64,000 bases of DNA, taken from Thermodesulfobium acidiphilum. GTDB lineage: Bacteria > Thermodesulfobiota > Thermodesulfobiia > Thermodesulfobiales > Thermodesulfobiaceae. Under the pieces are notes generated by a model, which was not told the origin of the DNA, searched no databases, and worked only from the letters and a program-made list of their open reading frames with translations. The stretch covers positions 980,916-1,044,915 of the forward strand of contig NZ_CP020921.1 of the NCBI RefSeq assembly GCF_003057965.1, in the 5' to 3' direction. Below are positions 1 to 64,000 of this stretch, piece after piece. Every line of letters begins with the position of its first letter. Positions within the stretch are counted from its first letter, which is position 1. The position numbers were made by a program, and so were the translations under genes.

Positions 1-380
1 ATGATGCTAATTGCAACTATATATATATATGATGCTATTGAATTGTGAATATTAGAATCTTTGTTCTTAAAAACATATAAATACAAAAAATAAATAAATA
101 TTGCACAGAAACTAAGTCTTACAAAAATACTTGTGATAGCTGTTATAAGCCATAACAAATGATTGCTATAAAAATAAGTATTCTCCAAAAAGCCAAGAGG
201 TCCAAAGGTAAATATTATCTCTTTACCCCATTGCAAATTATTTGAAAATGCATATCCAAGAAGCCAGCACCATGATGTGTCTAGAGTATCGCCAGTTGGA
301 GCAAAAACCTTTACAAGATCAGGAATAGTAGTTAAAATAAGAATAAATACAGTTATAATTAAAAAAGTTTTCTTTCTCAT
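1..380 (-). CDS. Partial polytopic membrane protein (5' part only, runs off the window), possibly cell-surface glycan modification
   Basis: Hand translation from ATG at 380: MRKKTFLIITVFILILTTIPDLVKVFAPTGDTLDTSWCWLLGYAFSNNLQWGKEIIFTFGPLGF..., open to position 1 and hydrophobic; absent from the ORF track. Confidence 0.7.
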   Translation of the reverse strand, partial: MRKKTFLIITVFILILTTIPDLVKVFAPTGDTLDTSWCWLLGYAFSNNLQWGKEIIFTFGPLGFLENTYFYSNHLLWLITAITSIFVRLSFCAIFIYFLYLYVFKNKDSNIHNSIASYIYIVAISI

Positions 381-545
381 TTCTTATAGAAAATTCCTTT
401 CATTATCAATTACTGATTTTTTACAATAATTTTAGATACAATAAAATACTTCGCATACCCCATTTGTGTTCTAAAATTAAATTCTAATTATAACAAATTC
501 CATTGTAATTATAAAAGTAAAAAAATATATAAATTTCCTAAAAAA

Positions 546-1550
546 TTAGAAAACAACCTTTACAGGCAGGTAATTAACCCTAAAATTTTCTGGAATGTTT
601 GTTAGTGGCTCTAGCTCAACAACTACAGAAAGTCCATCTTTTGTAAAAGGTGAGACTAAAACAGGCGGAATTTTTTGAGTTTGAGCTTTTAATCCAACAA
701 TTCTAGCTTCTATAGATTGGCCATCAGGGAAAATAACCCTGGCTTTTTTATTTAAAACAACATATTTTGATTTATCTGGATCCAAAAATGCTTCTATTCG
801 AATATTATTATCAATTTGTATAGAAATTAGATCACTATCTTTACTTACTAATTCTCCCTCTTTTACAAAATCAAGTGCGATCGTTCCAGATTGAGGAGCC
901 TTTACAATCAAACTTTCCAAAATAGATTTTAACTCATTCAAACGTACGTTATCAGAAATAGGAGGAGTATATGTAACATTATTGCTTTCTAAGCTGGATT
1001 TAATTTGAAGATAAGATATCTCTGCAGAATTTAGTTGAGAAAGTGCGTTTGACACCTCAGCGTTTGTAGCCGCACCTTTTTCTCTTAGACTCAATATCTC
1101 TTTGTAAGTTTTTAAACGATATTCATAAAGTTCTTTTGCACTTTTCAACATTTCTGGACTGGGTTTTAAAGGTGTCACAGGTTTTACTTGTTGCAAATTA
1201 CTTGCTAATTCTTTATATTGATTTTCAAGAACTTGATTGTTTATTTTTGCTATAATTTCACCCTTAGAAACTTTTTCACCTGGTTTTTTTATAAATTCTA
1301 TATACCCATCATATGGCGCCTTAATTGTAATCTGATTGTAAATTAAATAACCTGGAGCATTTATGAAGAATAAATTATAAACAGTCTTGTATATCAAATA
1401 ACCACCAAAAACGATAAACGGAAGCAAAAATAAAATAAGAACAATTCTAAACCTCCATTTTGAAATAGGTCTTTTTGCAGGGGCATAATTTACTTTTAAA
1501 GTATTATATTCATCTGGTGAAGTAGGTGGTTTGCTAAATTTAATTTTCAT
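546..1550 (-). CDS. HlyD-family periplasmic adaptor / membrane fusion protein
   Basis: N-terminal TM, two lipoyl-like half motifs (IKAPYDG...KPGEKVSKGE; VKAPQSG...VKEGELV) flanking a coiled coil. Confidence 0.8.
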   Translation of the reverse strand: MKIKFSKPPTSPDEYNTLKVNYAPAKRPISKWRFRIVLILFLLPFIVFGGYLIYKTVYNLFFINAPGYLIYNQITIKAPYDGYIEFIKKPGEKVSKGEIIAKINNQVLENQYKELASNLQQVKPVTPLKPSPEMLKSAKELYEYRLKTYKEILSLREKGAATNAEVSNALSQLNSAEISYLQIKSSLESNNVTYTPPISDNVRLNELKSILESLIVKAPQSGTIALDFVKEGELVSKDSDLISIQIDNNIRIEAFLDPDKSKYVVLNKKARVIFPDGQSIEARIVGLKAQTQKIPPVLVSPFTKDGLSVVVELEPLTNIPENFRVNYLPVKVVF

Positions 1551-3812
1551 TTTTTAACCTCCAGAAATCTTCAAGAGATTGAATTGTAATCCCTGAAAAA
1601 TTGCTTTTTTCTTCAAAAGTCTTATATAAATCTCCCCATCTTAAAAGTGAATTATTAATTCCTATTGTTGCAAAAGTTTCATCCTCGGGTAAAACAGACG
1701 TTGGCTCACAAGAAATAGCTACACTAAAATGTAAATTAGGATTTTCTTCCATAATTTTATCTCCAATTTCCACAATTTTATCTGTATTTATGGTATATAT
1801 CATAAGAATAACTTCGTTTAAACCAGCTTTATTTAGGCTTTCTAATAACTTATGATCTTCGGCATCTTTGTAATTCATAGAAAGTCCAATCGGCAATGTG
1901 GTTGAGGCATGAACTTCAGCAATCGTCTTAATTATTCCTTTATTCCAAGAATTCCTATCCTTTTCTGGAAGCTGATTTTTTTCTATGTCTAACTGTATTC
2001 CAGAAAAATTAAATTTACTTAATTTATTAATAATGTAAATTAATTTACTTCGATATTTATCCAACACCCAATCAGGATCTCCAAGTAATAATTCTACATT
2101 TATATGTCTTTTATTGGCTTCTTGAATAAATTTATTTAGAATATTTGCATCACTTTGGTTTGAAATCACTTGCTTAATCTCTGTATTATTTAAAGATAAA
2201 AATATTCGTTTTGTTGATTTTGGAAGTTGTAACCAGAAATTTTTACCTAAAGTTTTATACAATTCTAATCCATTCCAGACATACCAATTCAAATATTCAT
2301 TGTCTGTATTTCCATTAATAACTTTAGTACTAGTTGCACTAATCTTGTTCTCATTTTTAGAACTGGCAAAAGATATTGAAGTTTTATCAGCAGTATTAGT
2401 TGAATCAAAAACATCAATAATTTTCGAAATCAAATTTTCATTACTCCTATCAAAATCGCTACATTTATATATATTATTGCTGAAACCAACCAGACCTAAA
2501 ATATCTGCCTTTGCTTTAAATAGATCAAGTAAAGCCTCAAGATAGTCATTGGCAGTTTGATATAAATAATATTTTGATTTCATAACATTATAAAAATAAT
2601 CTCCAGGATCAATTGAACTTCTTAATTTAGCGGTGTTATAACCTGCCAAAGCAGCATCAAACCTATCTCTTGCTGTTTTTAAGTTTTCATATCTTGACTG
2701 AAGCCAAAGATAACTGCTATTAGCCGTATCCTTATAAGCCTTTTCTTGATAATCCAATTCTAATTGAGCCTTTTGCACTCTTAATAAATTCTTAGAATAT
2801 GATACATCCTGCCATTTTTTATCACAAAATGGCATACTAACGGTTAAGGAAGCCATTATATTCCAGCCAGCGCTCCCCTGAAAGCCGCTCTGGACACCGC
2901 TTGAAACACTAAGGTTCCCAGAAGAAAATATAGAATTAGTCTCTCTCAATACCTTCTTATAACCTTCAAGTTTTTCAGCATACAATTGAATTTGTGGATT
3001 CTTATACATGGAATCTAAGATAAATTGATACGTTATAAAATCCGTATTTAAATTTGGATATACAGGCTGAAAGTTATATAAATTATTTGAAGTAATTAAC
3101 TTTAAGGCACCAAGTGCATCTTGCGCTTGCTTGAAATAAACAGATTTGTTGCGCTTTACAACAACAAATTCGGTATTGAGCTCTAATCTGTCAGATTCTA
3201 AAATTAATCCTACTTTTTGCCTTTCTAACAGTATATCTTTTGTTGATTGTTTATCCTTTAAAAATTCATTAGCTAAATCTAATTGAATTAATCTTATATA
3301 ATATTCTGAATAAGCATAAATCAGGGATTTACTTGCTTGCCATCTTTTTAAATTAATTTCTGTGGCACTTTGATTTTTCAAAGATTCATTTAAAATTAAA
3401 TTTTGTTTAAGAGACTGTCTTGTACCAAATAAAGGTATATTTAACCTATATTTGTAGAAAATTCGTTATATCTTTCCTGCAACGGCGTAAGTGTCTCTGT
3501 GTAACTATTTGTAACACCGTTTTGTCCTGTTGTAAAAACATTATAAGTAGAAGTTTGCACAGGATTTGAATAGTTGTTATAAGTTACGCTACCAAATAAG
3601 GTAGGATAGAGTGCAATTTTATCCAACTCCACCTGCATTTTTGCAATATCATACTCTTTCTTAGCTATTTCAAGATCAGGATTTGCTTCTATTAGATTTT
3701 GCATTTGCTCTATCGTAATAATTTGAGCTCTGCAAACATTAGATAAAATAAAAAAACACAAAAAAAATAAAAAAAGGGTAGTTAACTTAATAAAAAAGCA
3801 ACGAAAGGCCAC
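1540..3812 (-). pseudogene. TolC-family outer membrane efflux protein fused to a C-terminal glycoside-hydrolase-like domain; frameshifted near 3444
   Basis: ORF 3441..3842 (signal peptide, NPDLEIAK...ALYPTL; likely GTG start 3812 after GGGAGG) and ORF 1540..3381 are in different frames. The second frame is open upstream to the junction, giving ...TNIG/LNIPLFGTRQ... C-terminal domain has WYVWN, LLGDPDW and GIQLDIE. Confidence 0.75.
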
Positions 3813-3814
3813 TA

Positions 3815-5134
3815 TTAAAACCTCCCCTTTCTTAACACCCACCAGGGTGCTATATTTGAATCAAGATGTGATTTGTTGATAATAGAATGGAAAATAGCCA
3901 AAGCAGTATTCATTCTCGACACAAATGCAAAAAGAGGAAATAACGGGATATAAAAGAAGTAAACAATATCCTCCTTTAACCTATCAGAAATCAAAAGAAA
4001 ATATAACAAAAAATATATAGATAAAACTAACAAATAAAAGATATAAACAATAAGAAATAAAGCGATGACATAAGGTGTAGGAAATGTATAAAACAGAAAA
4101 ATTGTATAAAGTATTATTACAAATGGCAAAATTATTTGCATAAAATAAGTAATAATTATCGTTGAAAAATAATTAATCCAATTAAGAAACCCTGGTCTTA
4201 TATTATCCAAATATTTTCGCCCTATAATATAAAACAGATCCCCTTCCCAACGTATTCTTTGTTTAAAATAACCTAAAAAAGTTTCAGGCACATCTGTATG
4301 CCCTACCATATATGGATCAAACACAATTCTCCAATTTTTATTTCTTCCAAAATACTGTTTAATCCTGATAGTCAAATCCAAATCTTCTGCCGAACCAGTA
4401 TTCCAGCCACCCACTAAGTCTAAAACCTTCTTTCTAAAAACCCCAAAAGCTCCAGATATATTATTTACAATACCAAAAGCAGACAGACCTGCTTTGCCAG
4501 CAGATATACTCAAAATATATTCTAAGGCCTGAAGCCTCGTGGCTAATGATTTGCTTGCATTTCTTACGCGCAAATTGCCAGCAACTGCAATTACATTTTC
4601 ATCGTTAAAATGATTAACAGCCTTCACTACCATGTCGTTATCAAAAGAAGTATCTCCATCAAGAGCTATAAAGATCTCCCCACTTGCTATTTTTAGTGCC
4701 ACATTCAAAGAAGAAATTTTACCACCTCGTTGCCATTTGGGTATTATAATTAATTTTCTATTATCGGTTGTATCAACAAGTTCTTTACAACTTTGTGCGG
4801 CCTGTAAGGTATCTTTATTTTGTAATGCACCATCAATCACAGCTATTATTTCAATAAGTCCTGGATATGTTTGGAAAGTTAAAGATTTGATTGTATTGAT
4901 TACGCTAATCCCTTCAGAATAGCAGGTGATACAACAACTAACAGGAGGTAATTTTGTTAATAAATCACTTTGAAAAAGATAATCCTTTGCAAATTTAAAT
5001 ATACCAATTATTATAAATAATAGTAATGGACCTTCAAAAAATACTACAAATGGCGTAAACATGAGAATAAAGGTTAGGAATGAACTATGAGAATTAATAA
5101 TACTTGAGAAAGCTAAATAAACTGAATCAATCAT
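3815..5134 (-). CDS. Processive GT2 polysaccharide synthase (PgaC/IcaA/cellulose-synthase-like)
   Basis: D, DGD, AEDLD and QRIRW motifs plus N- and C-terminal TM helices. Confidence 0.85.
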   Translation of the reverse strand: MIDSVYLAFSSIINSHSSFLTFILMFTPFVVFFEGPLLLFIIIGIFKFAKDYLFQSDLLTKLPPVSCCITCYSEGISVINTIKSLTFQTYPGLIEIIAVIDGALQNKDTLQAAQSCKELVDTTDNRKLIIIPKWQRGGKISSLNVALKIASGEIFIALDGDTSFDNDMVVKAVNHFNDENVIAVAGNLRVRNASKSLATRLQALEYILSISAGKAGLSAFGIVNNISGAFGVFRKKVLDLVGGWNTGSAEDLDLTIRIKQYFGRNKNWRIVFDPYMVGHTDVPETFLGYFKQRIRWEGDLFYIIGRKYLDNIRPGFLNWINYFSTIIITYFMQIILPFVIILYTIFLFYTFPTPYVIALFLIVYIFYLLVLSIYFLLYFLLISDRLKEDIVYFFYIPLFPLFAFVSRMNTALAIFHSIINKSHLDSNIAPWWVLRKGRF

Positions 5135-6485
5135 TATCTGTATCTAACTCGTTCATTAAGTTCTCAGCGTCAGACTCATCTGACAACTCAAAAGAATATT
5201 TAATCTTCTTATGAAATCTAATCTTTACCTCTTTATCAGGCTGAATATTTTTTACAACTTCTTCTATTCTTTTGCAGATGCCTTTCTTATAAGTTGCAGG
5301 TAAAAAAATCCAAAGCTTATAATTTTCATCCCTACATACAACATCGGTATTACGAAGTATTTCACTTATTCTATTGGCAATTTCTCTATAAATTTCCATT
5401 GATTTACTAATTCCATAATACTCAATTACCTCTTCAATATTCTGAAATTTTATTAATAGTAAACCAAAAGAAAAGTTTTTATTTCTTCTAAAAAGCTTTA
5501 TAAACCAATCTAATATTAACTGAAAGTATTCAAGAGAAACATATTTAAAGCTCTCGTTTAAGATTGAAAATACAATTTTCTTTTGTTCAAGCAAAAGCCA
5601 CTCATAACCAAATAAAGTCATCTTGATAGTGTAAAATTCCTGGACTTTTAATTTGTCTGGGCTACCCTGTTCACCACAAGTCATACAACGATAAATTGTT
5701 TCAGGCTCATCAAAAACAAAACCACAGTTATTGCACACGTATTGTGCTGTAGGCAAATCATAATCTACTCCAATATGTTTTAGATGAGTATTACACTTTG
5801 GGCATATTAAATCATAGCCTTTGTTAAATTCTTCTTGCTTGCCAACATATCCACATGTAAAACAATGAAGAAAGCGCGAGCGTTTTATGTCTATACTTTT
5901 ACAATTTGGGCAAACATCAACAAAATATATGTGAGCACTGGAACAATTATTACAAAGTCTAACTCTATCAATAAGTTTATTAAATTTAATAACATTTCTT
6001 CTAACTAACTCTTTATACCATTCTGTATCATTTTTATTTTCACTTAAGCACTCAATAATTGGATAAGTATAAAGCATTGTTTAATCAGGTTTAAATTCTG
6101 GAAGAATTTCAAAATTATCGCGTAAAAACAAGTAAACTAAAAGTTTTTCACCTGGAGCAAGTGAATCCAAGGTAAATTTTAGTGTTTTAATTTTCTCTTC
6201 TGCTAATTTGCATTTATCTACAGCTTGAATAATGTTTAATTTTCCATCCAGAAGCTGATTGTCAAAATCTTCTTCAGTAAAACAAAATTTGTACCACCAC
6301 TTTGAAGATCTAATAAATTTTGCAATATCAAGATAAATCTTATTAAGGTCACTCGAAATAAAAAAACCTATCGGCTTAATACCTGACTCTAAAAAATCCT
6401 CCCATGAAGCAAATACAACATAAAAATCAGATTTATCTAATTTCTGATTGCTAAATACTACTAGTTTATCTTTATTTGTATCTAT
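5127..6485 (-). pseudogene. Zn-ribbon plus degenerate GGDEF protein (putative c-di-GMP receptor); in-frame stop at 6081-6083 and ATA at the expected start
   Basis: Several CxxC pairs and RNTD (RxxD I-site) without GGDEF. The frame is open from ATA at 6485 (after GGAGG) down to TAA, two codons before the ATG at 6077. Confidence 0.7.
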
Positions 6486-6574
6486 TTTTAACCTCCGCTA
6501 AAAATAAAAATAATAAATTACATTTTTTGTTCAGAATTTCCTACTCTAAAAATATAACCAATAACTGTTTTATT

Positions 6575-6601
6575 TTATCGGCAAAAAAAATAATTTTAAT
6601 T
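6575..6601 (-). promoter_or_regulatory. Possible sigma28 (FliA)-type promoter for the polysaccharide operon
   Basis: Perfect -10 GCCGATAA at 6582-6575; the nearest TAAA is 12 nt upstream rather than the canonical 15. Confidence 0.3.
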
Positions 6602-6917
6602 TTTCCTGTAAATTCATCTTATGACAAAATTAATTACGGTTGACTTATTTTGAATAATGATAAATTTTAATCTAAATTAAATAATAACTCAACTTAATTG
6701 CGTAAATTTCCTCTGAATATCTTAACTTTCTTTTTTAATGTTTTAGATTTTGTCTACAAAAATTTTAAGTATAATCTTAAAAATATACCATTACACGATT
6801 AAAAAATTTATCAAATACATCAAAAAGATGAAAAATGAAAATAATGAAATTTAATACTATAAATAATATTTTAGATTCTCTTGTTAAAATAATAAAGAAA
6901 AATGAGGTGATAACTTA

Positions 6918-7304
6918 ATGGTCTTTGCAAGCGCTATAAATTGCATGGATGGAAGAACCCAGGAACCTGTTATAAATTGGATAAAGAAAAACTACAACGT
7001 AAAATATATAGATATGATTACTGAAGCAGGTCCAATCAAAATAATTTCTGAAAACTCAGATATTTGCTTGATAAATTCTATAAAAGAAAGATTAAACATT
7101 TCTATAAACATTCACGGCTCAAAACTTATTGCAATAGTAGGACACTATGACTGTGCTAAAAATCCAGAAAATAAAAACACCCAAATAAAACAAATTAAAG
7201 ATTGTATAAATATAGTCAAACAATGGTATGATGTCGAAATCGTGGGCTTATATGTAAATGAAAATTGGCAGGTAGAGGAAATAGATATTTATAAAAATTC
7301 ATAA
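6918..7304 (+). CDS. Small beta-class-like putative carbonic anhydrase
   Basis: NCMDGR and GHYDC zinc-ligand motifs. Confidence 0.7.
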   Translation: MVFASAINCMDGRTQEPVINWIKKNYNVKYIDMITEAGPIKIISENSDICLINSIKERLNISINIHGSKLIAIVGHYDCAKNPENKNTQIKQIKDCINIVKQWYDVEIVGLYVNENWQVEEIDIYKNS

Positions 7305-9037
7305 TGAAAATTAATTTATTTGACCCTTGTGTAAAAATTAAAAATTTAACATCAAACCTGCTTTTAAAAATTTATAAAATTTATGCAGCTTCTTCTATAC
7401 CATTAATTACAGCAACAATTATTTTTTATTTTTATACCAGTATAAAATTTTCTGTAAATATGCCATATTCAGACGATTATGATGCTATCTTAGACTTTAT
7501 AAACAAATTTTATACCCATAATGATTTGGGATATAGACTATATTTGCTTTTCTCTCAATTCCACGAGCACAGAATTGTGTTTAATAGACTTATTACACTA
7601 TTTTTTTTCAATATTATTGGGAAGATAGACTTCAAAATACTATCAATTGTAGGGAATTTTGGACTTCTTTTTATAATATTATTTTTAATAATCCTTTTTA
7701 AGAAAAAATATAATTTCAAAACATCAGAGTTATTGCCAGTAGTTATAACAATGCTTTGCTTTTCACAATGGGAGTTGATGTCGAACTTTCCAATGGCATC
7801 TATTCAGCAATATTATGAGCTTCTGTTCTCAATCATTTCTATTACAGCATTTACCTATGAAGGATATGGCTTTATACTTGGAACAGTATTTTTTGTAATA
7901 GCAGTCTTTACTGGTGGTGGAGGTTTATTCATATCCCCTATTGTTCTTTTATATCTATTTTTAACAAAACAATATAAAAAATTTTCAATATTTTTAACTG
8001 CATCTCTAATTATTTTCTTTATTTATTTCCCTCTTCTTCACTATATCTCGCCTTCGATAAAGGATACCTTAATTTTTTGCTTAAAAAATCCTGCTTCTCT
8101 ACTAGGTTATATGATGATATTTATAGCTTCTGCTGCCAAAAACTATGCATTAGTGTTTATTATCGCAATTTTTTTAATATTAAACTATCTATGGCTCTTG
8201 CGCAGAAAACTAAATAAAGAAAACTATGCTTTAATATTACTTATCAGTTTCGTATTTCTAACATCTTTAGTAGTAGGCCTTAACAGGATTTTTCTTGGAT
8301 TCGATAGTGCAATGTTTTCGAGATATACAATATACTCGCTTTTCTTATTTTCTTTATCATATATATCACTTTTCTTAAACGCTAAAAATGAAAATATTAG
8401 AAAAATAATTACTCTTTCAGGTCTCATACTTTCAATTGTTTTATATGTTAGCTGGATTCAAACAGCATATTCAGAACTATCTGATAAACAGCACATGTTA
8501 AATACATTTATGTCATATCCATATCAGGACAAGGCATTTGAGAATATAAGGTTTGCCAAAAATCATGGATGGTTTACTCCCATACAAAATGTTTATGATA
8601 ATACAAAAAGAGAATTTTATCTTGCAAAAAATATAAAACAGCTAAAAAAGTACAATGCGCCCCCGCTGCTCGTGCTTACTTATTTTTATAAATATCCCTT
8701 TCCTTTCGAAAACAAACAATTTAAATTGATTGTAAAAAGATATGACAACATAAACCTATATGGATGGGCGCTGGATCCATTTGCATTAAACACAGCTTCT
8801 TTCTTATACGCTGATATCGATGGCAAACTTTATCCATTAACTTATGGCTTTCCAAGAAAAGACGTTGTAAAGCTCTTCAAAATCCCACAGTTTAAATTTT
8901 CAGGATTTAACTCTAATGTCAGCATTAAAGACCTTCCTAATGGCAGTCATCAATTTAGCCTTATAGTAGTAAATCACGATGAAAATGCCTACTATCAAAC
9001 AGAAAGTCTAACTTTCTACAAAAAAACTTCAAATTAA
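7304..9037 (+). CDS. Polytopic membrane protein, GT-C-like / surface glycan modification
   Basis: MPYSDDYD and QFHEHRI loop motifs, many TM helices, soluble C-terminal domain (GWALDP...RKDV...SGF). Confidence 0.55.
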   Translation: MKINLFDPCVKIKNLTSNLLLKIYKIYAASSIPLITATIIFYFYTSIKFSVNMPYSDDYDAILDFINKFYTHNDLGYRLYLLFSQFHEHRIVFNRLITLFFFNIIGKIDFKILSIVGNFGLLFIILFLIILFKKKYNFKTSELLPVVITMLCFSQWELMSNFPMASIQQYYELLFSIISITAFTYEGYGFILGTVFFVIAVFTGGGGLFISPIVLLYLFLTKQYKKFSIFLTASLIIFFIYFPLLHYISPSIKDTLIFCLKNPASLLGYMMIFIASAAKNYALVFIIAIFLILNYLWLLRRKLNKENYALILLISFVFLTSLVVGLNRIFLGFDSAMFSRYTIYSLFLFSLSYISLFLNAKNENIRKIITLSGLILSIVLYVSWIQTAYSELSDKQHMLNTFMSYPYQDKAFENIRFAKNHGWFTPIQNVYDNTKREFYLAKNIKQLKKYNAPPLLVLTYFYKYPFPFENKQFKLIVKRYDNINLYGWALDPFALNTASFLYADIDGKLYPLTYGFPRKDVVKLFKIPQFKFSGFNSNVSIKDLPNGSHQFSLIVVNHDENAYYQTESLTFYKKTSN

Positions 9038-9204
9038 AGCTAATTTTTAAATTTCTAAAAATCTAAATTAATATTTAAGATAACTTCAACCTTTAGATTG
9101 ACCAAAATCATAATAAAAACATATAAATCAATATTAATTAATCAGTTTTTCAAATAGGTTATAATTAAATTCTAAGTAATAGTAAATTTATATCCTTTCA
9201 GGAG

Positions 9205-10905
9205 GTGCTGGTTAATTTGCTTTTAGATATTTTGCAATTCACAGTTTTCTTTGTATTGCTGACATTATGTGTAAAACCACTTGGTTTGTATATATCAAAT
9301 ATCTTTGAGGGAAAACAAACTTTTCTTTCACGAATCATTTTTCCAATTGAGCAGCTTGTTTACAGATTAAGTTTTATAAACCCAGAAAACCAGATGGATT
9401 GGAAAGAGTATGCTTTGTCAATGTTACTCTTCAATTTGCTTGGATTTGTATTTCTTTTCCTGATACTTGTAGTGCAGCAATTTTTGCCACTAAATCCCGA
9501 ACACTTTAATGGTTTTCCATTCGACCTTGCTTTAAACACTGCCATAAGCTTCATTACAAATACAAACTGGCAAGCTTATGCAGGGGAATCATCTGCTAGT
9601 TATCTTACCCAGATGCTTGGTCTTACAGTACAAAATTTTCTTAGCGCTGCAACAGGCATTGCCATACTTATAGCGTTAATTAGAGGTTTTGTAAACAAAC
9701 AATCAAAAGCTATTGGAAATTTTTGGGTTGACACAACAAGAGCAACTTTATACATATTATTGCCATTATCAATAGTCTTTGCCATTTTTTTAATAAGTCA
9801 GGGGGTTATTCAAAACTTTGCAAATTATCAAACAGTTCATCTAATTTCTTCACAAACTATACCAATGGGCCCAGTTGCCTCTCAGGAATCGATAAAACTA
9901 TTAGGTACAAATGGTGGCGGTTTTTTCAACGCAAACTCAGCGCATCCATTCGAAAATCCTAATCCTTTAACAAATTTTTTTGAAGCATTTATGATAATTC
10001 TCATCCCCGCATCGCTTACATATACCTTTGGCAAAATGCAAAAAAACACTAGACAGGGTTGGGCAATTTATATAACAATGCTATTTTTATTCTTAACATT
10101 TATGAGTATTCAATATTGGGCAAATATCTCCTCCAATCCTATGGTCAGTAGTCTTGGAGTTTCAGGACACTATCTAGAGGGACAGGAAGTTAGATTTGGA
10201 ATTGGAGGAACTACACTTTTTTCTTCAATAACTACAGCAGTTGCATGTGGGGCTGTTAATGCGATGCATGATTCTCTTTTACCTATCGGCTCAATGATCC
10301 CTATGATTTTTATGTTGTCGGGAGAAACAATATTTGGAGGCGTAGGTTCTGGATTATATACAATGTTTGCTTTTATGATAATTGCTGTTTTCGTTGCAGG
10401 TCTAATGATCGGCCGTACACCTGAATTTTTGGGAAAAAAAATTGAAGTAAAGGAAATGTGGATGGCAATAATTATAGTTTTAACTTCAGGCTTACTTGTA
10501 TTGGTATTCACTAGCATTGCGCTTGTTACAAAAGAAGGTGTTAGCTCTATATTAAACCCTGGTCCGCATGGCTTGTCAGAAATACTCTACGCTTATGCAT
10601 CTACCGCAAATAATAATGGGAGCGCCTTTGCTGGTTTGAACGCAAATACTGTGTTTTATAATATTACTACAGCTATAGCTATGTTAATTGGTCGCTACGT
10701 GCCTGCAGTAGCTGCTATTTATATGGCAGGATCTCTTTCAGCTAAAAAATATGTACCTCCAAGCGTCGGCACTCTTCCAACAGACCGTATACCCTTTATG
10801 ATATGGCTTATGTTAGTTATCATCATTATTGGAGCACTAACTTTCTTTTCTGCTCTAGCATTAGGACCATTTCTCGAAAATATTCTTATGCAGAGAGGTT
10901 TTTAA
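9205..10905 (+). CDS. kdpA: Potassium-transporting ATPase subunit A (true start may be TTG at 9217)
   Basis: [20 protein letters not shown] and NNGSAF selectivity-filter motifs. Confidence 0.97.
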
Positions 10906-12963
10906 ATGAGTGCAAAAAAGTCAGATCTTTACAGCCCTGAAATATTTAAATCAGCTCTTATTAATTCCTTCAAAAAGCTAAATCCAAAAGATTTAATCTC
11001 AAACCCTGTTATGTTTTCTGTTGAAATCGGTAGCATACTAACTACTATTGAATTTATTCATGAAATTATAAGTGGTAGTTCAACCCCTCTTTGGTTTACA
11101 GGATGGGTTTCAGTGTGGCTGTGGTTCACAGTAATTTTTTCAAATTTTGCTGAAGCATTTTCAGAAAGCCGCGGTAAAGCAAGAGCCGAATCCTTAAAGA
11201 AATCAAAAACACAGATAATGGCAAAAAAAATCGATAAACCTACATTTGACAGCAAATTTGAGCTCATACCATCTACCTCACTAAAAAAGGGAGATTTTGT
11301 TCTTGTGGAACAGGATGATCTGATACCTGGAGATGGAGAGGTTGTCTCAGGTGCTGCTCTGGTAAACGAATCTGCAGTAACTGGAGAATCCGCACCAGTT
11401 GTAAGAGAGGCAGGAGGAGATAGAAGTGCAGTAACAGGAGGCACAAAGGTTATTTCAAATAGTATCATTGTAAAAATAACTTCAAACCCTGGAGAAACGT
11501 TTTTAGATAGGATGATTTCAATGGTAGAGAGTGCAAAGCGCCGTAAAACGCCAAATGAAGTTGCACTTGAAGTTCTACTAATAGCACTTACTGTGGTATT
11601 CTTTTTTGTAGTAATCAATTTACGAGCATTGTCAATCTATAGCGTTAACTCCTCGGGTCACGGTTCTCCCGTTTCACTTGTAGTGCTTATAGCCTTGTTT
11701 GTATGTCTTGCTCCCACAACTATTGCTGCGCTCCTCCCAGCAATAGGCATTGCAGGAATGGATAGACTTTTTAGAAAGAATGTTGTTGCTCTTTCTGGAA
11801 AAGCAGTAGAAGCAGCAGGAGATGTAAATGTATTACTTCTTGATAAAACAGGTACTATCACCCTTGGAAATAGACAAGCTGCAGATTTTATACCTGTTGG
11901 AAATTACACTAAAGAAGAGTGTGCCAAAATAGCTTTGATGTCATCTTTAACAGACGAAACGCCAGAAGGTAGAAGTATAGTGGTATTAGCTAAAGAAAAA
12001 TACAATTTACGTTTCCATGAATTACCTGCCAATGTCGAAACAATACCTTTTAGTGTAAAGACCAGAATGAGCGGAACAAACATCAATTCTCACAGATACC
12101 GTAAAGGTTCTTTAGACGCTATTAGTGAGTACATAACTCAAAATGGTGGAAAAATTCCAGAAAATTTGGAAGAAGTTGTTATGGAAATTTCAAAATTAGG
12201 TAGTACACCGTTAGTGGTCACTTTCGACAATGATATCGTAGGAGTTATAAATCTAAAAGATATATTAAAAACTGGCATAAAAGAAAGATTTATGCAACTA
12301 CGAAAAATGGGGATAAAAACTGTAATGATCACAGGAGACAATCCTCTTACAGCAGCTACAATAGCGGCAGAGGCAGGTGTAGATGACTTTCTAGCTCAGG
12401 CAAAACCTGAGGACAAGCTCAGACTAGTAAAAGAATACCAACAACAGGGTCTGATGGTCGCTATGACAGGAGATGGAACAAATGATGCTCCAGCTTTAGC
12501 TCAGGCAGATGTAGCAGTAGCTATGAATACGGGCACACAGGCTGCCAGAGAAGCAGCAAATGTAATAGACTTAGATTCCAGCCCTACAAAACTTCTGGAT
12601 ATAGTTGACATTGGCAAACAGCTTCTTATGACGCGAGGAGCTCTAACAACATTTAGTATATCAAACGATATAGCCAAATATTTCGTAATAATTCCTGCTG
12701 CAGTAATATCCATATACCCACAATTAAGTGTTCTAAATATAATGCAATTATCAAATCCTTTTTTGGCTATATTGTCAGCAGTAATCTTTAATGCAGTTGT
12801 GATACCACTTCTTACACCTCTAGCATTGAAAGGTGTTTGGTATAAACCGATGAATGCAGAAAGTCTACTTACATACAATCTCCTCATTTATGGCGGCGGC
12901 GGTATAATTGCTCCCTTTATTGGTATAAAGTTAATATACTTGTTTTTAAGCATATTTATCTAG
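10906..12963 (+). CDS. kdpB: Potassium-transporting P-type ATPase subunit B
   Basis: TGES, DKTGT and [10 protein letters not shown] motifs. Confidence 0.97.
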
Positions 12964-12974
12964 GTGAGGTAAAA

Positions 12975-13553
12975 ATGAAAAATTTAAAAAGCTGTATAAT
13001 GATTTTTATAATCTTAACTTTTATTACAGGAGTTTTATATCCACTGACAATTACTGCCATCGGACAAATATTTTTTCCATGGCAAGCCAATGGAAGCCTT
13101 ATATATCAAAACAAAACAGCAGTAGGCTCTGCCTTAATAGGTCAATCTTTCGACAGAAAAGATCTATTCTGGTCAAGACCTTCTGGAACACCTGATTATC
13201 CATATAACGCATTGTCCAGTGGTGGTTCAAATTTAGGGCCTACCAATCCCAAACTTATTTCAGAGATAAAAAGTAGAATCGAATTTTTAAAAGAAAACGG
13301 ATTAAAATTGCCAATCCCATCTGATCTGGTTATGGGTTCTGGCAGTGGACTCGATCCTGATATTACACCCGAATCAGCTATGGCTCAAATTCCAAGAATT
13401 TCAAAAGTTACAAACATTCCAGTCGAAACCTTAAAGGAACTGGTTATGAGCAATATTGAACCAAGAGATTTTGGATTTCTTGGAGCTGAAAGAGTAAATG
13501 TTCTTAAATTAAATTTAAAACTTTTAGAATTAGAGAAAAAATATGCCAGATGA
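12975..13553 (+). CDS. kdpC: Potassium-transporting ATPase subunit C
   Basis: QANGSL, SGGSNLGP and SGSGLDPDI motifs. Confidence 0.95.
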   Translation: MKNLKSCIMIFIILTFITGVLYPLTITAIGQIFFPWQANGSLIYQNKTAVGSALIGQSFDRKDLFWSRPSGTPDYPYNALSSGGSNLGPTNPKLISEIKSRIEFLKENGLKLPIPSDLVMGSGSGLDPDITPESAMAQIPRISKVTNIPVETLKELVMSNIEPRDFGFLGAERVNVLKLNLKLLELEKKYAR

Positions 13554-15477
13554 TGATTTAAAAAGACCTTCTCCTGAAGAAATGCTTCAGGTAGCTAAAA
13601 ATGAAGAAAAGTCCAAAAAGGGACAGCTTACAATTTATCTTGGATATGCTCCTGGGGTAGGTAAAACATACTCCATGCTTAGCGATGCCCATTTAAGAAA
13701 AAATGAAGGTATAGATATTGTAGTTGGATATGCAGAAACTCATAATCGTCCAGAAACCGAAAAGCTTTTAGAGGGTTTAGAGGTTATACCTCCATTAATA
13801 GTAGATTATAAAGGCATAAAATTAAAGGAGATAGATTTTAAAAAAATACTCCATAGGAGACCACAAATTGTAATTATAGATGAATTAGCTCATACTAATC
13901 CTCCAAGTTTTCCTAATTCAAAGAGATATCAGGACATAGAAGAATTATTAAATGCTGGAATAGATGTTTATACAGCTGTTAATGTACAACACATAGAAAG
14001 CTTTAAAGATATTGTCCTACAAATTTCAAAAATTCCCATAAAAGAAACGGTACCAGATAATTTTTTTCAACAAGCTTTTGAAATTAAATTGGTAGATCTT
14101 ACACCTGAAGAGCTTTTAAAAAGACTCAAAGATGGCAAAATATATGTCGAAAATATGGCCAGAAGTGCAATTGATCAGTATTTTAAAGTAGGAAACCTTT
14201 TAGCTTTAAGACAAATTGCATTAAGAGTTGTAGCAGATAGCGTAGATGAAAAAATGCGACTATATATGATGCAACATGCAATAGCAGGACCATGGTCCAT
14301 AAAGAAAAAAGTACTTGTAGGGATCTTTGCTAGTCCATATGCAAAACAGCTGGTAAGAGCAACGTATAGATTTGCAAGTGAAATCGATGCACAATGGATA
14401 GCTATTCATGTAGAAACACAAAAAAACAAAACTTTCAACAAGGAAGAAATTGAATGGCTTAATGGAGCACTTGATCTGGTAAGAAAACTTGGTGGTCAAA
14501 TTGTCTGGTTAAAAGGAGATGACGCAGCAAAAGAAATAATCGATTACGCAAAGGGGCACAATGTCACAAAAATTGTTATAGGAAAGCCAAAAAAGTTTAA
14601 TTTATTTATAAAAAGTATACCGGAAAAAATCATAACAGGGACAAAAAACATCGATATATATATGCTTGACTTAAAGGAAGAAAAGATTGATCTTAAGAAA
14701 AAAGAAATTAAATTTACCTATTCAAATCAATATTTAATTGCACTATTCAACATATTTGTAGTATCGATTTTTGGATATATTTTAAAAGGATACTTAAATA
14801 ACATAAATATAATATCTTTATTTTTATTGGCTCTAATTTTTAATGCGTTATTTCTTCAATTTTTACCAGTATTAGTGTCAACCGTTGTAAGTTTGTTGAT
14901 TCTTGATTTCTTATTTATACAACCCTACTATAAGTTTACAATACCAGATTTAAATTACTTTTTCACTATTATTGTTTATTTTATTATAGTTCTAACAATA
15001 AATATATTGACATCAAAACTTAAAGACATTATTAAAACTCTAAAAAATAGTCAAAAAAGAGAAATTGGTTTATACGAATTAAGCACAGATCTTGTTATGG
15101 CAAAAAATATTAATCACGTTTTGTCATTAACGATAAACTATATCAAAAAATTATTTTCATGTGAAACAGCAATATTTATTAAGAAAAATGACAAAATCCA
15201 CCTTGGTGCAAAAACAGAGAAATTCGAAATTAGCCCTGAAATCAAAGGAATAGCGTCATGGTGCTTAATAAACAAAAAAGCAGGAGGATTTGGAACTGAT
15301 ACTTTCTCAAATACAGACTTGCTTTATTTGCCAATGCTTACTGCAAAGGATTCCTATGGTGTAATAGCAATAAAAGTTTCAGACAAAAAAAATTTACAAA
15401 TCGACGATAGAATAGCACTTGATGCTATAGCCAGACTTAGTGCCATGGCACTGGAAAGGATATCCAATTTACCTTAG
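13543..15477 (+). CDS. kdpD: KdpD sensor region (KdpD-N, Usp, TM, GAF) lacking the histidine kinase domains
   Basis: GYAPGVGKTY and DELAHTN motifs; protein ends at ALERISNLP after the GAF domain. Confidence 0.88.
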   Translation: MPDDDLKRPSPEEMLQVAKNEEKSKKGQLTIYLGYAPGVGKTYSMLSDAHLRKNEGIDIVVGYAETHNRPETEKLLEGLEVIPPLIVDYKGIKLKEIDFKKILHRRPQIVIIDELAHTNPPSFPNSKRYQDIEELLNAGIDVYTAVNVQHIESFKDIVLQISKIPIKETVPDNFFQQAFEIKLVDLTPEELLKRLKDGKIYVENMARSAIDQYFKVGNLLALRQIALRVVADSVDEKMRLYMMQHAIAGPWSIKKKVLVGIFASPYAKQLVRATYRFASEIDAQWIAIHVETQKNKTFNKEEIEWLNGALDLVRKLGGQIVWLKGDDAAKEIIDYAKGHNVTKIVIGKPKKFNLFIKSIPEKIITGTKNIDIYMLDLKEEKIDLKKKEIKFTYSNQYLIALFNIFVVSIFGYILKGYLNNINIISLFLLALIFNALFLQFLPVLVSTVVSLLILDFLFIQPYYKFTIPDLNYFFTIIVYFIIVLTINILTSKLKDIIKTLKNSQKREIGLYELSTDLVMAKNINHVLSLTINYIKKLFSCETAIFIKKNDKIHLGAKTEKFEISPEIKGIASWCLINKKAGGFGTDTFSNTDLLYLPMLTAKDSYGVIAIKVSDKKNLQIDDRIALDAIARLSAMALERISNLP

Positions 15478-15486
15478 TTATATTTT

Positions 15487-16341
15487 TTAAGTTAAAAGCT
15501 CATTAATATCAAAAAATTTTCTTAGCTGAAGTTCTTCAACAAAAGTTTCTCCCTTTACGATTTTCACATAAAGTATATTGTATGATGGATCCCCAAAATT
15601 CAAGGGAAAAATCTTGCCACCTGCACCACCCGAGATATAGTAATTTATCCCATTAATAACCTTATGATCATAAAGATGGATGTGACCTTGGAATACCGCA
15701 CTTACTTGATGCTTTGAAATTATTTCTATTGACTTATCATTGCCTTTATAATATGAATGAATCCACCAATCACCATAAGAAGGTGGTTCATGCATAGCTA
15801 CGAATTGAATTTTACGTTTATCTGAAAGCTCCTTTTCCAAAAAGTTGTGTTGATCTTCTGTTACAATGCCTTCAGAATTATCAATACATACTATTTTTAA
15901 GTCTAATTTATCAACGCAGATTGTATAATTTAATGGTCCCATATAATTCTGATATAAGGCTTTGGTAGAATTTCTTACTTCATGATTTCCAATTATTGGA
16001 AAAATAGGGATACCACCGAACATATTGCACATATTTAGAAAATCTTTGTATTCGTATTCGTAACCATCATTTGTCATGTCGCCTGTGAAAAGCACAAATA
16101 AGGGATCAAAAGATCTTGCAAGTTCAAATGACTTTTTTAAAACTTTATCATTCCTATGGCTATCTCCCATTACTATAAATGTAAAATAATCTTCATTAAA
16201 AAATTTTATTTTATTGTTAAGAAGTTCCAAAGACCTCAAGTAAAGGCTATCCTCCTTAGCAAAAAGCTTTGAAGGGAATTCAAATAGAGCAATAGATGTA
16301 AATAAACCAAGAGTAAATTTAACAAAATCTCTTCTATTCAT
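15487..16341 (-). CDS. Tat-exported calcineurin-like metallophosphoesterase
   Basis: MNRRDFVK Tat signal; GDSH, GD, GNHE and GHIH motifs. Confidence 0.85.
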   Translation of the reverse strand: MNRRDFVKFTLGLFTSIALFEFPSKLFAKEDSLYLRSLELLNNKIKFFNEDYFTFIVMGDSHRNDKVLKKSFELARSFDPLFVLFTGDMTNDGYEYEYKDFLNMCNMFGGIPIFPIIGNHEVRNSTKALYQNYMGPLNYTICVDKLDLKIVCIDNSEGIVTEDQHNFLEKELSDKRKIQFVAMHEPPSYGDWWIHSYYKGNDKSIEIISKHQVSAVFQGHIHLYDHKVINGINYYISGGAGGKIFPLNFGDPSYNILYVKIVKGETFVEELQLRKFFDINELLT

Positions 16342-16390
16342 AGGATTATTATACTATCTGAAAATTATATTTTGTTTAAAAAAGTTCACT

Positions 16391-18058
16391 TTGAAATTAA
16401 AAACAAAATATTTAACATTAAAACAAAAAATTGGTATAAAATATTTAAAAGAGGTGGTAAAGTTGAGTTTTAGTCAACTAATGATAACCATTGCTGTAAT
16501 GATTTGTATCTTTATGTCTTCACTTGACATTAGCATTGTAAACGTAGCAATTCCTACAATTAGAGGAGCAATAGGAATATCTATATCAGAAGCTACATGG
16601 ATTTCCACTTCTTATATGCTTGCAAACGTTATAGTAATGCCTGCTATTAATTTTCTTACATCAATGTTTGGTAAAACCAGGTGTTTTTTTGCGGGGGTTT
16701 TGCTTTTTGGAATCGGATCATTTATGTGTGGATTTTCATGGAATCTCGAATCTATTATAATTTTTAGGGCTTTACAAGGAATTGGCGGAGGAGCTTTGAT
16801 TCCCCTATCTCAAGCAATATTAAGGGAAAACTATCCGCCGCACGAACAGGCAAAGGCAATGAGCTTCTTTGGTATAGGCATAGTACTGGGCCCTGGACTG
16901 GGGCCAACTATAGGCGGATGGATAACCGACAACATTAGCTGGAACTGGATTTTCTATATAAATGTACCATTTGTAATTATTGATTTAATCTTGATTTACC
17001 TCTTTATATTAAACAAGTCAGAAAAATTTTCAAAAGATATAGATGTAGATTACATTGGATTGATCACAATGGCAATAGGACTTGGAGCACTTCAGATAAT
17101 GCTCGAAAAGGGTCAGGAATATAACTGGTTTAGTTCACAATTTATAGTAAATCTTGCTATTATTTCACTAGTTTTCTTAACATTGTTTGCAATAAGAGAA
17201 TTGACCTGTGAAAAACCAGCAGTAAATCTAAAGTTATTGAAAAACTTTGGCTTTTCTAACCCAACAATTATTCAAGGAATATTTGGAATGGGTTTGTTTG
17301 CAGGACTATTTTTGATCCCTATTTTATTTCAGGAATCACTAGGATACAGCGCTACTGAAGCGGGGATCGCTATGATACCTAGAAGTATTTCAATGGCAAT
17401 GTTTATGCCTATTGCAGGAAAACTTTATAACAGAACAGGACCTAAGAAAATGATAATGTTTGCCTCAGCTTTAATTTCAATAAGTTTCTTGCCGCTTAGT
17501 TTTATGAACCTTGACACATCAGCATGGGATCTATTTTGGCCTCAATTTTTTCAGGGCATGGCATTTGCATTTATATTTGTCTCATTGAGTACGGTAGCCC
17601 TAATGGCTCTCGAGCGAAAAGATATAGTTTCAGGCGCTGGAATTTTTAATCTTGTTAGAGTACTTTGTGGAAGTATAGGCACAGCAGTTTTTGCCACCGA
17701 ACTTGAAAATTATCAAACTATAAATAAATTTTACCTTACAGAACACGTTATAACAAATAGTCCTTACACCGTTCAGGGTTTTATGACAAATCCAGCAACA
17801 CTTTTAAATCCTTATACAACTTCACCAGCAATTACAAACTTTTTTGCTGGAATAAACCAAGTACTTTTGATGCAAGGAGCAAGTGCAGCCGATCTTCAAA
17901 GCAAAGCTTATACAATGCTCAATAATTTCGTAGACAGACAAGCTCTAATAATGGCATTTAACAACGTATTTTTTTTACTTTGTTTGCTTTTTTGCGTCTC
18001 TTTTATTTTAAGCTTATTTATAGTAGAGAGAAAGTCGTCCTGGCATAAAGAAATATAA
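16391..18058 (+). CDS. DHA2 (EmrB/QacA) MFS efflux transporter
   Basis: LDISIVNVAIP, WISTSY, FRALQGIGGG and WIFYINVP motifs. Confidence 0.9.
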   Translation: MKLKTKYLTLKQKIGIKYLKEVVKLSFSQLMITIAVMICIFMSSLDISIVNVAIPTIRGAIGISISEATWISTSYMLANVIVMPAINFLTSMFGKTRCFFAGVLLFGIGSFMCGFSWNLESIIIFRALQGIGGGALIPLSQAILRENYPPHEQAKAMSFFGIGIVLGPGLGPTIGGWITDNISWNWIFYINVPFVIIDLILIYLFILNKSEKFSKDIDVDYIGLITMAIGLGALQIMLEKGQEYNWFSSQFIVNLAIISLVFLTLFAIRELTCEKPAVNLKLLKNFGFSNPTIIQGIFGMGLFAGLFLIPILFQESLGYSATEAGIAMIPRSISMAMFMPIAGKLYNRTGPKKMIMFASALISISFLPLSFMNLDTSAWDLFWPQFFQGMAFAFIFVSLSTVALMALERKDIVSGAGIFNLVRVLCGSIGTAVFATELENYQTINKFYLTEHVITNSPYTVQGFMTNPATLLNPYTTSPAITNFFAGINQVLLMQGASAADLQSKAYTMLNNFVDRQALIMAFNNVFFLLCLLFCVSFILSLFIVERKSSWHKEI

Positions 18059-18101
18059 AACAAGAATAATATAATTCAAAACTGCATTATAAGGCACTAT
18101 A

Positions 18102-19268
18102 TTAAACAATATAAGACCTAAAATACTTAGCTCCAGCTATCCCTACGTAATCGTAGTCAACATCCCAATAAAAACGGGCACTCATAGCAACATGGGGTAG
18201 GGGAATAAATCTCTTTTTTTGATATAACAATCTTTCATAAAGAGGATCAGCAATTATGTAATCGATATCAGATTGATTCATTAAATCGGAAATCCTTGAT
18301 TCAGAACTGCTAAATTCATCTTCTCCTGAAAACCTGATAAAACTGTTTTGGAGTTCTTTTAGCGTCGATAATAAATTTTTTAAAGGCAGAACTGAAATAA
18401 TTCTTGATTTAATATTTAGCTCTGCCTCCAAAAAGAACTTAAGACTAAGAGCCATAATTGGTTCTCCAATAATTAAAGCTTTTTTAGAAGATTTAAGATT
18501 AAATGTTAAAGAAAAATCTTTACCTTTAATTAATTTAAGATAATACTCCTGCAATTTTTCTCCAATCGGAATACCAACAATATATGGGATTTTAAATGCT
18601 TCATACATGTATTGCGCTAATGATAGCCCACTTAAACCTACTACAAGGTTTAAACTGGCTGAACTTGACTTTTTAATATCATCCAAAGGAGAAAATCCCC
18701 AGGTGCTTATTACCTTATGGCCACTACTTTCTAATAGAGAAATCAGAGGTTTAAGGTGTTTAAGATGACCAACATCCAAGTGAATAGCTCCTAAGATGTT
18801 TACAGAATTTGGTACTTTTGGAAGTGATTTTAGAAAAACCTGAGCTACAGCTAGATTTGCCTTTTCAGCTCCCTCAAGATAGCTTTCTGTCCCTGAAGTT
18901 TTAATACAAAGCACAGGTGTATTCAATCTTTTTTGAATAGCCTGAGTTAAACCTCTTAAGTCTACTCCAATAATAGCTGAAACTGGTGTACCACAAAGAG
19001 CAACAAAGTTCCTGTTCAAATCTTGAGCTACGTTTACAATTCTTTCTACAAACTCAGGATCTTTCCCCAAAATAACATCCATCTCAAGAAGTCCAGCTCC
19101 AACTATGGTAGTTTTGCCTCGGTACCACCTGGGTTCATCTTCAATATTTATATGCCAGGCGCCACCTGCAGGACCATAAACGACAATTATTCCACCAAGC
19201 TCATAAAGAGCACTACTAGCACCAAAATACCCAGATGGAAGTGGTAAAAGATTGTGCAAAAAGTTCAT
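18102..19268 (-). CDS. Nitrogenase component-1-like (Nfl) subunit, Cys-poor
   Basis: SALYELGG...GPAG...DEPRWY, DVILG, GTPVSAIIGVD and VNILG match the nitrogenase oxidoreductase fold; adjacent to nifH-like gene. Confidence 0.8.
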   Translation of the reverse strand: MNFLHNLLPLPSGYFGASSALYELGGIIVVYGPAGGAWHINIEDEPRWYRGKTTIVGAGLLEMDVILGKDPEFVERIVNVAQDLNRNFVALCGTPVSAIIGVDLRGLTQAIQKRLNTPVLCIKTSGTESYLEGAEKANLAVAQVFLKSLPKVPNSVNILGAIHLDVGHLKHLKPLISLLESSGHKVISTWGFSPLDDIKKSSSASLNLVVGLSGLSLAQYMYEAFKIPYIVGIPIGEKLQEYYLKLIKGKDFSLTFNLKSSKKALIIGEPIMALSLKFFLEAELNIKSRIISVLPLKNLLSTLKELQNSFIRFSGEDEFSSSESRISDLMNQSDIDYIIADPLYERLLYQKKRFIPLPHVAMSARFYWDVDYDYVGIAGAKYFRSYIV

Positions 19269-19276
19269 ATACCCTC

Positions 19277-20569
19277 CTAAATCAAAAGATTGTGCTTATA
19301 AATCCAGTCATAGTTACTGATGGGTTTGGAGACATTTCGTATAATTTCTTCAAAAAGCCATAGCGCAGCTTCGAAACCAAATACCTGATTTTGGTAACGT
19401 GAAAGCGGAATATTAACAGCTCTGGAACAATAAACGCCAGCATCTACCCCAAAAGCAAGATCAATGCCGTCAAAAGCATTAGACTCTTCGTTCAAGTACG
19501 GATGAGCAACATTATAAACATAAGTCTCAGGACTGTTTTCTGAAAGCCATTTAATATATTTCCACTCATAGGCTTTTGGAACATTTCTGACAAATATAGC
19601 CTCTATCCTGGCACCAAACTGTACTAAAGCACAGGCTAATTCAAAAGGGCTACCAAGAATACTACAACCAACAGCTACTCGTTTATCCTTTAAAATGTCT
19701 AATTGAAGTCGCTCGTTGGTAATATCTTTAAATGATAAATAATTAAGTTTCCGCTGCAATATTCTTTCAAGACTTTGATATTGAAGCTCAATTTCTTTTA
19801 TCCCATAACTCACAGGACAAAAAATATAAGGGATACCCCATTCCGTTTCAATTTTTTTGGCCAGAATATTACCAAGCGGGTGTATCACAATATTTAAACT
19901 GGCATTTGCCATCTCTTTTAAATCAATAATATTCTTACAGGTAGGAATTTGATAAATTTGTTCAAAACCGATTTCTTTTAATAAATTGTAAAGTTCACTC
20001 TTCTCTGATAATGGCAAGAAAGTACCAAGAATATTGATAACCTTTTTATCCTCTTTCGTTCTTTTGTCCTTTAAAAATTCAAATAAAGCAGTATATGCAA
20101 TCTCAAAGGGTGAAGGTTTAAGACCAATAGTTAAAGGAGCCATTACCAGATAAATAACCTCTATACCTAGTTCCTCTTTGATTTCTCGCATAACTTCTTT
20201 ATAGTCAGTACCCAAAATGTGATCGCAACATGTACCTGCCAAAATTAGGATTTGAGGCGATTCCTTTAAGGCAACTTCTTTTAAAGCTAATTTTACTCGG
20301 TCAAAGTGCCTACCCATAATAATATCTATTTCTTCTAGTGGTAACATATAAAAACGTTTAAAAAAACCCCTCGCATGAGCCATAAATGCCGAGTGTCTTA
20401 AACAGGCCAACGGTCCTATCATCAAACAGACACTATCCGGCAAAAGTAAGGTAGTCTCCACAACTCCCCATCCAGAAAGATTAGGCCCTACTGCTTCCAG
20501 AGGGGCAAAAGGGAAGTCGTTTTTAGCCTTAAAATCAATAATCTTTGTCCGAGTCTTTTCTATCAGCAT
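19277..20569 (-). CDS. Nitrogenase component-1-like (Nfl) subunit
   Basis: [28 protein letters not shown] and INILG motifs. Confidence 0.8.
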
Positions 20570-21318
20570 AGGTCTTTCTCCACTATATACCTGGCTAGCT
20601 GAATAAAGGTTTGACTTATTGGAAGATCGGGATCAAGTTCAATTGTAGTCTTCCCTTCAGATTCGGCTTTATTGATATTTTCATCTCTAGGAATGATGCC
20701 TAAAATTCTGGTATTCATTTCTTTAGCAAAAGTCTCTACCCTTTCTATTTCATCAGAGATATTTTTTCTATTTAAAATCAAGCCTCCAAGGCGGGCATAG
20801 TTGCGTGCAGTAAAGTTTCTAATGGCCTGAATTATATTTCTGGCTGAATATAATGCTAGCTTCTCTCCAGAAGTAACAATAAGTACTGTTTCAGCATAAC
20901 CTTCCCACATGGGCACAGCAAATCCACCACATACGACATCACCTAAGACATCATAGAAAATCACATCAGGTTTATACGTTTCATAAGCGTTCAAATCGTT
21001 TAAAAGCTCAAGCGCAGTAACGATACCCCGACCAGCACATCCCTGTCCTGGCGTAGGCCCTCCAATTTCAAAACAAACTGTATTTTTAAAACCAATTTTT
21101 GTTATTTCATCTATAGTATTAGGAATACCATTTTCTTCTATAAACCTGAGTATAGATTTAGGGGGGTTACCTCCCAAGAGGTTCATTGTAGAATCTGCTT
21201 TAGGATCACAACCTATTTGCATAACCTTCTTTCCCATCAAAGCAATAGCAGCAGATAGGTTTGATGTTATTGTAGACTTTCCAATCCCACCTTTACCGTA
21301 TATTGCTATTTTTTTCAT
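20563..21318 (-). CDS. Nitrogenase iron-protein-like ATP-dependent reductase (NifH/BchL/CfbC family, divergent Nfl type)
   Basis: [25 protein letters not shown] and [11 protein letters not shown] motifs; only 251 aa. Confidence 0.92.
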
Positions 21319-21322
21319 AGAT

Positions 21323-22324
21323 TTATAAATCTCCTTTCAACTTTAACGAATGTCCTTTATCCTTTGATATCTGGAGTTCTGCCTTTTTTATAACTGATTC
21401 TGCCTCTTCTATATCAACATAACGCTTTGCCGGTGCACATTGAAATTCGAACTCAACCTTTTCCTCCCTACTTTTTGGAAACGGATTACAATTAGGCATT
21501 AAGACATTGCATCCACCCAGCAAGAAACAAAGAAGTTGACCGTTTTCAGGTTTAAGTGTTGCCACAGTGTTTGCTGCTGCTATGTGTGTATTTTTGGTAA
21601 CGATACGTGTCAGTGCAAAAACTCTCAGCATAAGATCAAAGCTCCCCGCAGGATAACTTTTTAGTGGCGTTTGAGGATGTGGGATAAAGGGCCCAATATT
21701 AATCATATCAGGTTGAAAGTCCTGAAAGAAGATAATATCATCAGCCAGATCGTCGATGGTTTGAAATGGTAATCCTACGATATTCCCAGCTCCTACTTGA
21801 AAACCTATCTTCCTTAAAAACTCCAAGGCATTTAACCTGTCTTTAAGCTTTTTGCCTGGTCGCATCCTTTCGTAAAGCTTTTCATTCATCGTTTCATGTT
21901 TCATTAGATACCTATCAGCGCCAGCATCTCTAAAAGCTCTGTAATCATCATAATCTCTTTCTCCAAGGCTAAGAGTAATAGCTACATCGTGTTTTTCTTT
22001 AATCCTTTTAATAATGTTACACACTTTTTCTCTTGTATAAAAAGGATCCTCTCCAGATTGTAAAACTACAGTTTTTATACCCTTTTGGGCGATCTCACAA
22101 CCTAGACAAACTATTGTATCTTCATCCATACGGAATCGTTCCATTTCTTTGTTACTCTTTCTTAACCCACAATAAAGATCATCACATATACAATAATTAG
22201 AAAAGTGAACAACACCCCTTATATGAGCTCTATTGCCACAGTACTTTTTTCTAACTTTTACTGCTTCTGTGAATATATCATTACTGTTTTGTACTAACAA
22301 TTCGATAACTTCTTCTCTGTTTAT
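21323..22324 (-). CDS. hydE: HydE-like radical SAM protein with atypical cluster motif (start either ATA 22324 or TTG 22300)
   Basis: [39 protein letters not shown] and [10 protein letters not shown]; adjacent to hydF. Confidence 0.75.
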
Positions 22325-23580
22325 AATGTTTTCAACCTCTTTCTTTCATTTTTAAACGCCATCAGTGCAGCAGGAAATGGATCAAGAGTTCTTTTTAAAA
22401 CCCCCTGCAGAAAAGATATAGCTATACCATAATTTGTTATTGGAACTTTAGCCTCTCTTGCTATCTGTATTCGTGAAAGCATCTCTCTTCTATTGAGGAC
22501 ACATCCTGCGCAATGAATAACTAGCTTATAACTTGAAAGGTTATCAGGGTAATCTCTCCCAGAATAAACATCTATTTGTAAATCTCCTCCTACATATTGT
22601 CTAAGCCACCTCGGAATTTTCACACGACCAATATCATCTTCTATTGGATGATGGGTGCATGCTTCAGCTACCAAAATCTTATCCCCAGGTTGAAGTGCAT
22701 CAATATAGGCTGCTCCCTTCGCCTGCTCTATTAGATCCCCTTTGTAGCGGGAAAAGAGTATCGAAAACGTCGTAGCCTTCACATCCTCTGGTGTATCAGC
22801 AACCATCTTTAAAACAACCTGAGAATCACAAATAACTATATCAGGTTTTTTGTTTAACGTTGATATGGCATGGGATAACTCCCTCTCTTTTACAATTAAA
22901 GCCATTGCATCGTTATCAAGCGTATCCCTTATCGTTTGGACCTGTGGAAGTATAAGTCTTCCCTTTGGTGCCTCAAGATCAATGGGTACAACCAATATGG
23001 CTAAGCCTCCAGGTGATAGCAAATCGCCTATCAAAGTAGGTGGCTGCAAGAAATCAACCGGGCAAACATCTATGATCTGTTTTTTTAGCGCACTTATATA
23101 TGAATCCTTGTTTATCCTATCTACACTTGAAACAGAAATTATATGCTCATTAAAAATCGATTTAAGACTATTAACAAAATTAATGGATGGTTTCATCAAA
23201 TCAATTTTATTGATTATTGCTACTATTGGAATATTCCTTTTTTTAACTTCCTCTAAAACGTGTTCTTCGTAATCAGTCCACTCGTTTGGTTCTAATAAAA
23301 GAAGAACAATATCTGCTCTATTTAAGACATTATATGTTTTCTCAATTCTCAAAGTTCCTAAAACAGATCTGTCATCAAGACCCGCAGTATCCAAAAAAAT
23401 AACTGGCCCTATTGGCAAAAGTTCCATAGCTTTTTGAACAACATCCGTTGTTGTGCCCGGAACAGGAGAGGTAATAGCGAGGTCTTGCCCTATAACCATG
23501 TTTAGAAATGAAGACTTTCCAACATTTGTCCTTCCAAAAAGCGCAATATGTAAACGATTTCCACTCGGTGTCTTATTCAT
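22321..23580 (-). CDS. hydF: [FeFe]-hydrogenase maturation GTPase HydF
   Basis: GRTNVGKS, DTAG, NKID, PKGRLILPQVQ, EACTHH and HCAGC motifs. Confidence 0.96.
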   Translation of the reverse strand: MNKTPSGNRLHIALFGRTNVGKSSFLNMVIGQDLAITSPVPGTTTDVVQKAMELLPIGPVIFLDTAGLDDRSVLGTLRIEKTYNVLNRADIVLLLLEPNEWTDYEEHVLEEVKKRNIPIVAIINKIDLMKPSINFVNSLKSIFNEHIISVSSVDRINKDSYISALKKQIIDVCPVDFLQPPTLIGDLLSPGGLAILVVPIDLEAPKGRLILPQVQTIRDTLDNDAMALIVKERELSHAISTLNKKPDIVICDSQVVLKMVADTPEDVKATTFSILFSRYKGDLIEQAKGAAYIDALQPGDKILVAEACTHHPIEDDIGRVKIPRWLRQYVGGDLQIDVYSGRDYPDNLSSYKLVIHCAGCVLNRREMLSRIQIAREAKVPITNYGIAISFLQGVLKRTLDPFPAALMAFKNERKRLKTL

Positions 23581-24943
23581 CCCTATACCCTAACGATGTC
23601 AGGTTGTAAGGTGAAAGCATTCTATCAACCACTTCCTTCCCTTGCTTTTCATTCAGAAAAGCTCTAAAATCAGTTTTTCCTTTTTTGAGAAATTCCTTTA
23701 TCAAATTCTCGGCTTCTTTATAGCCTATAACTGGTAGAAGAGCTGTAACAATTGTCAGACTTTTATCTATATACTCTTTACATTTTTCTTCATTAGCCTT
23801 TATTTCTAAAACGTGTTCGCAGAGATTGATATCTAAATTTGTAAGGATTTCAAGCGATTCAAGTATGGCAAATGCAAGCAATGGGATAAACTCACATATC
23901 TGAAGCGTTGACCTACTTACAGTTTCAGTTATTAAAAAATCATTTGCCATTACCTTTAGTCCTACTTGCATAGCTGCTTCACAAAGCACAGGATTTACCT
24001 TTCCTGGCATAATAGAAGAACCAGTTTGAACGGCTGAAAGTTCTATCTCGCCTAATAAGTTTAAAAGTCTCAAGTCATTAAATATCTTAACTATGTTTGA
24101 TGCATGTGCCTTTAAGATACCCGACACCTCAACAAAAGGATCTGCATTTGCAGTTTCGGCCGGCACATTTTCACCTCTTGAAAGTCCAAGTCCCGTTATT
24201 TCTCTAAGTTTTTCGATAACAAGAAAAATGTAATTTTTCGGAGCAGTAAGACCAGTGCCAACAGCCGTACCTCCCAAATTCGTTACTCTTAAACGCTCTT
24301 CGCATTTAAAAGTTCTCCATCTATCTCTTGAAATAGCTTCCGCAAAAGCTCCAAATTCAGCCCCCAAAGTTATTGGAACTGCTTCTTGAAGTTCTGTCCG
24401 TCCGATCTTTACTATACCCGCAAATGCCTTTTCTTTTTTTTGGAATGCACCTTGAAGTTTTGCAACAGCATTGCTTAATTCACGTAATTTAAAAATGGAA
24501 GCAACTTTAACTGCTGTGGGATAAACGTCATTTGTCGATTGATGAAGATTAACATCGTGTATTGGATGTACAACATTATAGTCACCTTTCTTGCTCCCAA
24601 GAATTTCAATAGCCCTGTTAGCGATAACTTCGTTAATATTCATGTTTGTAGATGTTCCCGCTCCCCCCTGAAGTGCATCAAGCGGGAATTGATCATCGAA
24701 TCTTCCTTCGCATATCTCGTCGCAAGCAATCTCAATAGCCTTAGCCTTGTTCTCATCCAGAAAGCCAAGTTCATGATTTGCCATACAACAGGCCTTCTTA
24801 ACCATTGAGAGTGCTCGTATTAAAGCTTTTGGAACCTTATAATTGCTAAATCTAAAATTTCTCCTTGCTCTTTCGGTATGAAGGCCCCAATAAACATTAT
24901 CCGAAATATCAATTTTACCTAAAAGATCGCTTTCAATACGCAT
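23573..24943 (-). CDS. aspA: Aspartate ammonia-lyase (fumarase/aspartase family)
   Basis: QGGAGTSTNMN, QSTND and GSSIMPGKVNP; ATG at 24943 follows GAAAGGAA. Confidence 0.9.
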   Translation of the reverse strand: MRIESDLLGKIDISDNVYWGLHTERARRNFRFSNYKVPKALIRALSMVKKACCMANHELGFLDENKAKAIEIACDEICEGRFDDQFPLDALQGGAGTSTNMNINEVIANRAIEILGSKKGDYNVVHPIHDVNLHQSTNDVYPTAVKVASIFKLRELSNAVAKLQGAFQKKEKAFAGIVKIGRTELQEAVPITLGAEFGAFAEAISRDRWRTFKCEERLRVTNLGGTAVGTGLTAPKNYIFLVIEKLREITGLGLSRGENVPAETANADPFVEVSGILKAHASNIVKIFNDLRLLNLLGEIELSAVQTGSSIMPGKVNPVLCEAAMQVGLKVMANDFLITETVSRSTLQICEFIPLLAFAILESLEILTNLDINLCEHVLEIKANEEKCKEYIDKSLTIVTALLPVIGYKEAENLIKEFLKKGKTDFRAFLNEKQGKEVVDRMLSPYNLTSLGYRDE

Positions 24944-24966
24944 ATAATTTCCTTTCAAAAAATGAA

Positions 24967-25008
24967 GGGCTTAATAAGCCCAAACAGCATGGGCTTAATA
25001 AGCCCAAA
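24967..25008 (-). terminator. Tandem identical hairpins followed by a U-rich tract (terminator/attenuator or stabiliser)
   Basis: GGGCTTAATAAGCCCAAA at 24967-24984 and 24991-25008; TTCATTTTTT follows on the minus strand. Confidence 0.6.
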
Positions 25009-25024
25009 AACCTCAGTTCAAATT

Positions 25025-25696
25025 TTACGTTGTTTTCTCTACTTTTTCTAATTCTTTTTCAACCCACTTTGGATTATGGTGCTTTAAAACTTTTAAAGGC
25101 ATATCTCCTTCACCCCATTTCCACATAGCTTTAAAATCTTCAAAGTTGATTATCGAAAGCGGGAGATGAATAAATATAACCAACAAGGTTACAACGACCC
25201 CTAGCCATACATGCCACGTAAAAAGTAAGCTCGTAAAATCCCTTGGCATAGCTTCCCTATAGAGATAGAGTAACCACCCAGATAAACCTTCAAATACAAT
25301 TGAGAACACAAACAGGATATATGCAAGCTTTTGACCTGCGTTGTACTTTCCAACAGGAGCAGTTTCCTCAGGTCCAAATGGAATACCAAACTTCCTTGGA
25401 TAACCACCAAGATTTTTGAACCATCTAAAGTCATCCATATCCCATCTGAAAAGCTCATCTAGCATAAGATAAAACCTATCTGGGTTTATGAAAACAAATG
25501 CAAGGAAATTGAATGTAAAAATTACAGCAGCAATAACATGAATATCCATAAGGAAGCCACCCGCCGCCGTTGTTTTATCTACCAGATGGAAATAAACAAG
25601 GCTACCCGTTATTATAAGGATAAACCATGTAACAGCATTGGTATTGTGAAATACCTTTTCTGAAATTGGAAAACGAAGTGCTCTTTCATCATCCAA
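25025..25696 (-). CDS. Cytochrome b membrane anchor of the periplasmic [FeFe]-hydrogenase (FdnI/HydC type)
   Basis: Four TM helices with His ligands and GKYNAGQK motif. Confidence 0.88.
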   Translation of the reverse strand: MDDERALRFPISEKVFHNTNAVTWFILIITGSLVYFHLVDKTTAAGGFLMDIHVIAAVIFTFNFLAFVFINPDRFYLMLDELFRWDMDDFRWFKNLGGYPRKFGIPFGPEETAPVGKYNAGQKLAYILFVFSIVFEGLSGWLLYLYREAMPRDFTSLLFTWHVWLGVVVTLLVIFIHLPLSIINFEDFKAMWKWGEGDMPLKVLKHHNPKWVEKELEKVEKTT

Positions 25697-26048
25697 CGTT
25701 ATGCCCTCCTCTTAGAATAAGATTTGTCCTGCTATAGTAATCTGTATGAAGAAGTTCTTCTGCAATCTTGCTTAATGGATGTTCCGCAAACTCACTATAA
25801 AACATCTTTACAGCAGGATTTTGATCTGATACAGCAAGACCTTTTTCCTGTAGTCTTGCATCATCTTTATACAATCCAGCCTGTCTCATTTTCATATAAT
25901 TATTTCTATTTTCGAATACGTCAGTTATTTTATAACCCGCTATAGCTATAGCAGCAATTATTATTCCAGTTACTTTTAAAAACCCTCTTCTACTTATAAT
26001 AGCAGCAACTGGTTTTTCCCGGTAATCATAAGGAATTTTTTCACTCAT
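25689..26048 (-). CDS. hydB: [FeFe]-hydrogenase small subunit with Tat signal
   Basis: SRRGFLK, RQAGLYKDD, NPAV...FY and LLHTDY motifs. Confidence 0.9.
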   Translation of the reverse strand: MSEKIPYDYREKPVAAIISRRGFLKVTGIIIAAIAIAGYKITDVFENRNNYMKMRQAGLYKDDARLQEKGLAVSDQNPAVKMFYSEFAEHPLSKIAEELLHTDYYSRTNLILRGGHNVG

Positions 26049-26074
26049 ACTTTCCTCCTATCAAACATTTTTTC

Positions 26075-27424
26075 TTAAACCTTAAGGCGTAGGGGTAATA
26101 ATGGGTCAATCCACGATGTTCCCATTGGTTGAACAGGTTGCCCACCGCCATTAATACATCCACCAGGACAATTCATCACCTCTATAATATCGTACGGCGA
26201 CTGTCCACTAAGAACATCCTTAACAACTTTATCAAGATGGTTTTTTATACCGTTTACAGTTGCTGTTCTCACTGTAATAGTTTTTCCATCCTTAAGCGGA
26301 AGAGTAATAGTAGCTTCTTTAACTCCATACTTTGTATAACCTCTAACTGCATATATGTCCCAACTTGGAGGATTTTTCCCTGAAACCACCTGGTATGCAT
26401 ATCTCAACGCCGCTTCCATAACACCGCCGCTATTTCCAAATATCGTTGCACCACCCGTATACATTTCTGTTATCTTCTCCTCCGCCTCTTCAGGCATCTC
26501 AAGCGGGTTTATACCTTTTCTTCTAAATACTTCAGCAAGATCTCTTGTTGTAAGAACAGCATCTATATCAGGAAACTTCGGCGTATTATCAGGTATAATC
26601 TTTTTCTCCCTTAAAAACTTCCATGCAGCATGAAATTCAGGCCTGCTTGCTTCAAAAATTTTTGCAGTACAAGGCATTATACCTACCGTATAAACCTTCA
26701 CCGGATCAACTTTCCAGATGTTTAATGCTGCCCATGTCTTTGCCGAAGGACCAGCCATAAGCATAGGAGATCTTGCACCCGATATATGTGGTAAAAGGGC
26801 AGCATAGTTAATCTCTGCATATCTTACCCATGCAGGACAGCAGGATGTAAAGTGTGGAAAGGGATGTTTTCCAAATTCTTCCAATTCTTTACTTCTTTCA
26901 CCCAACACCCAATAACGGATTTTCCCTACTATTTCACCACCTTCTTCCAAAATCGTCTGGTCAGCCGCAAGATTATTTTCGTAAACCTTAAAACCTGCCT
27001 TCTTCATTGCACTATGAAGTTTTTTAACTGTGAGTGTTCCTGGAGGTGCACCAAATTCTTCAGCAATAGCAACTCTTACAGCCGGTGCAGGTATTCCCAC
27101 AACTACCACTTTAGGATCATTTAACTTTCCCATTACTTCATCAACAAAACTCATTTGTTCAATAGCTCCGAATGGACAATTGATAAGACACTGACCACAT
27201 GCAATGCACTTATCCAAGTCGATCTTGTGTGCAACCCCAATTTCACCCATCATAGCATCAGCTGGACAATTCTCTCTACATGTGTCACATCCAACACATT
27301 TATCCTGGTTCACACGTATAATTCCTCTTAATTCCCCTGGGTTATATGTACCCTGAGGCTCTGATCCGCTCACTCTGGCATCAGGTGGCGGTAGAAAAGT
27401 TCCCACTTTCATTACATTTCCCAT
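26075..27424 (-). CDS. hydA: [FeFe]-hydrogenase large subunit (2x[4Fe-4S] + H-cluster), periplasmic type
   Basis: Two CxxCxxCxxxCP motifs; TSCCPAW, MPCTAK and EVMNCPGGCINGGGQP. Confidence 0.95.
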   Translation of the reverse strand: MGNVMKVGTFLPPPDARVSGSEPQGTYNPGELRGIIRVNQDKCVGCDTCRENCPADAMMGEIGVAHKIDLDKCIACGQCLINCPFGAIEQMSFVDEVMGKLNDPKVVVVGIPAPAVRVAIAEEFGAPPGTLTVKKLHSAMKKAGFKVYENNLAADQTILEEGGEIVGKIRYWVLGERSKELEEFGKHPFPHFTSCCPAWVRYAEINYAALLPHISGARSPMLMAGPSAKTWAALNIWKVDPVKVYTVGIMPCTAKIFEASRPEFHAAWKFLREKKIIPDNTPKFPDIDAVLTTRDLAEVFRRKGINPLEMPEEAEEKITEMYTGGATIFGNSGGVMEAALRYAYQVVSGKNPPSWDIYAVRGYTKYGVKEATITLPLKDGKTITVRTATVNGIKNHLDKVVKDVLSGQSPYDIIEVMNCPGGCINGGGQPVQPMGTSWIDPLLPLRLKV

Positions 27425-27681
27425 ATAATTACACCCCTTATTAAAGTCTTCAAGAATTCATAACTATACTCAATCTAAATCTCTTAGCTATCCTTCTTTA
27501 TGAATATTCGGGTAAACACCATTTAAAACACCTATATAGATAGTTAAACATCCTTTCTAGCAATGAATAACCACCTTTCCTAAATAGAACCTCCACTGGT
27601 TCAATCCTCATTTAATTATTTATAATTTTTAAACCCCACGCTTATTAGAAATCTTTAGCCTACTTTCTCTAACCTCTTGTT

Positions 27682-29454
27682 CTAGTTATTTTTGCCTCTC
27701 GGAATGTAATGAGTATGGAGCAATTGATGAGACTTATGCCCAAGAGGTTCTCCCAGGAATTCTTTATAAATCGCTTGAATTTCAGGATTTTCATGGCTCT
27801 TTCTAATAGGTAATTTTTTATCTCTTTCATAAATCCCATTTATACGAAGTTCTCTCTCTTCAACAGTCGTTGGAATTGGTTGACCTCCTCCACCAATACA
27901 TCCACCTGGACATGCCATTATTTCTATAAAGTGATAGTCTTTAAGTTCCCCAGCCCTTACTTTATCCATAAGCTGCCTTGCTAAACCAAGAGAATGAGCA
28001 ACGAGAACTTTTACTGTAATTCCATTCATATTTACAGAAGCTTCTTTAATTCCTTTCATTCCTCTTATATCTTCAAAATCAAGTTTTGGAAGAGTTTTAC
28101 CCGTAACAACTTCATAAGCTGTTCTTAATGCTGCTTCCATAACTCCACCTGTCGCTCCAAAAATCTGGGCAGCACCCGTTCCTTCACCCATAATAGGATC
28201 ATATTTCTCATCTGGAAGATTTGCAAAATCTATCCCTGCTTCACGAATCATTCTTATAAGCTCTCTTGAGGTAAGAACAACGTCTACGTCTCTTGAGATC
28301 CCGGGGTTATTCCAATATTTCGCTGCAGAATTCATTTCCGGACGGGCTGCTTCGTATTTCTTTGCTGTACATGGCATAACAGAAACAACAAAAATATTTT
28401 CTGGATTTATTTTCTTTTTTTCAGCATAAAAGGTTTTTGCAATTGGCCCAAACATCTGCTGGGGAGACTTACAAGAAGAGATGTGAGGAAGTAGATCAGG
28501 ATAAAACTCTTCTGCAAATTTTATCCATCCAGGTGAGCAGGATGTGGTTTGTGGCAGAACTCCATTATTTTTTATTCTATGAATAAGTTCATACCCTTCT
28601 TCCATAATTGTTAGGTCTGCAGCCCAGTTTGTATCAAAAACTGCATCAAACCCAAGCCGCCTAAGTGCTGCTACCATTTTTCCAGTAATGTCTGTTCCAA
28701 CAGGCAGCCCAAAAGCCTCTCCTATTGTTACATGAGTAGAAGGTGCTGTCTGAGCAACTACATGTTTACTTGGATCGGCAATTGCTTCCCACACTTTCCA
28801 TGTGTCATCTCTTTCAACTATGGCACCAGTAGGACACACTAGGGCACATTGACCACAGTTAACGCACTGAGTTTCAATAAGTGGTATGCCACCTTTTGGC
28901 CTTACAACAGCATCAAAACCATTTCCATAAAGCTCCAGAGCATCAACTGTTTGTAAAACCTTACAAGCAGTTATACATCTTTGACAGAGTATACATTTAT
29001 TTGGATTTCTTATTATTGACGGAGATGAATCGTCAATAGGCAATGATTTCATTTCACCCTGAGGTCTTATCGCCCTTACATTAAGTTCAGCACACAGACT
29101 TTGCAGTTCACAAATTCCATTTTTAGGACATGTTGTACAGTCGAGATGATGGTCGCTTAACAACATTTCAAGGTTAAGTTTTCTTGCTGCAAGTACTTTG
29201 GGAGTATTTGTTTTTATAACCATTCCATTTTCTGCAGGAGTATTGCAGGAAGACACAAAATCTGGTTTCCCGTCTACTTCTACAACACACACACGACAAG
29301 AACCTATATCATGTTTAATACCTTTAAGACCTACATCTTTGAGATAACAAAGTGTTGGAATTTTAACATTTGCTTTCTTAGCAGCCTCTAAAATTGTAGT
29401 CCCTTCCGGAACTGTTACCTCTCGCCCATCAATTATTACCCTTATATCTGACAT
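27682..29454 (-). CDS. Cytoplasmic [FeFe]-hydrogenase catalytic subunit ([2Fe-2S], His-[4Fe-4S], 2x[4Fe-4S], H-cluster; HndD/HydA type)
   Basis: PTLCY...CRVCVV, HHLDCTTC, TSCSPGW, MPCTAKKYE and EIMACPGGCIGGGGQP motifs. Confidence 0.95.
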   Translation of the reverse strand: MSDIRVIIDGREVTVPEGTTILEAAKKANVKIPTLCYLKDVGLKGIKHDIGSCRVCVVEVDGKPDFVSSCNTPAENGMVIKTNTPKVLAARKLNLEMLLSDHHLDCTTCPKNGICELQSLCAELNVRAIRPQGEMKSLPIDDSSPSIIRNPNKCILCQRCITACKVLQTVDALELYGNGFDAVVRPKGGIPLIETQCVNCGQCALVCPTGAIVERDDTWKVWEAIADPSKHVVAQTAPSTHVTIGEAFGLPVGTDITGKMVAALRRLGFDAVFDTNWAADLTIMEEGYELIHRIKNNGVLPQTTSCSPGWIKFAEEFYPDLLPHISSCKSPQQMFGPIAKTFYAEKKKINPENIFVVSVMPCTAKKYEAARPEMNSAAKYWNNPGISRDVDVVLTSRELIRMIREAGIDFANLPDEKYDPIMGEGTGAAQIFGATGGVMEAALRTAYEVVTGKTLPKLDFEDIRGMKGIKEASVNMNGITVKVLVAHSLGLARQLMDKVRAGELKDYHFIEIMACPGGCIGGGGQPIPTTVEERELRINGIYERDKKLPIRKSHENPEIQAIYKEFLGEPLGHKSHQLLHTHYIPRGKNN

Positions 29455-29472
29455 CTTTTAACCTCCATAAAA

Positions 29473-30300
29473 TTATCTGAGCATTACTACTTGCTGCCAA
29501 CCCATATTGGCTGGAATACTACAGGCACAGCTTCCTTTTATGCGTGATTCTATATCGTCGTTACAAAATTCAAGAGTATATCTAACTAACTTTCCAGCCA
29601 TTTTCCCCAAATCACATCTGCTTGAAGTCTCAATATCTGTGGCTAAATTTTTAAGGAATGATATCTCTGAATCTGAAATTGAACCATCAAAAACTTTTTG
29701 GACTATTTCTTGCATTCTTTTTGTACCAATCCTGCAAGGAGTACATTCGCCACATGAATTTTTCTGAGTATAATCAAGGAAAAACTGAACCATATCGACC
29801 ATACATCGATCTTTTTCCCAAAAAAGCTTTCCTGCTGAACCAACTGCAGCAATCATTTTTGTCAGATCTCGCCAATCGAAATTTGAAGGCGCTTTTAAGG
29901 AAAGAGGACCAAGCTGTTTGATGTGTTCAACAAAATCCTTTGCAACGCGAGAAAATTTTAGCCCCTCGGCACCCGAAATCCATTCAAGCCTTATTCTTTC
30001 TTTTGGAATTCCTATAACCTCTAGGAATCTTGTTAGTAGATTAAATCTTCTGTGAGCATAATAATTTCCTGTACGATAGTGACAATCCCCCGGATGGCAC
30101 CCTGAAACTAGAACCCCATCAGCACCGGATAAAAAAGCTTCTACAACGAATTCAGGTTCAACTCTTCCGGAGCACGGTACTCGAATAGCATACACATTGG
30201 GAGGATAGTCATATCTTAACGAACCTGCCAGATCGCATCCCGCATAGCTACACCAATTACATAAAAAAGCAATGATTTTAGGCTCAAAGCTTTCCTCCAT
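29473..30300 (-). CDS. MvhD (hydrogenase delta, [2Fe-2S]) domain fused to a NuoF/HydB-type [4Fe-4S] domain
   Basis: FLCNWCSY, RVPCSGRV, GCHPGDCHY and WISGAEG, then CMVD...SCGECTPCRIG...SRCDLG. Confidence 0.88.
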   Translation of the reverse strand: MEESFEPKIIAFLCNWCSYAGCDLAGSLRYDYPPNVYAIRVPCSGRVEPEFVVEAFLSGADGVLVSGCHPGDCHYRTGNYYAHRRFNLLTRFLEVIGIPKERIRLEWISGAEGLKFSRVAKDFVEHIKQLGPLSLKAPSNFDWRDLTKMIAAVGSAGKLFWEKDRCMVDMVQFFLDYTQKNSCGECTPCRIGTKRMQEIVQKVFDGSISDSEISFLKNLATDIETSSRCDLGKMAGKLVRYTLEFCNDDIESRIKGSCACSIPANMGWQQVVMLR

Positions 30301-30321
30301 AGCAAAACCTCCTCAGTATTT

Positions 30322-30409
30322 TGTGTTTGGCTTTCTTAGCTTGACGCCAGCCTTCTGTGGCTCAATACTTTTGTGTGTTTGGCTTTCTTAGCTTGACGCC
30401 AGCCTTCTG
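30322..30409 (-). repeat. Perfect 36-bp direct repeat (two copies) in the 5' leader of the hydrogenase cluster
   Basis: TGTGTTTGGCTTTCTTAGCTTGACGCCAGCCTTCTG at 30322-30357 and 30374-30409. Confidence 0.95.
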
Positions 30410-30482
30410 ACGGGCAGTTTTGCGTGAGGTTTTTTAAATAAAAAGGCTTCAGCCTTTTAACTTTCTTAATAAGTTTTTATAA

Positions 30483-30511
30483 AGTATATATAAACCTTTT
30501 ATTTTTGTCAA
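30483..30511 (-). promoter_or_regulatory. Sigma70 promoter of the hydrogenase cluster
   Basis: TTGACA (30511-30506), 17-nt spacer, TATACT (30488-30483). Confidence 0.75.
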
Positions 30512-30530
30512 TATTTCGAATTGCTTCATC

Positions 30531-30582
30531 AAAAATCTAAATGAAATACAATCGTTGCCTCAAATAAAAAATCTAAATGAAA
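30531..30582. repeat. 16-bp direct repeat upstream of the -35 box, possible regulator sites
   Basis: AAAAATCTAAATGAAA at 30531-30546 and 30567-30582. Confidence 0.55.
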
Positions 30583-30609
30583 ATAAAAAGTCTCTTAGAA
30601 TAGTAGTTA

Positions 30610-30977
30610 CTATAACTCTGTAAGCCGTTCACCGATCCTACCTTGCGTTTTTTCTATAAAACAGACATTGCAAATATTTTTATCTTTACCCAATTTGTTT
30701 GATTCAAACACTAATCTTTGTCTGCATACCTGACAATCACCTTTTGCTCTCCTACTCTCGGATTTAACTAAGCATATATCAGTTTCTTTTTTTACTCCAA
30801 TCTGCTTTTAAAAAATTTTCTTTAGCATTTTCAAAAAGATAAGATAGATTCATAAGTTCTCTTGAAGCCTTAGTAAGAAAGATAGTAGGATATTCATATT
30901 CTAAGAGATTTTTAATCGTATCATCTGTTTCTCTTGCTTTATCCCTATACCATTGGATTTGCTGAAGCTTATATCCT
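30610..30977 (-). pseudogene. Internal fragment of a Cas10/Csx11-like type III CRISPR subunit
   Basis: Hand translation: ...EYEYPTIFLTKASRELMNLSYLFENAKENFLKADWSKK, frameshift in an A7 run, then ETDICL...GDCQVCRQRL...NICNVCFIEKTQGRI (Zn finger); abuts the cas6 fragment. Confidence 0.5.
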
Positions 30978-30981
30978 TAAG

Positions 30982-31200
30982 TTATAACATATGTTTTTTT
31001 ATTAAATGCCTCCTTTCCAATATTTCAGAAAATGAAAAAAGCCTAAATTTCCTTTTTTCGAATTTGAACCCCTCATCATGTAATTTTTTTGCATCTATAT
31101 AATCTAATAAATTATAAATTAAACCCTGGACCAGAGAATTATATCCTGAGCGAAGTTTTATCGCACTATCAAAAATAAACTCTAACTTTATCCTCACCAC
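30982..31200 (-). pseudogene. cas6: Truncated cas6 (N-terminal 72 aa)
   Basis: YNSLVQGLIY...LHDEGFKFEKRKFRLFSFS is the Cas6 N-terminal signature; no C-terminal G-rich loop. Confidence 0.85.
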
Positions 31201-31536
31201 AATCCCCTTAATTTTTTTTTACTATCAAATCATATTAATGCGAATACGTAAAATTAAAATTAGAACTGACTTGTTAGATTAAAGCTATTTTATCTCATTA
31301 AATTTAAACTAAAAAAGCAACTCTAGTAATCCTTTTTATATAAGATTAAGTCAATCATTAAATTTTACTTATAAAAACCACATTAGCACAAAATAAGTTT
31401 TTTATTTTATTTATAGTATCCCTAATTTATATAAATTTTATTTCTTATCAAAAAACCACCTAAAGTATTAAAATATTAAATATGTATAATATTATGTAAA
31501 CAAATAAACAAACAAGGAGTTAGGTGAGTTCAAGAT

Positions 31537-32349
31537 ATGTATATTCCATTTATAATATTTAATAGTATTATTGTTTTTTTCTTATCTATGATAGTTGCAA
31601 TTATAGGCAATATCGTAGGTATTGGAGGCGGCGTCATGTTGCTACCCTTTTTTATTTTTTATCTGCACTTAAATTCTGTAGTTGCTAGCGGATTAAGCCT
31701 TTTTACAATTGTAATAAGCACTATTGGTGGCACGTTTGCTTTCATAAAACAAAAAACAATTAATTATAAATTGTTTATAACAATAGTTAGTTTAATAGTT
31801 CCTGGTGTAATAATAGGTTCTATTGCTAATAAATTTGTAAATACACATGAATTCAGGGAAATTTTGCCTCTTTGGATAATAGCAATAGGAACTTTCTCTT
31901 TAATTACTGCCAAACAACAAACATTAAAAAATACGAAAGAATTCGAAAATGCCTCAGTAAAGCACAGGAGGCTTACAAGAATAGTATCCTTGATCTCGGG
32001 TTTTGTTTCAGGTTTTTTTGGCGTTGGTATAGGTGGAATAATGGGAACTTATTTAGTGGCAGTAGAAAAAATTTCTGCAAGAATAGCCTTCTCAACAATG
32101 ATTATGGTAATGACAATCACATCATTATTTGGCTTTTTTGTTCATTTTGAAAGTGCAGGATTAAATTTGTCATTGTGGATTACATATTTAATTCCTTTAA
32201 CTCTGGGCGCAATTTTAGGTTCACAAATAGGCGCATATATTTCCAAAGCTTCAAATGTAAAAGCTCTTAGACTCTATCAGGGTTACATAATACTGTTTTT
32301 AGGGATTTCTTTACTCATAGTTAACATATTAAATTTTATAAAAATTTGA
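31537..32349 (+). CDS. TauE/SafE-family sulfite exporter
   Basis: Duplicated GIGGG / GVGIGG motifs; about 8 TM helices. Confidence 0.85.
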   Translation: MYIPFIIFNSIIVFFLSMIVAIIGNIVGIGGGVMLLPFFIFYLHLNSVVASGLSLFTIVISTIGGTFAFIKQKTINYKLFITIVSLIVPGVIIGSIANKFVNTHEFREILPLWIIAIGTFSLITAKQQTLKNTKEFENASVKHRRLTRIVSLISGFVSGFFGVGIGGIMGTYLVAVEKISARIAFSTMIMVMTITSLFGFFVHFESAGLNLSLWITYLIPLTLGAILGSQIGAYISKASNVKALRLYQGYIILFLGISLLIVNILNFIKI

Positions 32350-32420
32350 TTTCTTAGATAAGAATTAAAAACTTACATCCATAGTATATTAAAGAGCATT
32401 TAATATATTATATTTAACAA

Positions 32421-32452
32421 AAACCCACTATTAGAAAGTTAATAGTGGGTTT
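32421..32452. terminator. Bidirectional intrinsic terminator between convergent tauE-like and csp genes
   Basis: AAACCCACTATTA-N6-TAATAGTGGGTTT. Confidence 0.8.
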
Positions 32453-32466
32453 AATTTTAAGAAATA

Positions 32467-32679
32467 TTACAGAGCTTTGACGTTTACTGCTCTTAACTTT
32501 TTTGAGTTTTTAGGATCTTTTTCTATATCGAAAGTAACCTGCTGACCTTCGTTAAGAGATTTAAATCCATCAGAAACTATTGCAGAAAAGTGAACAAATA
32601 CATCTTCTCCTCCATTTGCATTAGAGATAAAACCATATCCCTTTTCTGCGTTGAACCACTTCACCGTACCCTTATTCAT
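32467..32679 (-). CDS. Cold-shock protein
   Basis: [15 protein letters not shown] and DVFVHFSAI (RNP1/RNP2). Confidence 0.97.
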
Positions 32680-32723
32680 CTTGACCTCCTAAGAAATAAT
32701 ACATCTTTATAAAACTAAAAACC

Positions 32724-32829
32724 CACATATTTTTGTAGCCATAATGCAAAAAAAACTTACAAAAATATGTGAGCTTATTTAGCATTTATAAAGTAGCTTT
32801 ACAATACCACTAAAAATTAGTCTTGTCAA
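32724..32829 (-). promoter_or_regulatory. csp promoter and structured 5' UTR
   Basis: TTGACA (32829-32824), 17 nt, TG-extended TATTGT (32806-32801); 14-bp inverted repeat at 32724-32737 / 32758-32771. Confidence 0.6.
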
Positions 32830-35338
32830 TAGGCAAAATTTTATTATTAGTTATTATAAAATCCTCAAAATCAGCCTGGGGAAGTGGTTTTGAAAATAAA
32901 AATCCTTGAAAATAGTCACACCCAATATTTCTTAGTATTTCAAATTGTTCTATGGTCTCTACACCCTCAGCTATTGTTTTTATGTTTAATTTTTTAGCAA
33001 GAAAGATTATTGCTTCTACAACTTTTTTCGTACATTCGTCAAGAATATTTCTTACAAAAGATATATCAATTTTAATATAACTTATATTTAACTTCGAAAT
33101 GTATGAAAGAGAAGAGAACCCTGTACCAAAATCATCCAGCATAAAATGGATATCGATGTTTAACAACTTTTCTATTAAATCCTTTGTATACTCTAAATCT
33201 TCCAAAAAAATTCTTTCAATAATCTCAATTCTCAATAAATTTGGATCTATATTAAATTTTCCAATCTTCATATACAAAATATCAATAATATTTTCTCTTT
33301 TTAAAGTTTTATAAGAAAAATTTACAGAAAGTGGAACTTTAACTCCCTTTAAAACAAGCCTCGAAATAATCTGCAAAGCTATATCAAGAATGTATTCTTC
33401 TACATAAACTATCATGTTAGTGTTTTCAAGATAAGGAATAAATTTCATAGGAAGAATTACTTCATTCTTTTTCTTCCATCGAAGCAGGCCTTCTGCTCCT
33501 ACAATGTTAAAATTTTTGTCTACATAGGGTTGACAATACAATACAAATTCTTTTTTTGAGATAGCATCTTCAAGGCCGCTCCTAAAAATAAGCATTTCTT
33601 TGGCTCTTAAACTAAGATCGTTTCTAAAAAAGCCAATACAATTTTCGCCTTTTTGTCTTGCATCTAAAAGTGCTGTTAAAGCTTTATTAACTAATTGATC
33701 TGCACTATCACCATCTTTGGGGTAGATGGTTATTCCAATATTAAAGGATACTGAAATTAACTGATTGTTATCCACAAAATAACTTTTTATAAGAACATCT
33801 AATAGTTCATAAGAGAGATTTAAAATATCCTCTTCAGATTTTTTATTTTTTACAAAAACTGCAAATTTATCAGATTCAAACTTGGCTATTATAGCATCAG
33901 GTCCAAAAAAAGATCTCAATCTCTGTGCAATTTGGATTAATATCATGTTGCCATTATCAAACCCAAAGGCCTGGTTAATAATTGTAAAATTTAATGGATT
34001 TATTTTTATAACAGCTAAAATTGGCTTTTCAGGTAAGGATTTTTTTATAAACGAATCAACTTCAGAATAAAATGAAATTCTGTTTAAAAAACCTGTCAAA
34101 TTGTCAAAATAATTTCCTGAAATATCTTTTCCTAACAATACATATTTTTGCTTCTTATCACTCATCGTTACAGAAAAAATTATTATATCAAGATAAAACA
34201 AAGACTCGTCTTTCCTTTTACCTACCAAATTAGAGTGAAAGATAGAACCCTTTTTTAAAATTTTAAACATATTATCAAAAAAATCAGTTCCATCATACTT
34301 TGACTGAAATACTCTTATATCATTGCCAATAAGTTCATCCTTAGAAAAACCTGTAATTTTTAATAGTGCCTCATTTGCAAACTGAATATGCCCACTTTCA
34401 TCCATAACAAGAAAACATTCATGTGTTTTTTCGCTGGCTTTCTGAAGCAAAATTAAGTTATTCTGATATTCTATCCTTTCTAAAGCAAAAGAGATGTCAT
34501 TTTTTACCTCTTCTAAAAGTTCTACAACCTCTTTCGAGCTAGATAATTTCATAGAATCATAAATCATAAATAAGTATTTAACTTTATTATCTTTCAGTAT
34601 GGGTACAGAACAAATTGAGTACGTATTGAATTCCTTGTAATATTCATGCCAATAGCTCAGAGTTTTGCTATTCATTACGTCAGATAAAACAACAACTTTC
34701 TTAGTATAATATGCTTTTGCTATTGACCCCTTACCATATGGTGCATCTGGATCAATACCCATATTTAAGTTTTCAAAAGCTAACTTTTGATCCTTTGACT
34801 TTGATTCTATAAACTTAGGTTTAAATCTCTTGCTTTCCTCATCAATAAACCCAATGCTTGCAAGAGTAAACCCTACATCGTTTACAAGAATTTCACATAT
34901 GGTCTTCAACAAAACATCTTCATTCTCTTCCCTTATAATTAGTTGGTTAATTTGTTTTAGTGTATAAAAAAGCTTTTCGATTGACTTTTCTCTTGTTCTA
35001 TCTAGAACTATCACAAGATAAGAAAGCTTTTCTTTATAAAGAATTTGATATGTAGATGTTTGTACTGGAACTAAGCCATTTTTACACTTATAATAACGAT
35101 ATTCAATCTCTTCGTAAAAATAATTATTGCTTAAACTTTTCTTTGAAAATTCATTCATATACTCCCTATCTTCAGCAAAAAAGTCTGAAAAGTTCATTTT
35201 AACAAGATCTTTTGTATCATACCCTACTATTTGAGAAAATTTATCGTTAACAAAAACTATTTTTCCACCTTCTTGATGAATACATATACCAAATATTTTT
35301 GAATTAATAAAATTATTCAAAAAGCTATCATCTATCAT
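32810..35338 (-). CDS. PAS-GAF-PAS-GGDEF(degenerate)-EAL protein, probable c-di-GMP phosphodiesterase
   Basis: GGDEF replaced by ESDKF; EGLLRW, DDFGTGFSS, KID and AEGVET intact. Confidence 0.88.
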   Translation of the reverse strand: MIDDSFLNNFINSKIFGICIHQEGGKIVFVNDKFSQIVGYDTKDLVKMNFSDFFAEDREYMNEFSKKSLSNNYFYEEIEYRYYKCKNGLVPVQTSTYQILYKEKLSYLVIVLDRTREKSIEKLFYTLKQINQLIIREENEDVLLKTICEILVNDVGFTLASIGFIDEESKRFKPKFIESKSKDQKLAFENLNMGIDPDAPYGKGSIAKAYYTKKVVVLSDVMNSKTLSYWHEYYKEFNTYSICSVPILKDNKVKYLFMIYDSMKLSSSKEVVELLEEVKNDISFALERIEYQNNLILLQKASEKTHECFLVMDESGHIQFANEALLKITGFSKDELIGNDIRVFQSKYDGTDFFDNMFKILKKGSIFHSNLVGKRKDESLFYLDIIIFSVTMSDKKQKYVLLGKDISGNYFDNLTGFLNRISFYSEVDSFIKKSLPEKPILAVIKINPLNFTIINQAFGFDNGNMILIQIAQRLRSFFGPDAIIAKFESDKFAVFVKNKKSEEDILNLSYELLDVLIKSYFVDNNQLISVSFNIGITIYPKDGDSADQLVNKALTALLDARQKGENCIGFFRNDLSLRAKEMLIFRSGLEDAISKKEFVLYCQPYVDKNFNIVGAEGLLRWKKKNEVILPMKFIPYLENTNMIVYVEEYILDIALQIISRLVLKGVKVPLSVNFSYKTLKRENIIDILYMKIGKFNIDPNLLRIEIIERIFLEDLEYTKDLIEKLLNIDIHFMLDDFGTGFSSLSYISKLNISYIKIDISFVRNILDECTKKVVEAIIFLAKKLNIKTIAEGVETIEQFEILRNIGCDYFQGFLFSKPLPQADFEDFIITNNKILPIDKTNF

Positions 35339-35576
35339 TTTTTACCCTCGTTTCAAGTAGTATTTGAAATAAAATTTTCTTAAAATATTATTTGTTTATT
35401 TTATATCAAATTAATATTTTCATAATTATTAAAGTCTGCTGGAAATCAATTGATTATAAAATGAACGTCATTGCAAAAGATTTTTTAATTAACATTAAGA
35501 AGTAAGTTAGAAAAAATATTAAACTAATTTTATATTAGCTGTATAATAAAATTAATACCAAAGGAGGTGTAAAAAA

Positions 35577-35768
35577 ATGAAACAAAATGAAGGCACAATA
35601 GACAGAATCATAAGATTTATTTTAGGACTTGTTCTTATTTATTTAGGTTTTTTAATGCAATTCAATACAGTTGGTATTATTTCAACTATTATTGGAATCG
35701 TTCTCCTCTTTACAGCAGTCACAGGATATTGCGCACTTTACAGCATTTTAAAAATTTCTACAAAATGA
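35577..35768 (+). CDS. DUF2892 (YgaP-like) small membrane protein
   Basis: NEGTIDRIIR and TGYCALY...IST motifs; AGGAGG RBS. Confidence 0.85.
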   Translation: MKQNEGTIDRIIRFILGLVLIYLGFLMQFNTVGIISTIIGIVLLFTAVTGYCALYSILKISTK

Positions 35769-35792
35769 CTGCTACTCTTACTTTTGATTATT

Positions 35793-35821
35793 TTGCTTTA
35801 TTAAGTAAAAAGTGTTATAAT
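35793..35821 (+). promoter_or_regulatory. Sigma70 promoter for rnpB
   Basis: TTGCTT, 17 nt, TG-extended TATAAT. Confidence 0.65.
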
Positions 35822-35846
35822 TAATTTGTTAAACTTAAGTCAATTC

Positions 35847-36195
35847 AAACAGGACAGGCGCGCAACTTACAAGCTAACTGCTTGAGGAAAGTCCGAGCTC
35901 CTCTGGGCAGGATGCTGGTTAACTGCCAGAGAGGGAAACCTCTGGATAGGGCCACAGAAAAAAACTACTATCCTTTGATAGTACAGGTGAAAAGGCGAGG
36001 TAAAAGCTCACCGGCAGAAGAGCGATCTTCTGGCCCGGCAACCCCCATCCGGAGCAAGGCCAAATAGGGAAGGAGATAGCCCAGGTCGTTATTACTTCCG
36101 GGTAGGCCGCAAGAGGCTAAGGGAAACCTTAGTCCCAGATAAATGGTTGCGATCCTTTTTAGGATACAGAACTCGGCTTATAGCCTGTCCTGTTT
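35847..36195 (+). ncRNA. rnpB: RNase P RNA
   Basis: GAGGAAAGTCC, GCCACAGAAA, GGTGAAA...GGTAAAAGC, GAGCAAG and ACAGAACTCGGCTTAT conserved regions; P1 pairing AAACAGGACAGGC / GCCTGTCCTGTTT. Confidence 0.95.
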
Positions 36196-36624
36196 TTTAG
36201 AGTTGTTTAAATTGTAAAAAATTAATAATAAAATTCCAATATCTATATACACATCTGACAAATTAAAAACGGGCAAGATATGAATATCTATAAAATCAAT
36301 TACCTGATGAGAACCTAAAACCCTATCCAGTAAATTGCTAGATACTCCAGCAATCAAAAAAGACAAAGAAATCCTAAGATTCGGAGATTTAAACCATAAA
36401 ATTATGCAAGATAGTAAAAAAATAGATCCTACAAATATAAAAAAATATGTCTGGCCACTAAAAATCCCCCACGCCCCCCCTAAATTTTTTACCAGGGTAA
36501 AGTGTATAAAAAAGAAGTCACAGCTTCTTACTGACAAAATCTTTACAGCAAAAAATTTTGTTAATCTGTCAAACGAAAAAAGAAATAAAGTTAAAGCTAT
36601 ATAAAAAAAGCCCTTTAAATTCAA
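36178..36624 (-). CDS. lspA: Lipoprotein signal peptidase II
   Basis: NLGGAWG, NLLDR, VIDFI and FNLSD motifs. Confidence 0.9.
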   Translation of the reverse strand: MNLKGFFYIALTLFLFSFDRLTKFFAVKILSVRSCDFFFIHFTLVKNLGGAWGIFSGQTYFFIFVGSIFLLSCIILWFKSPNLRISLSFLIAGVSSNLLDRVLGSHQVIDFIDIHILPVFNLSDVYIDIGILLLIFYNLNNSKKQDRL

Positions 36625-36646
36625 TTTTTTAGTTGTCTTAATTAAA

Positions 36647-37882
36647 TTACCAGGATTTCATATACTTTTTTTGCTCGTCACTTAAGGAGTCGATGCTTGT
36701 ACCCATTGATTCAATCTTTAATCTGGCTATTTCCCTGTCAATTTCTATTGGCACAGGATAAACTCCTATTTCTATTTTGTTGTTCAATAAATAAAGTGCA
36801 CTCAAAAATTGATTTGCAAAGCTCATATCCATTACACTTGAGGGATGCCCTTCAGCAGCTGCAAGATTTACAAGCCTGCCTTCTCCAATCAAAAATACTC
36901 TTTTCCCGTCTTTTAAAGTATACTCATCCAGTTCATGTCTGATTCTTCTCTTTGAAACTTTTTGTTCTTCCATTTTATCTACTTCAATTTCAACATTAAA
37001 GTGACCTGAATTCGCCAATATTGCCCCATCTTTCATCTTTAAGATATGATCAAATCTAATAACGTTGCAATTACCTGTAACAGTAATGAATATATCTCCT
37101 ATTTTTGCAGCCTCATCCATTGGCATAACATCAAAACCATCCATTATTGCCTCAAGAGCCCTTACAGGTTCAACTTCGGTTACTATTACCCTTGCACCCA
37201 TTCCTTTAGCCCTCATGCTCACGCCTTTTCCACACCAGCCGTAACCTGCAACCACTACTCTTTTTCCGGCAAATAAGATGTTGGTAGCCCTAATAATACC
37301 ATCCAGAGTACTTTGACCCGTTCCATATCTGTTGTCAAAAAAGTGTTTCGTCATTGCGTTATTCACAGCTATAAAAGGAAATTTTAACAATTTTTCTTTA
37401 TGAAGAGCTTCAATTCTATGAACGCCTGTGGTAGTTTCTTCGCAACCTCCAACTACCTTATCTGCAAGCCTCGGATACTCTTTATGCAGGGTAACAGTTA
37501 AATCAGCTCCATCATCAATTGTTAGATCTGGCTCAGACTCAATACATGTTCTAATATTATTCCAGTAACTTTTAGAATCTTCCCCTCGTTGTGCAAAAAC
37601 AAAAATTCCTTCTCTTGCAAGGTATGCTGCCACCTCATCGCTAGTGCTGAGAGGATTTGATGCACACAGATATATTTGTGCACCTGCATCTCTAAAAGTT
37701 GTTATTAAATTTGCAGTTTCGGTAGTTACGTGTAAACACGCAGCAATTTTTTTCCCGCTAAAGGGTTTTATATCTTTATATTTTTTTCTAAGAATAGCGA
37801 GAACTGGCATCTCACGATATGACCATTCAACCTTTTTTGCACCTTCATCTGCTAAGCCAATGTCTTTAATTTGATAGTTCAT
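36647..37882 (-). CDS. ahcY: Adenosylhomocysteinase
   Basis: CLHVTTET, EETTTG, FDNRYGTGQS and GHPSSVMDMSF motifs. Confidence 0.97.
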   Translation of the reverse strand: MNYQIKDIGLADEGAKKVEWSYREMPVLAILRKKYKDIKPFSGKKIAACLHVTTETANLITTFRDAGAQIYLCASNPLSTSDEVAAYLAREGIFVFAQRGEDSKSYWNNIRTCIESEPDLTIDDGADLTVTLHKEYPRLADKVVGGCEETTTGVHRIEALHKEKLLKFPFIAVNNAMTKHFFDNRYGTGQSTLDGIIRATNILFAGKRVVVAGYGWCGKGVSMRAKGMGARVIVTEVEPVRALEAIMDGFDVMPMDEAAKIGDIFITVTGNCNVIRFDHILKMKDGAILANSGHFNVEIEVDKMEEQKVSKRRIRHELDEYTLKDGKRVFLIGEGRLVNLAAAEGHPSSVMDMSFANQFLSALYLLNNKIEIGVYPVPIEIDREIARLKIESMGTSIDSLSDEQKKYMKSW

Positions 37883-40625
37883 CTAAAACCCTCCTACATC
37901 TATCACAGATTTTTAGTTCGCTAGTTGCTACACTTTCCTGATATTGCCAGCACCTTTCACATTTTTCACCCTTTGCATGAAAGACTTCTATCCCAAAGTC
38001 ATCATTCTCAAACGAAAATTTGGAATTAGACATTTTATCAATAGTAACCTGAGAAACTATTAATATCTCTGGTAATATATCCTTATACTTTAACAACGTA
38101 TCCTTTAACTTTTCATTCTTTGGAAAAATATTTACATGTGCCTCTAATGAAGATCCTATTAGCTTATCCTTTCTTGCCTCTTCCAGAACCTTTTTTGTCT
38201 CATCTCTAATCTCAAGCAAAACATCAAAATCCACAGGCCTTTCAACTCCCTCCAAATTTTTCAACACATCAGGATACGAAGCAAAAAAAACGCTTTCAGG
38301 AAGTGTGTTATCAATCTCCCTTAAGTATTCCCATGCTTCTTCAGAAGTAAACGATATTATTGGGCAAAGGATTATTAAAAGGTCTTTTAACATCCTATAA
38401 ATAACTGTTTGAGCAGATTTTCTTTCACTATCAAACCCTGCATAAAGCCTATCCTTTAAAACGTCTAAATAAAAAGCACTTAAATCTATGGTCATAAAGG
38501 ACTTTACTTTATAAAGCATTTTGTAAAATTGGTAATTATAGAAGTATTGATCTATTTCCTGGATAAGGTCGTTAAATTCGGAATAAATATATCTGTCAAG
38601 AATAAGCCATCTATCAGGAGGCATTGAATCTTTCGGGTTAAAATCATTTAATAAACTAAGCATATACCTGATAGTATTTCTTAATTTTCTATATGTATCA
38701 GATTGTTGTTCCAATATTCTACCTGAAATTGCTACATCGCCCGTATAGTCAGAAGATGCTACCCAAATTCTTAAAATATCAGCCCCACTTTTTTCTATAA
38801 CCTCAAGAGGTGCGATCACGTTCCCCCTTGATTTTGACATCTTGTAGCCTTCTTCATCAACAATAAAGCCGTGAGTTAAAACGCTCCTATATGGTGCCTT
38901 TCCAAAAACAGCTGTAGAAGTTAGTAAAGATGATTGAAACCAACCCCTGTGTTGATCTGTACCTTCTAGATACATGTCAGCAGGCCATCTGAGCTCTTCT
39001 CTTTGTTTTAACACACACGCATGGCTTGAACCAGAATCAAACCATACATCCATAATATCAGTTTCTTTTCTAAAATATTTTCCACCACATGACGGACATT
39101 TATAATCTCCTAAAATTTGAGAAGCGTCTTTTTTAAACCAGGAGTCTGAGCCTTCTTTAGAAAACATATCACAGACCTTGTTTATTGTTTCATCGTTAAC
39201 TATAGTTACATTGCACTCCTCACAATAAAAAGCAGGAATAGGCAGACCCCAGGATCTTTGTCTTGAAATACACCAATCCGCTCTATTGGATATCATAGCG
39301 CTCATCCTCTCGAGACCACTTTCAGGAATCCATCTAACCTCTCTCGTAGCCCTTAGTGCTTCTTCTCTGAATGCGTCTACTGACGCAAACCACTGTTCAG
39401 TGGCTCTATATATAAGTTTTCCTTTACATCTCCAGCAGTGAGGATAAGAGTGTTCAACTTCGCTTTTAAAAAGTAGTAATCCATTCCTTTCTAGATCTTC
39501 GATTACAGCCTTGCTTGCATCGTGAACAAAAAGACCTTCAAATCTTTGAGCTTCCTTAGTAAATACGCCTTGATCGTTTAAAAGAGATTCAACCTCTAAA
39601 TTTTTCTGAACACCTACTATATAATCCTCTGGACCGTGTCCTGGAGCCACATGAACAATTCCAGAACCATCTTCCATACTTACAAACACCGCGGTTACAA
39701 CAATTGATTTCTTTTCAGGAAAGAGTGGATTAGATGCTATTATTCCCTCTAAATCTTCTCCTCTAACAGTTTTTATAACTTTATAAGTGCTCAAGATCCC
39801 TTCAAGTGCTTTCAACCTTTCTTTTGCAACAAGAATACGTTCATTCTGGAACTGAATCAAGTCATAAAGCGAATCTGGTTTTACAGCAAGTCCCTTGTTT
39901 GAAATTAACGTCCAGGGAGTAGTTGTCCAAATAAGTATCATGTCGCCTCTTTCCAATACACCTCTGCCATCAAATACAGGAAATTTTACAAAAATTGATG
40001 GAGAAATAGTATCGTAATACTCCACTTCAGCTTCAGCTAAAGCAGTTTCACAGGATGGACACCAAAAAACTGGTTTTAGACCCTTGTAAATATATCCCTT
40101 TTTATACATTTCCCAAAATATCCTAATTTGCATTGCCTCATATTTTGGATCCATTGTAATATAGGGTTTATCCCAGTATCCAAATACTCCAAGTCTGATA
40201 AACTGTTTTCTCTGTCTATCAATAAACTTCAAAGCATGTTCTTGACACATCTTTCTAATGTCTGTTACAGTAAACTCTTTTTTATTTTTACCTAGTGTCT
40301 TTAAGGCCTGAAATTCTATAGGGAGGCCATGGCAATCCCATCCAGGTACATACGGAGTGTATTTCCCTTTGATCATATAATACTTGTTTATCATATCCTT
40401 CAAAATTTTATTAAAGGCAGTGCCTAGGTGAATATCTCCATTTGCATATGGAGGACCATCATGGAGTAAAAAGAATTCATTATCAGCCCTTAATTTTATA
40501 GCTTTTTCAAAAACGTTTTCCTTTTGCCATTTTTTTAAAAGCTCGGGTTCCCTTTGTGTAAGTCTAGCCTGCATTGGAAAATTAGTTTTTGGTAGTTTTA
40601 AAGTTTTTTTGTATTCAACCATCAT
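37866..40625 (-). CDS. ileS: Isoleucyl-tRNA synthetase
   Basis: HDGPPYANGDIHLG, KMSKS and C-terminal Zn finger. Confidence 0.97.
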   Translation of the reverse strand: MMVEYKKTLKLPKTNFPMQARLTQREPELLKKWQKENVFEKAIKLRADNEFFLLHDGPPYANGDIHLGTAFNKILKDMINKYYMIKGKYTPYVPGWDCHGLPIEFQALKTLGKNKKEFTVTDIRKMCQEHALKFIDRQRKQFIRLGVFGYWDKPYITMDPKYEAMQIRIFWEMYKKGYIYKGLKPVFWCPSCETALAEAEVEYYDTISPSIFVKFPVFDGRGVLERGDMILIWTTTPWTLISNKGLAVKPDSLYDLIQFQNERILVAKERLKALEGILSTYKVIKTVRGEDLEGIIASNPLFPEKKSIVVTAVFVSMEDGSGIVHVAPGHGPEDYIVGVQKNLEVESLLNDQGVFTKEAQRFEGLFVHDASKAVIEDLERNGLLLFKSEVEHSYPHCWRCKGKLIYRATEQWFASVDAFREEALRATREVRWIPESGLERMSAMISNRADWCISRQRSWGLPIPAFYCEECNVTIVNDETINKVCDMFSKEGSDSWFKKDASQILGDYKCPSCGGKYFRKETDIMDVWFDSGSSHACVLKQREELRWPADMYLEGTDQHRGWFQSSLLTSTAVFGKAPYRSVLTHGFIVDEEGYKMSKSRGNVIAPLEVIEKSGADILRIWVASSDYTGDVAISGRILEQQSDTYRKLRNTIRYMLSLLNDFNPKDSMPPDRWLILDRYIYSEFNDLIQEIDQYFYNYQFYKMLYKVKSFMTIDLSAFYLDVLKDRLYAGFDSERKSAQTVIYRMLKDLLIILCPIISFTSEEAWEYLREIDNTLPESVFFASYPDVLKNLEGVERPVDFDVLLEIRDETKKVLEEARKDKLIGSSLEAHVNIFPKNEKLKDTLLKYKDILPEILIVSQVTIDKMSNSKFSFENDDFGIEVFHAKGEKCERCWQYQESVATSELKICDRCRRVLDELSN

Positions 40626-40676
40626 ACAACTCCTTTATTATTTATATCAGAAATTAACATCCTCAAAAATATAAAA

Positions 40677-41687
40677 TTAATCGAGCAAAGTCAATATCTC
40701 ATTTGGGCTGTATACGCCACTTTCAGTTATAATTGCCTTAATAAACTTTGCAGGAGTAATGTCAAAAGCATAGTTTAGAGTAATAGTATTCTCTTTGTTT
40801 GTAAGCGAATTCATACATCTTACAACTTCAGCTCCATCTCTTTCTTCTATAGGAATCTCTTCTCCCGTTGCTATAGAAAAGTCAATAGTACTCATGGGCG
40901 CCGCTACATAGAAAGGAACATTATAATAATTAGCTGCTAAAGCATGCATAAATGTGCCAATTTTATTAGCTGTGTCACCATTTGCAGCAATTCTATCTGC
41001 TCCAACTATAACAGCATCAACCATAAAATTTCTCATTAGCATTCCCGATGCTGAATCCACAATTAAAGTGTATGGAATAGCGTCTCTTTCTAGCTCAAAA
41101 ACTGTAAGTCTTGCTCCCTGTAAAAGAGGTCTAGTTTCAGAAACATACACCAAATTCAGTTTTCTCATTTGAAACATTTTCCTAATAACCCCAAGTGCAG
41201 TCCCAACACCTGGAGCTGCAAGAGAACCAGTATTACAGTGAGTTAAAACGTTCCCCTTCGGTAAAACTTTCGCTCCATTTATAGCAATTTTTTCATTTAT
41301 TTCTATTTCCTGAAGATATAAAGAATATATAAAATCAAATATTTCATTTAAATTGATACATTTACCAACAAAATCTACCACCTTATCTACACCCCAAGAA
41401 AGGTTTACTGCTGTAGGGCGACAATTTTTAATTCTATTAGCCTCCTTCTTGAGTAATGCATCATCGCTTAGAAGTTTATTATCGTTAAAGATAGATAAAT
41501 ATAGAGCAAAAGCTCCACAAATACCAATAGCAGGCGCACCTCTAACCCTAAGGTTTTGTATGGCCTCAATTATCATATCTGTATTAGATAATTCAAGCCA
41601 TACCTCCTCAAATGGCAGTTTTGTCTGATCGAGCAATAATAAAGAATCTCTTTTAAATTTCATTGATTCAAATATATGTCTGTGCAT
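40677..41687 (-). CDS. mtnA: S-methyl-5-thioribose-1-phosphate isomerase
   Basis: VRGAPAIG, RPTAVNL, THCNTGSLA and ETRPLLQGARLT motifs. Confidence 0.95.
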   Translation of the reverse strand: MHRHIFESMKFKRDSLLLLDQTKLPFEEVWLELSNTDMIIEAIQNLRVRGAPAIGICGAFALYLSIFNDNKLLSDDALLKKEANRIKNCRPTAVNLSWGVDKVVDFVGKCINLNEIFDFIYSLYLQEIEINEKIAINGAKVLPKGNVLTHCNTGSLAAPGVGTALGVIRKMFQMRKLNLVYVSETRPLLQGARLTVFELERDAIPYTLIVDSASGMLMRNFMVDAVIVGADRIAANGDTANKIGTFMHALAANYYNVPFYVAAPMSTIDFSIATGEEIPIEERDGAEVVRCMNSLTNKENTITLNYAFDITPAKFIKAIITESGVYSPNEILTLLD

Positions 41688-41713
41688 AAAAGTCTAAGCT
41701 CCTTAAATTAACA

Positions 41714-42289
41714 TTATTTCTCGAATAGTTTCAAATGCCAGGCCAACTTTGCACTTTCTTCTAAAAGCTCAGATAAATAATAACACTCTTTGAGAGTTTT
41801 ACCAACTACAATTGTCCCATGATTTTCAAGTATTCCAACTTTAACATCATTTGATAGATGTTCAACAACCTTTTTTCCTAATTCTGAACTTCCAGGTTGA
41901 GCAAATGGTATCAGTGGAATTTCTTTCAAATAAATCCTTGCTTCTTCAGTAAATACTGGAATAGTGATTCTTAAGAGTGCAAAAAGGGTAGCATAAAATG
42001 AATGAGTATGAAAAATTGCTTTAACAAAAGGCAATTTTCTATAAATTTCAAGATGCATTGGATATTCGGAAGATGGCTTATAATTATTTTTAAAGGTTCC
42101 ATCAATATCTATTATGCTAATTTTCCATGGCAAAACGTCAAAAAATGAAAATCCAGAGGGTTTTATGTATATTTTATTATTTTTAAAAAGACTTATATTA
42201 CCACCTTTAGCCCTGGCAAGCCCTCTTAAATAAGCAATTTGAGACCAAACAAATAAATCAAATCTTGGTTGCATCGACTTTACCAGCAA
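41714..42289 (-). CDS. Class II aldolase/adducin family protein
   Basis: GGNIS, PSSE, HTHS and NHG motifs. Confidence 0.88.
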   Translation of the reverse strand: MLVKSMQPRFDLFVWSQIAYLRGLARAKGGNISLFKNNKIYIKPSGFSFFDVLPWKISIIDIDGTFKNNYKPSSEYPMHLEIYRKLPFVKAIFHTHSFYATLFALLRITIPVFTEEARIYLKEIPLIPFAQPGSSELGKKVVEHLSNDVKVGILENHGTIVVGKTLKECYYLSELLEESAKLAWHLKLFEK

Positions 42290-43121
42290 GATTAACTATC
42301 AGATCTCTTAACTTATCACTATTATTCGAAACCACTTCTATAACCTCTTCTGCAGAGGTCTTTAATGGATGGTCTGGGCTTGCAATGTTCGATATTAAAG
42401 AAAAACAAAGAGTTTTTATTTTTAAAGCATTTAGAGCTATAACTTCCATAACTGTTGACATCCCAACAATATCAGCACCCATAGTTCTCATAGCTTTTAG
42501 TTCTGCAGGAGTCTCAAAACTAGGGCCTAAAACGCCTACATACACAACTTCTTTTGGCTCATATCCTAAAACGCTCACAGACTCAGATTTTGCCAGAATT
42601 CTCAATTTTTTGTTATAAGCATCACTCATATCTACAAATCTTTCACCAAAATATATATCTGCTAATCCAATCAAAGGATTATATCCTGTAAAATTAATAT
42701 GATCCTTTACAATTACTACCTCTCCAACTTTTAAACTGCTATTAATCCCACCAGAAGCATTAGTTAGATAAGCTATATTTGGCTTAAATCTAGAAAGAAC
42801 TACTATAGGAAATATTACTTCCCAAACGCCATAATTTTCATATAGATGAAACCTACCCTCCAAAATTATATAGGGTTTCGAATTTATGTGGACCAGACTT
42901 AATTGGGAACGATGAGATGGAGCAGATGCTTTTGGGAAAAATGGAATTTTATCATATTTGATTATTAAATCCTTTTTTAATTTATCAAACGCCTTTCCAA
43001 AACCGGAACCAAGCTCAATTATACCTTCTATCTTCTCTGGTAAAAAATCCCTCAAATACCTTGAAGCAGCCTCACAATTTGCCTTAAATTCAAATTCATT
43101 TAAAAAGGAATAGCTTTTCAT
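42258..43121 (-). CDS. Purine-nucleoside phosphorylase (trimeric PNP/MTAP family)
   Basis: LGSG, GRFHLYE, GPSFETPAE and GMST motifs. Confidence 0.9.
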   Translation of the reverse strand: MKSYSFLNEFEFKANCEAASRYLRDFLPEKIEGIIELGSGFGKAFDKLKKDLIIKYDKIPFFPKASAPSHRSQLSLVHINSKPYIILEGRFHLYENYGVWEVIFPIVVLSRFKPNIAYLTNASGGINSSLKVGEVVIVKDHINFTGYNPLIGLADIYFGERFVDMSDAYNKKLRILAKSESVSVLGYEPKEVVYVGVLGPSFETPAELKAMRTMGADIVGMSTVMEVIALNALKIKTLCFSLISNIASPDHPLKTSAEEVIEVVSNNSDKLRDLIVNLAGKVDATKI

Positions 43122-43387
43122 ATCTTCCTATTGCACCCATCCTTTATTTTTTTTAAAATATTTTCTGATTTTATTAGTAAAATTTTATTTTTGCTCTTTT
43201 TTCCGGAAAATATTTCAACATCTTTTCTTTTGCAATCAAAAAATTCTGAAATCAGTTCTATAACTCTTTTATTTGCTCTTCCGTCTTCTGGCGGAACACT
43301 TACCTTACAATAAATTATCCCATCCTTTATTTCAACAGCTTCCTTTTTTGCATTTGGAGTAACTCTAAGCTCAACTTTATAATCCAT
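43118..43387 (-). CDS. DUF167 (YggU) protein
   Basis: VTPNAK, PPEDGRAN and SGKKSKNK motifs. Confidence 0.85.
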   Translation of the reverse strand: MDYKVELRVTPNAKKEAVEIKDGIIYCKVSVPPEDGRANKRVIELISEFFDCKRKDVEIFSGKKSKNKILLIKSENILKKIKDGCNRKI

Positions 43388-43389
43388 AG

Positions 43390-43887
43390 TTATTGAGAAG
43401 TAGAACTTTCCCTTTCCATACTCTGAATTTCTCTATTTACAAGAGTTTGAAGTCTTGAGATGAACTCCTCAAGATTCTTCAGCTCCCTTCTCTTTTCTTG
43501 TCTAATTCTTTCTATATCTGCAAAAAGTTTTGTATGCTCTTCTTTCGTTCTCTGGATCATTGCTCTGCACTCTTCTTCTGATTTTATCCTCCTTAGTTCT
43601 ACTTCTTTCTCTACTTGAAGTTTTGCTTCTTCAACCTTTTTTTGAATTAGAGATAGAAAATCACTAGTAGAGGCTTCAAGTTCCGTTTTCTTTTGAGCTG
43701 TTTGTATTCGGGATCTTAAATAATCATTCTCCTTCTCTAACCTTTCAATTTCAGAAATCATCTGGGAAAAAACATCTGACAAATCATCTAAAAATTTTTC
43801 TACTTCTTCTTCTTTATAACCTCTTAATCCTTTACTAAATTCTTTGTTCTGGATATCTAAAGGAGTAATATTAGGTTTAAAAGTCAC
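43390..43887 (-). CDS. divIVA: DivIVA domain protein
   Basis: ITPLDIQNKEFSKGLRGYKEEEVEKFLD followed by coiled coil. Confidence 0.85.
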   Translation of the reverse strand: MTFKPNITPLDIQNKEFSKGLRGYKEEEVEKFLDDLSDVFSQMISEIERLEKENDYLRSRIQTAQKKTELEASTSDFLSLIQKKVEEAKLQVEKEVELRRIKSEEECRAMIQRTKEEHTKLFADIERIRQEKRRELKNLEEFISRLQTLVNREIQSMERESSTSQ

Positions 43888-44681
43888 TCCATTTCCCTCG
43901 CTCTCTGATATGCTTTTATAACAGCCTGAATTATACTACCCTTTACGCCACTGGACTCTAAATACAATAATCCCTGAGCTGTAGTACCATTTGGCGACAT
44001 AACAGCTTCTTTTAGATGAACTGGATGTTCATATATTTCTACTAAACCAACAAGCGATTGGAACAAGTGCTCAACAATCTTTTTTGAAATACTTCTTGAA
44101 AGCCCAATTGTAACTCCCGAATCAACCAAAGATTCCATTATAAGAGCCACATAAGCAGGGCCTGAACCTCCAAGAGCCGTGAAAGCTGCAAATTTGTCCT
44201 CCTCCAGCCTTACAACATTACCTAAAGCCGACAAAATAGACTCAACATCCATCCAATCTTGAGGTTGAATAAGACTTGAAGCACACATTGCCATCAAGCC
44301 ATTTTGATTAATTACACCTAGTGTTGGCATAACTCTAAATGCTCTTTCTATACCTCCTTTTTCATAAAGTTCGTTAAGAGTTATACCTGCCATAACGCTA
44401 ATAACTGTTTTATCTTTAAACAATGTCTTTCTTTTCATAGATTCTGCAAGCGATCTGAATTGATCAGGCTTTAAGGTTATAATTATAATGTCTGAAGATT
44501 GAACAAGCTCGTCGTTGGAAGAAAATACTCTAAGAGAATACTTTCTTCCAAGCTCCTCTCTTCTCTCAAGTCTTCTATGACTTGCAGCAACAAAAATTTT
44601 TCCTTCGTCGTGTAAAGGTTTAAGACCTTTTAAAAAGGCTTCTCCAACTTTTCCTACACCTAAAATGCCTATCTTTATCAT
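43884..44681 (-). CDS. proC: Pyrroline-5-carboxylate reductase
   Basis: GVGKVG, RVMP, GSGPAY and VMSPNGTT motifs. Confidence 0.93.
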   Translation of the reverse strand: MIKIGILGVGKVGEAFLKGLKPLHDEGKIFVAASHRRLERREELGRKYSLRVFSSNDELVQSSDIIIITLKPDQFRSLAESMKRKTLFKDKTVISVMAGITLNELYEKGGIERAFRVMPTLGVINQNGLMAMCASSLIQPQDWMDVESILSALGNVVRLEEDKFAAFTALGGSGPAYVALIMESLVDSGVTIGLSRSISKKIVEHLFQSLVGLVEIYEHPVHLKEAVMSPNGTTAQGLLYLESSGVKGSIIQAVIKAYQRAREME

Positions 44682-45370
44682 ATTTCTAACCCTTCAAAAA
44701 AGGCTCTACCAATTCTAACCATATTAGAACCTTCCATTATAGCTAGCTCAAAATCATCAGTCATACCCATCGATAAAACGTTAAGGTTATATCCTTCTCC
44801 ATTTAATCTTTCATATAGTATTCTAAGAGTATAAAACTCTTTTCTTATCTTCTCTGTATCATTAGTTAAGGAAGCCATGCCCATTAGACCTTCAATGTTT
44901 ACAAACTTTAAAGACGAAGTAACTCTAAAAAGGTTCATAATTTCTCCAGGCAAAAAACCGTACTTTTGACTCTCACCACTAATATTTACTTCTATAAGAA
45001 CTGGCATCGCAATCTTTTTTTTGCTAGCTCTTTCATTAATTTCAGTCAATAACTTTAAAGAATCCACTGATTGAATTCTGGTAAATATATCAATAGCATC
45101 CCTTACTTTATTGGTCTGAAGATGACCAATCATTTCAAATTTAACGTTGTTCAGCTCTTTAATTTTTTCCTTTGCCTCTCTAACCCTATTTTCTCCAAAG
45201 ACGTTAAAACCCATCTCAGTCAGCGCTCTTATTACTTCAGTAGATTTTGTTTTTGTAACTGGCAAAATAAAAACTTCATCCTTTCTTTTAGCTGCTTCTT
45301 TGGCCTTTTGGACACGATCTTTTACTCTTAGAACGTTTTCTTGTAATTTTTTCTTCCAGTCCAGTGACAA
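44678..45370 (-). CDS. yggS: YggS/PLP homeostasis protein (TTG start at 45370 after AGGAGG)
   Basis: VTKT, FGENRVRE, IGHLQTNK, LSMGMTDD and VRIGR motifs. Confidence 0.9.
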   Translation of the reverse strand: MSLDWKKKLQENVLRVKDRVQKAKEAAKRKDEVFILPVTKTKSTEVIRALTEMGFNVFGENRVREAKEKIKELNNVKFEMIGHLQTNKVRDAIDIFTRIQSVDSLKLLTEINERASKKKIAMPVLIEVNISGESQKYGFLPGEIMNLFRVTSSLKFVNIEGLMGMASLTNDTEKIRKEFYTLRILYERLNGEGYNLNVLSMGMTDDFELAIMEGSNMVRIGRAFFEGLEI

Positions 45371-47354
45371 AATCGACCTCCTTGTCTTCAAAAATATTTT
45401 TTAATAATTTTAATAGATCTCTGTACTTTGCAGCTTCCTCGAATTTCCATTCTTTAGCATATTCTATCATTTTTGTTCTAATTTCTTTCTCAGTTAATTC
45501 TAAATTGTTCTTATTAGAACTAATTATATATCTAAGTTCCTCTTCAATCGAGTTCTCTTTTGAATCTCTATCAACAATATCTAATATTGGCTTGGATATT
45601 GAAGTAGGAGTTATGTTATTTTTTAAATTATACTCCATTTGAATCCTTCTTCTTCTATTGGTTTCATCTATAGCTTCTTTCATGGATTCAGTAATTTTTG
45701 ATGCATATAATATTACCTTTGATTCGACATTTCTAGCTGCTCTTCCAATAGTCTGAATTAAAGACGTAGATGATCTCAAAAATCCCTCCTTATCAGCATC
45801 AAGGATAAGAACTCTGGTAACCTCAGGCAAATCTAATCCTTCTCTTAATAAATTAATTCCTACCACCACATCGTATTTTCCAAGCCTCAAATTATGAAGA
45901 ACGTCAAGCCTTTCAATGGCATCCTGTTCAGAATGTAAATAATATGCCTTTATACCTTCCTTGACTAAGTAGTTTGCAAGATCTTCTGCTAGTCTTTTTG
46001 TAAGAGTGGTTATAAGAGTTCTAAATCCTTTTTTGGCATTTTCTCTTGTTTCATTTATAGAATCACTAACTTGATTCTCAAAATCTCTCACTTCTACTAT
46101 AGGATCCAATATACCCGTTGGTCTTATTATCTGTTCCACAATTTGAGAACTATTTTCCTTTTCAAATGAGGCAGGCGTAGCAGACATAAAAATTATTTGA
46201 TTAGCTTTCTCGATAAATTCTTCAAATCTAAGAGGTCTGTTATCGTAAGCAGACGGTAATCTAAAGCCAAAATCAATTAGGTTTTTCTTTCTTGCCTCAT
46301 CCCCTCTAAACATTCCTCTTATTTGTGGAACTGATAAATGAGATTCATCTAAAATAATGAGAAAATCTTTAGGAAAATAATCAAGAAGAGTAATAGGAGG
46401 TTCTCCGGGCTTTCTAAAAGTAAAGTGTCTTGAATAATTCTCTACTCCTTTACAATATCCAATAGTTTGAAGCATTTCTATGTCATACAGAGTTCTTTGT
46501 TCAATTCTCCTAGCTTCCACAACTTTACCCAGACTTTCAAAGTACTTAATCCTTTCCTCAAGCTCTATTTTAATCGAATCTATCGCTCTTTTTAGTTTCT
46601 CATCTCTCAAAATAAAATGAGATGCTGGAAAAATCCACAGGCTCTCAACCTTTTCAACAGGTTCAAGACTTACAGGATGGAGTTTTGTGATGCTTTTTAC
46701 AGAATTTTCATTAAATCTAACTCTATACGCATACTCATCAAAAGAAGGTATAAAATCAACTACATTTATATTCACCCTAAAATTATTTCTCTTAAATTCA
46801 TAATCATTTCTTTCGTAAAGCATATAAATTAATTGATCAATAAAAACATCTCTACTTAATTTATCACCTTCTCTTATAACAAACGAATTAGTCTTATATT
46901 CTTCTGGCTGACCAAGGCTGTAAATACAAGATACGCTTGCTACAACTATTACATCGTCTCTTTCAAGAAGTGAGCGAGTAGCAGAGTGTCTGTATCTATC
47001 TATTTCATCATTTACCGATGCATCTTTTTCTATATATAGATCCCTTTGAGGTATGTAAGCTTCTGGCTGATAGTAGTCGTAATAACTAATAAAATATTCA
47101 ACTGCATTTTTAGGGAAAAAGGTTCTCAATTCAGAACACAGTTGCGCTGCAAGAGTCTTGTTTGGAGCCATAATTAATGTAGGTTTTTTCACTTTATTTA
47201 TCACATTTGCAATGGTAAAGGTTTTTCCAGTTCCAGTCGCACCCAATAAAGTCTGATACTTATAACCCTTTTTTATTCCTTCTACCAATTGATCTATCGC
47301 ACGTTCCTGATCTCCTGCAGGTTTAAATGGTTCAAATAGTTTAAAATCCTTCAT
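45288..47354 (-). CDS. uvrB: Excinuclease ABC subunit B
   Basis: GATGTGKT, YYDYYQPEAY, DESH and C-terminal UVR motif. Confidence 0.97.
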   Translation of the reverse strand: MKDFKLFEPFKPAGDQERAIDQLVEGIKKGYKYQTLLGATGTGKTFTIANVINKVKKPTLIMAPNKTLAAQLCSELRTFFPKNAVEYFISYYDYYQPEAYIPQRDLYIEKDASVNDEIDRYRHSATRSLLERDDVIVVASVSCIYSLGQPEEYKTNSFVIREGDKLSRDVFIDQLIYMLYERNDYEFKRNNFRVNINVVDFIPSFDEYAYRVRFNENSVKSITKLHPVSLEPVEKVESLWIFPASHFILRDEKLKRAIDSIKIELEERIKYFESLGKVVEARRIEQRTLYDIEMLQTIGYCKGVENYSRHFTFRKPGEPPITLLDYFPKDFLIILDESHLSVPQIRGMFRGDEARKKNLIDFGFRLPSAYDNRPLRFEEFIEKANQIIFMSATPASFEKENSSQIVEQIIRPTGILDPIVEVRDFENQVSDSINETRENAKKGFRTLITTLTKRLAEDLANYLVKEGIKAYYLHSEQDAIERLDVLHNLRLGKYDVVVGINLLREGLDLPEVTRVLILDADKEGFLRSSTSLIQTIGRAARNVESKVILYASKITESMKEAIDETNRRRRIQMEYNLKNNITPTSISKPILDIVDRDSKENSIEEELRYIISSNKNNLELTEKEIRTKMIEYAKEWKFEEAAKYRDLLKLLKNIFEDKEVDFVTGLEEKITRKRSKSKRSCPKGQRSS

Positions 47355-47359
47355 TTCTA

Positions 47360-48181
47360 TTATTTCTCTTTTGGGTTCATATAAAGTCTTAGGGCTTCGC
47401 CCAAAAAGTTAAAACCAAGAATAGTCAGAGTAATACATAGGCCAGGAAAAATTAAAAGATAGGGATATTCGAGAAAATAATCCTGTGCCTCACCAAGCAT
47501 ATTACCCCAACTTGCATAAGGTGGCTGCACTCCTAAACCTAAAAAAGAAAGTGCAGACTCAGTCATAATCGCACTGGACATTCCTAAAACAGAAGCAACT
47601 AAAACAATATTAAGTACATTTGGCAAAATGTGCTTCCTCAAGATCCAAAAATTACTTGCACCAAACATTTTACTTGCTAAAACATAGTTGGAAGTCTTTA
47701 TTGATAAAGTTTGTGTTCTAACCAGTCTTGCTATTCCCATCCAACTGGTAAAACCTATAATAGCCATTGTATAAATAATTTCTGGCCTTTTTAAAACTGA
47801 TTGAACCGCCAACAAAAGAAAGATTAAAGGAAAAGAAAGCATTGCGTCAACAAACCTCATAAACAAAAAGTCAAAAGCCTTCCCAAGTAAAGCAGACATA
47901 CTACCTAAAAATGTACCCAAAAACACAGAAATACTCACAGCAACTAGAGCAACGCCTAAAGAAACCCGTCCTCCATATAGCAGTCTGGAAAAAATGTCTC
48001 TACCATAAATATCTGTACCTAAAAAATGTAAAAAGGATGGCGGTTGTGGAGTGCCTAGCGTAGAAAAATCAAAAGCCTGGGGTGAATAAGAAGTTAAAAG
48101 GGGTGCAAACACTACACCCCCTATAATTGGTACCAAAATTACAAAACCTAAAATAAAGTAAAATCTCGATAGACTTTTCAA
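47360..48181 (-). CDS. Peptide/nickel ABC transporter permease (DppC/OppC type)
   Basis: HFLGTDIYGRD, HILPN and LSFLGLGVQPP...SWG motifs. Confidence 0.9.
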   Translation of the reverse strand: MKSLSRFYFILGFVILVPIIGGVVFAPLLTSYSPQAFDFSTLGTPQPPSFLHFLGTDIYGRDIFSRLLYGGRVSLGVALVAVSISVFLGTFLGSMSALLGKAFDFLFMRFVDAMLSFPLIFLLLAVQSVLKRPEIIYTMAIIGFTSWMGIARLVRTQTLSIKTSNYVLASKMFGASNFWILRKHILPNVLNIVLVASVLGMSSAIMTESALSFLGLGVQPPYASWGNMLGEAQDYFLEYPYLLIFPGLCITLTILGFNFLGEALRLYMNPKEK

Positions 48182-48194
48182 ATATCCTTAAAAT

Positions 48195-49412
48195 TTATTC
48201 GAGTGTCTTAGTGACAACGCCAGCACCTACAGTTCTGCCGCCTTCACGTATTGCAAAGCGAAGTCCTTCTTCAATTGCTACTGGAGATATAAGCTCTACC
48301 AACATGTTTATGTTATCTCCAGGCATTACCATTTCTACGCCTTCTGGAAGCTTTATTGTTCCTGTTACGTCTGTAGTTCTGAAGTAGAACTGTGGACGAT
48401 ATCCGTTGAAGAATGGGGTGTGACGTCCACCTTCTTCCTTTTTAAGGACATAGACCTCTGCGTTAAACTTTGTATAGGGCTTGATTGAACCTGGCTTTGC
48501 AAGGACCTGTCCTCTTTCTACTTCGTCCTTGTCAATACCTCTTAGAAGACATCCTACGTTATCTCCTGCTATGCCTTCGTCTAATATCTTTCTAAACATC
48601 TCTACAGATGTGCAGACTGTTTTCTTTGGCTGCATGGAAAATCCTACTATTTCTACTTCGTCTCCTGGCTTTATGCGACCTCTTTCAATACGGCCTGTTA
48701 CTACTGTTCCTCTACCTGTGATTGTAAAGACGTCTTCAATTGCCATGATGAATGGCTTATCTATGTCTCTTTGTGGATCTGGGATATAAGAGTCTAGGGC
48801 ATCTGCAAGCTCCCATATCTTGTCTACCCATTCGTTTTGTCCTCTTTGAATAGAGCTGTTTGCTTGAAGGGCTTCAATAGCCTTTAGAGCAGAACCTCTT
48901 ATTATGGGTATTTCGTCTCCAGGAAATTCATAAGAAGAGAGAAGATCTCTTGTTTCCATCTCTACCAGATCAAGGAGTTCAGGGTCATCTACCATATCAA
49001 TCTTGTTCATAAAGACTATGATAGAGGGCACTCCTACCTGTCTTGCAAGAAGGATGTGTTCTCTTGTTTGAGGCATTGGTCCATCGTTCGCCGCTACTAC
49101 AAGAACTGCTCCGTCCATCTGGGCTGCACCAGTAATCATGTTTTTGATATAGTCTACGTGTCCTGGACAGTCTACGTGTGCATAGTGTCTCTTTTCTGTT
49201 TCATACTCAACGTGAGCAATGTTAATCGTAATGCCTCTTGCTTTCTCCTCAGGAGCAGAGTCAATATCCTCATATCTCTTTGCCTGAGCCTTGCCTGCAG
49301 CAGCAAGAGTCATTGTAAGAGCTGCAGTCAAAGTAGTTTTTCCATGATCAATATGACCAATGGTACCAACATTAAGGTGTGTCTTTGTTCGGTCAAATTT
49401 CGCTTTTGCCAT
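48195..49412 (-). CDS. tuf: Elongation factor Tu
   Basis: [24 protein letters not shown] and NKID; ATG at 49412. Confidence 0.98.
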
Positions 49413-49460
49413 TGAACATCCCCCGTTCAAAATGGTATTATTTTTAAATTCTTAAATTAC

Positions 49461-49536
49461 TGGAGCCCACGACCGGAATAGAACCGGTGACCTCTTCCTT
49501 ACCAAGGAAGTGCTCTGCCGACTGAGCTACGTGGGC
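49461..49536 (-). tRNA. tRNA-Thr(GGT)
   Basis: Cloverleaf GCCCACG...CGTGGGC-T-CCA; anticodon arm CTTCC-TTGGTAA-GGAAG. Confidence 0.93.
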
Positions 49537-49539
49537 TCA

Positions 49540-49624
49540 TGGTGGGGAGGAAAGGATTCGAACCTTTGAAGGCGGTGCCAGCGGATTTACAGTCCGCCCC
49601 CGTTGGCCACTTGGGTACCTCCCC
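49540..49624 (-). tRNA. tRNA-Tyr(GTA)
   Basis: GGGGAGG...CCTCCCC-A-CCA; loop CTGTAAA; long variable arm. Confidence 0.93.
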
Positions 49625-49637
49625 AACTGCGATTAAA

Positions 49638-49666
49638 ATTTTACCAATTATTTAAAAATTTGTAAA
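49638..49666 (-). promoter_or_regulatory. Sigma70 promoter for tRNA-Tyr, tRNA-Thr and tuf
   Basis: TTTACA, 17 nt, TG-extended TAAAAT. Confidence 0.65.
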
Positions 49667-49838
49667 CAGTTGATTTTTTTATTGTGTTAAGGGACAACGC
49701 CTGATTTCATCCCTTAAGAAACGCTAATTTTGCCACTATGATGTTTTGAAAATTTAAAGGCTTTAAAACTTGGTTACTAAATGAGTATTAGAAAAAGTTT
49801 ACTCAATAGAAAGGGGAATTATTTGAAAAAGCTCACCA

Positions 49839-50234
49839 TTAGAAAATTTTTGGTATAAATCTCCATCGCACTCGCTTCATGTATTCCCCATAATCTTTTT
49901 TAAATCTTTTAGTTAAATATTCTTCTTCTTTTAAAGCAGTAAGAATGTATAAAGTTGATAATATTATTGCAATAATAATTGGTATCATATTGTTAAACAA
50001 AAACGCTACACCAAAATATGCTAAGATTAATCCTAAATACCCTGGATGTCTTATTTTTGAATATATGCCTCCTGTTACTACTTTTTCTATATGTTCTGCT
50101 TTCGTGTGAGCCTGTTTATGTTCTTTATGTGACAACCAATGGATAATCATGCCACAAATAAAAAGTGTAATACCAAAAGTTATGAAAAATATCTTAAAGG
50201 GTAGAAACAATATATGAAAATAGAAGTCTGCCAA
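49839..50234 (-). CDS. Isoprenylcysteine carboxyl methyltransferase / PEMT-family membrane protein
   Basis: GIYSKIRHPGYLG, EEEYL...F...Y..Y and RFIP motifs. Confidence 0.8.
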   Translation of the reverse strand: MADFYFHILFLPFKIFFITFGITLFICGMIIHWLSHKEHKQAHTKAEHIEKVVTGGIYSKIRHPGYLGLILAYFGVAFLFNNMIPIIIAIILSTLYILTALKEEEYLTKRFKKDYGEYMKRVRWRFIPKIF

Positions 50235-50290
50235 ACACCCTCCTAATATTAGGATACACCATTCAAATATACCTCTACCAAATGGGTTTA

Positions 50291-50959
50291 TTAAAAGGTA
50301 TCAGATATATTACGACAACTAGAGTAAATTATTTTCCCGTCTTTAAACACAATAAGTTCACCAAATTCGAAATCTTTCCATTGTTCATCTGTTAATTTTC
50401 TTGTTGCAACAATATAGCCTGTTTCTTCTGGTCTCTTTTCTTCAGCAAGATTTATTTCCCAATCTTCATCCATCAACCGACATGTATCATATAGAGATTT
50501 CCGTTGAACAAAACGAGGTCCCTTATAGCCATTTTTATCATAAAAACAAAACATAAACTCACCATCTGAAAATATACAATTAAAATTTCCGTATTTGTTT
50601 ATCTCTATTAATTTTTCTGCAAGCCAATCAAAACTTTTTTCCATCCAAATATTTATACCTTCTTTTCCAATAGAACTAAGCAAATAGCAGAAGGCATATT
50701 CAGAGTCTGTTTCTCCGATAGGTTTGAATTTTTTAAGCTTTAAAGACTCATAATCATTAAGCGTGCCGTTATGCACAAAAATATACTCCTTCCCCTCCAA
50801 TCCCCTATAAAATGGATATTTATTCATGTAATTTCTGGAACAAACACTTATAATCTTAGATAACCTAAAAATATTTTTGATTTCACTTCTGGATAGTTTT
50901 GCAAAAATTCTGAAAGAAGACTCCTCTTAGCCTCTATTGGCTCCTTATAGTTCACACAC
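50291..50959 (-). pseudogene. Class II glutamine amidotransferase (YafJ/EgtC family), disrupted
   Basis: GTG TGT GAA CTA (MCEL) at 50959 followed by TAA; out-of-frame KEPIEAK...KIFLGYLR segment; then ORF 50291..50827 with FVHNGTL and GETDSE. Confidence 0.8.
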
Positions 50960-51019
50960 TTTTATCACCTTTTAAAATGCTATTAACAGCATACCATTGG
51001 ATGTACGTTTACGAAGGAC

Positions 51020-51094
51020 TGGCTCCCCGGGTAGGATTCGAACCTACAACCTACCGGTTAACAGCCGGTTGCTCTACCTTTGAGCTACCGAGGA
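51020..51094 (-). tRNA. tRNA-Asn(GTT)
   Basis: TCCTCGG...CCGGGGA-G-CCA; anticodon arm CCGG-CTGTTAA-CCGG. Confidence 0.93.
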
Positions 51095-51105
51095 ACTCCT
51101 ACTAC

Positions 51106-51181
<76 letters not shown>

Positions 51182-51194
51182 GCTACGGATTAAT

Positions 51195-51223
51195 ATCTTA
51201 CTAATAAATTTTAAATTTGTCAA
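51195..51223 (-). promoter_or_regulatory. Sigma70 promoter for tRNA-Lys and tRNA-Asn
   Basis: TTGACA, 17 nt, TAAGAT. Confidence 0.7.
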
Positions 51224-51269
51224 ATTTTATATTACTCAAAAATTTTGGATTAATCTATAAATTTATATC

Positions 51270-52376
51270 TTAATTAAACTCTTTCAATCTTTCAGTGTAA
51301 TAGCTATAAAATTTAGAACTAGGCACCTCTTGAAAAGCTAAAAGAATGGACGGTACCTCTTCCCCACGTAGAAAAGCAATATGGCTTTCCAATTCTGAAA
51401 TTTTTACTTTTTCGTCTTTTTGCAAAAAATGTCTCATAGAACTGTCTGGAACATTACCCTTCAAATCCTCTGGAATACTAGCTAAATATATGAATTTTAG
51501 AAGCAAGTCTTCTCGAAAATCAAATTGTTTGAACTTAGAAATAAGCTCAAAGGCAAGCTCCTCATCCTGACCAAGCTCCACTATCCTGTCTGAAAATTTA
51601 TCAAGGGTATCAACCGAATCAGCTAAAAAAGCGCCTATAAGCGCAGAAACATCTCTTTTTTTAAAAATGGACAAAAAACCAGCAGAGAGGAGTGCCGCAT
51701 CATCTGATAGTCCAGGGCCTTTTTTATGTCTGATATAGTGAGAAACTATTACGTTAGAACCCGAAATAATCCTATCACTTGAAACTATTAAACCTTTCCT
51801 TTTATAGTCTTCAATATTTTTTTCATTTTCTCCTTTTGCTAACATATCTCCAGTTATGCCTAACTCTTCCATCTTTATTCTATCAACAATATAAATATCC
51901 CCTCCTCCAATATTCACTTTGTATTTTGCTTCAGCTTTTTCTCTATACTTTATATCATCCATCAAACCAGCTAAAATATATCCAAATACTGCACTTTTTA
52001 CAGAAACTTGCATATTTTCAAACATTGTTATCCCAAGTAGCGGTTCCCCATGAGAATTCAACAATGGCTTTCTAGTATCTAAATCTTTCTCTTCCAATTC
52101 TAGAAACCATTTTCTAATATCATCAATCAATACTTGCCTTTCTCTTTTAATCACATCCACATCCATATTCAAAGCCAAGACAATATCTTCCATGCATGTA
52201 TTTGGGAATTTTTCTCCTTTAAAAACGGAATGCCCTTCATGGGAGTGTCCTTCTATCGATTGAATTAGTATTAAGGGCTTTACTTTGTCATTTACTATTA
52301 AATGGACTGTAGTTTTCAGATGTTCAAAATCTTTTCTAATAAGAGACTTTGGTGCTACTTTAGAAAATGTTTTCAT
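51270..52376 (-). CDS. Hypothetical soluble protein
   Basis: 368-aa ORF with GGAGG RBS; no family recognised. Confidence 0.75.
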   Translation of the reverse strand: MKTFSKVAPKSLIRKDFEHLKTTVHLIVNDKVKPLILIQSIEGHSHEGHSVFKGEKFPNTCMEDIVLALNMDVDVIKRERQVLIDDIRKWFLELEEKDLDTRKPLLNSHGEPLLGITMFENMQVSVKSAVFGYILAGLMDDIKYREKAEAKYKVNIGGGDIYIVDRIKMEELGITGDMLAKGENEKNIEDYKRKGLIVSSDRIISGSNVIVSHYIRHKKGPGLSDDAALLSAGFLSIFKKRDVSALIGAFLADSVDTLDKFSDRIVELGQDEELAFELISKFKQFDFREDLLLKFIYLASIPEDLKGNVPDSSMRHFLQKDEKVKISELESHIAFLRGEEVPSILLAFQEVPSSKFYSYYTERLKEFN

Positions 52377-52401
52377 AAATATTCCTCCATAAATTATTTA
52401 T

Positions 52402-53838
52402 CTAGATGAAATCACAACTTTCTATAATATTTTCAAAACCTCCAAAAGCTTTTAAAAGCTTTGCTAAATCAGAAGACCTCGTTACTCTCATGTTCTTTTG
52501 CCTAGCAATTTCAGGAATAATTGCATGGACAAAAGTCGCTAAAAGCGATGCACTAAGCGTATCATATCCTGTAGAAAGGAGTGCACCTATCATACCGCTT
52601 AAGACATCTCCTGAACCAGCTACCGCCAGGTCACAATCTGCGATAGGAACTACATACTTTTGTGTTCCTTTTCCTATCAAAGTATTTGGACCTTTAAGAA
52701 TTAAAGTAATACCCGGATACTGATCAAGAAATGACTCAAATCTTTCAACTCTATCTAAATCATTCTTAAATATCCTCCCAAATTCTCCTTCATGAGGCGT
52801 TATAATTACTTCTTTATCTTTTATCAGGTTAATTATATCTGGAAACAGAGCATCTGCATCTAAAATTAATGGTAAATTTGTTTTTGAAACAAATTCTTTT
52901 ATAAAAACCTCTTTTTTATTTGTAAGTCCTGGGCCTATTAACACAGCTCTAATTTTTTTTAATATCTTTTGATCTATATTATTTGATACAAAATCTTTTT
53001 CAGCAATTGGAATTGTTTCAGGAGGCAAAATTGAAAACTCGTCTTCTACAATAGAAAAACTCATACCCAATCCCATATTCAGTGCACCTTCCAAACAAAG
53101 TCTTAAAGCTCCTGGATATTGTTTCGAACCTGCCCACACGAGAAGTGAACCCTTTTCTATTTTGTGAGAAAAATCATCTTTCTTTCTAATTAGAAGTTTT
53201 GCATCAGAAGAAGTAAAAATTTTTAAACCGTTTTCTGGAGGAGGAAATCCTATATCAATAACAATTACTTTACCGGTATATTCATAAGATTGTCTAAAAA
53301 GATATCCTCTTTTAAGAAATCCTATAGAATAAGTATATGTAGCTCTAATTGCATCTGGTTGAGGCTCACCAGTATCTGAATTTAGTCCTGCTGGTATATC
53401 CATAGAAACTATTGGTTTGTTTAAATTATTTATATCTCTAATCAGTTTAAGGGCCTCTTCTCTAAGACTTCCATAAAAACCTACTCCCAAAAGACCTTCA
53501 ACAATAACGTCAGCACTTTTTAAATCTGAAGTTTCTTCTATGCCCAACGATCTACAAAGTTCTCTTTGAATTCTACATTCCTCAGTTGCTGCTCCCCAGG
53601 GTTGATAAATAGAACAATCATACCCTTTTAACTTTAAATTATAAAGTAAAGAAAGAGCATCCCCTGCATTATTGCCTTTGCCGCATACAGCTATAACTTT
53701 ACGTACATTTTTAAAATCTTCTATAAACTTTAATGCACTCATTATTCCCACAATACTCATGAGAGCTAACGGAGTTTGCCCCATAGAAAAAAGCTTTTCT
53801 TCCTCAAACCTGATATCTGAAGAGCCTAAAACAAACAT
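52402..53838 (-). CDS. nnr: Bifunctional NAD(P)H-hydrate epimerase/dehydratase (YjeF)
   Basis: CGKGNNAGD, DIPAG, LDADAL, TPHEGEF and GSGDVLSG motifs. Confidence 0.9.
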   Translation of the reverse strand: MFVLGSSDIRFEEEKLFSMGQTPLALMSIVGIMSALKFIEDFKNVRKVIAVCGKGNNAGDALSLLYNLKLKGYDCSIYQPWGAATEECRIQRELCRSLGIEETSDLKSADVIVEGLLGVGFYGSLREEALKLIRDINNLNKPIVSMDIPAGLNSDTGEPQPDAIRATYTYSIGFLKRGYLFRQSYEYTGKVIVIDIGFPPPENGLKIFTSSDAKLLIRKKDDFSHKIEKGSLLVWAGSKQYPGALRLCLEGALNMGLGMSFSIVEDEFSILPPETIPIAEKDFVSNNIDQKILKKIRAVLIGPGLTNKKEVFIKEFVSKTNLPLILDADALFPDIINLIKDKEVIITPHEGEFGRIFKNDLDRVERFESFLDQYPGITLILKGPNTLIGKGTQKYVVPIADCDLAVAGSGDVLSGMIGALLSTGYDTLSASLLATFVHAIIPEIARQKNMRVTRSSDLAKLLKAFGGFENIIESCDFI

Positions 53839-53894
53839 TTCAAAGCCCCCTTTGAAATTTATATATATCTATATGTATTTATTGTATCATCAAC

Positions 53895-54803
53895 TCAATT
53901 TTTAATTACTCCAACTCCATTGCAAAAATTATGTTCAAATTGAATTGTTACGTGATTAATGCCAAACTTTTTTAGTTTTTCTTCGATTTCAAGAAGTGTT
54001 CTCTTTGTCTGGCTAACCATTACGTCTTCAATATTAACGTGAGCTTCAAAATTAATGTTCTTTTCATTCAAACACCATACATGAACGTGATGAATGTCTT
54101 TAACCCCTTCTATCCCTTTTAATTCTTCAACAATTTTATAAACATCTATATTATTTGGAACACCTTCAAATAAGATATTTGTTGAATTCTTTAGAATCTC
54201 AAAGCTTTCCTTTAAAATATATAAACTAATTAGTGAACCTATTAAAGGATCAACCCAATTTATGTGAAAGAAAAATATTATGATTCCAGCCACTACAACT
54301 CCTATAGATGAAAGAGCGTCTACTAAAAGATGTAAATAAGAGGACTTAATATTCATATCTTCTTTGGAACCCTTATGAAGCAAAAAAACGCCCAAAGAAT
54401 TGGCAAATACAGCCAGAATAGCAACAAAAATTATAACTGAACTATTGACATTCGATGGATGTAAAAATTTTTCATAGGCTTCTTTAAAAATAAATAAAGA
54501 TATGATTATTAAAACCAGCGAATTAATGAATGCTGAAATAATAACTGATCTTTTATACCCAAATGTCCGCCTTTTATCATTTCTCTTACTTTGAACTTTC
54601 AATGCAATATAACTGATAAGTACAGAGAGACCATCGCTAAAATTATGCATTGCATCAGAAAATAGTGAGACGCTTCCAGAAAGGATCCCACCAATTATTT
54701 CAAAAAAAGCTATTCCAAAGTTAAGAAGTATAACTAAACACAAGTTTATGGTTTTTACATTAGATACCTCATGAACGTGTTCATGATGATAAGATTCATC
54801 CAA
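53895..54803 (-). CDS. Cation diffusion facilitator (CzcD type)
   Basis: SDAMHNFSD, HLLVD and HHVHVW motifs; His-rich N-terminus. Confidence 0.9.
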   Translation of the reverse strand: MDESYHHEHVHEVSNVKTINLCLVILLNFGIAFFEIIGGILSGSVSLFSDAMHNFSDGLSVLISYIALKVQSKRNDKRRTFGYKRSVIISAFINSLVLIIISLFIFKEAYEKFLHPSNVNSSVIIFVAILAVFANSLGVFLLHKGSKEDMNIKSSYLHLLVDALSSIGVVVAGIIIFFFHINWVDPLIGSLISLYILKESFEILKNSTNILFEGVPNNIDVYKIVEELKGIEGVKDIHHVHVWCLNEKNINFEAHVNIEDVMVSQTKRTLLEIEEKLKKFGINHVTIQFEHNFCNGVGVIKN

Positions 54804-54808
54804 TTTTA

Positions 54809-56650
54809 TTACTCCACAGTAACTGATTTTGCAAGATTTCTTGGCTTATCTGGATCTCTAGATAACCATACGGCAGCATAATATGCAAAAAGTTGTAACG
54901 GAACAACGTTATAAATTGGTGAAACAATTTCAGGCACATCAGGCACGTATAAGATATCGTTTACAAGGTTTACAGCATCCTTATCTCCTTCACTAATTAG
55001 AGCTACAACTCTTGATCTCCTACTCTTTGCCTCTTCAATATTCGAAAGAACCTTTTCATAAGTAATAGCAGATCTTGTAGCAATAGCCAAAACAGGCGTA
55101 GTTGGATCGAGAAGAGCTATAGGCCCATGTTTCATTTCGCCAGCAGGATATCCTTCCGCATGAATATACGAGATCTCTTTGAGTTTTAAAGCACCCTCAA
55201 GTGCAACTGGATAATTAATCCCTCTTCCCATAAAAATCATATTTTTATAACCAGAATAAATCCTCGCACTCTTTTCAATATCATTCAAGAATTTTGGAAA
55301 ATATTCTTCAAGTCGTTTGGGAACCTCAAGAAGATAACCAAGTGTCTCATCCACTATTTGTTTAGAAATACTCTTCTTACAACTACCCATATAAAGGGCT
55401 AAAATATAAAGAGTAACCAATTGAGAAGTAAAAGTTTTGGTAGCAGCAACACCAATTTCCAGACCCGCTCTCGTTAGTATACTAAAGTCTGCTTCTCTAT
55501 TTGCAGTAGAACCTAATCTATTAGTAATAGCTAGGACATAACTACCTCTTTTCTTAGCTTCTCTCATAGCAGCTAAAGTATCAGCTGTTTCACCTGATTG
55601 AGATATAGCAATAGTTAAAACGCTATTATTTACTGCTGCATTTCTATATCTAAATTCTGAAGAATAATCGACCTCACAGGGCATATCTGCTAGATATTCC
55701 ATTAAAAATTTTCCAATCAATGCAGCATGATAAGATGTACCACATGCCACAAAACAAATCCTTGAAATTCCTCTTGCTATATCCTTTGGAAGTTCATCTT
55801 TATATGGTTCAAACTCATTTTCAAAAAAAACTCTCTGTCCAATTGTTTCCTGGACAACCAGAGGTTGTTCAGAAATTTCTTTTAACATAAAGTGATCAAA
55901 ACCGCCTTTTTCAGCATCTTCTTCATTCCATTTAACCTCAAAAAAGCTTGGCTTAATCCTATGCCCAGCCATATCAAAAATACTTATTTCATCCTTACTT
56001 ATTATTGCAACTTCCCCATCTTTCATAATATACACATTTTTAGTATATTTTAATATTGCCGGTATATCAGATGCCAAAAAGTTTTCACCCTTGCCACGAC
56101 CTAAAATTAGAGGAGCAAATTGTCTTGCTGCAAAAATTTTGTCAGGTTCTTTAGAGTTAATAAGAGCAATAGCAAAAACGCCCCTTAAATCATTAAGCGC
56201 TTTTAAAAACGAAGTAAAGGTATCTTTATAAGTTTTTTGATAGTCCTCTATGAGATGAGCAATAACCTCTGTATCAGTATCAGACTTAAAAATATGACCT
56301 TTAGATAATAAATTTTCTTTAAGTTCAAGATAATTCTCAATAATCCCATTATGAACTACAGCAATAGAGGAAGTGCAATCAACTTGAGGATGGGCATTTT
56401 TCAAGCACGGCTCTCCATGAGTAGCCCAACGCGTATGACCAATTCCTAAAAAGCCTTTTAAAGGCGCGTCTCTTAAGTTATCCTCCAAAAATAGAATTTT
56501 TCCTACTGCATGTCTAATATCAAGGTTCCCAGATTCGCCCACTACGGCTATACCTGCAGAATCATATCCTCTGTATTCAAGCTTTTTTAACCCATACAAA
56601 ACTACATCTGCTGAATTTTTATTACCTATATAACCAACTATTCCACACAT
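54809..56650 (-). CDS. glmS: Glutamine--fructose-6-phosphate aminotransferase
   Basis: MCGIVG, GHTRWATHG, SQSGETADT and PRNLAKSVTVE motifs. Confidence 0.98.
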   Translation of the reverse strand: MCGIVGYIGNKNSADVVLYGLKKLEYRGYDSAGIAVVGESGNLDIRHAVGKILFLEDNLRDAPLKGFLGIGHTRWATHGEPCLKNAHPQVDCTSSIAVVHNGIIENYLELKENLLSKGHIFKSDTDTEVIAHLIEDYQKTYKDTFTSFLKALNDLRGVFAIALINSKEPDKIFAARQFAPLILGRGKGENFLASDIPAILKYTKNVYIMKDGEVAIISKDEISIFDMAGHRIKPSFFEVKWNEEDAEKGGFDHFMLKEISEQPLVVQETIGQRVFFENEFEPYKDELPKDIARGISRICFVACGTSYHAALIGKFLMEYLADMPCEVDYSSEFRYRNAAVNNSVLTIAISQSGETADTLAAMREAKKRGSYVLAITNRLGSTANREADFSILTRAGLEIGVAATKTFTSQLVTLYILALYMGSCKKSISKQIVDETLGYLLEVPKRLEEYFPKFLNDIEKSARIYSGYKNMIFMGRGINYPVALEGALKLKEISYIHAEGYPAGEMKHGPIALLDPTTPVLAIATRSAITYEKVLSNIEEAKSRRSRVVALISEGDKDAVNLVNDILYVPDVPEIVSPIYNVVPLQLFAYYAAVWLSRDPDKPRNLAKSVTVE

Positions 56651-56681
56651 ATAATCTCCCTTCTAAAGCTTTACATGAAAA

Positions 56682-56709
56682 TGGCACCTGGCAATAACAC
56701 CAAGTGCCA
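56682..56709 (-). terminator. Hairpin / likely intrinsic terminator after glnA
   Basis: TGGCACTTGGT-GTTATT-GCCAGGTGCCA followed by TTTT on the minus strand. Confidence 0.65.
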
Positions 56710-56742
56710 ATTCAGTCAATTTTAATTTAACAGTAGTTTTGC

Positions 56743-58179
56743 TTAAATATCAAAAAGCGTAACAAATTCATATGGGTGAGGCCTTATAGCTAACTCTTTA
56801 GCCTGAGTTCTCTTAAATTTAATATATGATTCTATCAATTCCTTTGAAAAGACCCCGCCCTTCAAAAGATATTCATGATCCGCTTCAAGAGCATCAAGGG
56901 CTTCGTCTAAAGAACCAGGAACTGAAGGAATATTTTTAGCTTCTTCTGGTGGCAAATCATAAATATTCTTATCAAGAGGCTTACCCGGATCAATTTTATT
57001 TTCTATTCCATCTAAACCTGCCATAAGCATTGCAGAAAAGGCTAGATATGGATTTGCAGACGGATCAGGCGGTCTGAATTCAATCCTCTTGGCTTTTGGA
57101 TTAGCAGTATACATAGGAATACGAACAGCAGCAGAGCGATTTCTTTGCGAATATGCCAGATTTACTGGAGCTTCATAATGAGGTACAAGTCTCTTATACG
57201 AATTTGTAGTAGGTGCGGCAAAGGCGAGAACAGATTTTGCATGTTTGAGAAGACCACCAATATACCACAACGCAATGTCACTAAGTCCGGCATAACCCTT
57301 TTCGTCATAAAAAAGCGGCCTGTTACCCTTCCACAAGCTTTGATGACAGTGCATACCTGAACCATTATCACCAAATAATGGTTTGGGCATAAAGGTAACT
57401 GTTAAACCGTTTGCCCTTGCAACATTTTTTGCAACGTATTTATATTTCATAAGATCATCGGCCATCCTTAGCAAGTTGTTAAATCTTATATCTATTTCAA
57501 CCTGTCCTGCAGTCGCAACCTCATGGTGATGAACTTCAATTTCCAGGCCAACTTTCATCATTGCCTTAACCATTTCGGACCTGACATCCTGTAATTGATC
57601 GTTTGGTGGGCATGGAAAATAACCTTCTTTGGATCTTATTTTATGACCAAGATTGGGCTCTTCTTCTCTATCAGAGTTCCACCAGGCTTCTACTGAATCT
57701 ATGGAAAACATTCCGCCTCTAGAATCATATTTGTATTTAACGTCATCAAAAATAAAAAATTCTGCCTCCGGTCCGAAGTATGCAGTATCTGCAATACCCG
57801 TTGTTTTAAGATAATTTTCTGCTCTCCTTGCAACACCCCTTGGATCTTTTTGATAATCTCTCAAAACAATTGGTTCCTTTACATCACAGATAATATTTAC
57901 AGTTAAATCATCAAAAAACGGATCTACAAAAGCTGATGACAGATCTGGTATGAGTATCATATCGCTCTCTTCGATCTGCTGAAATCCTCTTATGCTCGAA
58001 CCATCAAAACCTAAACCCTCTTCTATCACGCCTTCATTAAAAGCTTCTACTGGAACAGTAAAGTGCTGCCATGTTCCAGGTACATCACAAAATCTTACAT
58101 CTACAAATTTCACTTCATTTTCTTTAACAAAATTTTTAAACTCTTCATAGTCTTTAAATCCACACTTAATATTATTCAA
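56743..58179 (-). CDS. glnA: Glutamine synthetase type I (beta type)
   Basis: FDGSSI, HHEVA, MPKP...NGSGMH and RIEFR motifs; [11 protein letters not shown] adenylylation-site region. Confidence 0.97.
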
Positions 58180-58189
58180 ATTAGACCTC

Positions 58190-58957
58190 CTATAAATTCT
58201 TATTTTCTCTTAAAGCACTCGCAAGACTAAGTATTTCTACAATCTCCTCGACCGCTTTAAAAATTCCTACAAATACAGCCCTTGATATTATGCTATGTCC
58301 AATGTTTAATTCTTCAATTTCAGGTATCAAAGCAATTTGCCAAACGTTGCTCTTATTTAAACCATGACCAGCATAAACGTTCAGACCTGCTTCTTTAGCA
58401 AGATTAGATGCCTTTTTCAATCTTTCTAACTCAAAATTTCTCTCAATTTCATCCAAAGAGTCAGCATATTTACCGGTATGCAATTCTACAGAATCAGCAC
58501 CTAAGGTAACACTTTTTTCAATAGAAAATTCATCTGGATCGATAAAAAGAGAGACTTCAATTCCATTTGATTTTAAAGTCGAAATACTTTCTTTCAAAGA
58601 ATCATAGTTTTTAGAAAGATCTAAACCTCCTTCTGTTGTGAGCTCTTCCCTTTTTTCAGGAACTAAGGTCACTTTGTTCGGCTTTACCTTCAAGGCAAAA
58701 GAAACAATTTGCGGAACACAAGCCATCTCTAAATTTAGATTATCTACGGCCTTTCTTATTTTAAGGACATCGTTGTCCTGTATATGCCTTCTGTCTTCTC
58801 TAAGATGAACTGTTATAAGGTCAGCACCTGCAGCTAGGGAAATAGAGGCAGCAAAGAGTGGATCTGGATAGGTAATCTTTCTTGATTCTCTAAGCGTGGC
58901 AACATGATCAACATTAACCCCCAAGCGGATTTTTCCAGCCACTTTATCACCTCTCAT
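58190..58957 (-). CDS. pdxJ: Pyridoxine 5'-phosphate synthase
   Basis: [28 protein letters not shown] and ELNIGH motifs. Confidence 0.96.
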
Positions 58958-59001
58958 TTATAATCTTAAAAATTATAGCACAAAAAAATATTGAACCGAT
59001 A

Positions 59002-60174
59002 TCAAATTTTTTCTTTAATAATATCTAAAATAAAGTTTGCAATATTTATTTTTGTTGAATTAAGTTCGTAATAATCGCCACTTGAAGATAAGATCAAAAC
59101 TTCATTGTTTTCACTACCAAAAGGAAAACCAGTTTCGTGAATTTTATTAGCTACTATATAATCTAATTTTTTTTCAACTAGTTTTTTATTAGCATTTGTG
59201 CTAAGATTTTCAGTTTCAGCGGCAAAGCCTATAACTATCTGATTTTTCTTCAATAAATTAACTTCTTTAAGTATATCGGGATTTGATATAAGATTAAGCT
59301 CTAAGTTATTCTTCTTTTTTATCTTTTTCGTATACCGCTGATCTACTTTAAAGTCTGAAACAGCAGCTGCCATAACCAGTATATCACAAAACTCAAAGTT
59401 ATCGATAACACTCTTAAACATCTCTTCTGTTGTTTCAACATCAATCCTTTCTACCATATAAGGAGTTCGTAAACCAGTTGGTCCTGCAATAAGCCTTACC
59501 TGTGCACCTCTCAAAGAAGCAGCCTGAGCAAAAGCAAAGCCCATCTTGCCTGATGATCTATTAGAAATATATCTAACAGGATCTATTGGTTCGCGAGTAG
59601 GACCTGCAGTTATCAATATCTTTTTTCCAACAAAATCCTTTTTTGGATAGAAATGATAGTTAAACATTTCTAAGAGTTCAGGTACTTCCAGCATTCTACC
59701 AGACCCTATGCTATCGCAAGCGAGTCTTCCATAAGCAGGACCAAAAAATATTACATCTTGAGCCAATAATTTCTTTACATTATCTTGCACAGAAGGATTT
59801 CCCCACATAGTATCGTTCATTGCTGGAACTAATACCAGCGGGCATTTTCTTGCAATAGCCATTGTAGTAAGAAGGTTGTCAGCTATACCTAATGCAATCT
59901 TTGAAATTGTATTAGCAGTAGCCGGACATATAATAAAAACATCAGATTTTTGGGGTAAAGTTATGTGGGCTATTGAGTCTTTACCAGAAGGCAAATTAGA
60001 CTCACTGTAACAAATATTTTTTGTTAAAGCTTCAAATGTTAAAGGAGAAACAAATCTAGTAGCATTCTGAGTCATCACAACATTTACCTCATTTCCCTCT
60101 TTTACAAGAGATGAAACAAAATTTGCAGCTTTATACGCAGAAATGCCACCACAAATGCCAAAAAGTATTTTCAA
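59002..60174 (-). CDS. coaBC: Phosphopantothenoylcysteine decarboxylase/ligase
   Basis: GGISAYKA, PAMN, TAGPTREPIDPVRYISNRSSGKMG and GFAAET motifs. Confidence 0.96.
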   Translation of the reverse strand: MKILFGICGGISAYKAANFVSSLVKEGNEVNVVMTQNATRFVSPLTFEALTKNICYSESNLPSGKDSIAHITLPQKSDVFIICPATANTISKIALGIADNLLTTMAIARKCPLVLVPAMNDTMWGNPSVQDNVKKLLAQDVIFFGPAYGRLACDSIGSGRMLEVPELLEMFNYHFYPKKDFVGKKILITAGPTREPIDPVRYISNRSSGKMGFAFAQAASLRGAQVRLIAGPTGLRTPYMVERIDVETTEEMFKSVIDNFEFCDILVMAAAVSDFKVDQRYTKKIKKKNNLELNLISNPDILKEVNLLKKNQIVIGFAAETENLSTNANKKLVEKKLDYIVANKIHETGFPFGSENNEVLILSSSGDYYELNSTKINIANFILDIIKEKI

Positions 60175-60175
60175 T

Positions 60176-60367
60176 TTACTTATTTATAGTAAATTTTATT
60201 TTCCCACTTGCAATTTCTTCAAATGCCTGCTCGAGAGGATCGCTAACATTAGTTGTGAAAAGGTCTTTATTACTTTTTATTTCTTTTGCTCTTTTTACAG
60301 CTACAATAACTAAAGCATATCTAGACGGTATCATTTTCAACGCATTTTCTAAACTAGGCGCTATCAA
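60176..60367 (-). CDS. rpoZ: RNA polymerase omega subunit
   Basis: SRYALVIVAVKRAKEI...AFEEI; gmk-rpoZ-coaBC synteny. Confidence 0.9.
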   Translation of the reverse strand: MIAPSLENALKMIPSRYALVIVAVKRAKEIKSNKDLFTTNVSDPLEQAFEEIASGKIKFTINK

Positions 60368-60369
60368 AA

Positions 60370-61017
60370 CTAAATTACCTCCTGTCCAAATTGTATTTCT
60401 GATCTAAGTCTCGAAATTATATCTTCTCTTCTTTCTCTTTTTGCCCTCTGAGCAACAATTATGCATTCTAGCTCGCTAGCTGCTTCTATAACACTACTAT
60501 TTACAATTATATAATCATATATAAAATATTCTTCAATTTCTTCAATCGATCTCGAAAGCCTTCTTTTTATCTCATCAAAATTTTCGGAAGACCTTGTTTC
60601 CAACCTTAATCTTAGATCACACCATCTTGGTGGAACAATAAAGATTAAAATTGCATCAGGGTACAATGATTTTATTTTACTTGCACCTCTTGTATCTATT
60701 TCAAGAACAACATCACTATTCTCACTTAATTTTTTTAAAACGTAATCCTTTGGGGTTCCATAATAATTTCCGTGAACTTTAGCCCATTCCAAAAGGTTAT
60801 CTTTTTCTATGTGTTCCAAAAACTCAGATTCAGAAACAAAAAAGTAATCTTTGCCATTAACTTCGTTAGGCCTTCTAGGTCTGCTTGTCATAGATATAGA
60901 AAGACAAAGCATTGGATCTCTTTGCATTAATTCCTTTATTACTGTCCCTTTGCCCACACCAGAAGGACCAGAAACTACAAACAATAAACCTTTTTTTTCA
61001 TCACTTTTTTTGTACAC
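60370..61017 (-). CDS. gmk: Guanylate kinase
   Basis: GPSGVGKGT, TSRPRRPNEVNGKDYFF and GNYYGT motifs. Confidence 0.97.
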   Translation of the reverse strand: MYKKSDEKKGLLFVVSGPSGVGKGTVIKELMQRDPMLCLSISMTSRPRRPNEVNGKDYFFVSESEFLEHIEKDNLLEWAKVHGNYYGTPKDYVLKKLSENSDVVLEIDTRGASKIKSLYPDAILIFIVPPRWCDLRLRLETRSSENFDEIKRRLSRSIEEIEEYFIYDYIIVNSSVIEAASELECIIVAQRAKRERREDIISRLRSEIQFGQEVI

Positions 61018-61020
61018 TAT

Positions 61021-61851
61021 TTATTTATTGCCTTTCTCAGGAAGTTTGTATGGAATAGGTATGAATTGTACCGATGGCCTTCTATTTCCTGCCTGAGGAT
61101 ATAACTCCATTAGCTCATACACTTCTTCTGGCAAATCATTTCTCACTGAAATACCCAAATTTTTAATCTCTTCGTAGGAAATAGGATAATCATGCGTCCA
61201 CTTTCCACTTGTAAAAAGTTCAGCAAGGAAAGAGGCCTTTTCTGAATCCATTCTATCTTGTAAAAGTTTTTTAATAGTACTTTTTACTTGGTTAACAGCC
61301 TTTTGTGACATATCTGCTAAAATTAATGTTTTGTCATCGACATTTTCAATACCTTTCTCTCTAACTACCTGTAAAATAGAAACAGCTGGGTACTCTCCCA
61401 GCTGCGGATCAACAGGACCAAGAACTGCATTTTCATCAAGGTATATTTCATCGGCAGCAAGAGCAAGCATGGTACCGCCAGACATAGCATAGTGAGGTAT
61501 AAAAACCCTCACAGGTGCAGGATGCCTTATTAACGCCTTTGCTATCTGCTCTGCTGCCAATACCAATCCTCCTGGAGTATGAAGTATGATATCAATAGGC
61601 ATATCCTTTTCGGTAAGCCTTATTGCTCTCAAAATTTGTTCAGAATCATCTATGTCAATATATCTCGAAAGAGGAATACCAAAAAAAGATATAGTCTCCT
61701 GTCTGTGTATAAGAGTAATAACCCTGGAATTCATCTTTTTCTCCATAGATCTTATAGTCCTAATTCTCATGTTTTCTAGATATTTCTGCTGCAATACAGG
61801 AGTAAAAGCAAATATTATAAAAATAAACCAAATTATGTCAAAAAAATTCAT
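61021..61851 (-). CDS. SDH-family Clp-fold serine protease
   Basis: LHTPGG, AMSGGTMLAL, LGPVDPQ and WTHDYPI motifs. Confidence 0.88.
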   Translation of the reverse strand: MNFFDIIWFIFIIFAFTPVLQQKYLENMRIRTIRSMEKKMNSRVITLIHRQETISFFGIPLSRYIDIDDSEQILRAIRLTEKDMPIDIILHTPGGLVLAAEQIAKALIRHPAPVRVFIPHYAMSGGTMLALAADEIYLDENAVLGPVDPQLGEYPAVSILQVVREKGIENVDDKTLILADMSQKAVNQVKSTIKKLLQDRMDSEKASFLAELFTSGKWTHDYPISYEEIKNLGISVRNDLPEEVYELMELYPQAGNRRPSVQFIPIPYKLPEKGNK

Positions 61852-64000
61852 TATTCAACTACCAGTCCGATCTTATTATCTTCTACCACTATCTTCACGG
61901 TATCTCCTTCCTTAATCCTATTATTTAAAAGCTCCTTCGCAATAATATTTTCCAAATTTTTCTGTATATATCTTTTAAGAGGTCTAGCACCCATTGTAGG
62001 TTCATATCCCTCTTTTGCAAAAAATTTCTTTGCATCCTCTGTAAGTATTAGTTTTATTTTCTTTTCATTCAATCTTTCTTGAATATCATTTAATATCAAT
62101 TCAACAATTTTTTCAATATCAGATCTAGAAAGAGGCTTAAAAACTACAATCTCATCAATTCTATTTAAAAACTCCGGTCTAAAAGTAGAATTTAATAGCG
62201 ATAAAACTCTATTCTTTGCCTTTTCAAATTCTTTTTCATCTTCTACATTAGAATTTAATAGTATATCAGAACCAAGATTAGATGTCATTATTATAACAGT
62301 ATTCCTAAAATCAATAGTCCTACCCTTACCATCTGTTAATCTTCCATCGTCAAGAACCTGTAAAAGTATATTAAAAACATCAGGATGTGCTTTCTCTATT
62401 TCATCTAAGAGTATTACAGAATATGGCCTTCTCCTAATAACTTCTGTCAGTTGACCTCCTTCTTCATAGCCTACATAACCTGGAGGAGCACCCACTAGCC
62501 TCGACACAGAATGTTTCTCCATATATTCTGACATATCAATTCTTACAAGAGCATTTTCATCCTTGAATAAAAATGCAGCAAGAGCCTTGCTTAGCTCAGT
62601 TTTACCCACACCAGTTGGACCAAGAAAGAGAAATGATCCTACTGGCCTTCTAGGATCCTTTAGACCTGACCTTGACCTTCGTATCGCTTCAGAAACAGCA
62701 ACTACGGCCTCATCTTGACCAATAATTCTTTTATGAAGAATATTTTCCATATTAGTCAATTTGTCAACTTCTTCTTGAACAAGCTCTGTTACAGGTATGC
62801 CTGTCCATTTGGAAACCAAATTTGCAATGTCTTCCTTATCTACTACTTCGTTAACTTTTTTATCAATTAACCATTTATCTCTTTTCTCCTTAAATTTTCT
62901 TGAAAGAGCCTCAGATTCACTCTTTAACTTTGCTGCCAATTCGTAATCTTCTCTTTTTACAGCTTCCTGACCCTCTTGATATAATCTTGATAACTTATTT
63001 TCCATTTCTTTAAGTTCCGTAGGCATATTAGAAAGCTGAATTCTCACTTTAGCAGCAGCTTCATCAATCAAATCAATAGCTTTATCAGGCAAAAATCTAT
63101 CAGATATATATCTTTCAGATAAATGAGCAGCCGATTCAATTGCCTCATCTGTAATTTTTACCCTATGATGCGCCTCATATTTGTCCCTTAAACCCTTTAA
63201 AATAGAAATGGTATCATCTACGCTTGGTTCCTTTACAAAAACCGGTTGAAATCTTCTTTCAAGAGCAGGATCTTTCTCAATATATTTTTTATATTCATCT
63301 AGCGTAGTAGCACCTATTACCCTTAATTCACCTCTTGCAAGGGCAGGTTTAAGTAAATTTGATGCGTCAATGGCACCTTCTGCAGCGCCTGCTCCAACTA
63401 CAGTATGTAATTCATCAATGAACAAAATATAGTTTTGTGTTTTGGTTACAGAATCAATAATTGTTTTTAATCTTTCTTCAAATTCTCCTCTAAATTTAGT
63501 ACCTGCAATCAAAGCACCCATATCAAGCGCTAAAAGTTGTTTTCCCTTCAATATCTCAGGTACATCGTTTGAAGCTATCTTTTGAGCAATACCATCAACA
63601 ATAGCTGTCTTTCCAACACCGGGTTCACCAATTAGAACCGGGTTGTTTTTCGTTCTTCTGGAAAGAATCTGCATTACTCTCTCAATCTCTTCATCTCTAC
63701 CAATTACAGGATCTAACTTTCCCTCTAAAGCAAGTTGAGTTAAATTTCTTGTATACTTTTCAAGAGCTTGGTATTTCTCTTCTGCACCTGGATCTGTCAC
63801 TCTTTGAGTACCCCTTATATCTTTAAGAATTTGATAAACCTTTTCTTCTGTAATACCATACTCGTTCAAAAGGCGCGACGCTGGGCTCTCGCCTTCTTTT
63901 ACTATCGCAATCAAAACATGATCTACTCCAACAAATTCATCCTTTAACCTAATCGCTTCTTCCTCCGCTATATCTAAAACCTTCTTCAAAGAGGGAGTGA
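61851..64000 (-). CDS. Class I Clp/Hsp100 ATPase (ClpC/ClpB type), 5' end outside the window
   Basis: Two AAA+ modules ([16 protein letters not shown]), [13 protein letters not shown] and a short UVR-like middle domain. Confidence 0.93.

Follow-up and report, generated by a model that had tools for sequence, protein, structure and literature searches.

A nitrogenase-like cassette in an [FeFe]-hydrogenase maturation operon: a candidate HydG-independent route to the di-iron subcluster

An earlier note on this DNA had described a co-oriented nitrogenase-like module within an operon for hydrogenase maturation, and both the open reading frames (ORFs) and the family matches agree with that observation. 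The window (the whole stretch of 64,000 nucleotides that was analysed) raises the question of what a nitrogenase-like reductase does among the genes that mature an [FeFe]-hydrogenase. The occurrence of the cassette hydE*-nflH-nflD-nflK in the maturation operon of bacteria nearly all of which are without HydG, normally an essential maturase, suggests an as yet undescribed way of building the active site. The explanation we favour, with moderate confidence and on sequence comparisons, is that the cassette, together with HydF and AspA, builds the [2Fe]H di-iron subcluster by a HydG-independent and mostly HydE-independent route, which would employ an ATP-dependent reductase and probably be fed by Hyp proteins; organisms using it would have lost HydG and, mostly, canonical HydE. 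Literature searches found no description of a HydG-independent route with hydE*-nflHDK.

Organisation of the operon

According to ORF coordinates, the genes aspA-hydF-hydE*-nflH-nflD-nflK occupy minus-strand positions 24958..18102, 3' of two [FeFe]-hydrogenases (Table 1). The six genes are closely packed, with gaps or overlaps of 4-20 nt: aspA and hydF overlap by 8 nt, hydE* follows hydF after 20 nt and nflH follows hydE* after 4 nt, nflH and nflD overlap by 7 nt, and 8 nt separate nflD from nflK. The values given previously for aspA/hydF, hydE-nflH, nflH and its successor, and the last gap (8, 4, 7 and 8 nt) are the same when taken from the ORF coordinates.

Table 1. Features of the hydrogenase and maturation region (window positions)
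Feature	Coordinates	Strand	Length	Evidence
nflK, component-1 beta-like subunit	18102..19268	-	388 aa	PF00148, 94 bits
nflD, component-1 alpha-like subunit	19277..20569	-	430 aa	PF00148, 126 bits
nflH, NifH-like ATPase / [4Fe-4S] electron donor	20563..21318	-	251 aa	PF00142, 292 bits
hydE*, cassette-type HydE paralogue	21323..22300	-	325 aa	TIGR03956, 288 bits (cut-off 255)
hydF, H-cluster scaffold GTPase	22321..23580	-	419 aa	TIGR03918, 551 bits (cut-off 326)
aspA, aspartate ammonia-lyase	23573..24958	-	461 aa from TTG	NF008909, 558 bits (cut-off 510)
Pair of overlapping terminator-like hairpins (intergenic, cytochrome b gene / aspA)	24967..25006	-		hairpin scan
Periplasmic-type [FeFe]-hydrogenase gene set	25025..27424	-		family profiles
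Cytochrome b	25696..25025	-	223 aa	family profiles
Hydrogenase TAT small subunit	26048..25689	-	119 aa	family profiles
Hydrogenase large subunit	27424..26075	-	449 aa	family profiles and H-cluster motifs
Second [FeFe]-hydrogenase, A6-like	29454..27682	-	590 aa	NF040763, 870 bits (cut-off 765)
FlpD / NuoF-type Fe-S protein, 5' of the 590-aa hydrogenase	30300..29473	-		PF02662 and PF10589

The maturation operon begins with aspA, for which the earlier note had used an ATG at 24943, 15 nt inside the TTG-started frame 24958..23573. According to PMC11736057, AspA in vitro provides the dithiomethylamine ligand with its bridgehead nitrogen, and its gene is commonly linked to hyd operons. In HydF both the dimer and the tetramer domains are detected, and C308, H310, H311, H356, C357 and C360 are kept across 16 family members. 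The operon ends with nflK, after which comes a convergent MFS transporter gene. At the other end, the hairpins upstream of aspA may mark a boundary between the structural and the maturation operon, but the seven terminator-like sites of the region are no excess over shuffles (mean 8.1) and this evidence is weak. The presumed client of the maturation genes is the periplasmic-type hydrogenase, whose large subunit carries the H-cluster motifs TSCCPAW, MPCTAKIFE and EVMNCPGGCINGGG.

Conservation of the cassette and distribution of HydG

The genome containing the window is complete (1.77 Mb, one contig, 99.99% complete), and neither profile search nor tblastn detected HydG in it. It also has no canonical HydE, hydE* being its single TIGR03956 match above the cut-off, and no match to NifB. 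One NifH-family gene and two PF00148 genes make up its nitrogenase family, all of them in the cassette; the absence of nifB/E/N, bch and cfb noticed earlier for the window therefore extends to the whole genome, in which just nflHDK is present. There is a single HypCDEF set, unlinked to the cassette, and a CODH is encoded, so that CO need not come from the nfl module. Two of the four genomes of the genus possess both HydF and the cassette, the other two neither.

We compared 33 related loci, which represent five or more lineages (Desulfofervidaceae, Thermodesulfobacterium/Thermodesulfatator, Desulfobacterales, Desulfobacteraceae and Desulfovibrionaceae). In every one of these loci that has sufficient upstream DNA, a hydE* gene lies immediately 5' of nflHDK, its copies being 59-77% identical. 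The arrangement hydE*-nflH-nflD-nflK is not a product of chance, as this order recurs in all related loci that reach far enough. Twelve loci have the aspA-hydF pair upstream in the same orientation, and 3 further ones have it nearby on the opposite strand, while a locus on a cut contig (L039) has hydF alone upstream; beside the cassette of 10 mesophile loci the pair was not found in the sequence examined. In thermophile loci, including the window, hydE* trails hydF by about 20-150 nt. The gene-neighbourhood survey proposed in the earlier note thus shows that close homologues always adjoin a HydE-like gene and usually aspA-hydF and [FeFe]-hydrogenase genes. The closest sister clade of NflHDK, from Spirochaetia, sits between EF-G and SecA with no adjoining hyd or radical-SAM gene.

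The distribution of HydG is complementary to that of the cassette. Among the 38 genomes with the cassette, 5 have a HydG above the cut-off, as against 54 of the 64 HydF-positive genomes lacking it, and this pattern is seen in three separate samples: Desulfovibrionaceae (3/18 with, 43/52 without), Thermodesulfobacteria (0/3 and 8/9), and the window's own genus plus sampled distant genomes (0/2 and 3/3). Fisher's test gives p = 1e-12, a value that overstates the evidence because the genomes are related. The absence calls are also noisy, as the 10 of 64 cassette-less, HydF-positive genomes without a HydG match, which are probably incomplete MAGs, came without completeness figures. All five cassette genomes that keep HydG also retain a second, canonical HydE; exclusion between cassette and HydG is thus not strict, and the cassette could bring an extra function instead of substituting for an existing one. 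The canonical genes also show signs of decay: one cassette genome has a HydG remnant (residues 32-140 only) between hydA-small and aspA, and in two cassette genomes without HydG the canonical HydE is on a long branch of the tree.

Proteins of the cassette

The radical-SAM protein had been called divergent in the earlier note, a description borne out by its motif, C37-x3-D41-x2-C44, which reads CX3DX2C instead of CX3CX2C. Aspartate replaces the middle cysteine in 31 of 31 copies from cassette loci and in 80 of 81 full-length database matches at 59% identity or more, whereas the cysteine is retained in all 36 database matches at 52% identity or less. Five other changes are fixed (E to H32, D to N139, E to Q168, N to H239 and R to Q255). 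Most copies have a spare cysteine one or two residues past the first motif cysteine, which might restore a three-cysteine site. HydE* forms a distinct clade (SH-aLRT 95); it matches Thermotoga maritima HydE structures with 264 bits over residues 9-277, and within one genome it is only 36-44% identical to canonical HydE.

A comparison with characterised clades, also suggested earlier, places the Nfl proteins in no characterised family, as they fall under all curated cut-offs. NflH scores below NifH (313 < 394), CfbC (289 < 402), BchL (198 < 345) and also BchX; its best solved match is NifH (248 bits), and its P-loop residues and cluster cysteines C94 and C130 are invariant in 34 copies. For both NflD (76 bits) and NflK (49 bits) the best curated family is NifE, with a cut-off of 505, and by these sequence measures NflDK stands well apart from all curated and solved families. 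Among solved proteins, NflD is closest to MarD, the alpha chain of methylthio-alkane reductase (41 bits, 77 with a profile), and NflK by sequence to BchB (22 bits). Only two of the six P-cluster cysteine positions are retained in NflDK, cluster-position cysteines being conserved twice in NflD and nowhere in NflK. NflD has the conserved residues C56, C114, C302, C381, H59, H230 and H356; C114 aligns with a NifD P-cluster cysteine, and a leucine at the FeMo-co cysteine position is followed by the invariant H230. No cysteine is conserved among the aligned copies of NflK, of which 30 were shown: 28 of these have exactly the motif YGPAGGAWHINIEDEPRWYR, and each of the other two departs from it at one residue. 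The AF2 model of NflD (pLDDT 88) has a nitrogenase component-1 fold (TM about 0.7), and that of NflK (pLDDT 78.5) is closest to DPOR BchB (TM 0.73-0.75).

Hyp genes, a proposed route and its rivals

Of the 24 loci whose DNA continues for 1 kb or more past nflK, 18 have the start of a Hyp gene in the first 3.5 kb, while 6 have none after nflK. Thermophile loci carry HypF-HypD plus an upstream HypE-like gene and a TM1266-like gene, mesophile loci HypC-HypD-HypE. The cassette-linked Hyp proteins have the hallmark motifs PRIC, MCLA[VI]P and GPGCPVC, and 4 of the 5 genomes checked have their HypD as a second copy. A NiFe-large-subunit-like gene lies immediately 5' of hydE* in each of the 23 mesophile loci that extend far enough upstream; it is an orphan, with no small subunit beside it, and its product lacks the first N-terminal cysteine of the RxCGxC motif. 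Thermophile loci, including the window, have no such gene, and the window's own cassette has neither a Hyp nor a large-subunit-like neighbour.

The earlier note had left a choice between a role in H-cluster assembly and action with the radical SAM protein on an unknown substrate. The neighbourhood survey and the comparison with characterised clades favour the former, and so does the absence of HydG from the window genome and from 33 of the 38 genomes that carry the cassette, as well as the presence of genes for Hyp-type assembly of CN/CO-bearing iron beside the cassette in other genomes. In the route that we propose, Hyp-type machinery would replace HydG, which starts from tyrosine, as the source of the cyanide- and carbonyl-bearing iron unit: HypE/F would make CN from carbamoyl phosphate, and HypC/D would provide the scaffold for Fe(CN)x(CO)y, with the orphan large-subunit-like protein as an added carrier in mesophiles. 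In the window genome, the one HypCDEF set, unlinked as it is, would work for both types of hydrogenase. HydE* would accept the iron unit in the pocket inherited from HydE for cysteinyl-Fe(CO)2(CN). ATP hydrolysis by NflH would drive low-potential electrons into NflDK, which would take over the reductive step or steps (Fe(II) to Fe(I), cleavage of C-S, dimerisation) for which canonical HydE uses a 5'-deoxyadenosyl radical and may also adjust the CO/CN complement. The Hyp unit is Fe(CN)2(CO) and the HydG product has the stoichiometry Fe(CN)(CO)2, a mismatch such that the proposed hand-over would need ligand editing. The product would pass to HydF for installation of the dithiomethylamine bridge, fed by AspA, as in the known pathway. 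Against this route also speak the 6 loci with no Hyp gene after nflK, the window's own cassette with neither kind of neighbour, the Spirochaetia sister clade away from hyd genes, the CODH as another source of CO and the five cassette genomes that keep HydG and canonical HydE.

Compared with HydE/HydF/HydG maturation, the locus shares an ordinary HydF and AspA and a HydE-family radical-SAM gene behind [FeFe]-hydrogenase genes; it differs in that its genome is without HydG and canonical HydE, HydE* has CX3DX2C, three nitrogenase-like genes are fixed to hydE*, and Hyp genes join in most relatives. With the HypCDEF synthesis of Fe(CN)2(CO) for [NiFe]-hydrogenases it has in common bona fide HypC/D/E/F, often second copies, adjoining the cassette in those 18 loci and a NiFe-large-subunit-like acceptor in the mesophile cluster, but these Hyp genes are embedded among [FeFe]-hydrogenase maturation genes.

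Of several alternatives, one is that the cassette, the orphan large-subunit-like protein and, where present, the dedicated copies of HypCDE build a different organometallic enzyme or cofactor, with the large-subunit-like protein as client; hydF/aspA proximity would then reflect shared regulation or precursors, and HydG-less maturation would rely on something else. The bracketing of the cassette by the large-subunit-like gene and HypCDE in 23 of 23 mesophile loci, like a self-contained unit, speaks for this, as do the five genomes keeping HydG and HydE beside the cassette and the 10 mesophile loci where aspA-hydF was not found in the sequence examined. We nevertheless regard it as rather unlikely: thermophile versions lack the large-subunit-like gene and yet hydE* closely trails hydF (by about 20-150 nt), and it leaves unexplained the absence of HydG in 33 of 38 cassette genomes, the joint gain or loss of HydF and cassette in the window's genus, and the use of a HydE paralogue as radical-SAM partner. 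It is quite improbable that HydE* is simply the ordinary HydE of the lineage and NflHDK an unrelated, hitch-hiking reductase of the Mar/Isr kind, acting on C-S bonds for sulfur or on another small substrate. HydE* could be an ordinary HydE, as it exceeds the curated cut-off and matches T. maritima HydE with 264 bits; among solved proteins MarD comes closest to NflD, and MarBHDK and IsrBHDK (Groups IV-C and IV-F) are likewise three-subunit nitrogenase-like reductases with a radical-SAM partner, the characterised Group IV enzymes cleaving C-S bonds according to PMC13474568. However, the MarD match is just 41 bits (77 with a profile), the cluster ligands differ, the partner is of HydE and not NifB type in a genome without NifB, the cassette protein is only 36-44% identical to canonical HydE of the same genome, the four-gene order is fixed over distant lineages, no recognisable sulfur-assimilation gene occurs among Pfam-annotated neighbours, and the HydG complementarity is unexplained.

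It is highly improbable that NflHDK reduces a tetrapyrrole in the manner of DPOR/COR/CfbCD or of Group VI. The fold of NflK is nearest DPOR BchB (TM 0.73-0.75), and divergent D/K subunits with few P-cluster cysteines, no NifB and radical-SAM neighbours recall CfbCD/DPOR and Group VI of Elusimicrobia as described in PMC13474568 and 10.1101/765248. Against it stand the scores (besides CfbC, 289 < 402, and BchL, 198 < 345, also CfbD, 22 < 268, and BchN/B, 25-45 < 420-490), the single pair of component-1 genes in the genome and the absence of tetrapyrrole genes from every locus examined. Group VI genes occur together with tetrapyrrole genes and radical-SAM genes of the B12/HemN type, and their NifH is described as sister to group V (10.1101/765248), whereas NflH scores nearest NifH and CfbC, nearer NifH than BchL, and its sole radical-SAM neighbour is the HydE paralogue; this comparison with Group VI is by published description. 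A cryptic or minimal nitrogenase deserves practically no credence: homology (248 bits between NflH and NifH structures) is all that favours it, and NifB, NifE and NifN are absent from the genome, two of six P-cluster cysteine positions are kept, leucine occupies the FeMo-co cysteine position, and all Nif cut-offs are missed widely.

The assembly role that we prefer has a parallel in the NifB-NifEN-NifH line for FeMo-co, where a radical-SAM enzyme and a NifH-type ATPase act on a complex iron cofactor together with a component-1-like heterodimer, which is not necessarily catalytic. As the NifE scores are tiny (76 and 49 against 505) and the radical-SAM partner is HydE-like and not NifB-like, the resemblance is, on these comparisons, an analogy of design and not membership.

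The maturation operon and its genome

Six co-oriented genes on the minus strand, from aspA (aspartate ammonia-lyase) to nflK, make up the operon considered here. Its last four genes, hydE* (for a paralogue of the maturase HydE) and nflH, nflD and nflK (for nitrogenase-like proteins, jointly NflHDK), are referred to as the cassette. From aspA to nflK, the ORF coordinates give an overlap of 8 nt, gaps of 20 and 4 nt, an overlap of 7 nt and a final gap of 8 nt, in agreement with the figures of an earlier note on this DNA, and nflK is the operon's last gene because the next one, for an MFS transporter, is convergent. On the same strand, 5' of the maturation genes, are the genes of two [FeFe]-hydrogenases: a 590-aa enzyme accompanied by a FlpD/NuoF-like protein, and one of periplasmic type that comprises a cytochrome b in addition to its large subunit and TAT small subunit. 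A promoter and terminator scan, the totals of which do not exceed those of shuffled sequences, had one noteworthy outcome, suggestive if weak: two terminator-like hairpins are positioned between the cytochrome b gene and aspA.

Coordinates, strand and assignment of features in the window
Feature	Position	Strand	Assignment
aspA, aspartate ammonia-lyase	24958..23573	-	over curated cut-off (Pfam/NCBIfam)
hydF, HydF	23580..22321	-	over curated cut-off (Pfam/NCBIfam)
hydE*, HydE-family radical-SAM protein	22300..21323	-	over curated HydE cut-off (Pfam/NCBIfam)
nflH, NifH-like protein	21318..20563	-	below NifH, CfbC, BchL and BchX cut-offs
nflD, nitrogenase component-1-like	20569..19277	-	best curated model NifE, 76 bits vs cut-off 505
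nflK, nitrogenase component-1-like	19268..18102	-	best curated model NifE, 49 bits vs cut-off 505
590-aa [FeFe]-hydrogenase	27682-29454	-	A6-like
577-aa ORF	7304-9037	+	no Pfam family at E <= 1e-6
kdpABC-kdpD potassium-pump operon	9205-15477		

The genome, a single contig of 1.77 Mb (99.99% complete), yielded no HydG: the HydG profile, whose cut-off is 312 bits, reaches at most 56 bits, and does so on the HydE-like gene, and a tblastn search with a genuine HydG from a related genome likewise found none. Exactly one gene exceeds the cut-off of the HydE profile, and this is hydE* of the operon. There is one gene of the NifH family, PF00148 is represented by nflD and nflK only, and NifB has no match in the genome. 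HypC-D-E, HypF and a CODH are encoded, all of them away from the cassette.

Distribution of the cassette and of HydG

The cassette is conserved and mobile. A word-indexed search of 5.8 billion proteins returned only 73 relatives of NflD, the closest being that of Thermodesulfobium narugense (76% identity), then Lebetimonas (60%) and many Desulfovibrionaceae (about 47%). In a scan of species genomes, 33 loci were found in the Desulfofervidaceae, Thermodesulfobacterium/Thermodesulfatator, Desulfobacterales, Desulfobacteraceae and Desulfovibrionaceae; tblastn with the proteins of the window placed a HydE-like gene (59-77% identical) directly 5' of nflH-nflD-nflK in every locus with enough upstream DNA. 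In 12 loci (L008-L011, L014-L016, L020, L023, L026, L032 and L036), the pair aspA-hydF precedes the cassette in the same orientation, and L039, on a cut contig, has hydF alone there; in L019, L024 and L029, aspA-hydF is near the cassette but on the opposite strand. [FeFe]-hydrogenase genes are additionally present in L008-L011, L019 and L020.

HydG scored over its cut-off in 5 of 38 cassette genomes; where HydF is present and the cassette is not, it did so in 54 of 64 genomes (Fisher p = 1e-12, which exaggerates the significance, given the relatedness of the genomes). Of the 31 genomes from which the loci come, 2 have HydG. Among 151 sampled Desulfovibrionaceae genomes, with HydF in 69, HydG in 49 and NflD in 18, the division was comparable: the 18 NflD genomes have HydF in 17 cases and HydG in 3, whereas HydG occurs in 43 of the 52 genomes with HydF and without NflD, and in one of the nine misses a fragment of HydG lies where the contig ends. 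Across all 63 genomes of the class Thermodesulfobacteria, HydG is found in none of the three NflD genomes and in 8 of 9 that have HydF but not NflD. The genus of the window genome and 17 distant genomes were surveyed as well. The window genome and one congener possess NflD and HydF but not HydG; the two remaining congeners, G231 and G232 (94% and 100% complete), lack all three, so that the whole [FeFe] maturation set is variable within the genus (2 of 4 genomes). The three HydF-positive genomes among the distant ones all have HydG, and none has NflD.

All five cassette genomes that retain HydG also keep a second, canonical HydE, and a single HydE-family gene is present in 26 of the 36 cassette genomes examined. 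One cassette genome has, in a row on one contig, hydA-large, hydA-small, a HydG remnant, aspA, a canonical hydE and hydF. This remnant (L047:1567-1893, plus strand) covers residues 32-140 only and looks like what is left of a hydG lost by deletion. Two cassette genomes without HydG have canonical HydEs with branch lengths of 2.5 and 1.38, compared with a median of 0.15, and together with the remnant these long branches are signs of decay of the canonical genes.

The HydE-like and nitrogenase-like proteins

Judged by score, HydE* clearly remains HydE-like, as it exceeds the TIGR03956 equivalog cut-off (288.4 bits vs 254.6; 290.5 bits in the genome search) and matches the T. maritima HydE structures with 264 bits over residues 9-277. 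The canonical CX3CX2C motif is missing, its place being taken by C37-x3-D41-x2-C44: canonical HydE reads FSN-x-C-x3-C-x-Y-C-G, whereas the cassette type reads C-x3-D-L/I-Y-C-G. The middle position is Asp in 31/31 cassette copies and Cys in 12/12 canonical HydEs of the same families (the copies adjoining HydF or HydG), and 29 of the 31 have a spare Cys at +1 or +2. In the set of the 120 best database relatives, the full-length proteins that are at least 59% identical have Asp in 80 of 81 cases, and all 36 at <= 52% have Cys. The single exception, P0254, is 78% identical to HydE*, keeps the canonical middle cysteine (FSNYCISDCLYCG) and lies on a 1.4-kb contig.

Further positions are fixed differently between the two clades, among others E to H32, D to N139, E to Q168, N to H239 and R to Q255, and identity to HydE* of the window is 59-77% for the cassette copies vs 36-44% for the canonical HydEs of the same families. 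A rapid tree search, for which the only outgroup was a distant one, united the 31 cassette copies in a clade of their own (SH-aLRT 95, stem 1.32), to the exclusion of the 12 canonical HydEs. Membership in HydE would lead one to expect grouping with canonical HydE and co-occurrence with HydG; HydE* does not group with it in that tree, and HydG accompanies the cassette in only 5 of 38 genomes, the window genome not being one of them.

The P-loop of NflH (G8-K9-G10-G11-I12-G13-K14-S15) is invariant in 34 copies, as are C94 and C130, which from their position would correspond to Cys97 and Cys132, named as the cluster cysteines of Av NifH in a passage of PMC13474568. The placement of the three proteins among the Nif, Bch, Cfb, Mar and Isr types rests on curated cut-offs and on matches to solved structures. 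NflH falls below the cut-offs for NifH (TIGR01287, 313.4 < 394.35), CfbC (NF033200, 289.4 < 402), BchL (198 < 345) and BchX (185 < 331), and its nearest solved structure is NifH (248 bits; BchL 162 bits).

NflD has the conserved residues C56, C114, C302, C381, H59, H230 and H356, of which C56 and C114 represent two of the six P-cluster cysteine positions of NifDK (three per subunit). In profile alignments, C114 pairs with the P-cluster Cys of NifD 'tCPvGLIGDD', and the position of Cys275, which together with His442 ligates FeMo-co in NifDK, is Leu229, with the invariant His230 next to it. NflK has no conserved cysteine; at the site where its relatives have 'GxxGC' it carries YGPAGGAWHINIEDEPRWYR. 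Of the 30 copies shown, 28 have exactly this motif and the other two deviate from it by one substitution each. The AF2 models (pLDDT 88 for NflD and 78.5 for NflK, the conserved N-terminal loops being the low-confidence parts) adopt the component-1 fold, with TM values of 0.65-0.75 to NifDK, NifEN, AnfK, DPOR and MarDK and no clear nearest subfamily.

A profile search of 1.84 billion representatives revealed a wider NflD family of 296 clusters at E <= 1e-30, some of them fused D-K proteins of 770-1000 aa, with named members in Spirochaetia, Treponema (fused D-K) and Hydrogenispora. The same two cysteines are kept in the alignment of this family (proteins P0074-P0221). Thirty-one distant members that were aligned are too divergent for use as a search query, and a metagenome scan with the protein P0236, aimed at the context of the wider family, found no relative. 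In the sole wider-family clade seen in its genomic context, a sister nflHDK of Spirochaetia, the three genes stand alone between the housekeeping genes for EF-G and SecA (4 loci, L110-L113), and the linkage to hyd genes therefore belongs to the core clade.

Of the functions known for such proteins, N2 fixation would have in its favour the match of NflH to NifH structures, yet we give it low weight: compared with NifDK, two P-cluster cysteines remain in NflD and none is conserved in NflK, and the genome holds no NifB, NifE or NifN, its only PF00148 genes being nflD and nflK. The best-scoring scaffold model, NifE, reaches just 75.9 bits with NflD and 48.9 bits with NflK (cut-off 505). A function as a tetrapyrrole reductase, to which the similarity with the DPOR fold might point, likewise appears improbable, as the scores for the catalytic subunits are far below their cut-offs (CfbD TIGR03282 22.5 < 268; BchB 44.7 and 37.1 < 490; BchN 25 < 420; BchY 27 < 425). 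Sulfur chemistry of the Mar/Isr kind could be proposed from the comparison with solved structures, although MarD (9fmg_A/9d9u_A) gave only 41 bits, or 77 bits with a profile; we consider it of little weight too, since MarHDK and IsrHDK differ in having a NifB-family partner (MarB/IsrB-like), a gene absent from the window genome. Group VI nitrogenase-like proteins of Elusimicrobia, as described in PMC13474568 and 10.1101/765248, share with NflHDK the divergent D and K subunits, the few cysteines and the lack of NifB, but differ in their context of tetrapyrrole or B12 radical-SAM genes, in place of which the cassette has a HydE paralogue with hyd and hyp genes. That NflHDK is an obligatory source of CO is an idea weakened by the CODH encoded in the window genome.

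Hyp neighbours and a proposed HydG-independent route

Gene layouts were compared by clustering every ORF of the loci and annotating the recurrent clusters. The thermophile loci L008, L010 and L011 contain hydA-large, hydA-small, a TM1266-like gene, a HypE-like gene, aspA, hydF, hydE*, nflHDK, HypF and HypD; in L009, also a thermophile locus, the TM1266-like gene and HypF are present. In mesophile loci, a large-subunit-like gene, hydE* and nflHDK are followed by HypC-HypD-HypE in 10 cases, by HypC-HypD in one and by HypC only in four. Of the 24 loci with at least 1 kb of DNA past nflK, 18 have a Hyp gene whose start is <= 3.5 kb from it; none was found within this distance in L012, L014, L015, L022, L023 and L032. 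Pfam searches support the assignments of cassette-linked genes (HypD with 478 bits, HypF domains, HupF_HypC, AIRS/AIRS_C). The hallmarks of these proteins we take to be a C-terminal PRIC in HypE, an N-terminal MC[LIV]..P in HypC and GPGCPVC in HypD; among the copies examined, 4/4 HypE end in PRIC, 4/4 HypC begin with MCLA[VI]P and 2/2 HypD have GPGCPVC. Four of five genomes checked have two HypD genes, one linked to the cassette and one elsewhere.

The large-subunit-like gene of the mesophile loci resembles that of NiFe-hydrogenases (PF00374, 320-340 bits, about 590-620 aa) and comes without a small subunit. It is directly 5' of hydE*, between hydF and hydE*, in 23/23 mesophile loci with enough upstream DNA (for example L014:6389-8161 and L032:6286-8151, both on the plus strand, and 21 more) and in no thermophile locus. 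Its product keeps the C-terminal DPCxxC, and of the N-terminal motif only one of the two Cys and the His. The cassette of the window, which we count with the thermophile versions, has neither a Hyp nor a large-subunit-like neighbour. The TM1266-like gene, for an 'iron-only hydrogenase system regulator' (PF21699), lies 5' of the HypE-like gene (L008:3976-4287, plus strand) and occurs also in L009-L011; its protein as a tblastn query had no match at E <= 1e-5 in the window genome.

To our knowledge, HydE, HydF and HydG are regarded as a universal and sufficient set for H-cluster biosynthesis, and we know of no biological source of its CO and CN ligands other than the tyrosine chemistry of HydG. 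According to passages of PMC10114646, HydG converts tyrosine to cysteinyl-Fe(CN)(CO)2, and a radical attack on sulfur by HydE then leads to an Fe(I) species, which dimerises. In the downstream half of the pathway, as outlined in PMC11736057, HydF is the scaffold and the nitrogen of the dithiomethylamine bridge is donated by AspA; this half is intact in the operon of the window.

From the gene content of the carriers, we think that an alternative, HydG-independent route of H-cluster maturation probably exists in these bacteria. The upstream half, HydG and canonical HydE, would be replaced by HydE* and NflHDK, and most carriers would have recruited CN/CO-iron chemistry of the Hyp type. For the individual steps we offer a more tentative scheme, which we put forward as possible rather than probable. 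Hyp proteins would provide cyanide- and carbonyl-ligated iron without any tyrosine cleavage, and HydE*, having given up the canonical radical-SAM cluster, would bind this iron unit. NflH and NflDK, driven by ATP, would carry out a low-potential reduction and the coupling to an Fe(I)-Fe(I) dimer, perhaps also ligand editing or C-S cleavage, prior to the hand-over to HydF. This series of transfers is the most economical that we can suggest, and would fit the loss of the canonical radical-SAM cysteine.

A search of titles and abstracts (subscription journals and supplementary files lie outside this scope) found no published link between a nitrogenase-like system and H-cluster maturation. The 2026 Chem Rev review of nitrogenase-like enzymes (PMC13474568), when searched for the words HydE, HydF, HydG, 'hydrogenase maturation' and Desulfovibrio, gave no hit, and one of its passages states that for orphan groups the gene context is of little help beyond links to sulfur and tetrapyrroles. 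HydE and hydrogenase maturation are not mentioned in the Group VI preprint (10.1101/765248) either.

If the proposed route is real, HydG has been replaced naturally and recurrently, which would overturn the assumption that HydE, HydF and HydG are universal. Nitrogenase-like enzymes would gain a new kind of function in addition to their chemistry on N2, tetrapyrroles and C-S bonds. Under the more tentative scheme, the assembly of an organometallic hydrogenase cofactor would be a third use of the nitrogenase architecture, and the maturation pathways of [NiFe] and [FeFe] enzymes would be biochemically bridged for the first time. Heterologous production of [FeFe]-hydrogenases might profit from a set of maturation genes that does without HydG. 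The model is directly testable, as few parts are involved and the carriers include Desulfovibrionaceae in culture.

Two further observations concern the window itself. The 577-aa ORF, which matches no Pfam family at the threshold applied, is situated directly 5' of the potassium-pump operon. As to the hydrogenases, none of the three H-cluster motifs is missing from the large subunit of the periplasmic type. The 590-aa enzyme has normal second and third motifs, and its first is TSCSPGW; taking the usual form to be TSCCPxW (and the motifs as a set to be those we assume), serine thus replaces one of the paired cysteines.

Follow-up and report, generated by a model that had tools for sequence, protein, structure and literature searches.

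Electron-bifurcating enzymes fall into four known families, among them the Bfu-type and HdrA-type systems. In the MvhAGD–HdrABC complex of methanogens and many sulfate reducers (5ODC and 5ODH), MvhD stands between the [NiFe] hydrogenase subunits MvhA/MvhG and HdrA; in the bifurcating HydABC, or Bfu, enzymes (7Q4V, 8A6T and 7P5H), the hydrogenase subunit HydA1 is served by a BfuBC core that comprises an FMN/NADH domain, the N- and C-terminal cluster domains of HydB, and HydC. Donors other than Mvh also reach HdrA through an MvhD-type subunit, as in the Fdh–MvhD–HdrABC (7BKB) and Elp–Hdr (8RVU) complexes, the latter using a separate MvhD-related protein (8rvu_F), but these donors oxidise formate or F420H2, and neither complex contains an [FeFe] hydrogenase or a fusion of MvhD with a HydB remnant. 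According to a passage of PMC6085437 that cites Costa et al., the MvhD site on Hdr is one that different donor modules either share or compete to occupy. The Bam–Bfu complex of class II benzoyl-CoA reductase (BamB-I), as presented in an excerpt of PMC9304861, unites NuoEFG/Bfu-type subunits and an HdrA-type module in one system, but it retains a complete BfuABC module with FMN and has no hydrogenase. As judged from the synteny of Nitrospirota loci L143–L146, THEYE_A1725–A1728 of Thermodesulfovibrio yellowstonii apparently form the same string of fusion, HydA, second HydA and Tat small subunit as the locus described below; in the available passages of Frank et al. 2016 (PMC5165239) they are described as a single four-subunit, probably periplasmic Fe-only hydrogenase, with no mention of their MvhD/HydB domain make-up. 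A full-text literature search returned no passage mentioning an MvhD–NuoF/HydB fusion or an Hdr-linked [FeFe] hydrogenase.

The stretch of Thermodesulfobium acidiphilum DNA analysed here, a window of 64,000 nucleotides, carries on its minus strand an ATG-initiated gene for a 275-aa protein (29473..30300) in which Pfam recognizes a complete MvhD/FlpD domain at the N terminus, followed solely by the C-terminal four-helix [4Fe-4S] domain of HydB/NuoF, and no Complex1_51K (FMN/NADH) domain. Downstream, after 18 nt that include a GGAGG ribosome-binding site (29455..29472, minus strand), comes an ATG-initiated hydA of 590 aa (27682..29454, minus strand). Both the domain anatomy and the spacing agree with the original prediction. 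The AF2 model of the 275-aa protein has a pLDDT of 88.2 and a pTM of 0.86. Public records label the gene just 'MvhD' or shorten it to a protein of 105–127 aa, a practical annotation error that the anatomy of the fusion puts right. The arrangement resembles MvhAGD–HdrABC in that a canonical MvhD would connect a hydrogenase to HdrA. It differs in that the partner is an [FeFe] HydA rather than MvhA/MvhG, in that a HydB-type [4Fe-4S] domain, joined covalently to MvhD, takes the place of MvhG, and in that the genes lie away from hdr.

The MvhD/FlpD domain (residues 9–131; 29908..30276, minus strand) covers the entire PF02662 profile (positions 1–123 of 123, E = 2.4e-52, 176.6 bits with the curated cut-off at 22.3). 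Its cysteines C14, C17, C43, C68 and C73, a putative [2Fe-2S] site, are invariant in all 32 family members; in two relatives the codon at the C68 position is an in-frame TGA. Profile comparison matched the domain to the MvhD chains of the solved Mvh–Hdr, Elp–Hdr and Fdh–Hdr complexes at E values of 1e-60 to 1e-63 (5odc_D, 1.3e-63), and Foldseek aligned it with 8rvu_F, 5odh_D, 5odc_D and 7bkb_F at target TM scores of 0.87–0.94 (0.89 for 5odc_D), rmsd values of 1.3–1.6 Å and 53–56% identity. All solved MvhD-type chains recovered belong to entries titled as Hdr complexes. Identity to the Hdr-linked MvhD of its own genome amounts to 62% over the domain (84/135), rising to 73% (30/41) at predicted HdrA-contact positions as against 57% (54/94) elsewhere. 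By these comparisons the N-terminal domain is a canonical Hdr-type MvhD, and we propose it as the part that docks on HdrA.

Homology to HydB begins at about residue 139, and the C-terminal domain proper (residues 169–252; 29545..29796, minus strand) matches positions 1–84 of the 85 in PF10589 (NADH_4Fe-4S; E = 2.6e-22, 78.9 bits), with the CxxCxxC...C cysteines C183, C186, C189 and C229 invariant in 32/32 members. Its best solved match is Acetobacterium woodii HydB (7q4v_B residues 413–537, E = 5.9e-31), complex I NuoF scoring about 1e-16, and Foldseek superposed it on 7p5h_B with an rmsd of 2.0 Å over 97 columns; by profile, the domain is nearest to HydB. The match stops just where, in a passage of PMC10021017, loop 530–542 of A. 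woodii HydB leads to a C-terminal ferredoxin domain. Stand-alone NuoF_C-only proteins of 82–213 aa also occur beside HydA genes in related loci (PF10589 match in 9/9 tested), and in seven loci such a gene adjoins a second HydA. Among shorter proteins, no true stand-alone close relative of residues 140–275 was found, the four matches all being internal-start calls within fusion genes.

The 590-aa HydA has the Pfam layout of an M3-type cytoplasmic [FeFe] hydrogenase, with Fer2_4, NuoG-type 4Fe-4S, two Fer4, H-cluster and small-subunit domains. Its best solved matches are the HydA1 chains of bifurcating HydABC from A. woodii and T. kivui (7q4v_A, E = 1.8e-195; 8a6t_A, E = 2.3e-192), at 654 bits versus 486–489 bits (about 1e-144) for the monomeric CpI, and its L1 motif, TSCSPGW, is the same in the A. 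woodii HydA1 chain. The best solved matches place it in the HydABC (A3-like) lineage, nearest to the HydA of the bifurcating enzymes. Within the genus, HydA is confined to the two genomes that have the fusion, which is probably the small subunit of a cytoplasmic [FeFe] hydrogenase.

The genome, a single contig of 1.77 Mb that is 99.99% complete, holds exactly one PF10589 match, the fusion gene itself. The absence of hydB and hydC next to the pair, reported in the original prediction, extends to the whole of this contig, which contains no match to PF01512 (the NuoF FMN/NADH domain) or PF01257 (NuoE/HydC). Therefore, although both HydA and the C-terminal domain of the fusion are closest to HydABC subunits, Bfu-type bifurcation is impossible here, the BfuBC core being absent from gene and genome alike. 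Potential partners of the HdrA type are present, as the prediction required: both hdrABC and qmo were found. A canonical operon, hdrA (678 aa)–fd–hdrC–hdrB–mvhD–mvhG–mvhA (locus L008), lies about 280 kb from the fusion and already contains its own MvhD and [NiFe] Mvh. A second cluster encodes an MvhD, an 861-aa GltD/NfnB-like protein, a 574-aa HdrA-like protein, and HdrC-like and HdrB-like proteins, and QmoABC is encoded with an MvhD fused to QmoB.

A homologue search with inspection of neighbouring genes recovered a conserved family in fixed synteny with hydA. It comprises 31 full-length homologue clusters of 270–285 aa at 44–78% identity, with an identical domain boundary in 32/32 sequences, and occurs in 25 genomes across the four searched lineages (phyla), mostly those of relatives of thermophilic sulfate reducers. 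Thermodesulfobacterium commune is named among the members, with Thermodesulfovibrio, Thermodesulfobium and Desulforudis apparently among the relatives. Counted lineage by lineage, full-length fusions were found in 2/4 genomes of the phylum of T. acidiphilum, 5/63 in the class of G004 and 13/162 in the class of G005; in the fourth phylum, 5 of 301 sampled genomes have the fusion, one copy being cut at a contig end. The family is narrow: the best 150 of 1.84 billion representative sequences held one full-length match, and a scan of a genome collection with the family alignment was dominated by plain MvhD genes, with one full-length fusion among the 80 loci kept. Two longer tblastn matches (L030 and L025) fall outside the family: each is an MvhD protein whose C-terminal extension is unrelated, encoded next to HdrA-like genes. 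In all 21 fusion loci examined, a hydA of 580–620 aa follows on the same strand, directly adjacent in 16, after an IS insertion in one, and after one small gene in four (NuoF_C-only in three, an ORF without a Pfam match in the other).

On this basis we propose, with a probability of roughly 60%, that the two proteins form an [FeFe]-hydrogenase module free of flavin, docking on HdrABC as an alternative partner to the [NiFe] Mvh module. HydB would have been pared down to its four-helix [4Fe-4S] domain, which would sit beside the N-terminal cluster chain of HydA, and this remnant would have been fused to a canonical MvhD. Electrons would then run from the H-cluster through the accessory clusters of HydA, the HydB-type [4Fe-4S] cluster and the MvhD [2Fe-2S] cluster to HdrA. 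The docking site would be HdrA in the HdrABC that the genome encodes, where the MvhD domain would compete with or replace the [NiFe] Mvh module; H2 would then power an FAD-based bifurcation at HdrA that reduces ferredoxin and a disulfide-type acceptor, which in sulfate reducers could possibly be DsrC.

Co-occurrence is consistent with this proposal. Of the 25 genomes with the fusion, 23 encode a canonical HdrA; in the class of G004 it occurs in 4/5 fusion genomes against 7/58 others, counts that come from related and hence not independent genomes, and in the class of G005 in 13/13 against 82/149, again among related genomes and with HdrA common anyway (95/162). A model of the complex between HdrA and residues 1–140 of the fusion, the kind of modelling that the original prediction had suggested, scored 0.88 against 0.00 for the best of three controls, and placed the MvhD domain on the N-terminal domain (residues 79–131) and C-terminal ferredoxin domain (602–677) of HdrA. 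The mark that it passed is reached by 116/157 solved complexes and 2/215 mismatched pairs, and the runs share at least 97% of contacts with a partner pLDDT of at least 86; but solved look-alike complexes exist, and the pass may reflect memory of, or similarity to, solved Mvh–Hdr complexes, and so likeness rather than binding by this particular copy. The predicted adaptor thus fits the origins of its domains, the HdrA-contact residues, the co-occurrence with HdrA and the complex model, but none of the loci lies beside hdr, and the coupling and bifurcation are our inference.

The same data allow a self-contained heterodimer, in which the fusion would only add a [4Fe-4S] and a [2Fe-2S] cluster to the HydA chain, leading to a soluble carrier, ferredoxin or similar, with Hdr uninvolved. 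We regard this as unlikely. It would suit the finding that all 21 loci are free of hdr genes over about 9 kb around the fusion, and the NuoF_C-only proteins beside HydA, where a minimal HydB remnant can apparently serve the hydrogenase without MvhD. It would also suit two fusion genomes, G055, a 1.4-Mb assembly, and G390, whose fusion gene is cut at a contig end: neither yielded a close HdrA orthologue, and their HdrA-like matches, some of which are partial, have 30–44% identity. M3-type HydA can reach ferredoxin through its own distal clusters, and because it already meets that carrier itself, an added MvhD domain would have no obvious role in such a heterodimer. The close identity of that domain to the Hdr-linked MvhD, highest at the predicted HdrA contacts, the origin of all recovered solved MvhD-type chains in Hdr-complex entries, and the co-occurrence of the fusion with HdrA argue against it further.

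A different HdrA-like flavoprotein could instead receive HydA through the adaptor, whether the 574-aa protein of the second cluster or QmoAB, the latter feeding APS reductase. Qmo had been put forward alongside HdrA in the original prediction; this system and the second cluster are both encoded in the genome, and HdrA-like proteins of this kind are all that G055 and G390 possess. Each of the two systems, however, has its own MvhD, encoded separately in one case and fused to QmoB in the other, and the MvhD domain of the fusion is only 27% identical to either (37/135 for the QmoB domain) against the 62% that it shares with the Hdr/Mvh-linked copy. HdrA is accordingly the better supported of the two targets originally named, and docking on one of these other flavoproteins seems to us improbable.

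The published reading of the T. yellowstonii genes would make the fusion and HydA two subunits of a four-subunit periplasmic Fe-only hydrogenase, together with the 449-aa HydA, the 119-aa Tat small subunit and the cytochrome b that neighbour the pair. These genes are contiguous here and in nine other loci. The twin-arginine motif (SRRGFLK), however, is found only in the 119-aa small subunit and not at the start of the fusion or the 590-aa HydA; MvhD and HydB domains are cytoplasmic in every solved complex recovered; and a second HydA of 440–470 aa is missing from the examined stretch of 10/21 loci, one of which ends 400 bp downstream of hydA. Those ten include the congener G001, which encodes its second HydA on the other strand at a distance of about 9 kb. 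A single periplasmic enzyme is thus very improbable, and the gene string, as read from its domains and signal motif, is a cytoplasmic pair followed by a separate periplasmic, cytochrome-b-linked enzyme. There is next to no chance that the fusion is a pseudogene or, as the original prediction had allowed, a strain-specific deletion product of mvhD and a full nuoF/hydB: the 105–127-aa C-terminal public gene calls could resemble a broken gene, but in the fusion gene and its relatives they are internal starts within the same open frame, which is intact here and conserved in length, domain boundary and synteny to hydA across four phyla.

Were docking on HdrABC correct, a natural swap would link two of the four bifurcating families, a Bfu-type catalytic subunit being served by an HdrA-type flavoprotein. 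An [FeFe] entry would then join the donor modules seen at the MvhD port of Hdr in solved complexes (Mvh, Fdh and Elp), and a role would be found for the 'extra' Fe-only hydrogenase of sulfate reducers that have no NADH-linked partner. A module docked in this way suggests that H2 can yield reduced ferredoxin by a path that needs no nickel, perhaps with the pair as a nickel-independent isoenzyme of Mvh. Evenly balanced, in our judgement, is the broader claim of a hydrogenase class not previously described, in which an [FeFe] enzyme has lost the Bfu core (the flavin part of HydB, and HydC) and has been plugged through an adaptor into the unrelated, FAD-based HdrABC as a nickel-independent counterpart of Mvh–Hdr, its cassette seemingly moving together with maturases between thermophilic sulfate reducers of different phyla. 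Carriers include cultured organisms, which opens the docking idea to direct experiment.

Genes for [FeFe]-hydrogenase maturation, identified by Pfam as an aspartase-like lyase, HydF and a HydE-like radical SAM protein, lie at 21323..24958 on the minus strand, and the same families flank the fusion–hydA pair in other phyla. Upstream of the operon, a consensus scan gave TTGACA-17-TATACT as the best sigma-70-like promoter match (30483..30511, minus strand; 11/12 positions), weak evidence given that the count of such sites in the region does not exceed that in shuffled sequence. An Rfam search of 18000–37000 yielded, apart from an RNase P RNA, just a cspA-like match below threshold; the operon leader gave none. 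The leader does contain, immediately upstream of the start codon of the fusion, two 39-nt direct repeats (30319..30409), 97% identical and 52 nt apart, with no further copy in the genome at up to five mismatches; Tandem Repeats Finder missed these repeats, which came to light in a separate direct-repeat search.

The fusion gene, a minus-strand ORF at 29473-30300, encodes a 275-aa protein in which Pfam assigns residues 9-131 to FlpD/MvhD (profile 1-123 of 123, E 2.4e-52) and residues 169-252 to NADH_4Fe-4S (profile 1-84 of 85, E 2.6e-22), and finds no FMN/NADH domain. Downstream, across an 18-nt spacer containing a GGAGG ribosome-binding site, the minus-strand ORF hydA (27682-29454) encodes a 590-aa M3-type HydA with a [2Fe-2S] domain, a NuoG-type [4Fe-4S] domain, two ferredoxin-type clusters, the H-cluster domain and a small-subunit-like tail (Pfam). 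The original prediction was right in every observed detail: the ORFs, both fusion domains, the lack of an FMN/NADH domain and the hydA 18 nt downstream. Neither protein starts with a twin-arginine motif. The leader of the fusion gene holds two 39-nt direct repeats (30319-30357 and 30371-30409, 97% identical) between a promoter-like site at 30483-30511 and the start codon; no further copy exists in the genome, the leader in the congener does not conserve them, and they may be a regulator binding site. Public gene calls (P0243-P0246) cover only the C-terminal 105-127 aa from internal Met starts, under the name 'NADH-ubiquinone oxidoreductase-F iron-sulfur binding region domain-containing protein' (window counterpart, 29473-29856), and the frame is open across the full 275-279 aa in the genes so called.

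The fusion represents a genuine family of narrow scope and rare occurrence. Of the 120 top homologues listed, 31 clusters have the two domains together (270-285 aa, 44-78% identical; named sources are Thermodesulfobacterium commune, Desulfonauticus, Thermodesulfitimonas, Peptococcaceae, Desulforudis and Ammonifex), and the remaining 89 are plain MvhD. The domain boundary is fixed in a 32-sequence family alignment, as are C14, C17, C43, C68 and C73 of the MvhD part and the CxxCxxC...C cysteines C183, C186, C189 and C229. Counting full-length matches to this alignment, we found the fusion in 2/4 genomes of the window's own phylum, 5/63 from the class to which a Thermodesulfobacterium genome belongs, 13/162 from that of a Desulforudis genome, five in a sample of 301 genomes from the phylum of a Thermodesulfovibrionales genome (one ending at a contig edge) and 2 of a 401-genome sample from the phylum of a delta-proteobacterial MAG, both already counted in other lineages, giving 25 fusion-bearing genomes. 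In a 50%-identity library of 1.84 billion representatives, only one of the best 150 matches is full-length. In two Firmicutes relatives, at L132:8996-9814 (genome G139) and L137:9052-9867 (genome G143), an in-frame TGA falls exactly at invariant Cys68 (G-C-H-P-G-D-C-H) and is probably a selenocysteine codon; selenocysteine occurs in some MvhD/VhuD proteins. Two MvhD proteins of 244-271 aa, from a delta-proteobacterial MAG and a Sifarchaeum MAG (L030:9944-10759 and L025:5931-6665), were rejected as members: their C-terminal extensions match no Pfam family, and they adjoin large HdrA-like genes.

Gene order is equally constant. In the window and about 9 kb each side of the fusion in 20 further genomes (21 loci), every fusion gene is followed, on its own strand, by a hydA encoding 580-620 aa: directly adjoining in 16, behind one small gene in four (three NuoF_C-only genes and one ORF without a Pfam match) and behind a Mutator-family transposase insertion that truncates hydA in one. 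The domain-architecture and neighbourhood search thus bore out the pairing, and a strain-specific deletion product is excluded by the conserved full-length family, its fixed boundary and the invariable downstream hydA. The transposase (L124:10162-11367, genome G038) leaves a 490-aa hydA, and HdrA matches in that genome are likewise in pieces. Recurrent neighbours are HydE/G, HydF, an aspartase-like lyase, a TM1266-like protein, DUF3842 and a periplasmic-type HydA with its small subunit; no hdr genes occur within these 21 stretches. Seven Firmicutes loci have a further pair after the first, made up of a NuoF_C-only protein that stands alone and another HydA of 580 aa. All nine stand-alone NuoF_C proteins tested (82-213 aa), including those between the fusion and the first HydA, match PF10589, and they resemble an unfused version of the HydB remnant.

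Both halves of the pair have recognizable origins. HydA is closest to HydA1 of the bifurcating HydABC from Acetobacterium woodii (7q4v_A, E 1.8e-195, 654 bits) and Thermoanaerobacter kivui (8a6t_A, E 2.3e-192), and much weaker against monomeric CpI (about 1e-144, 486-489 bits). The N-terminal half of the family profile matches MvhD of the solved Mvh-Hdr complex (5odc_D, E 1.3e-63), as well as 8rvu_F, the MvhD-related subunit of Elp-Hdr, and 7bkb_F, MvhD of Fdh-Hdr; from about position 139 on, the profile is HydB (A. woodii 7q4v_B residues 413-537, E 5.9e-31, against about 1e-16 for complex I NuoF). PMC10021017 describes A. woodii HydB 530-542 as the loop leading from the four-helix bundle to the C-terminal ferredoxin domain, and because the match spans 413-537, the alignment indicates that precisely the four-helix [4Fe-4S] part of HydB is kept, and nothing else. 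A confident AlphaFold2 model of the fusion (mean pLDDT 88.2, pTM 0.86) retrieved MvhD chains first by Foldseek (TM 0.87-0.94, 53-56% identity), then HydB and NuoF chains (7p5h_B, rmsd 2.0 Å over 97 columns). The L1 motif of the fusion-linked HydA is TSCSPGW, its serine common to A. woodii HydA1 (7q4v_A), and that of CpI and T. kivui HydA1 is TSCCP; leaving aside the Nitrospirota loci L143-L146, the serine occurs in 19/21 HydAs following a fusion and TSCCP in two.

The genome of the window (one contig, 1.77 Mb, completeness rating 99.99%) encodes sat, aprBA and qmoABC and is therefore that of a sulfate reducer. It contains no Complex1_51K domain and no NuoE/HydC-type domain, so a HydABC-type enzyme cannot be assembled; its one NADH_4Fe-4S domain is that of the fusion, the sole HydB-derived protein available to HydA. 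Four MvhD domains are encoded: the fusion's; a 138-aa protein in an operon hdrA (678 aa)-ferredoxin-hdrC-hdrB-mvhD-mvhG-mvhA-protease; the QmoB C-terminal domain; and a 131-aa protein heading a cluster of 861-aa GltD/NfnB-like, 574-aa HdrA-like, HdrC-like and HdrB-like proteins. The genome thus holds, besides qmoABC, both an hdrA operon and a further HdrA-like protein, and the possibility that it lacked any such partner falls away. At 99% identity, its HdrA matches a protein that NCBI assigns to Thermodesulfobium narugense, which points to a Thermodesulfobium species.

We infer that the fusion probably couples HydA to Hdr. By sequence, the fusion carries an MvhD domain of canonical Hdr-binding type, 62% identical (84/135) to MvhD of its own hdr-mvh operon, with 73% identity at 41 predicted contact positions against 57% at the other 94. 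Canonical full-length HdrA is present in 23/25 fusion-bearing genomes; G055 (1.4 Mb) and G390, whose fusion ends at a contig edge, have HdrA-like matches at 30-44% identity only, some partial. Because the genomes are related, co-occurrence counts are descriptive and carry no test: with matches taken up to E 1e-120, 11/63 genomes of the Thermodesulfobacterium class have HdrA, 4/5 with and 7/58 without the fusion; in the Desulforudis class it is found in 13/13 with and 82/149 without; and within the window's genus, G003 carries hdr-mvh but no fusion, and G002 lacks both. A complex model of HdrA (41-row alignment) with fusion residues 1-140 (32-row alignment), a check proposed with the original prediction, scored 0.88 against 0.00 for the best of three controls, a mark reached by 116/157 solved complexes and 2/215 mismatched pairs; because Mvh-Hdr complexes are already solved, this pass may echo those structures, and it indicates likeness, not binding. 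At least 97% of contacts recur between runs, partner pLDDT is at least 86, and the modelled contacts lie on HdrA residues 79-131 and 602-677.

A self-contained fusion-HydA heterodimer exchanging electrons with a soluble carrier is unlikely, though the strongest of the alternatives: it would suit the absence of hdr linkage at all 21 loci and the existence of stand-alone NuoF_C subunits, but offers no explanation for the conserved canonical MvhD domain. Docking on the second HdrA-like cluster or on Qmo is more doubtful still, as the fusion domain shares 27% identity with the other free MvhD and again 27% with that of QmoB, against 62% for the hdr-mvh protein. Of the proposed adaptor to an HdrA/QmoAB-type flavoprotein, the HdrA side is thus favoured by identity, contact residues, co-occurrence and the model, and the Qmo side is less supported. 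A single four-subunit periplasmic enzyme including the fusion and HydA, as PMC5165239 presents the Thermodesulfovibrio yellowstonii genes, is highly improbable, given a Tat motif on the small subunit only and fetched stretches that lack the periplasmic-type HydA at 10/21 loci.

In the proposed Hdr coupling, H2 would be split at the HydA H-cluster and electrons would pass through the HydA accessory clusters and N-terminal NuoG-like domain to the HydB-type [4Fe-4S] cluster of the fusion, as in HydABC. Whereas FMN comes next in HydABC, here the carrier would be the MvhD [2Fe-2S] cluster. MvhD would dock on HdrA, as the same kind of domain does in Mvh-Hdr, Fdh-Hdr and Elp-Hdr, and the HdrA FAD would bifurcate to ferredoxin and, via HdrBC, to a disulfide acceptor, for which DsrC is the usual candidate in sulfate reducers. 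Because MvhDGA is encoded in the hdr operon of the same genome, the [FeFe] module would share a docking port with it and act there as an alternative donor. There are two precedents: Mvh and Fdh compete for MvhD (PMC6085437), and Elp-Hdr has an MvhD-related subunit as a separate protein (PDB titles). A nickel-sparing role, suggested by the title and abstract of PMC12350162, is speculation. Hdr donor modules and HydABC are already known; the hybrid wiring, as proposed from sequence and modelling, would be new. We found no description of an MvhD-HydB/NuoF fusion or an Hdr-linked [FeFe] hydrogenase in full-text searches of the literature, which covered reviews on bifurcating enzymes, multimeric [FeFe] hydrogenases, the Bfu family and archaeal [FeFe] hydrogenases (Pereira 2011, Appel 2021 and Poudel 2016 lay outside this scope).

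Within the window's genus, HydA occurs only in the two fusion-bearing genomes. Sequence identities fit a cassette that may have moved between lineages: the window proteins are 75% (fusion) and 89% (HydA) identical to those of a Nitrospirota-phylum genome, against 70% and 87% for their counterparts in the congener G001, and DNA identity to G001 is 72-77% in the island and 86-89% in the hdr-mvh region. In G002, which also lacks the fusion and any HydA, the entire hdrA...mvhA cluster is missing between conserved flanks (C28 against L008:4034-12319, the hdr-mvh locus of the window's genome).

Farther downstream on the same strand lies a second [FeFe] hydrogenase (25025-27424, minus strand), with a 449-aa large subunit (L1 motif TSCCPAW), a 119-aa small subunit in which SRRGFLK is the twin-arginine motif, and a cytochrome b; because of the Tat-motif subunit and the cytochrome it is probably periplasmic, membrane-anchored and distinct from the fusion-HydA pair. 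Genes for an aspartase-like lyase, HydF, a HydE-like radical SAM protein and NifH-like and NifD-like proteins are also found there. A NifH-like and two nitrogenase-component-1-like genes directly follow the HydE-like gene in both the window (18102-21318, minus strand) and G001 (L122:15475-18688); they may serve in maturation or form an unrelated reductase. Elsewhere the window carries a bacterial class A RNase P RNA at 35850-36196 (plus strand, 274 bits) and a below-threshold cspA-thermoregulator-like match at 32422-32619 (minus strand).
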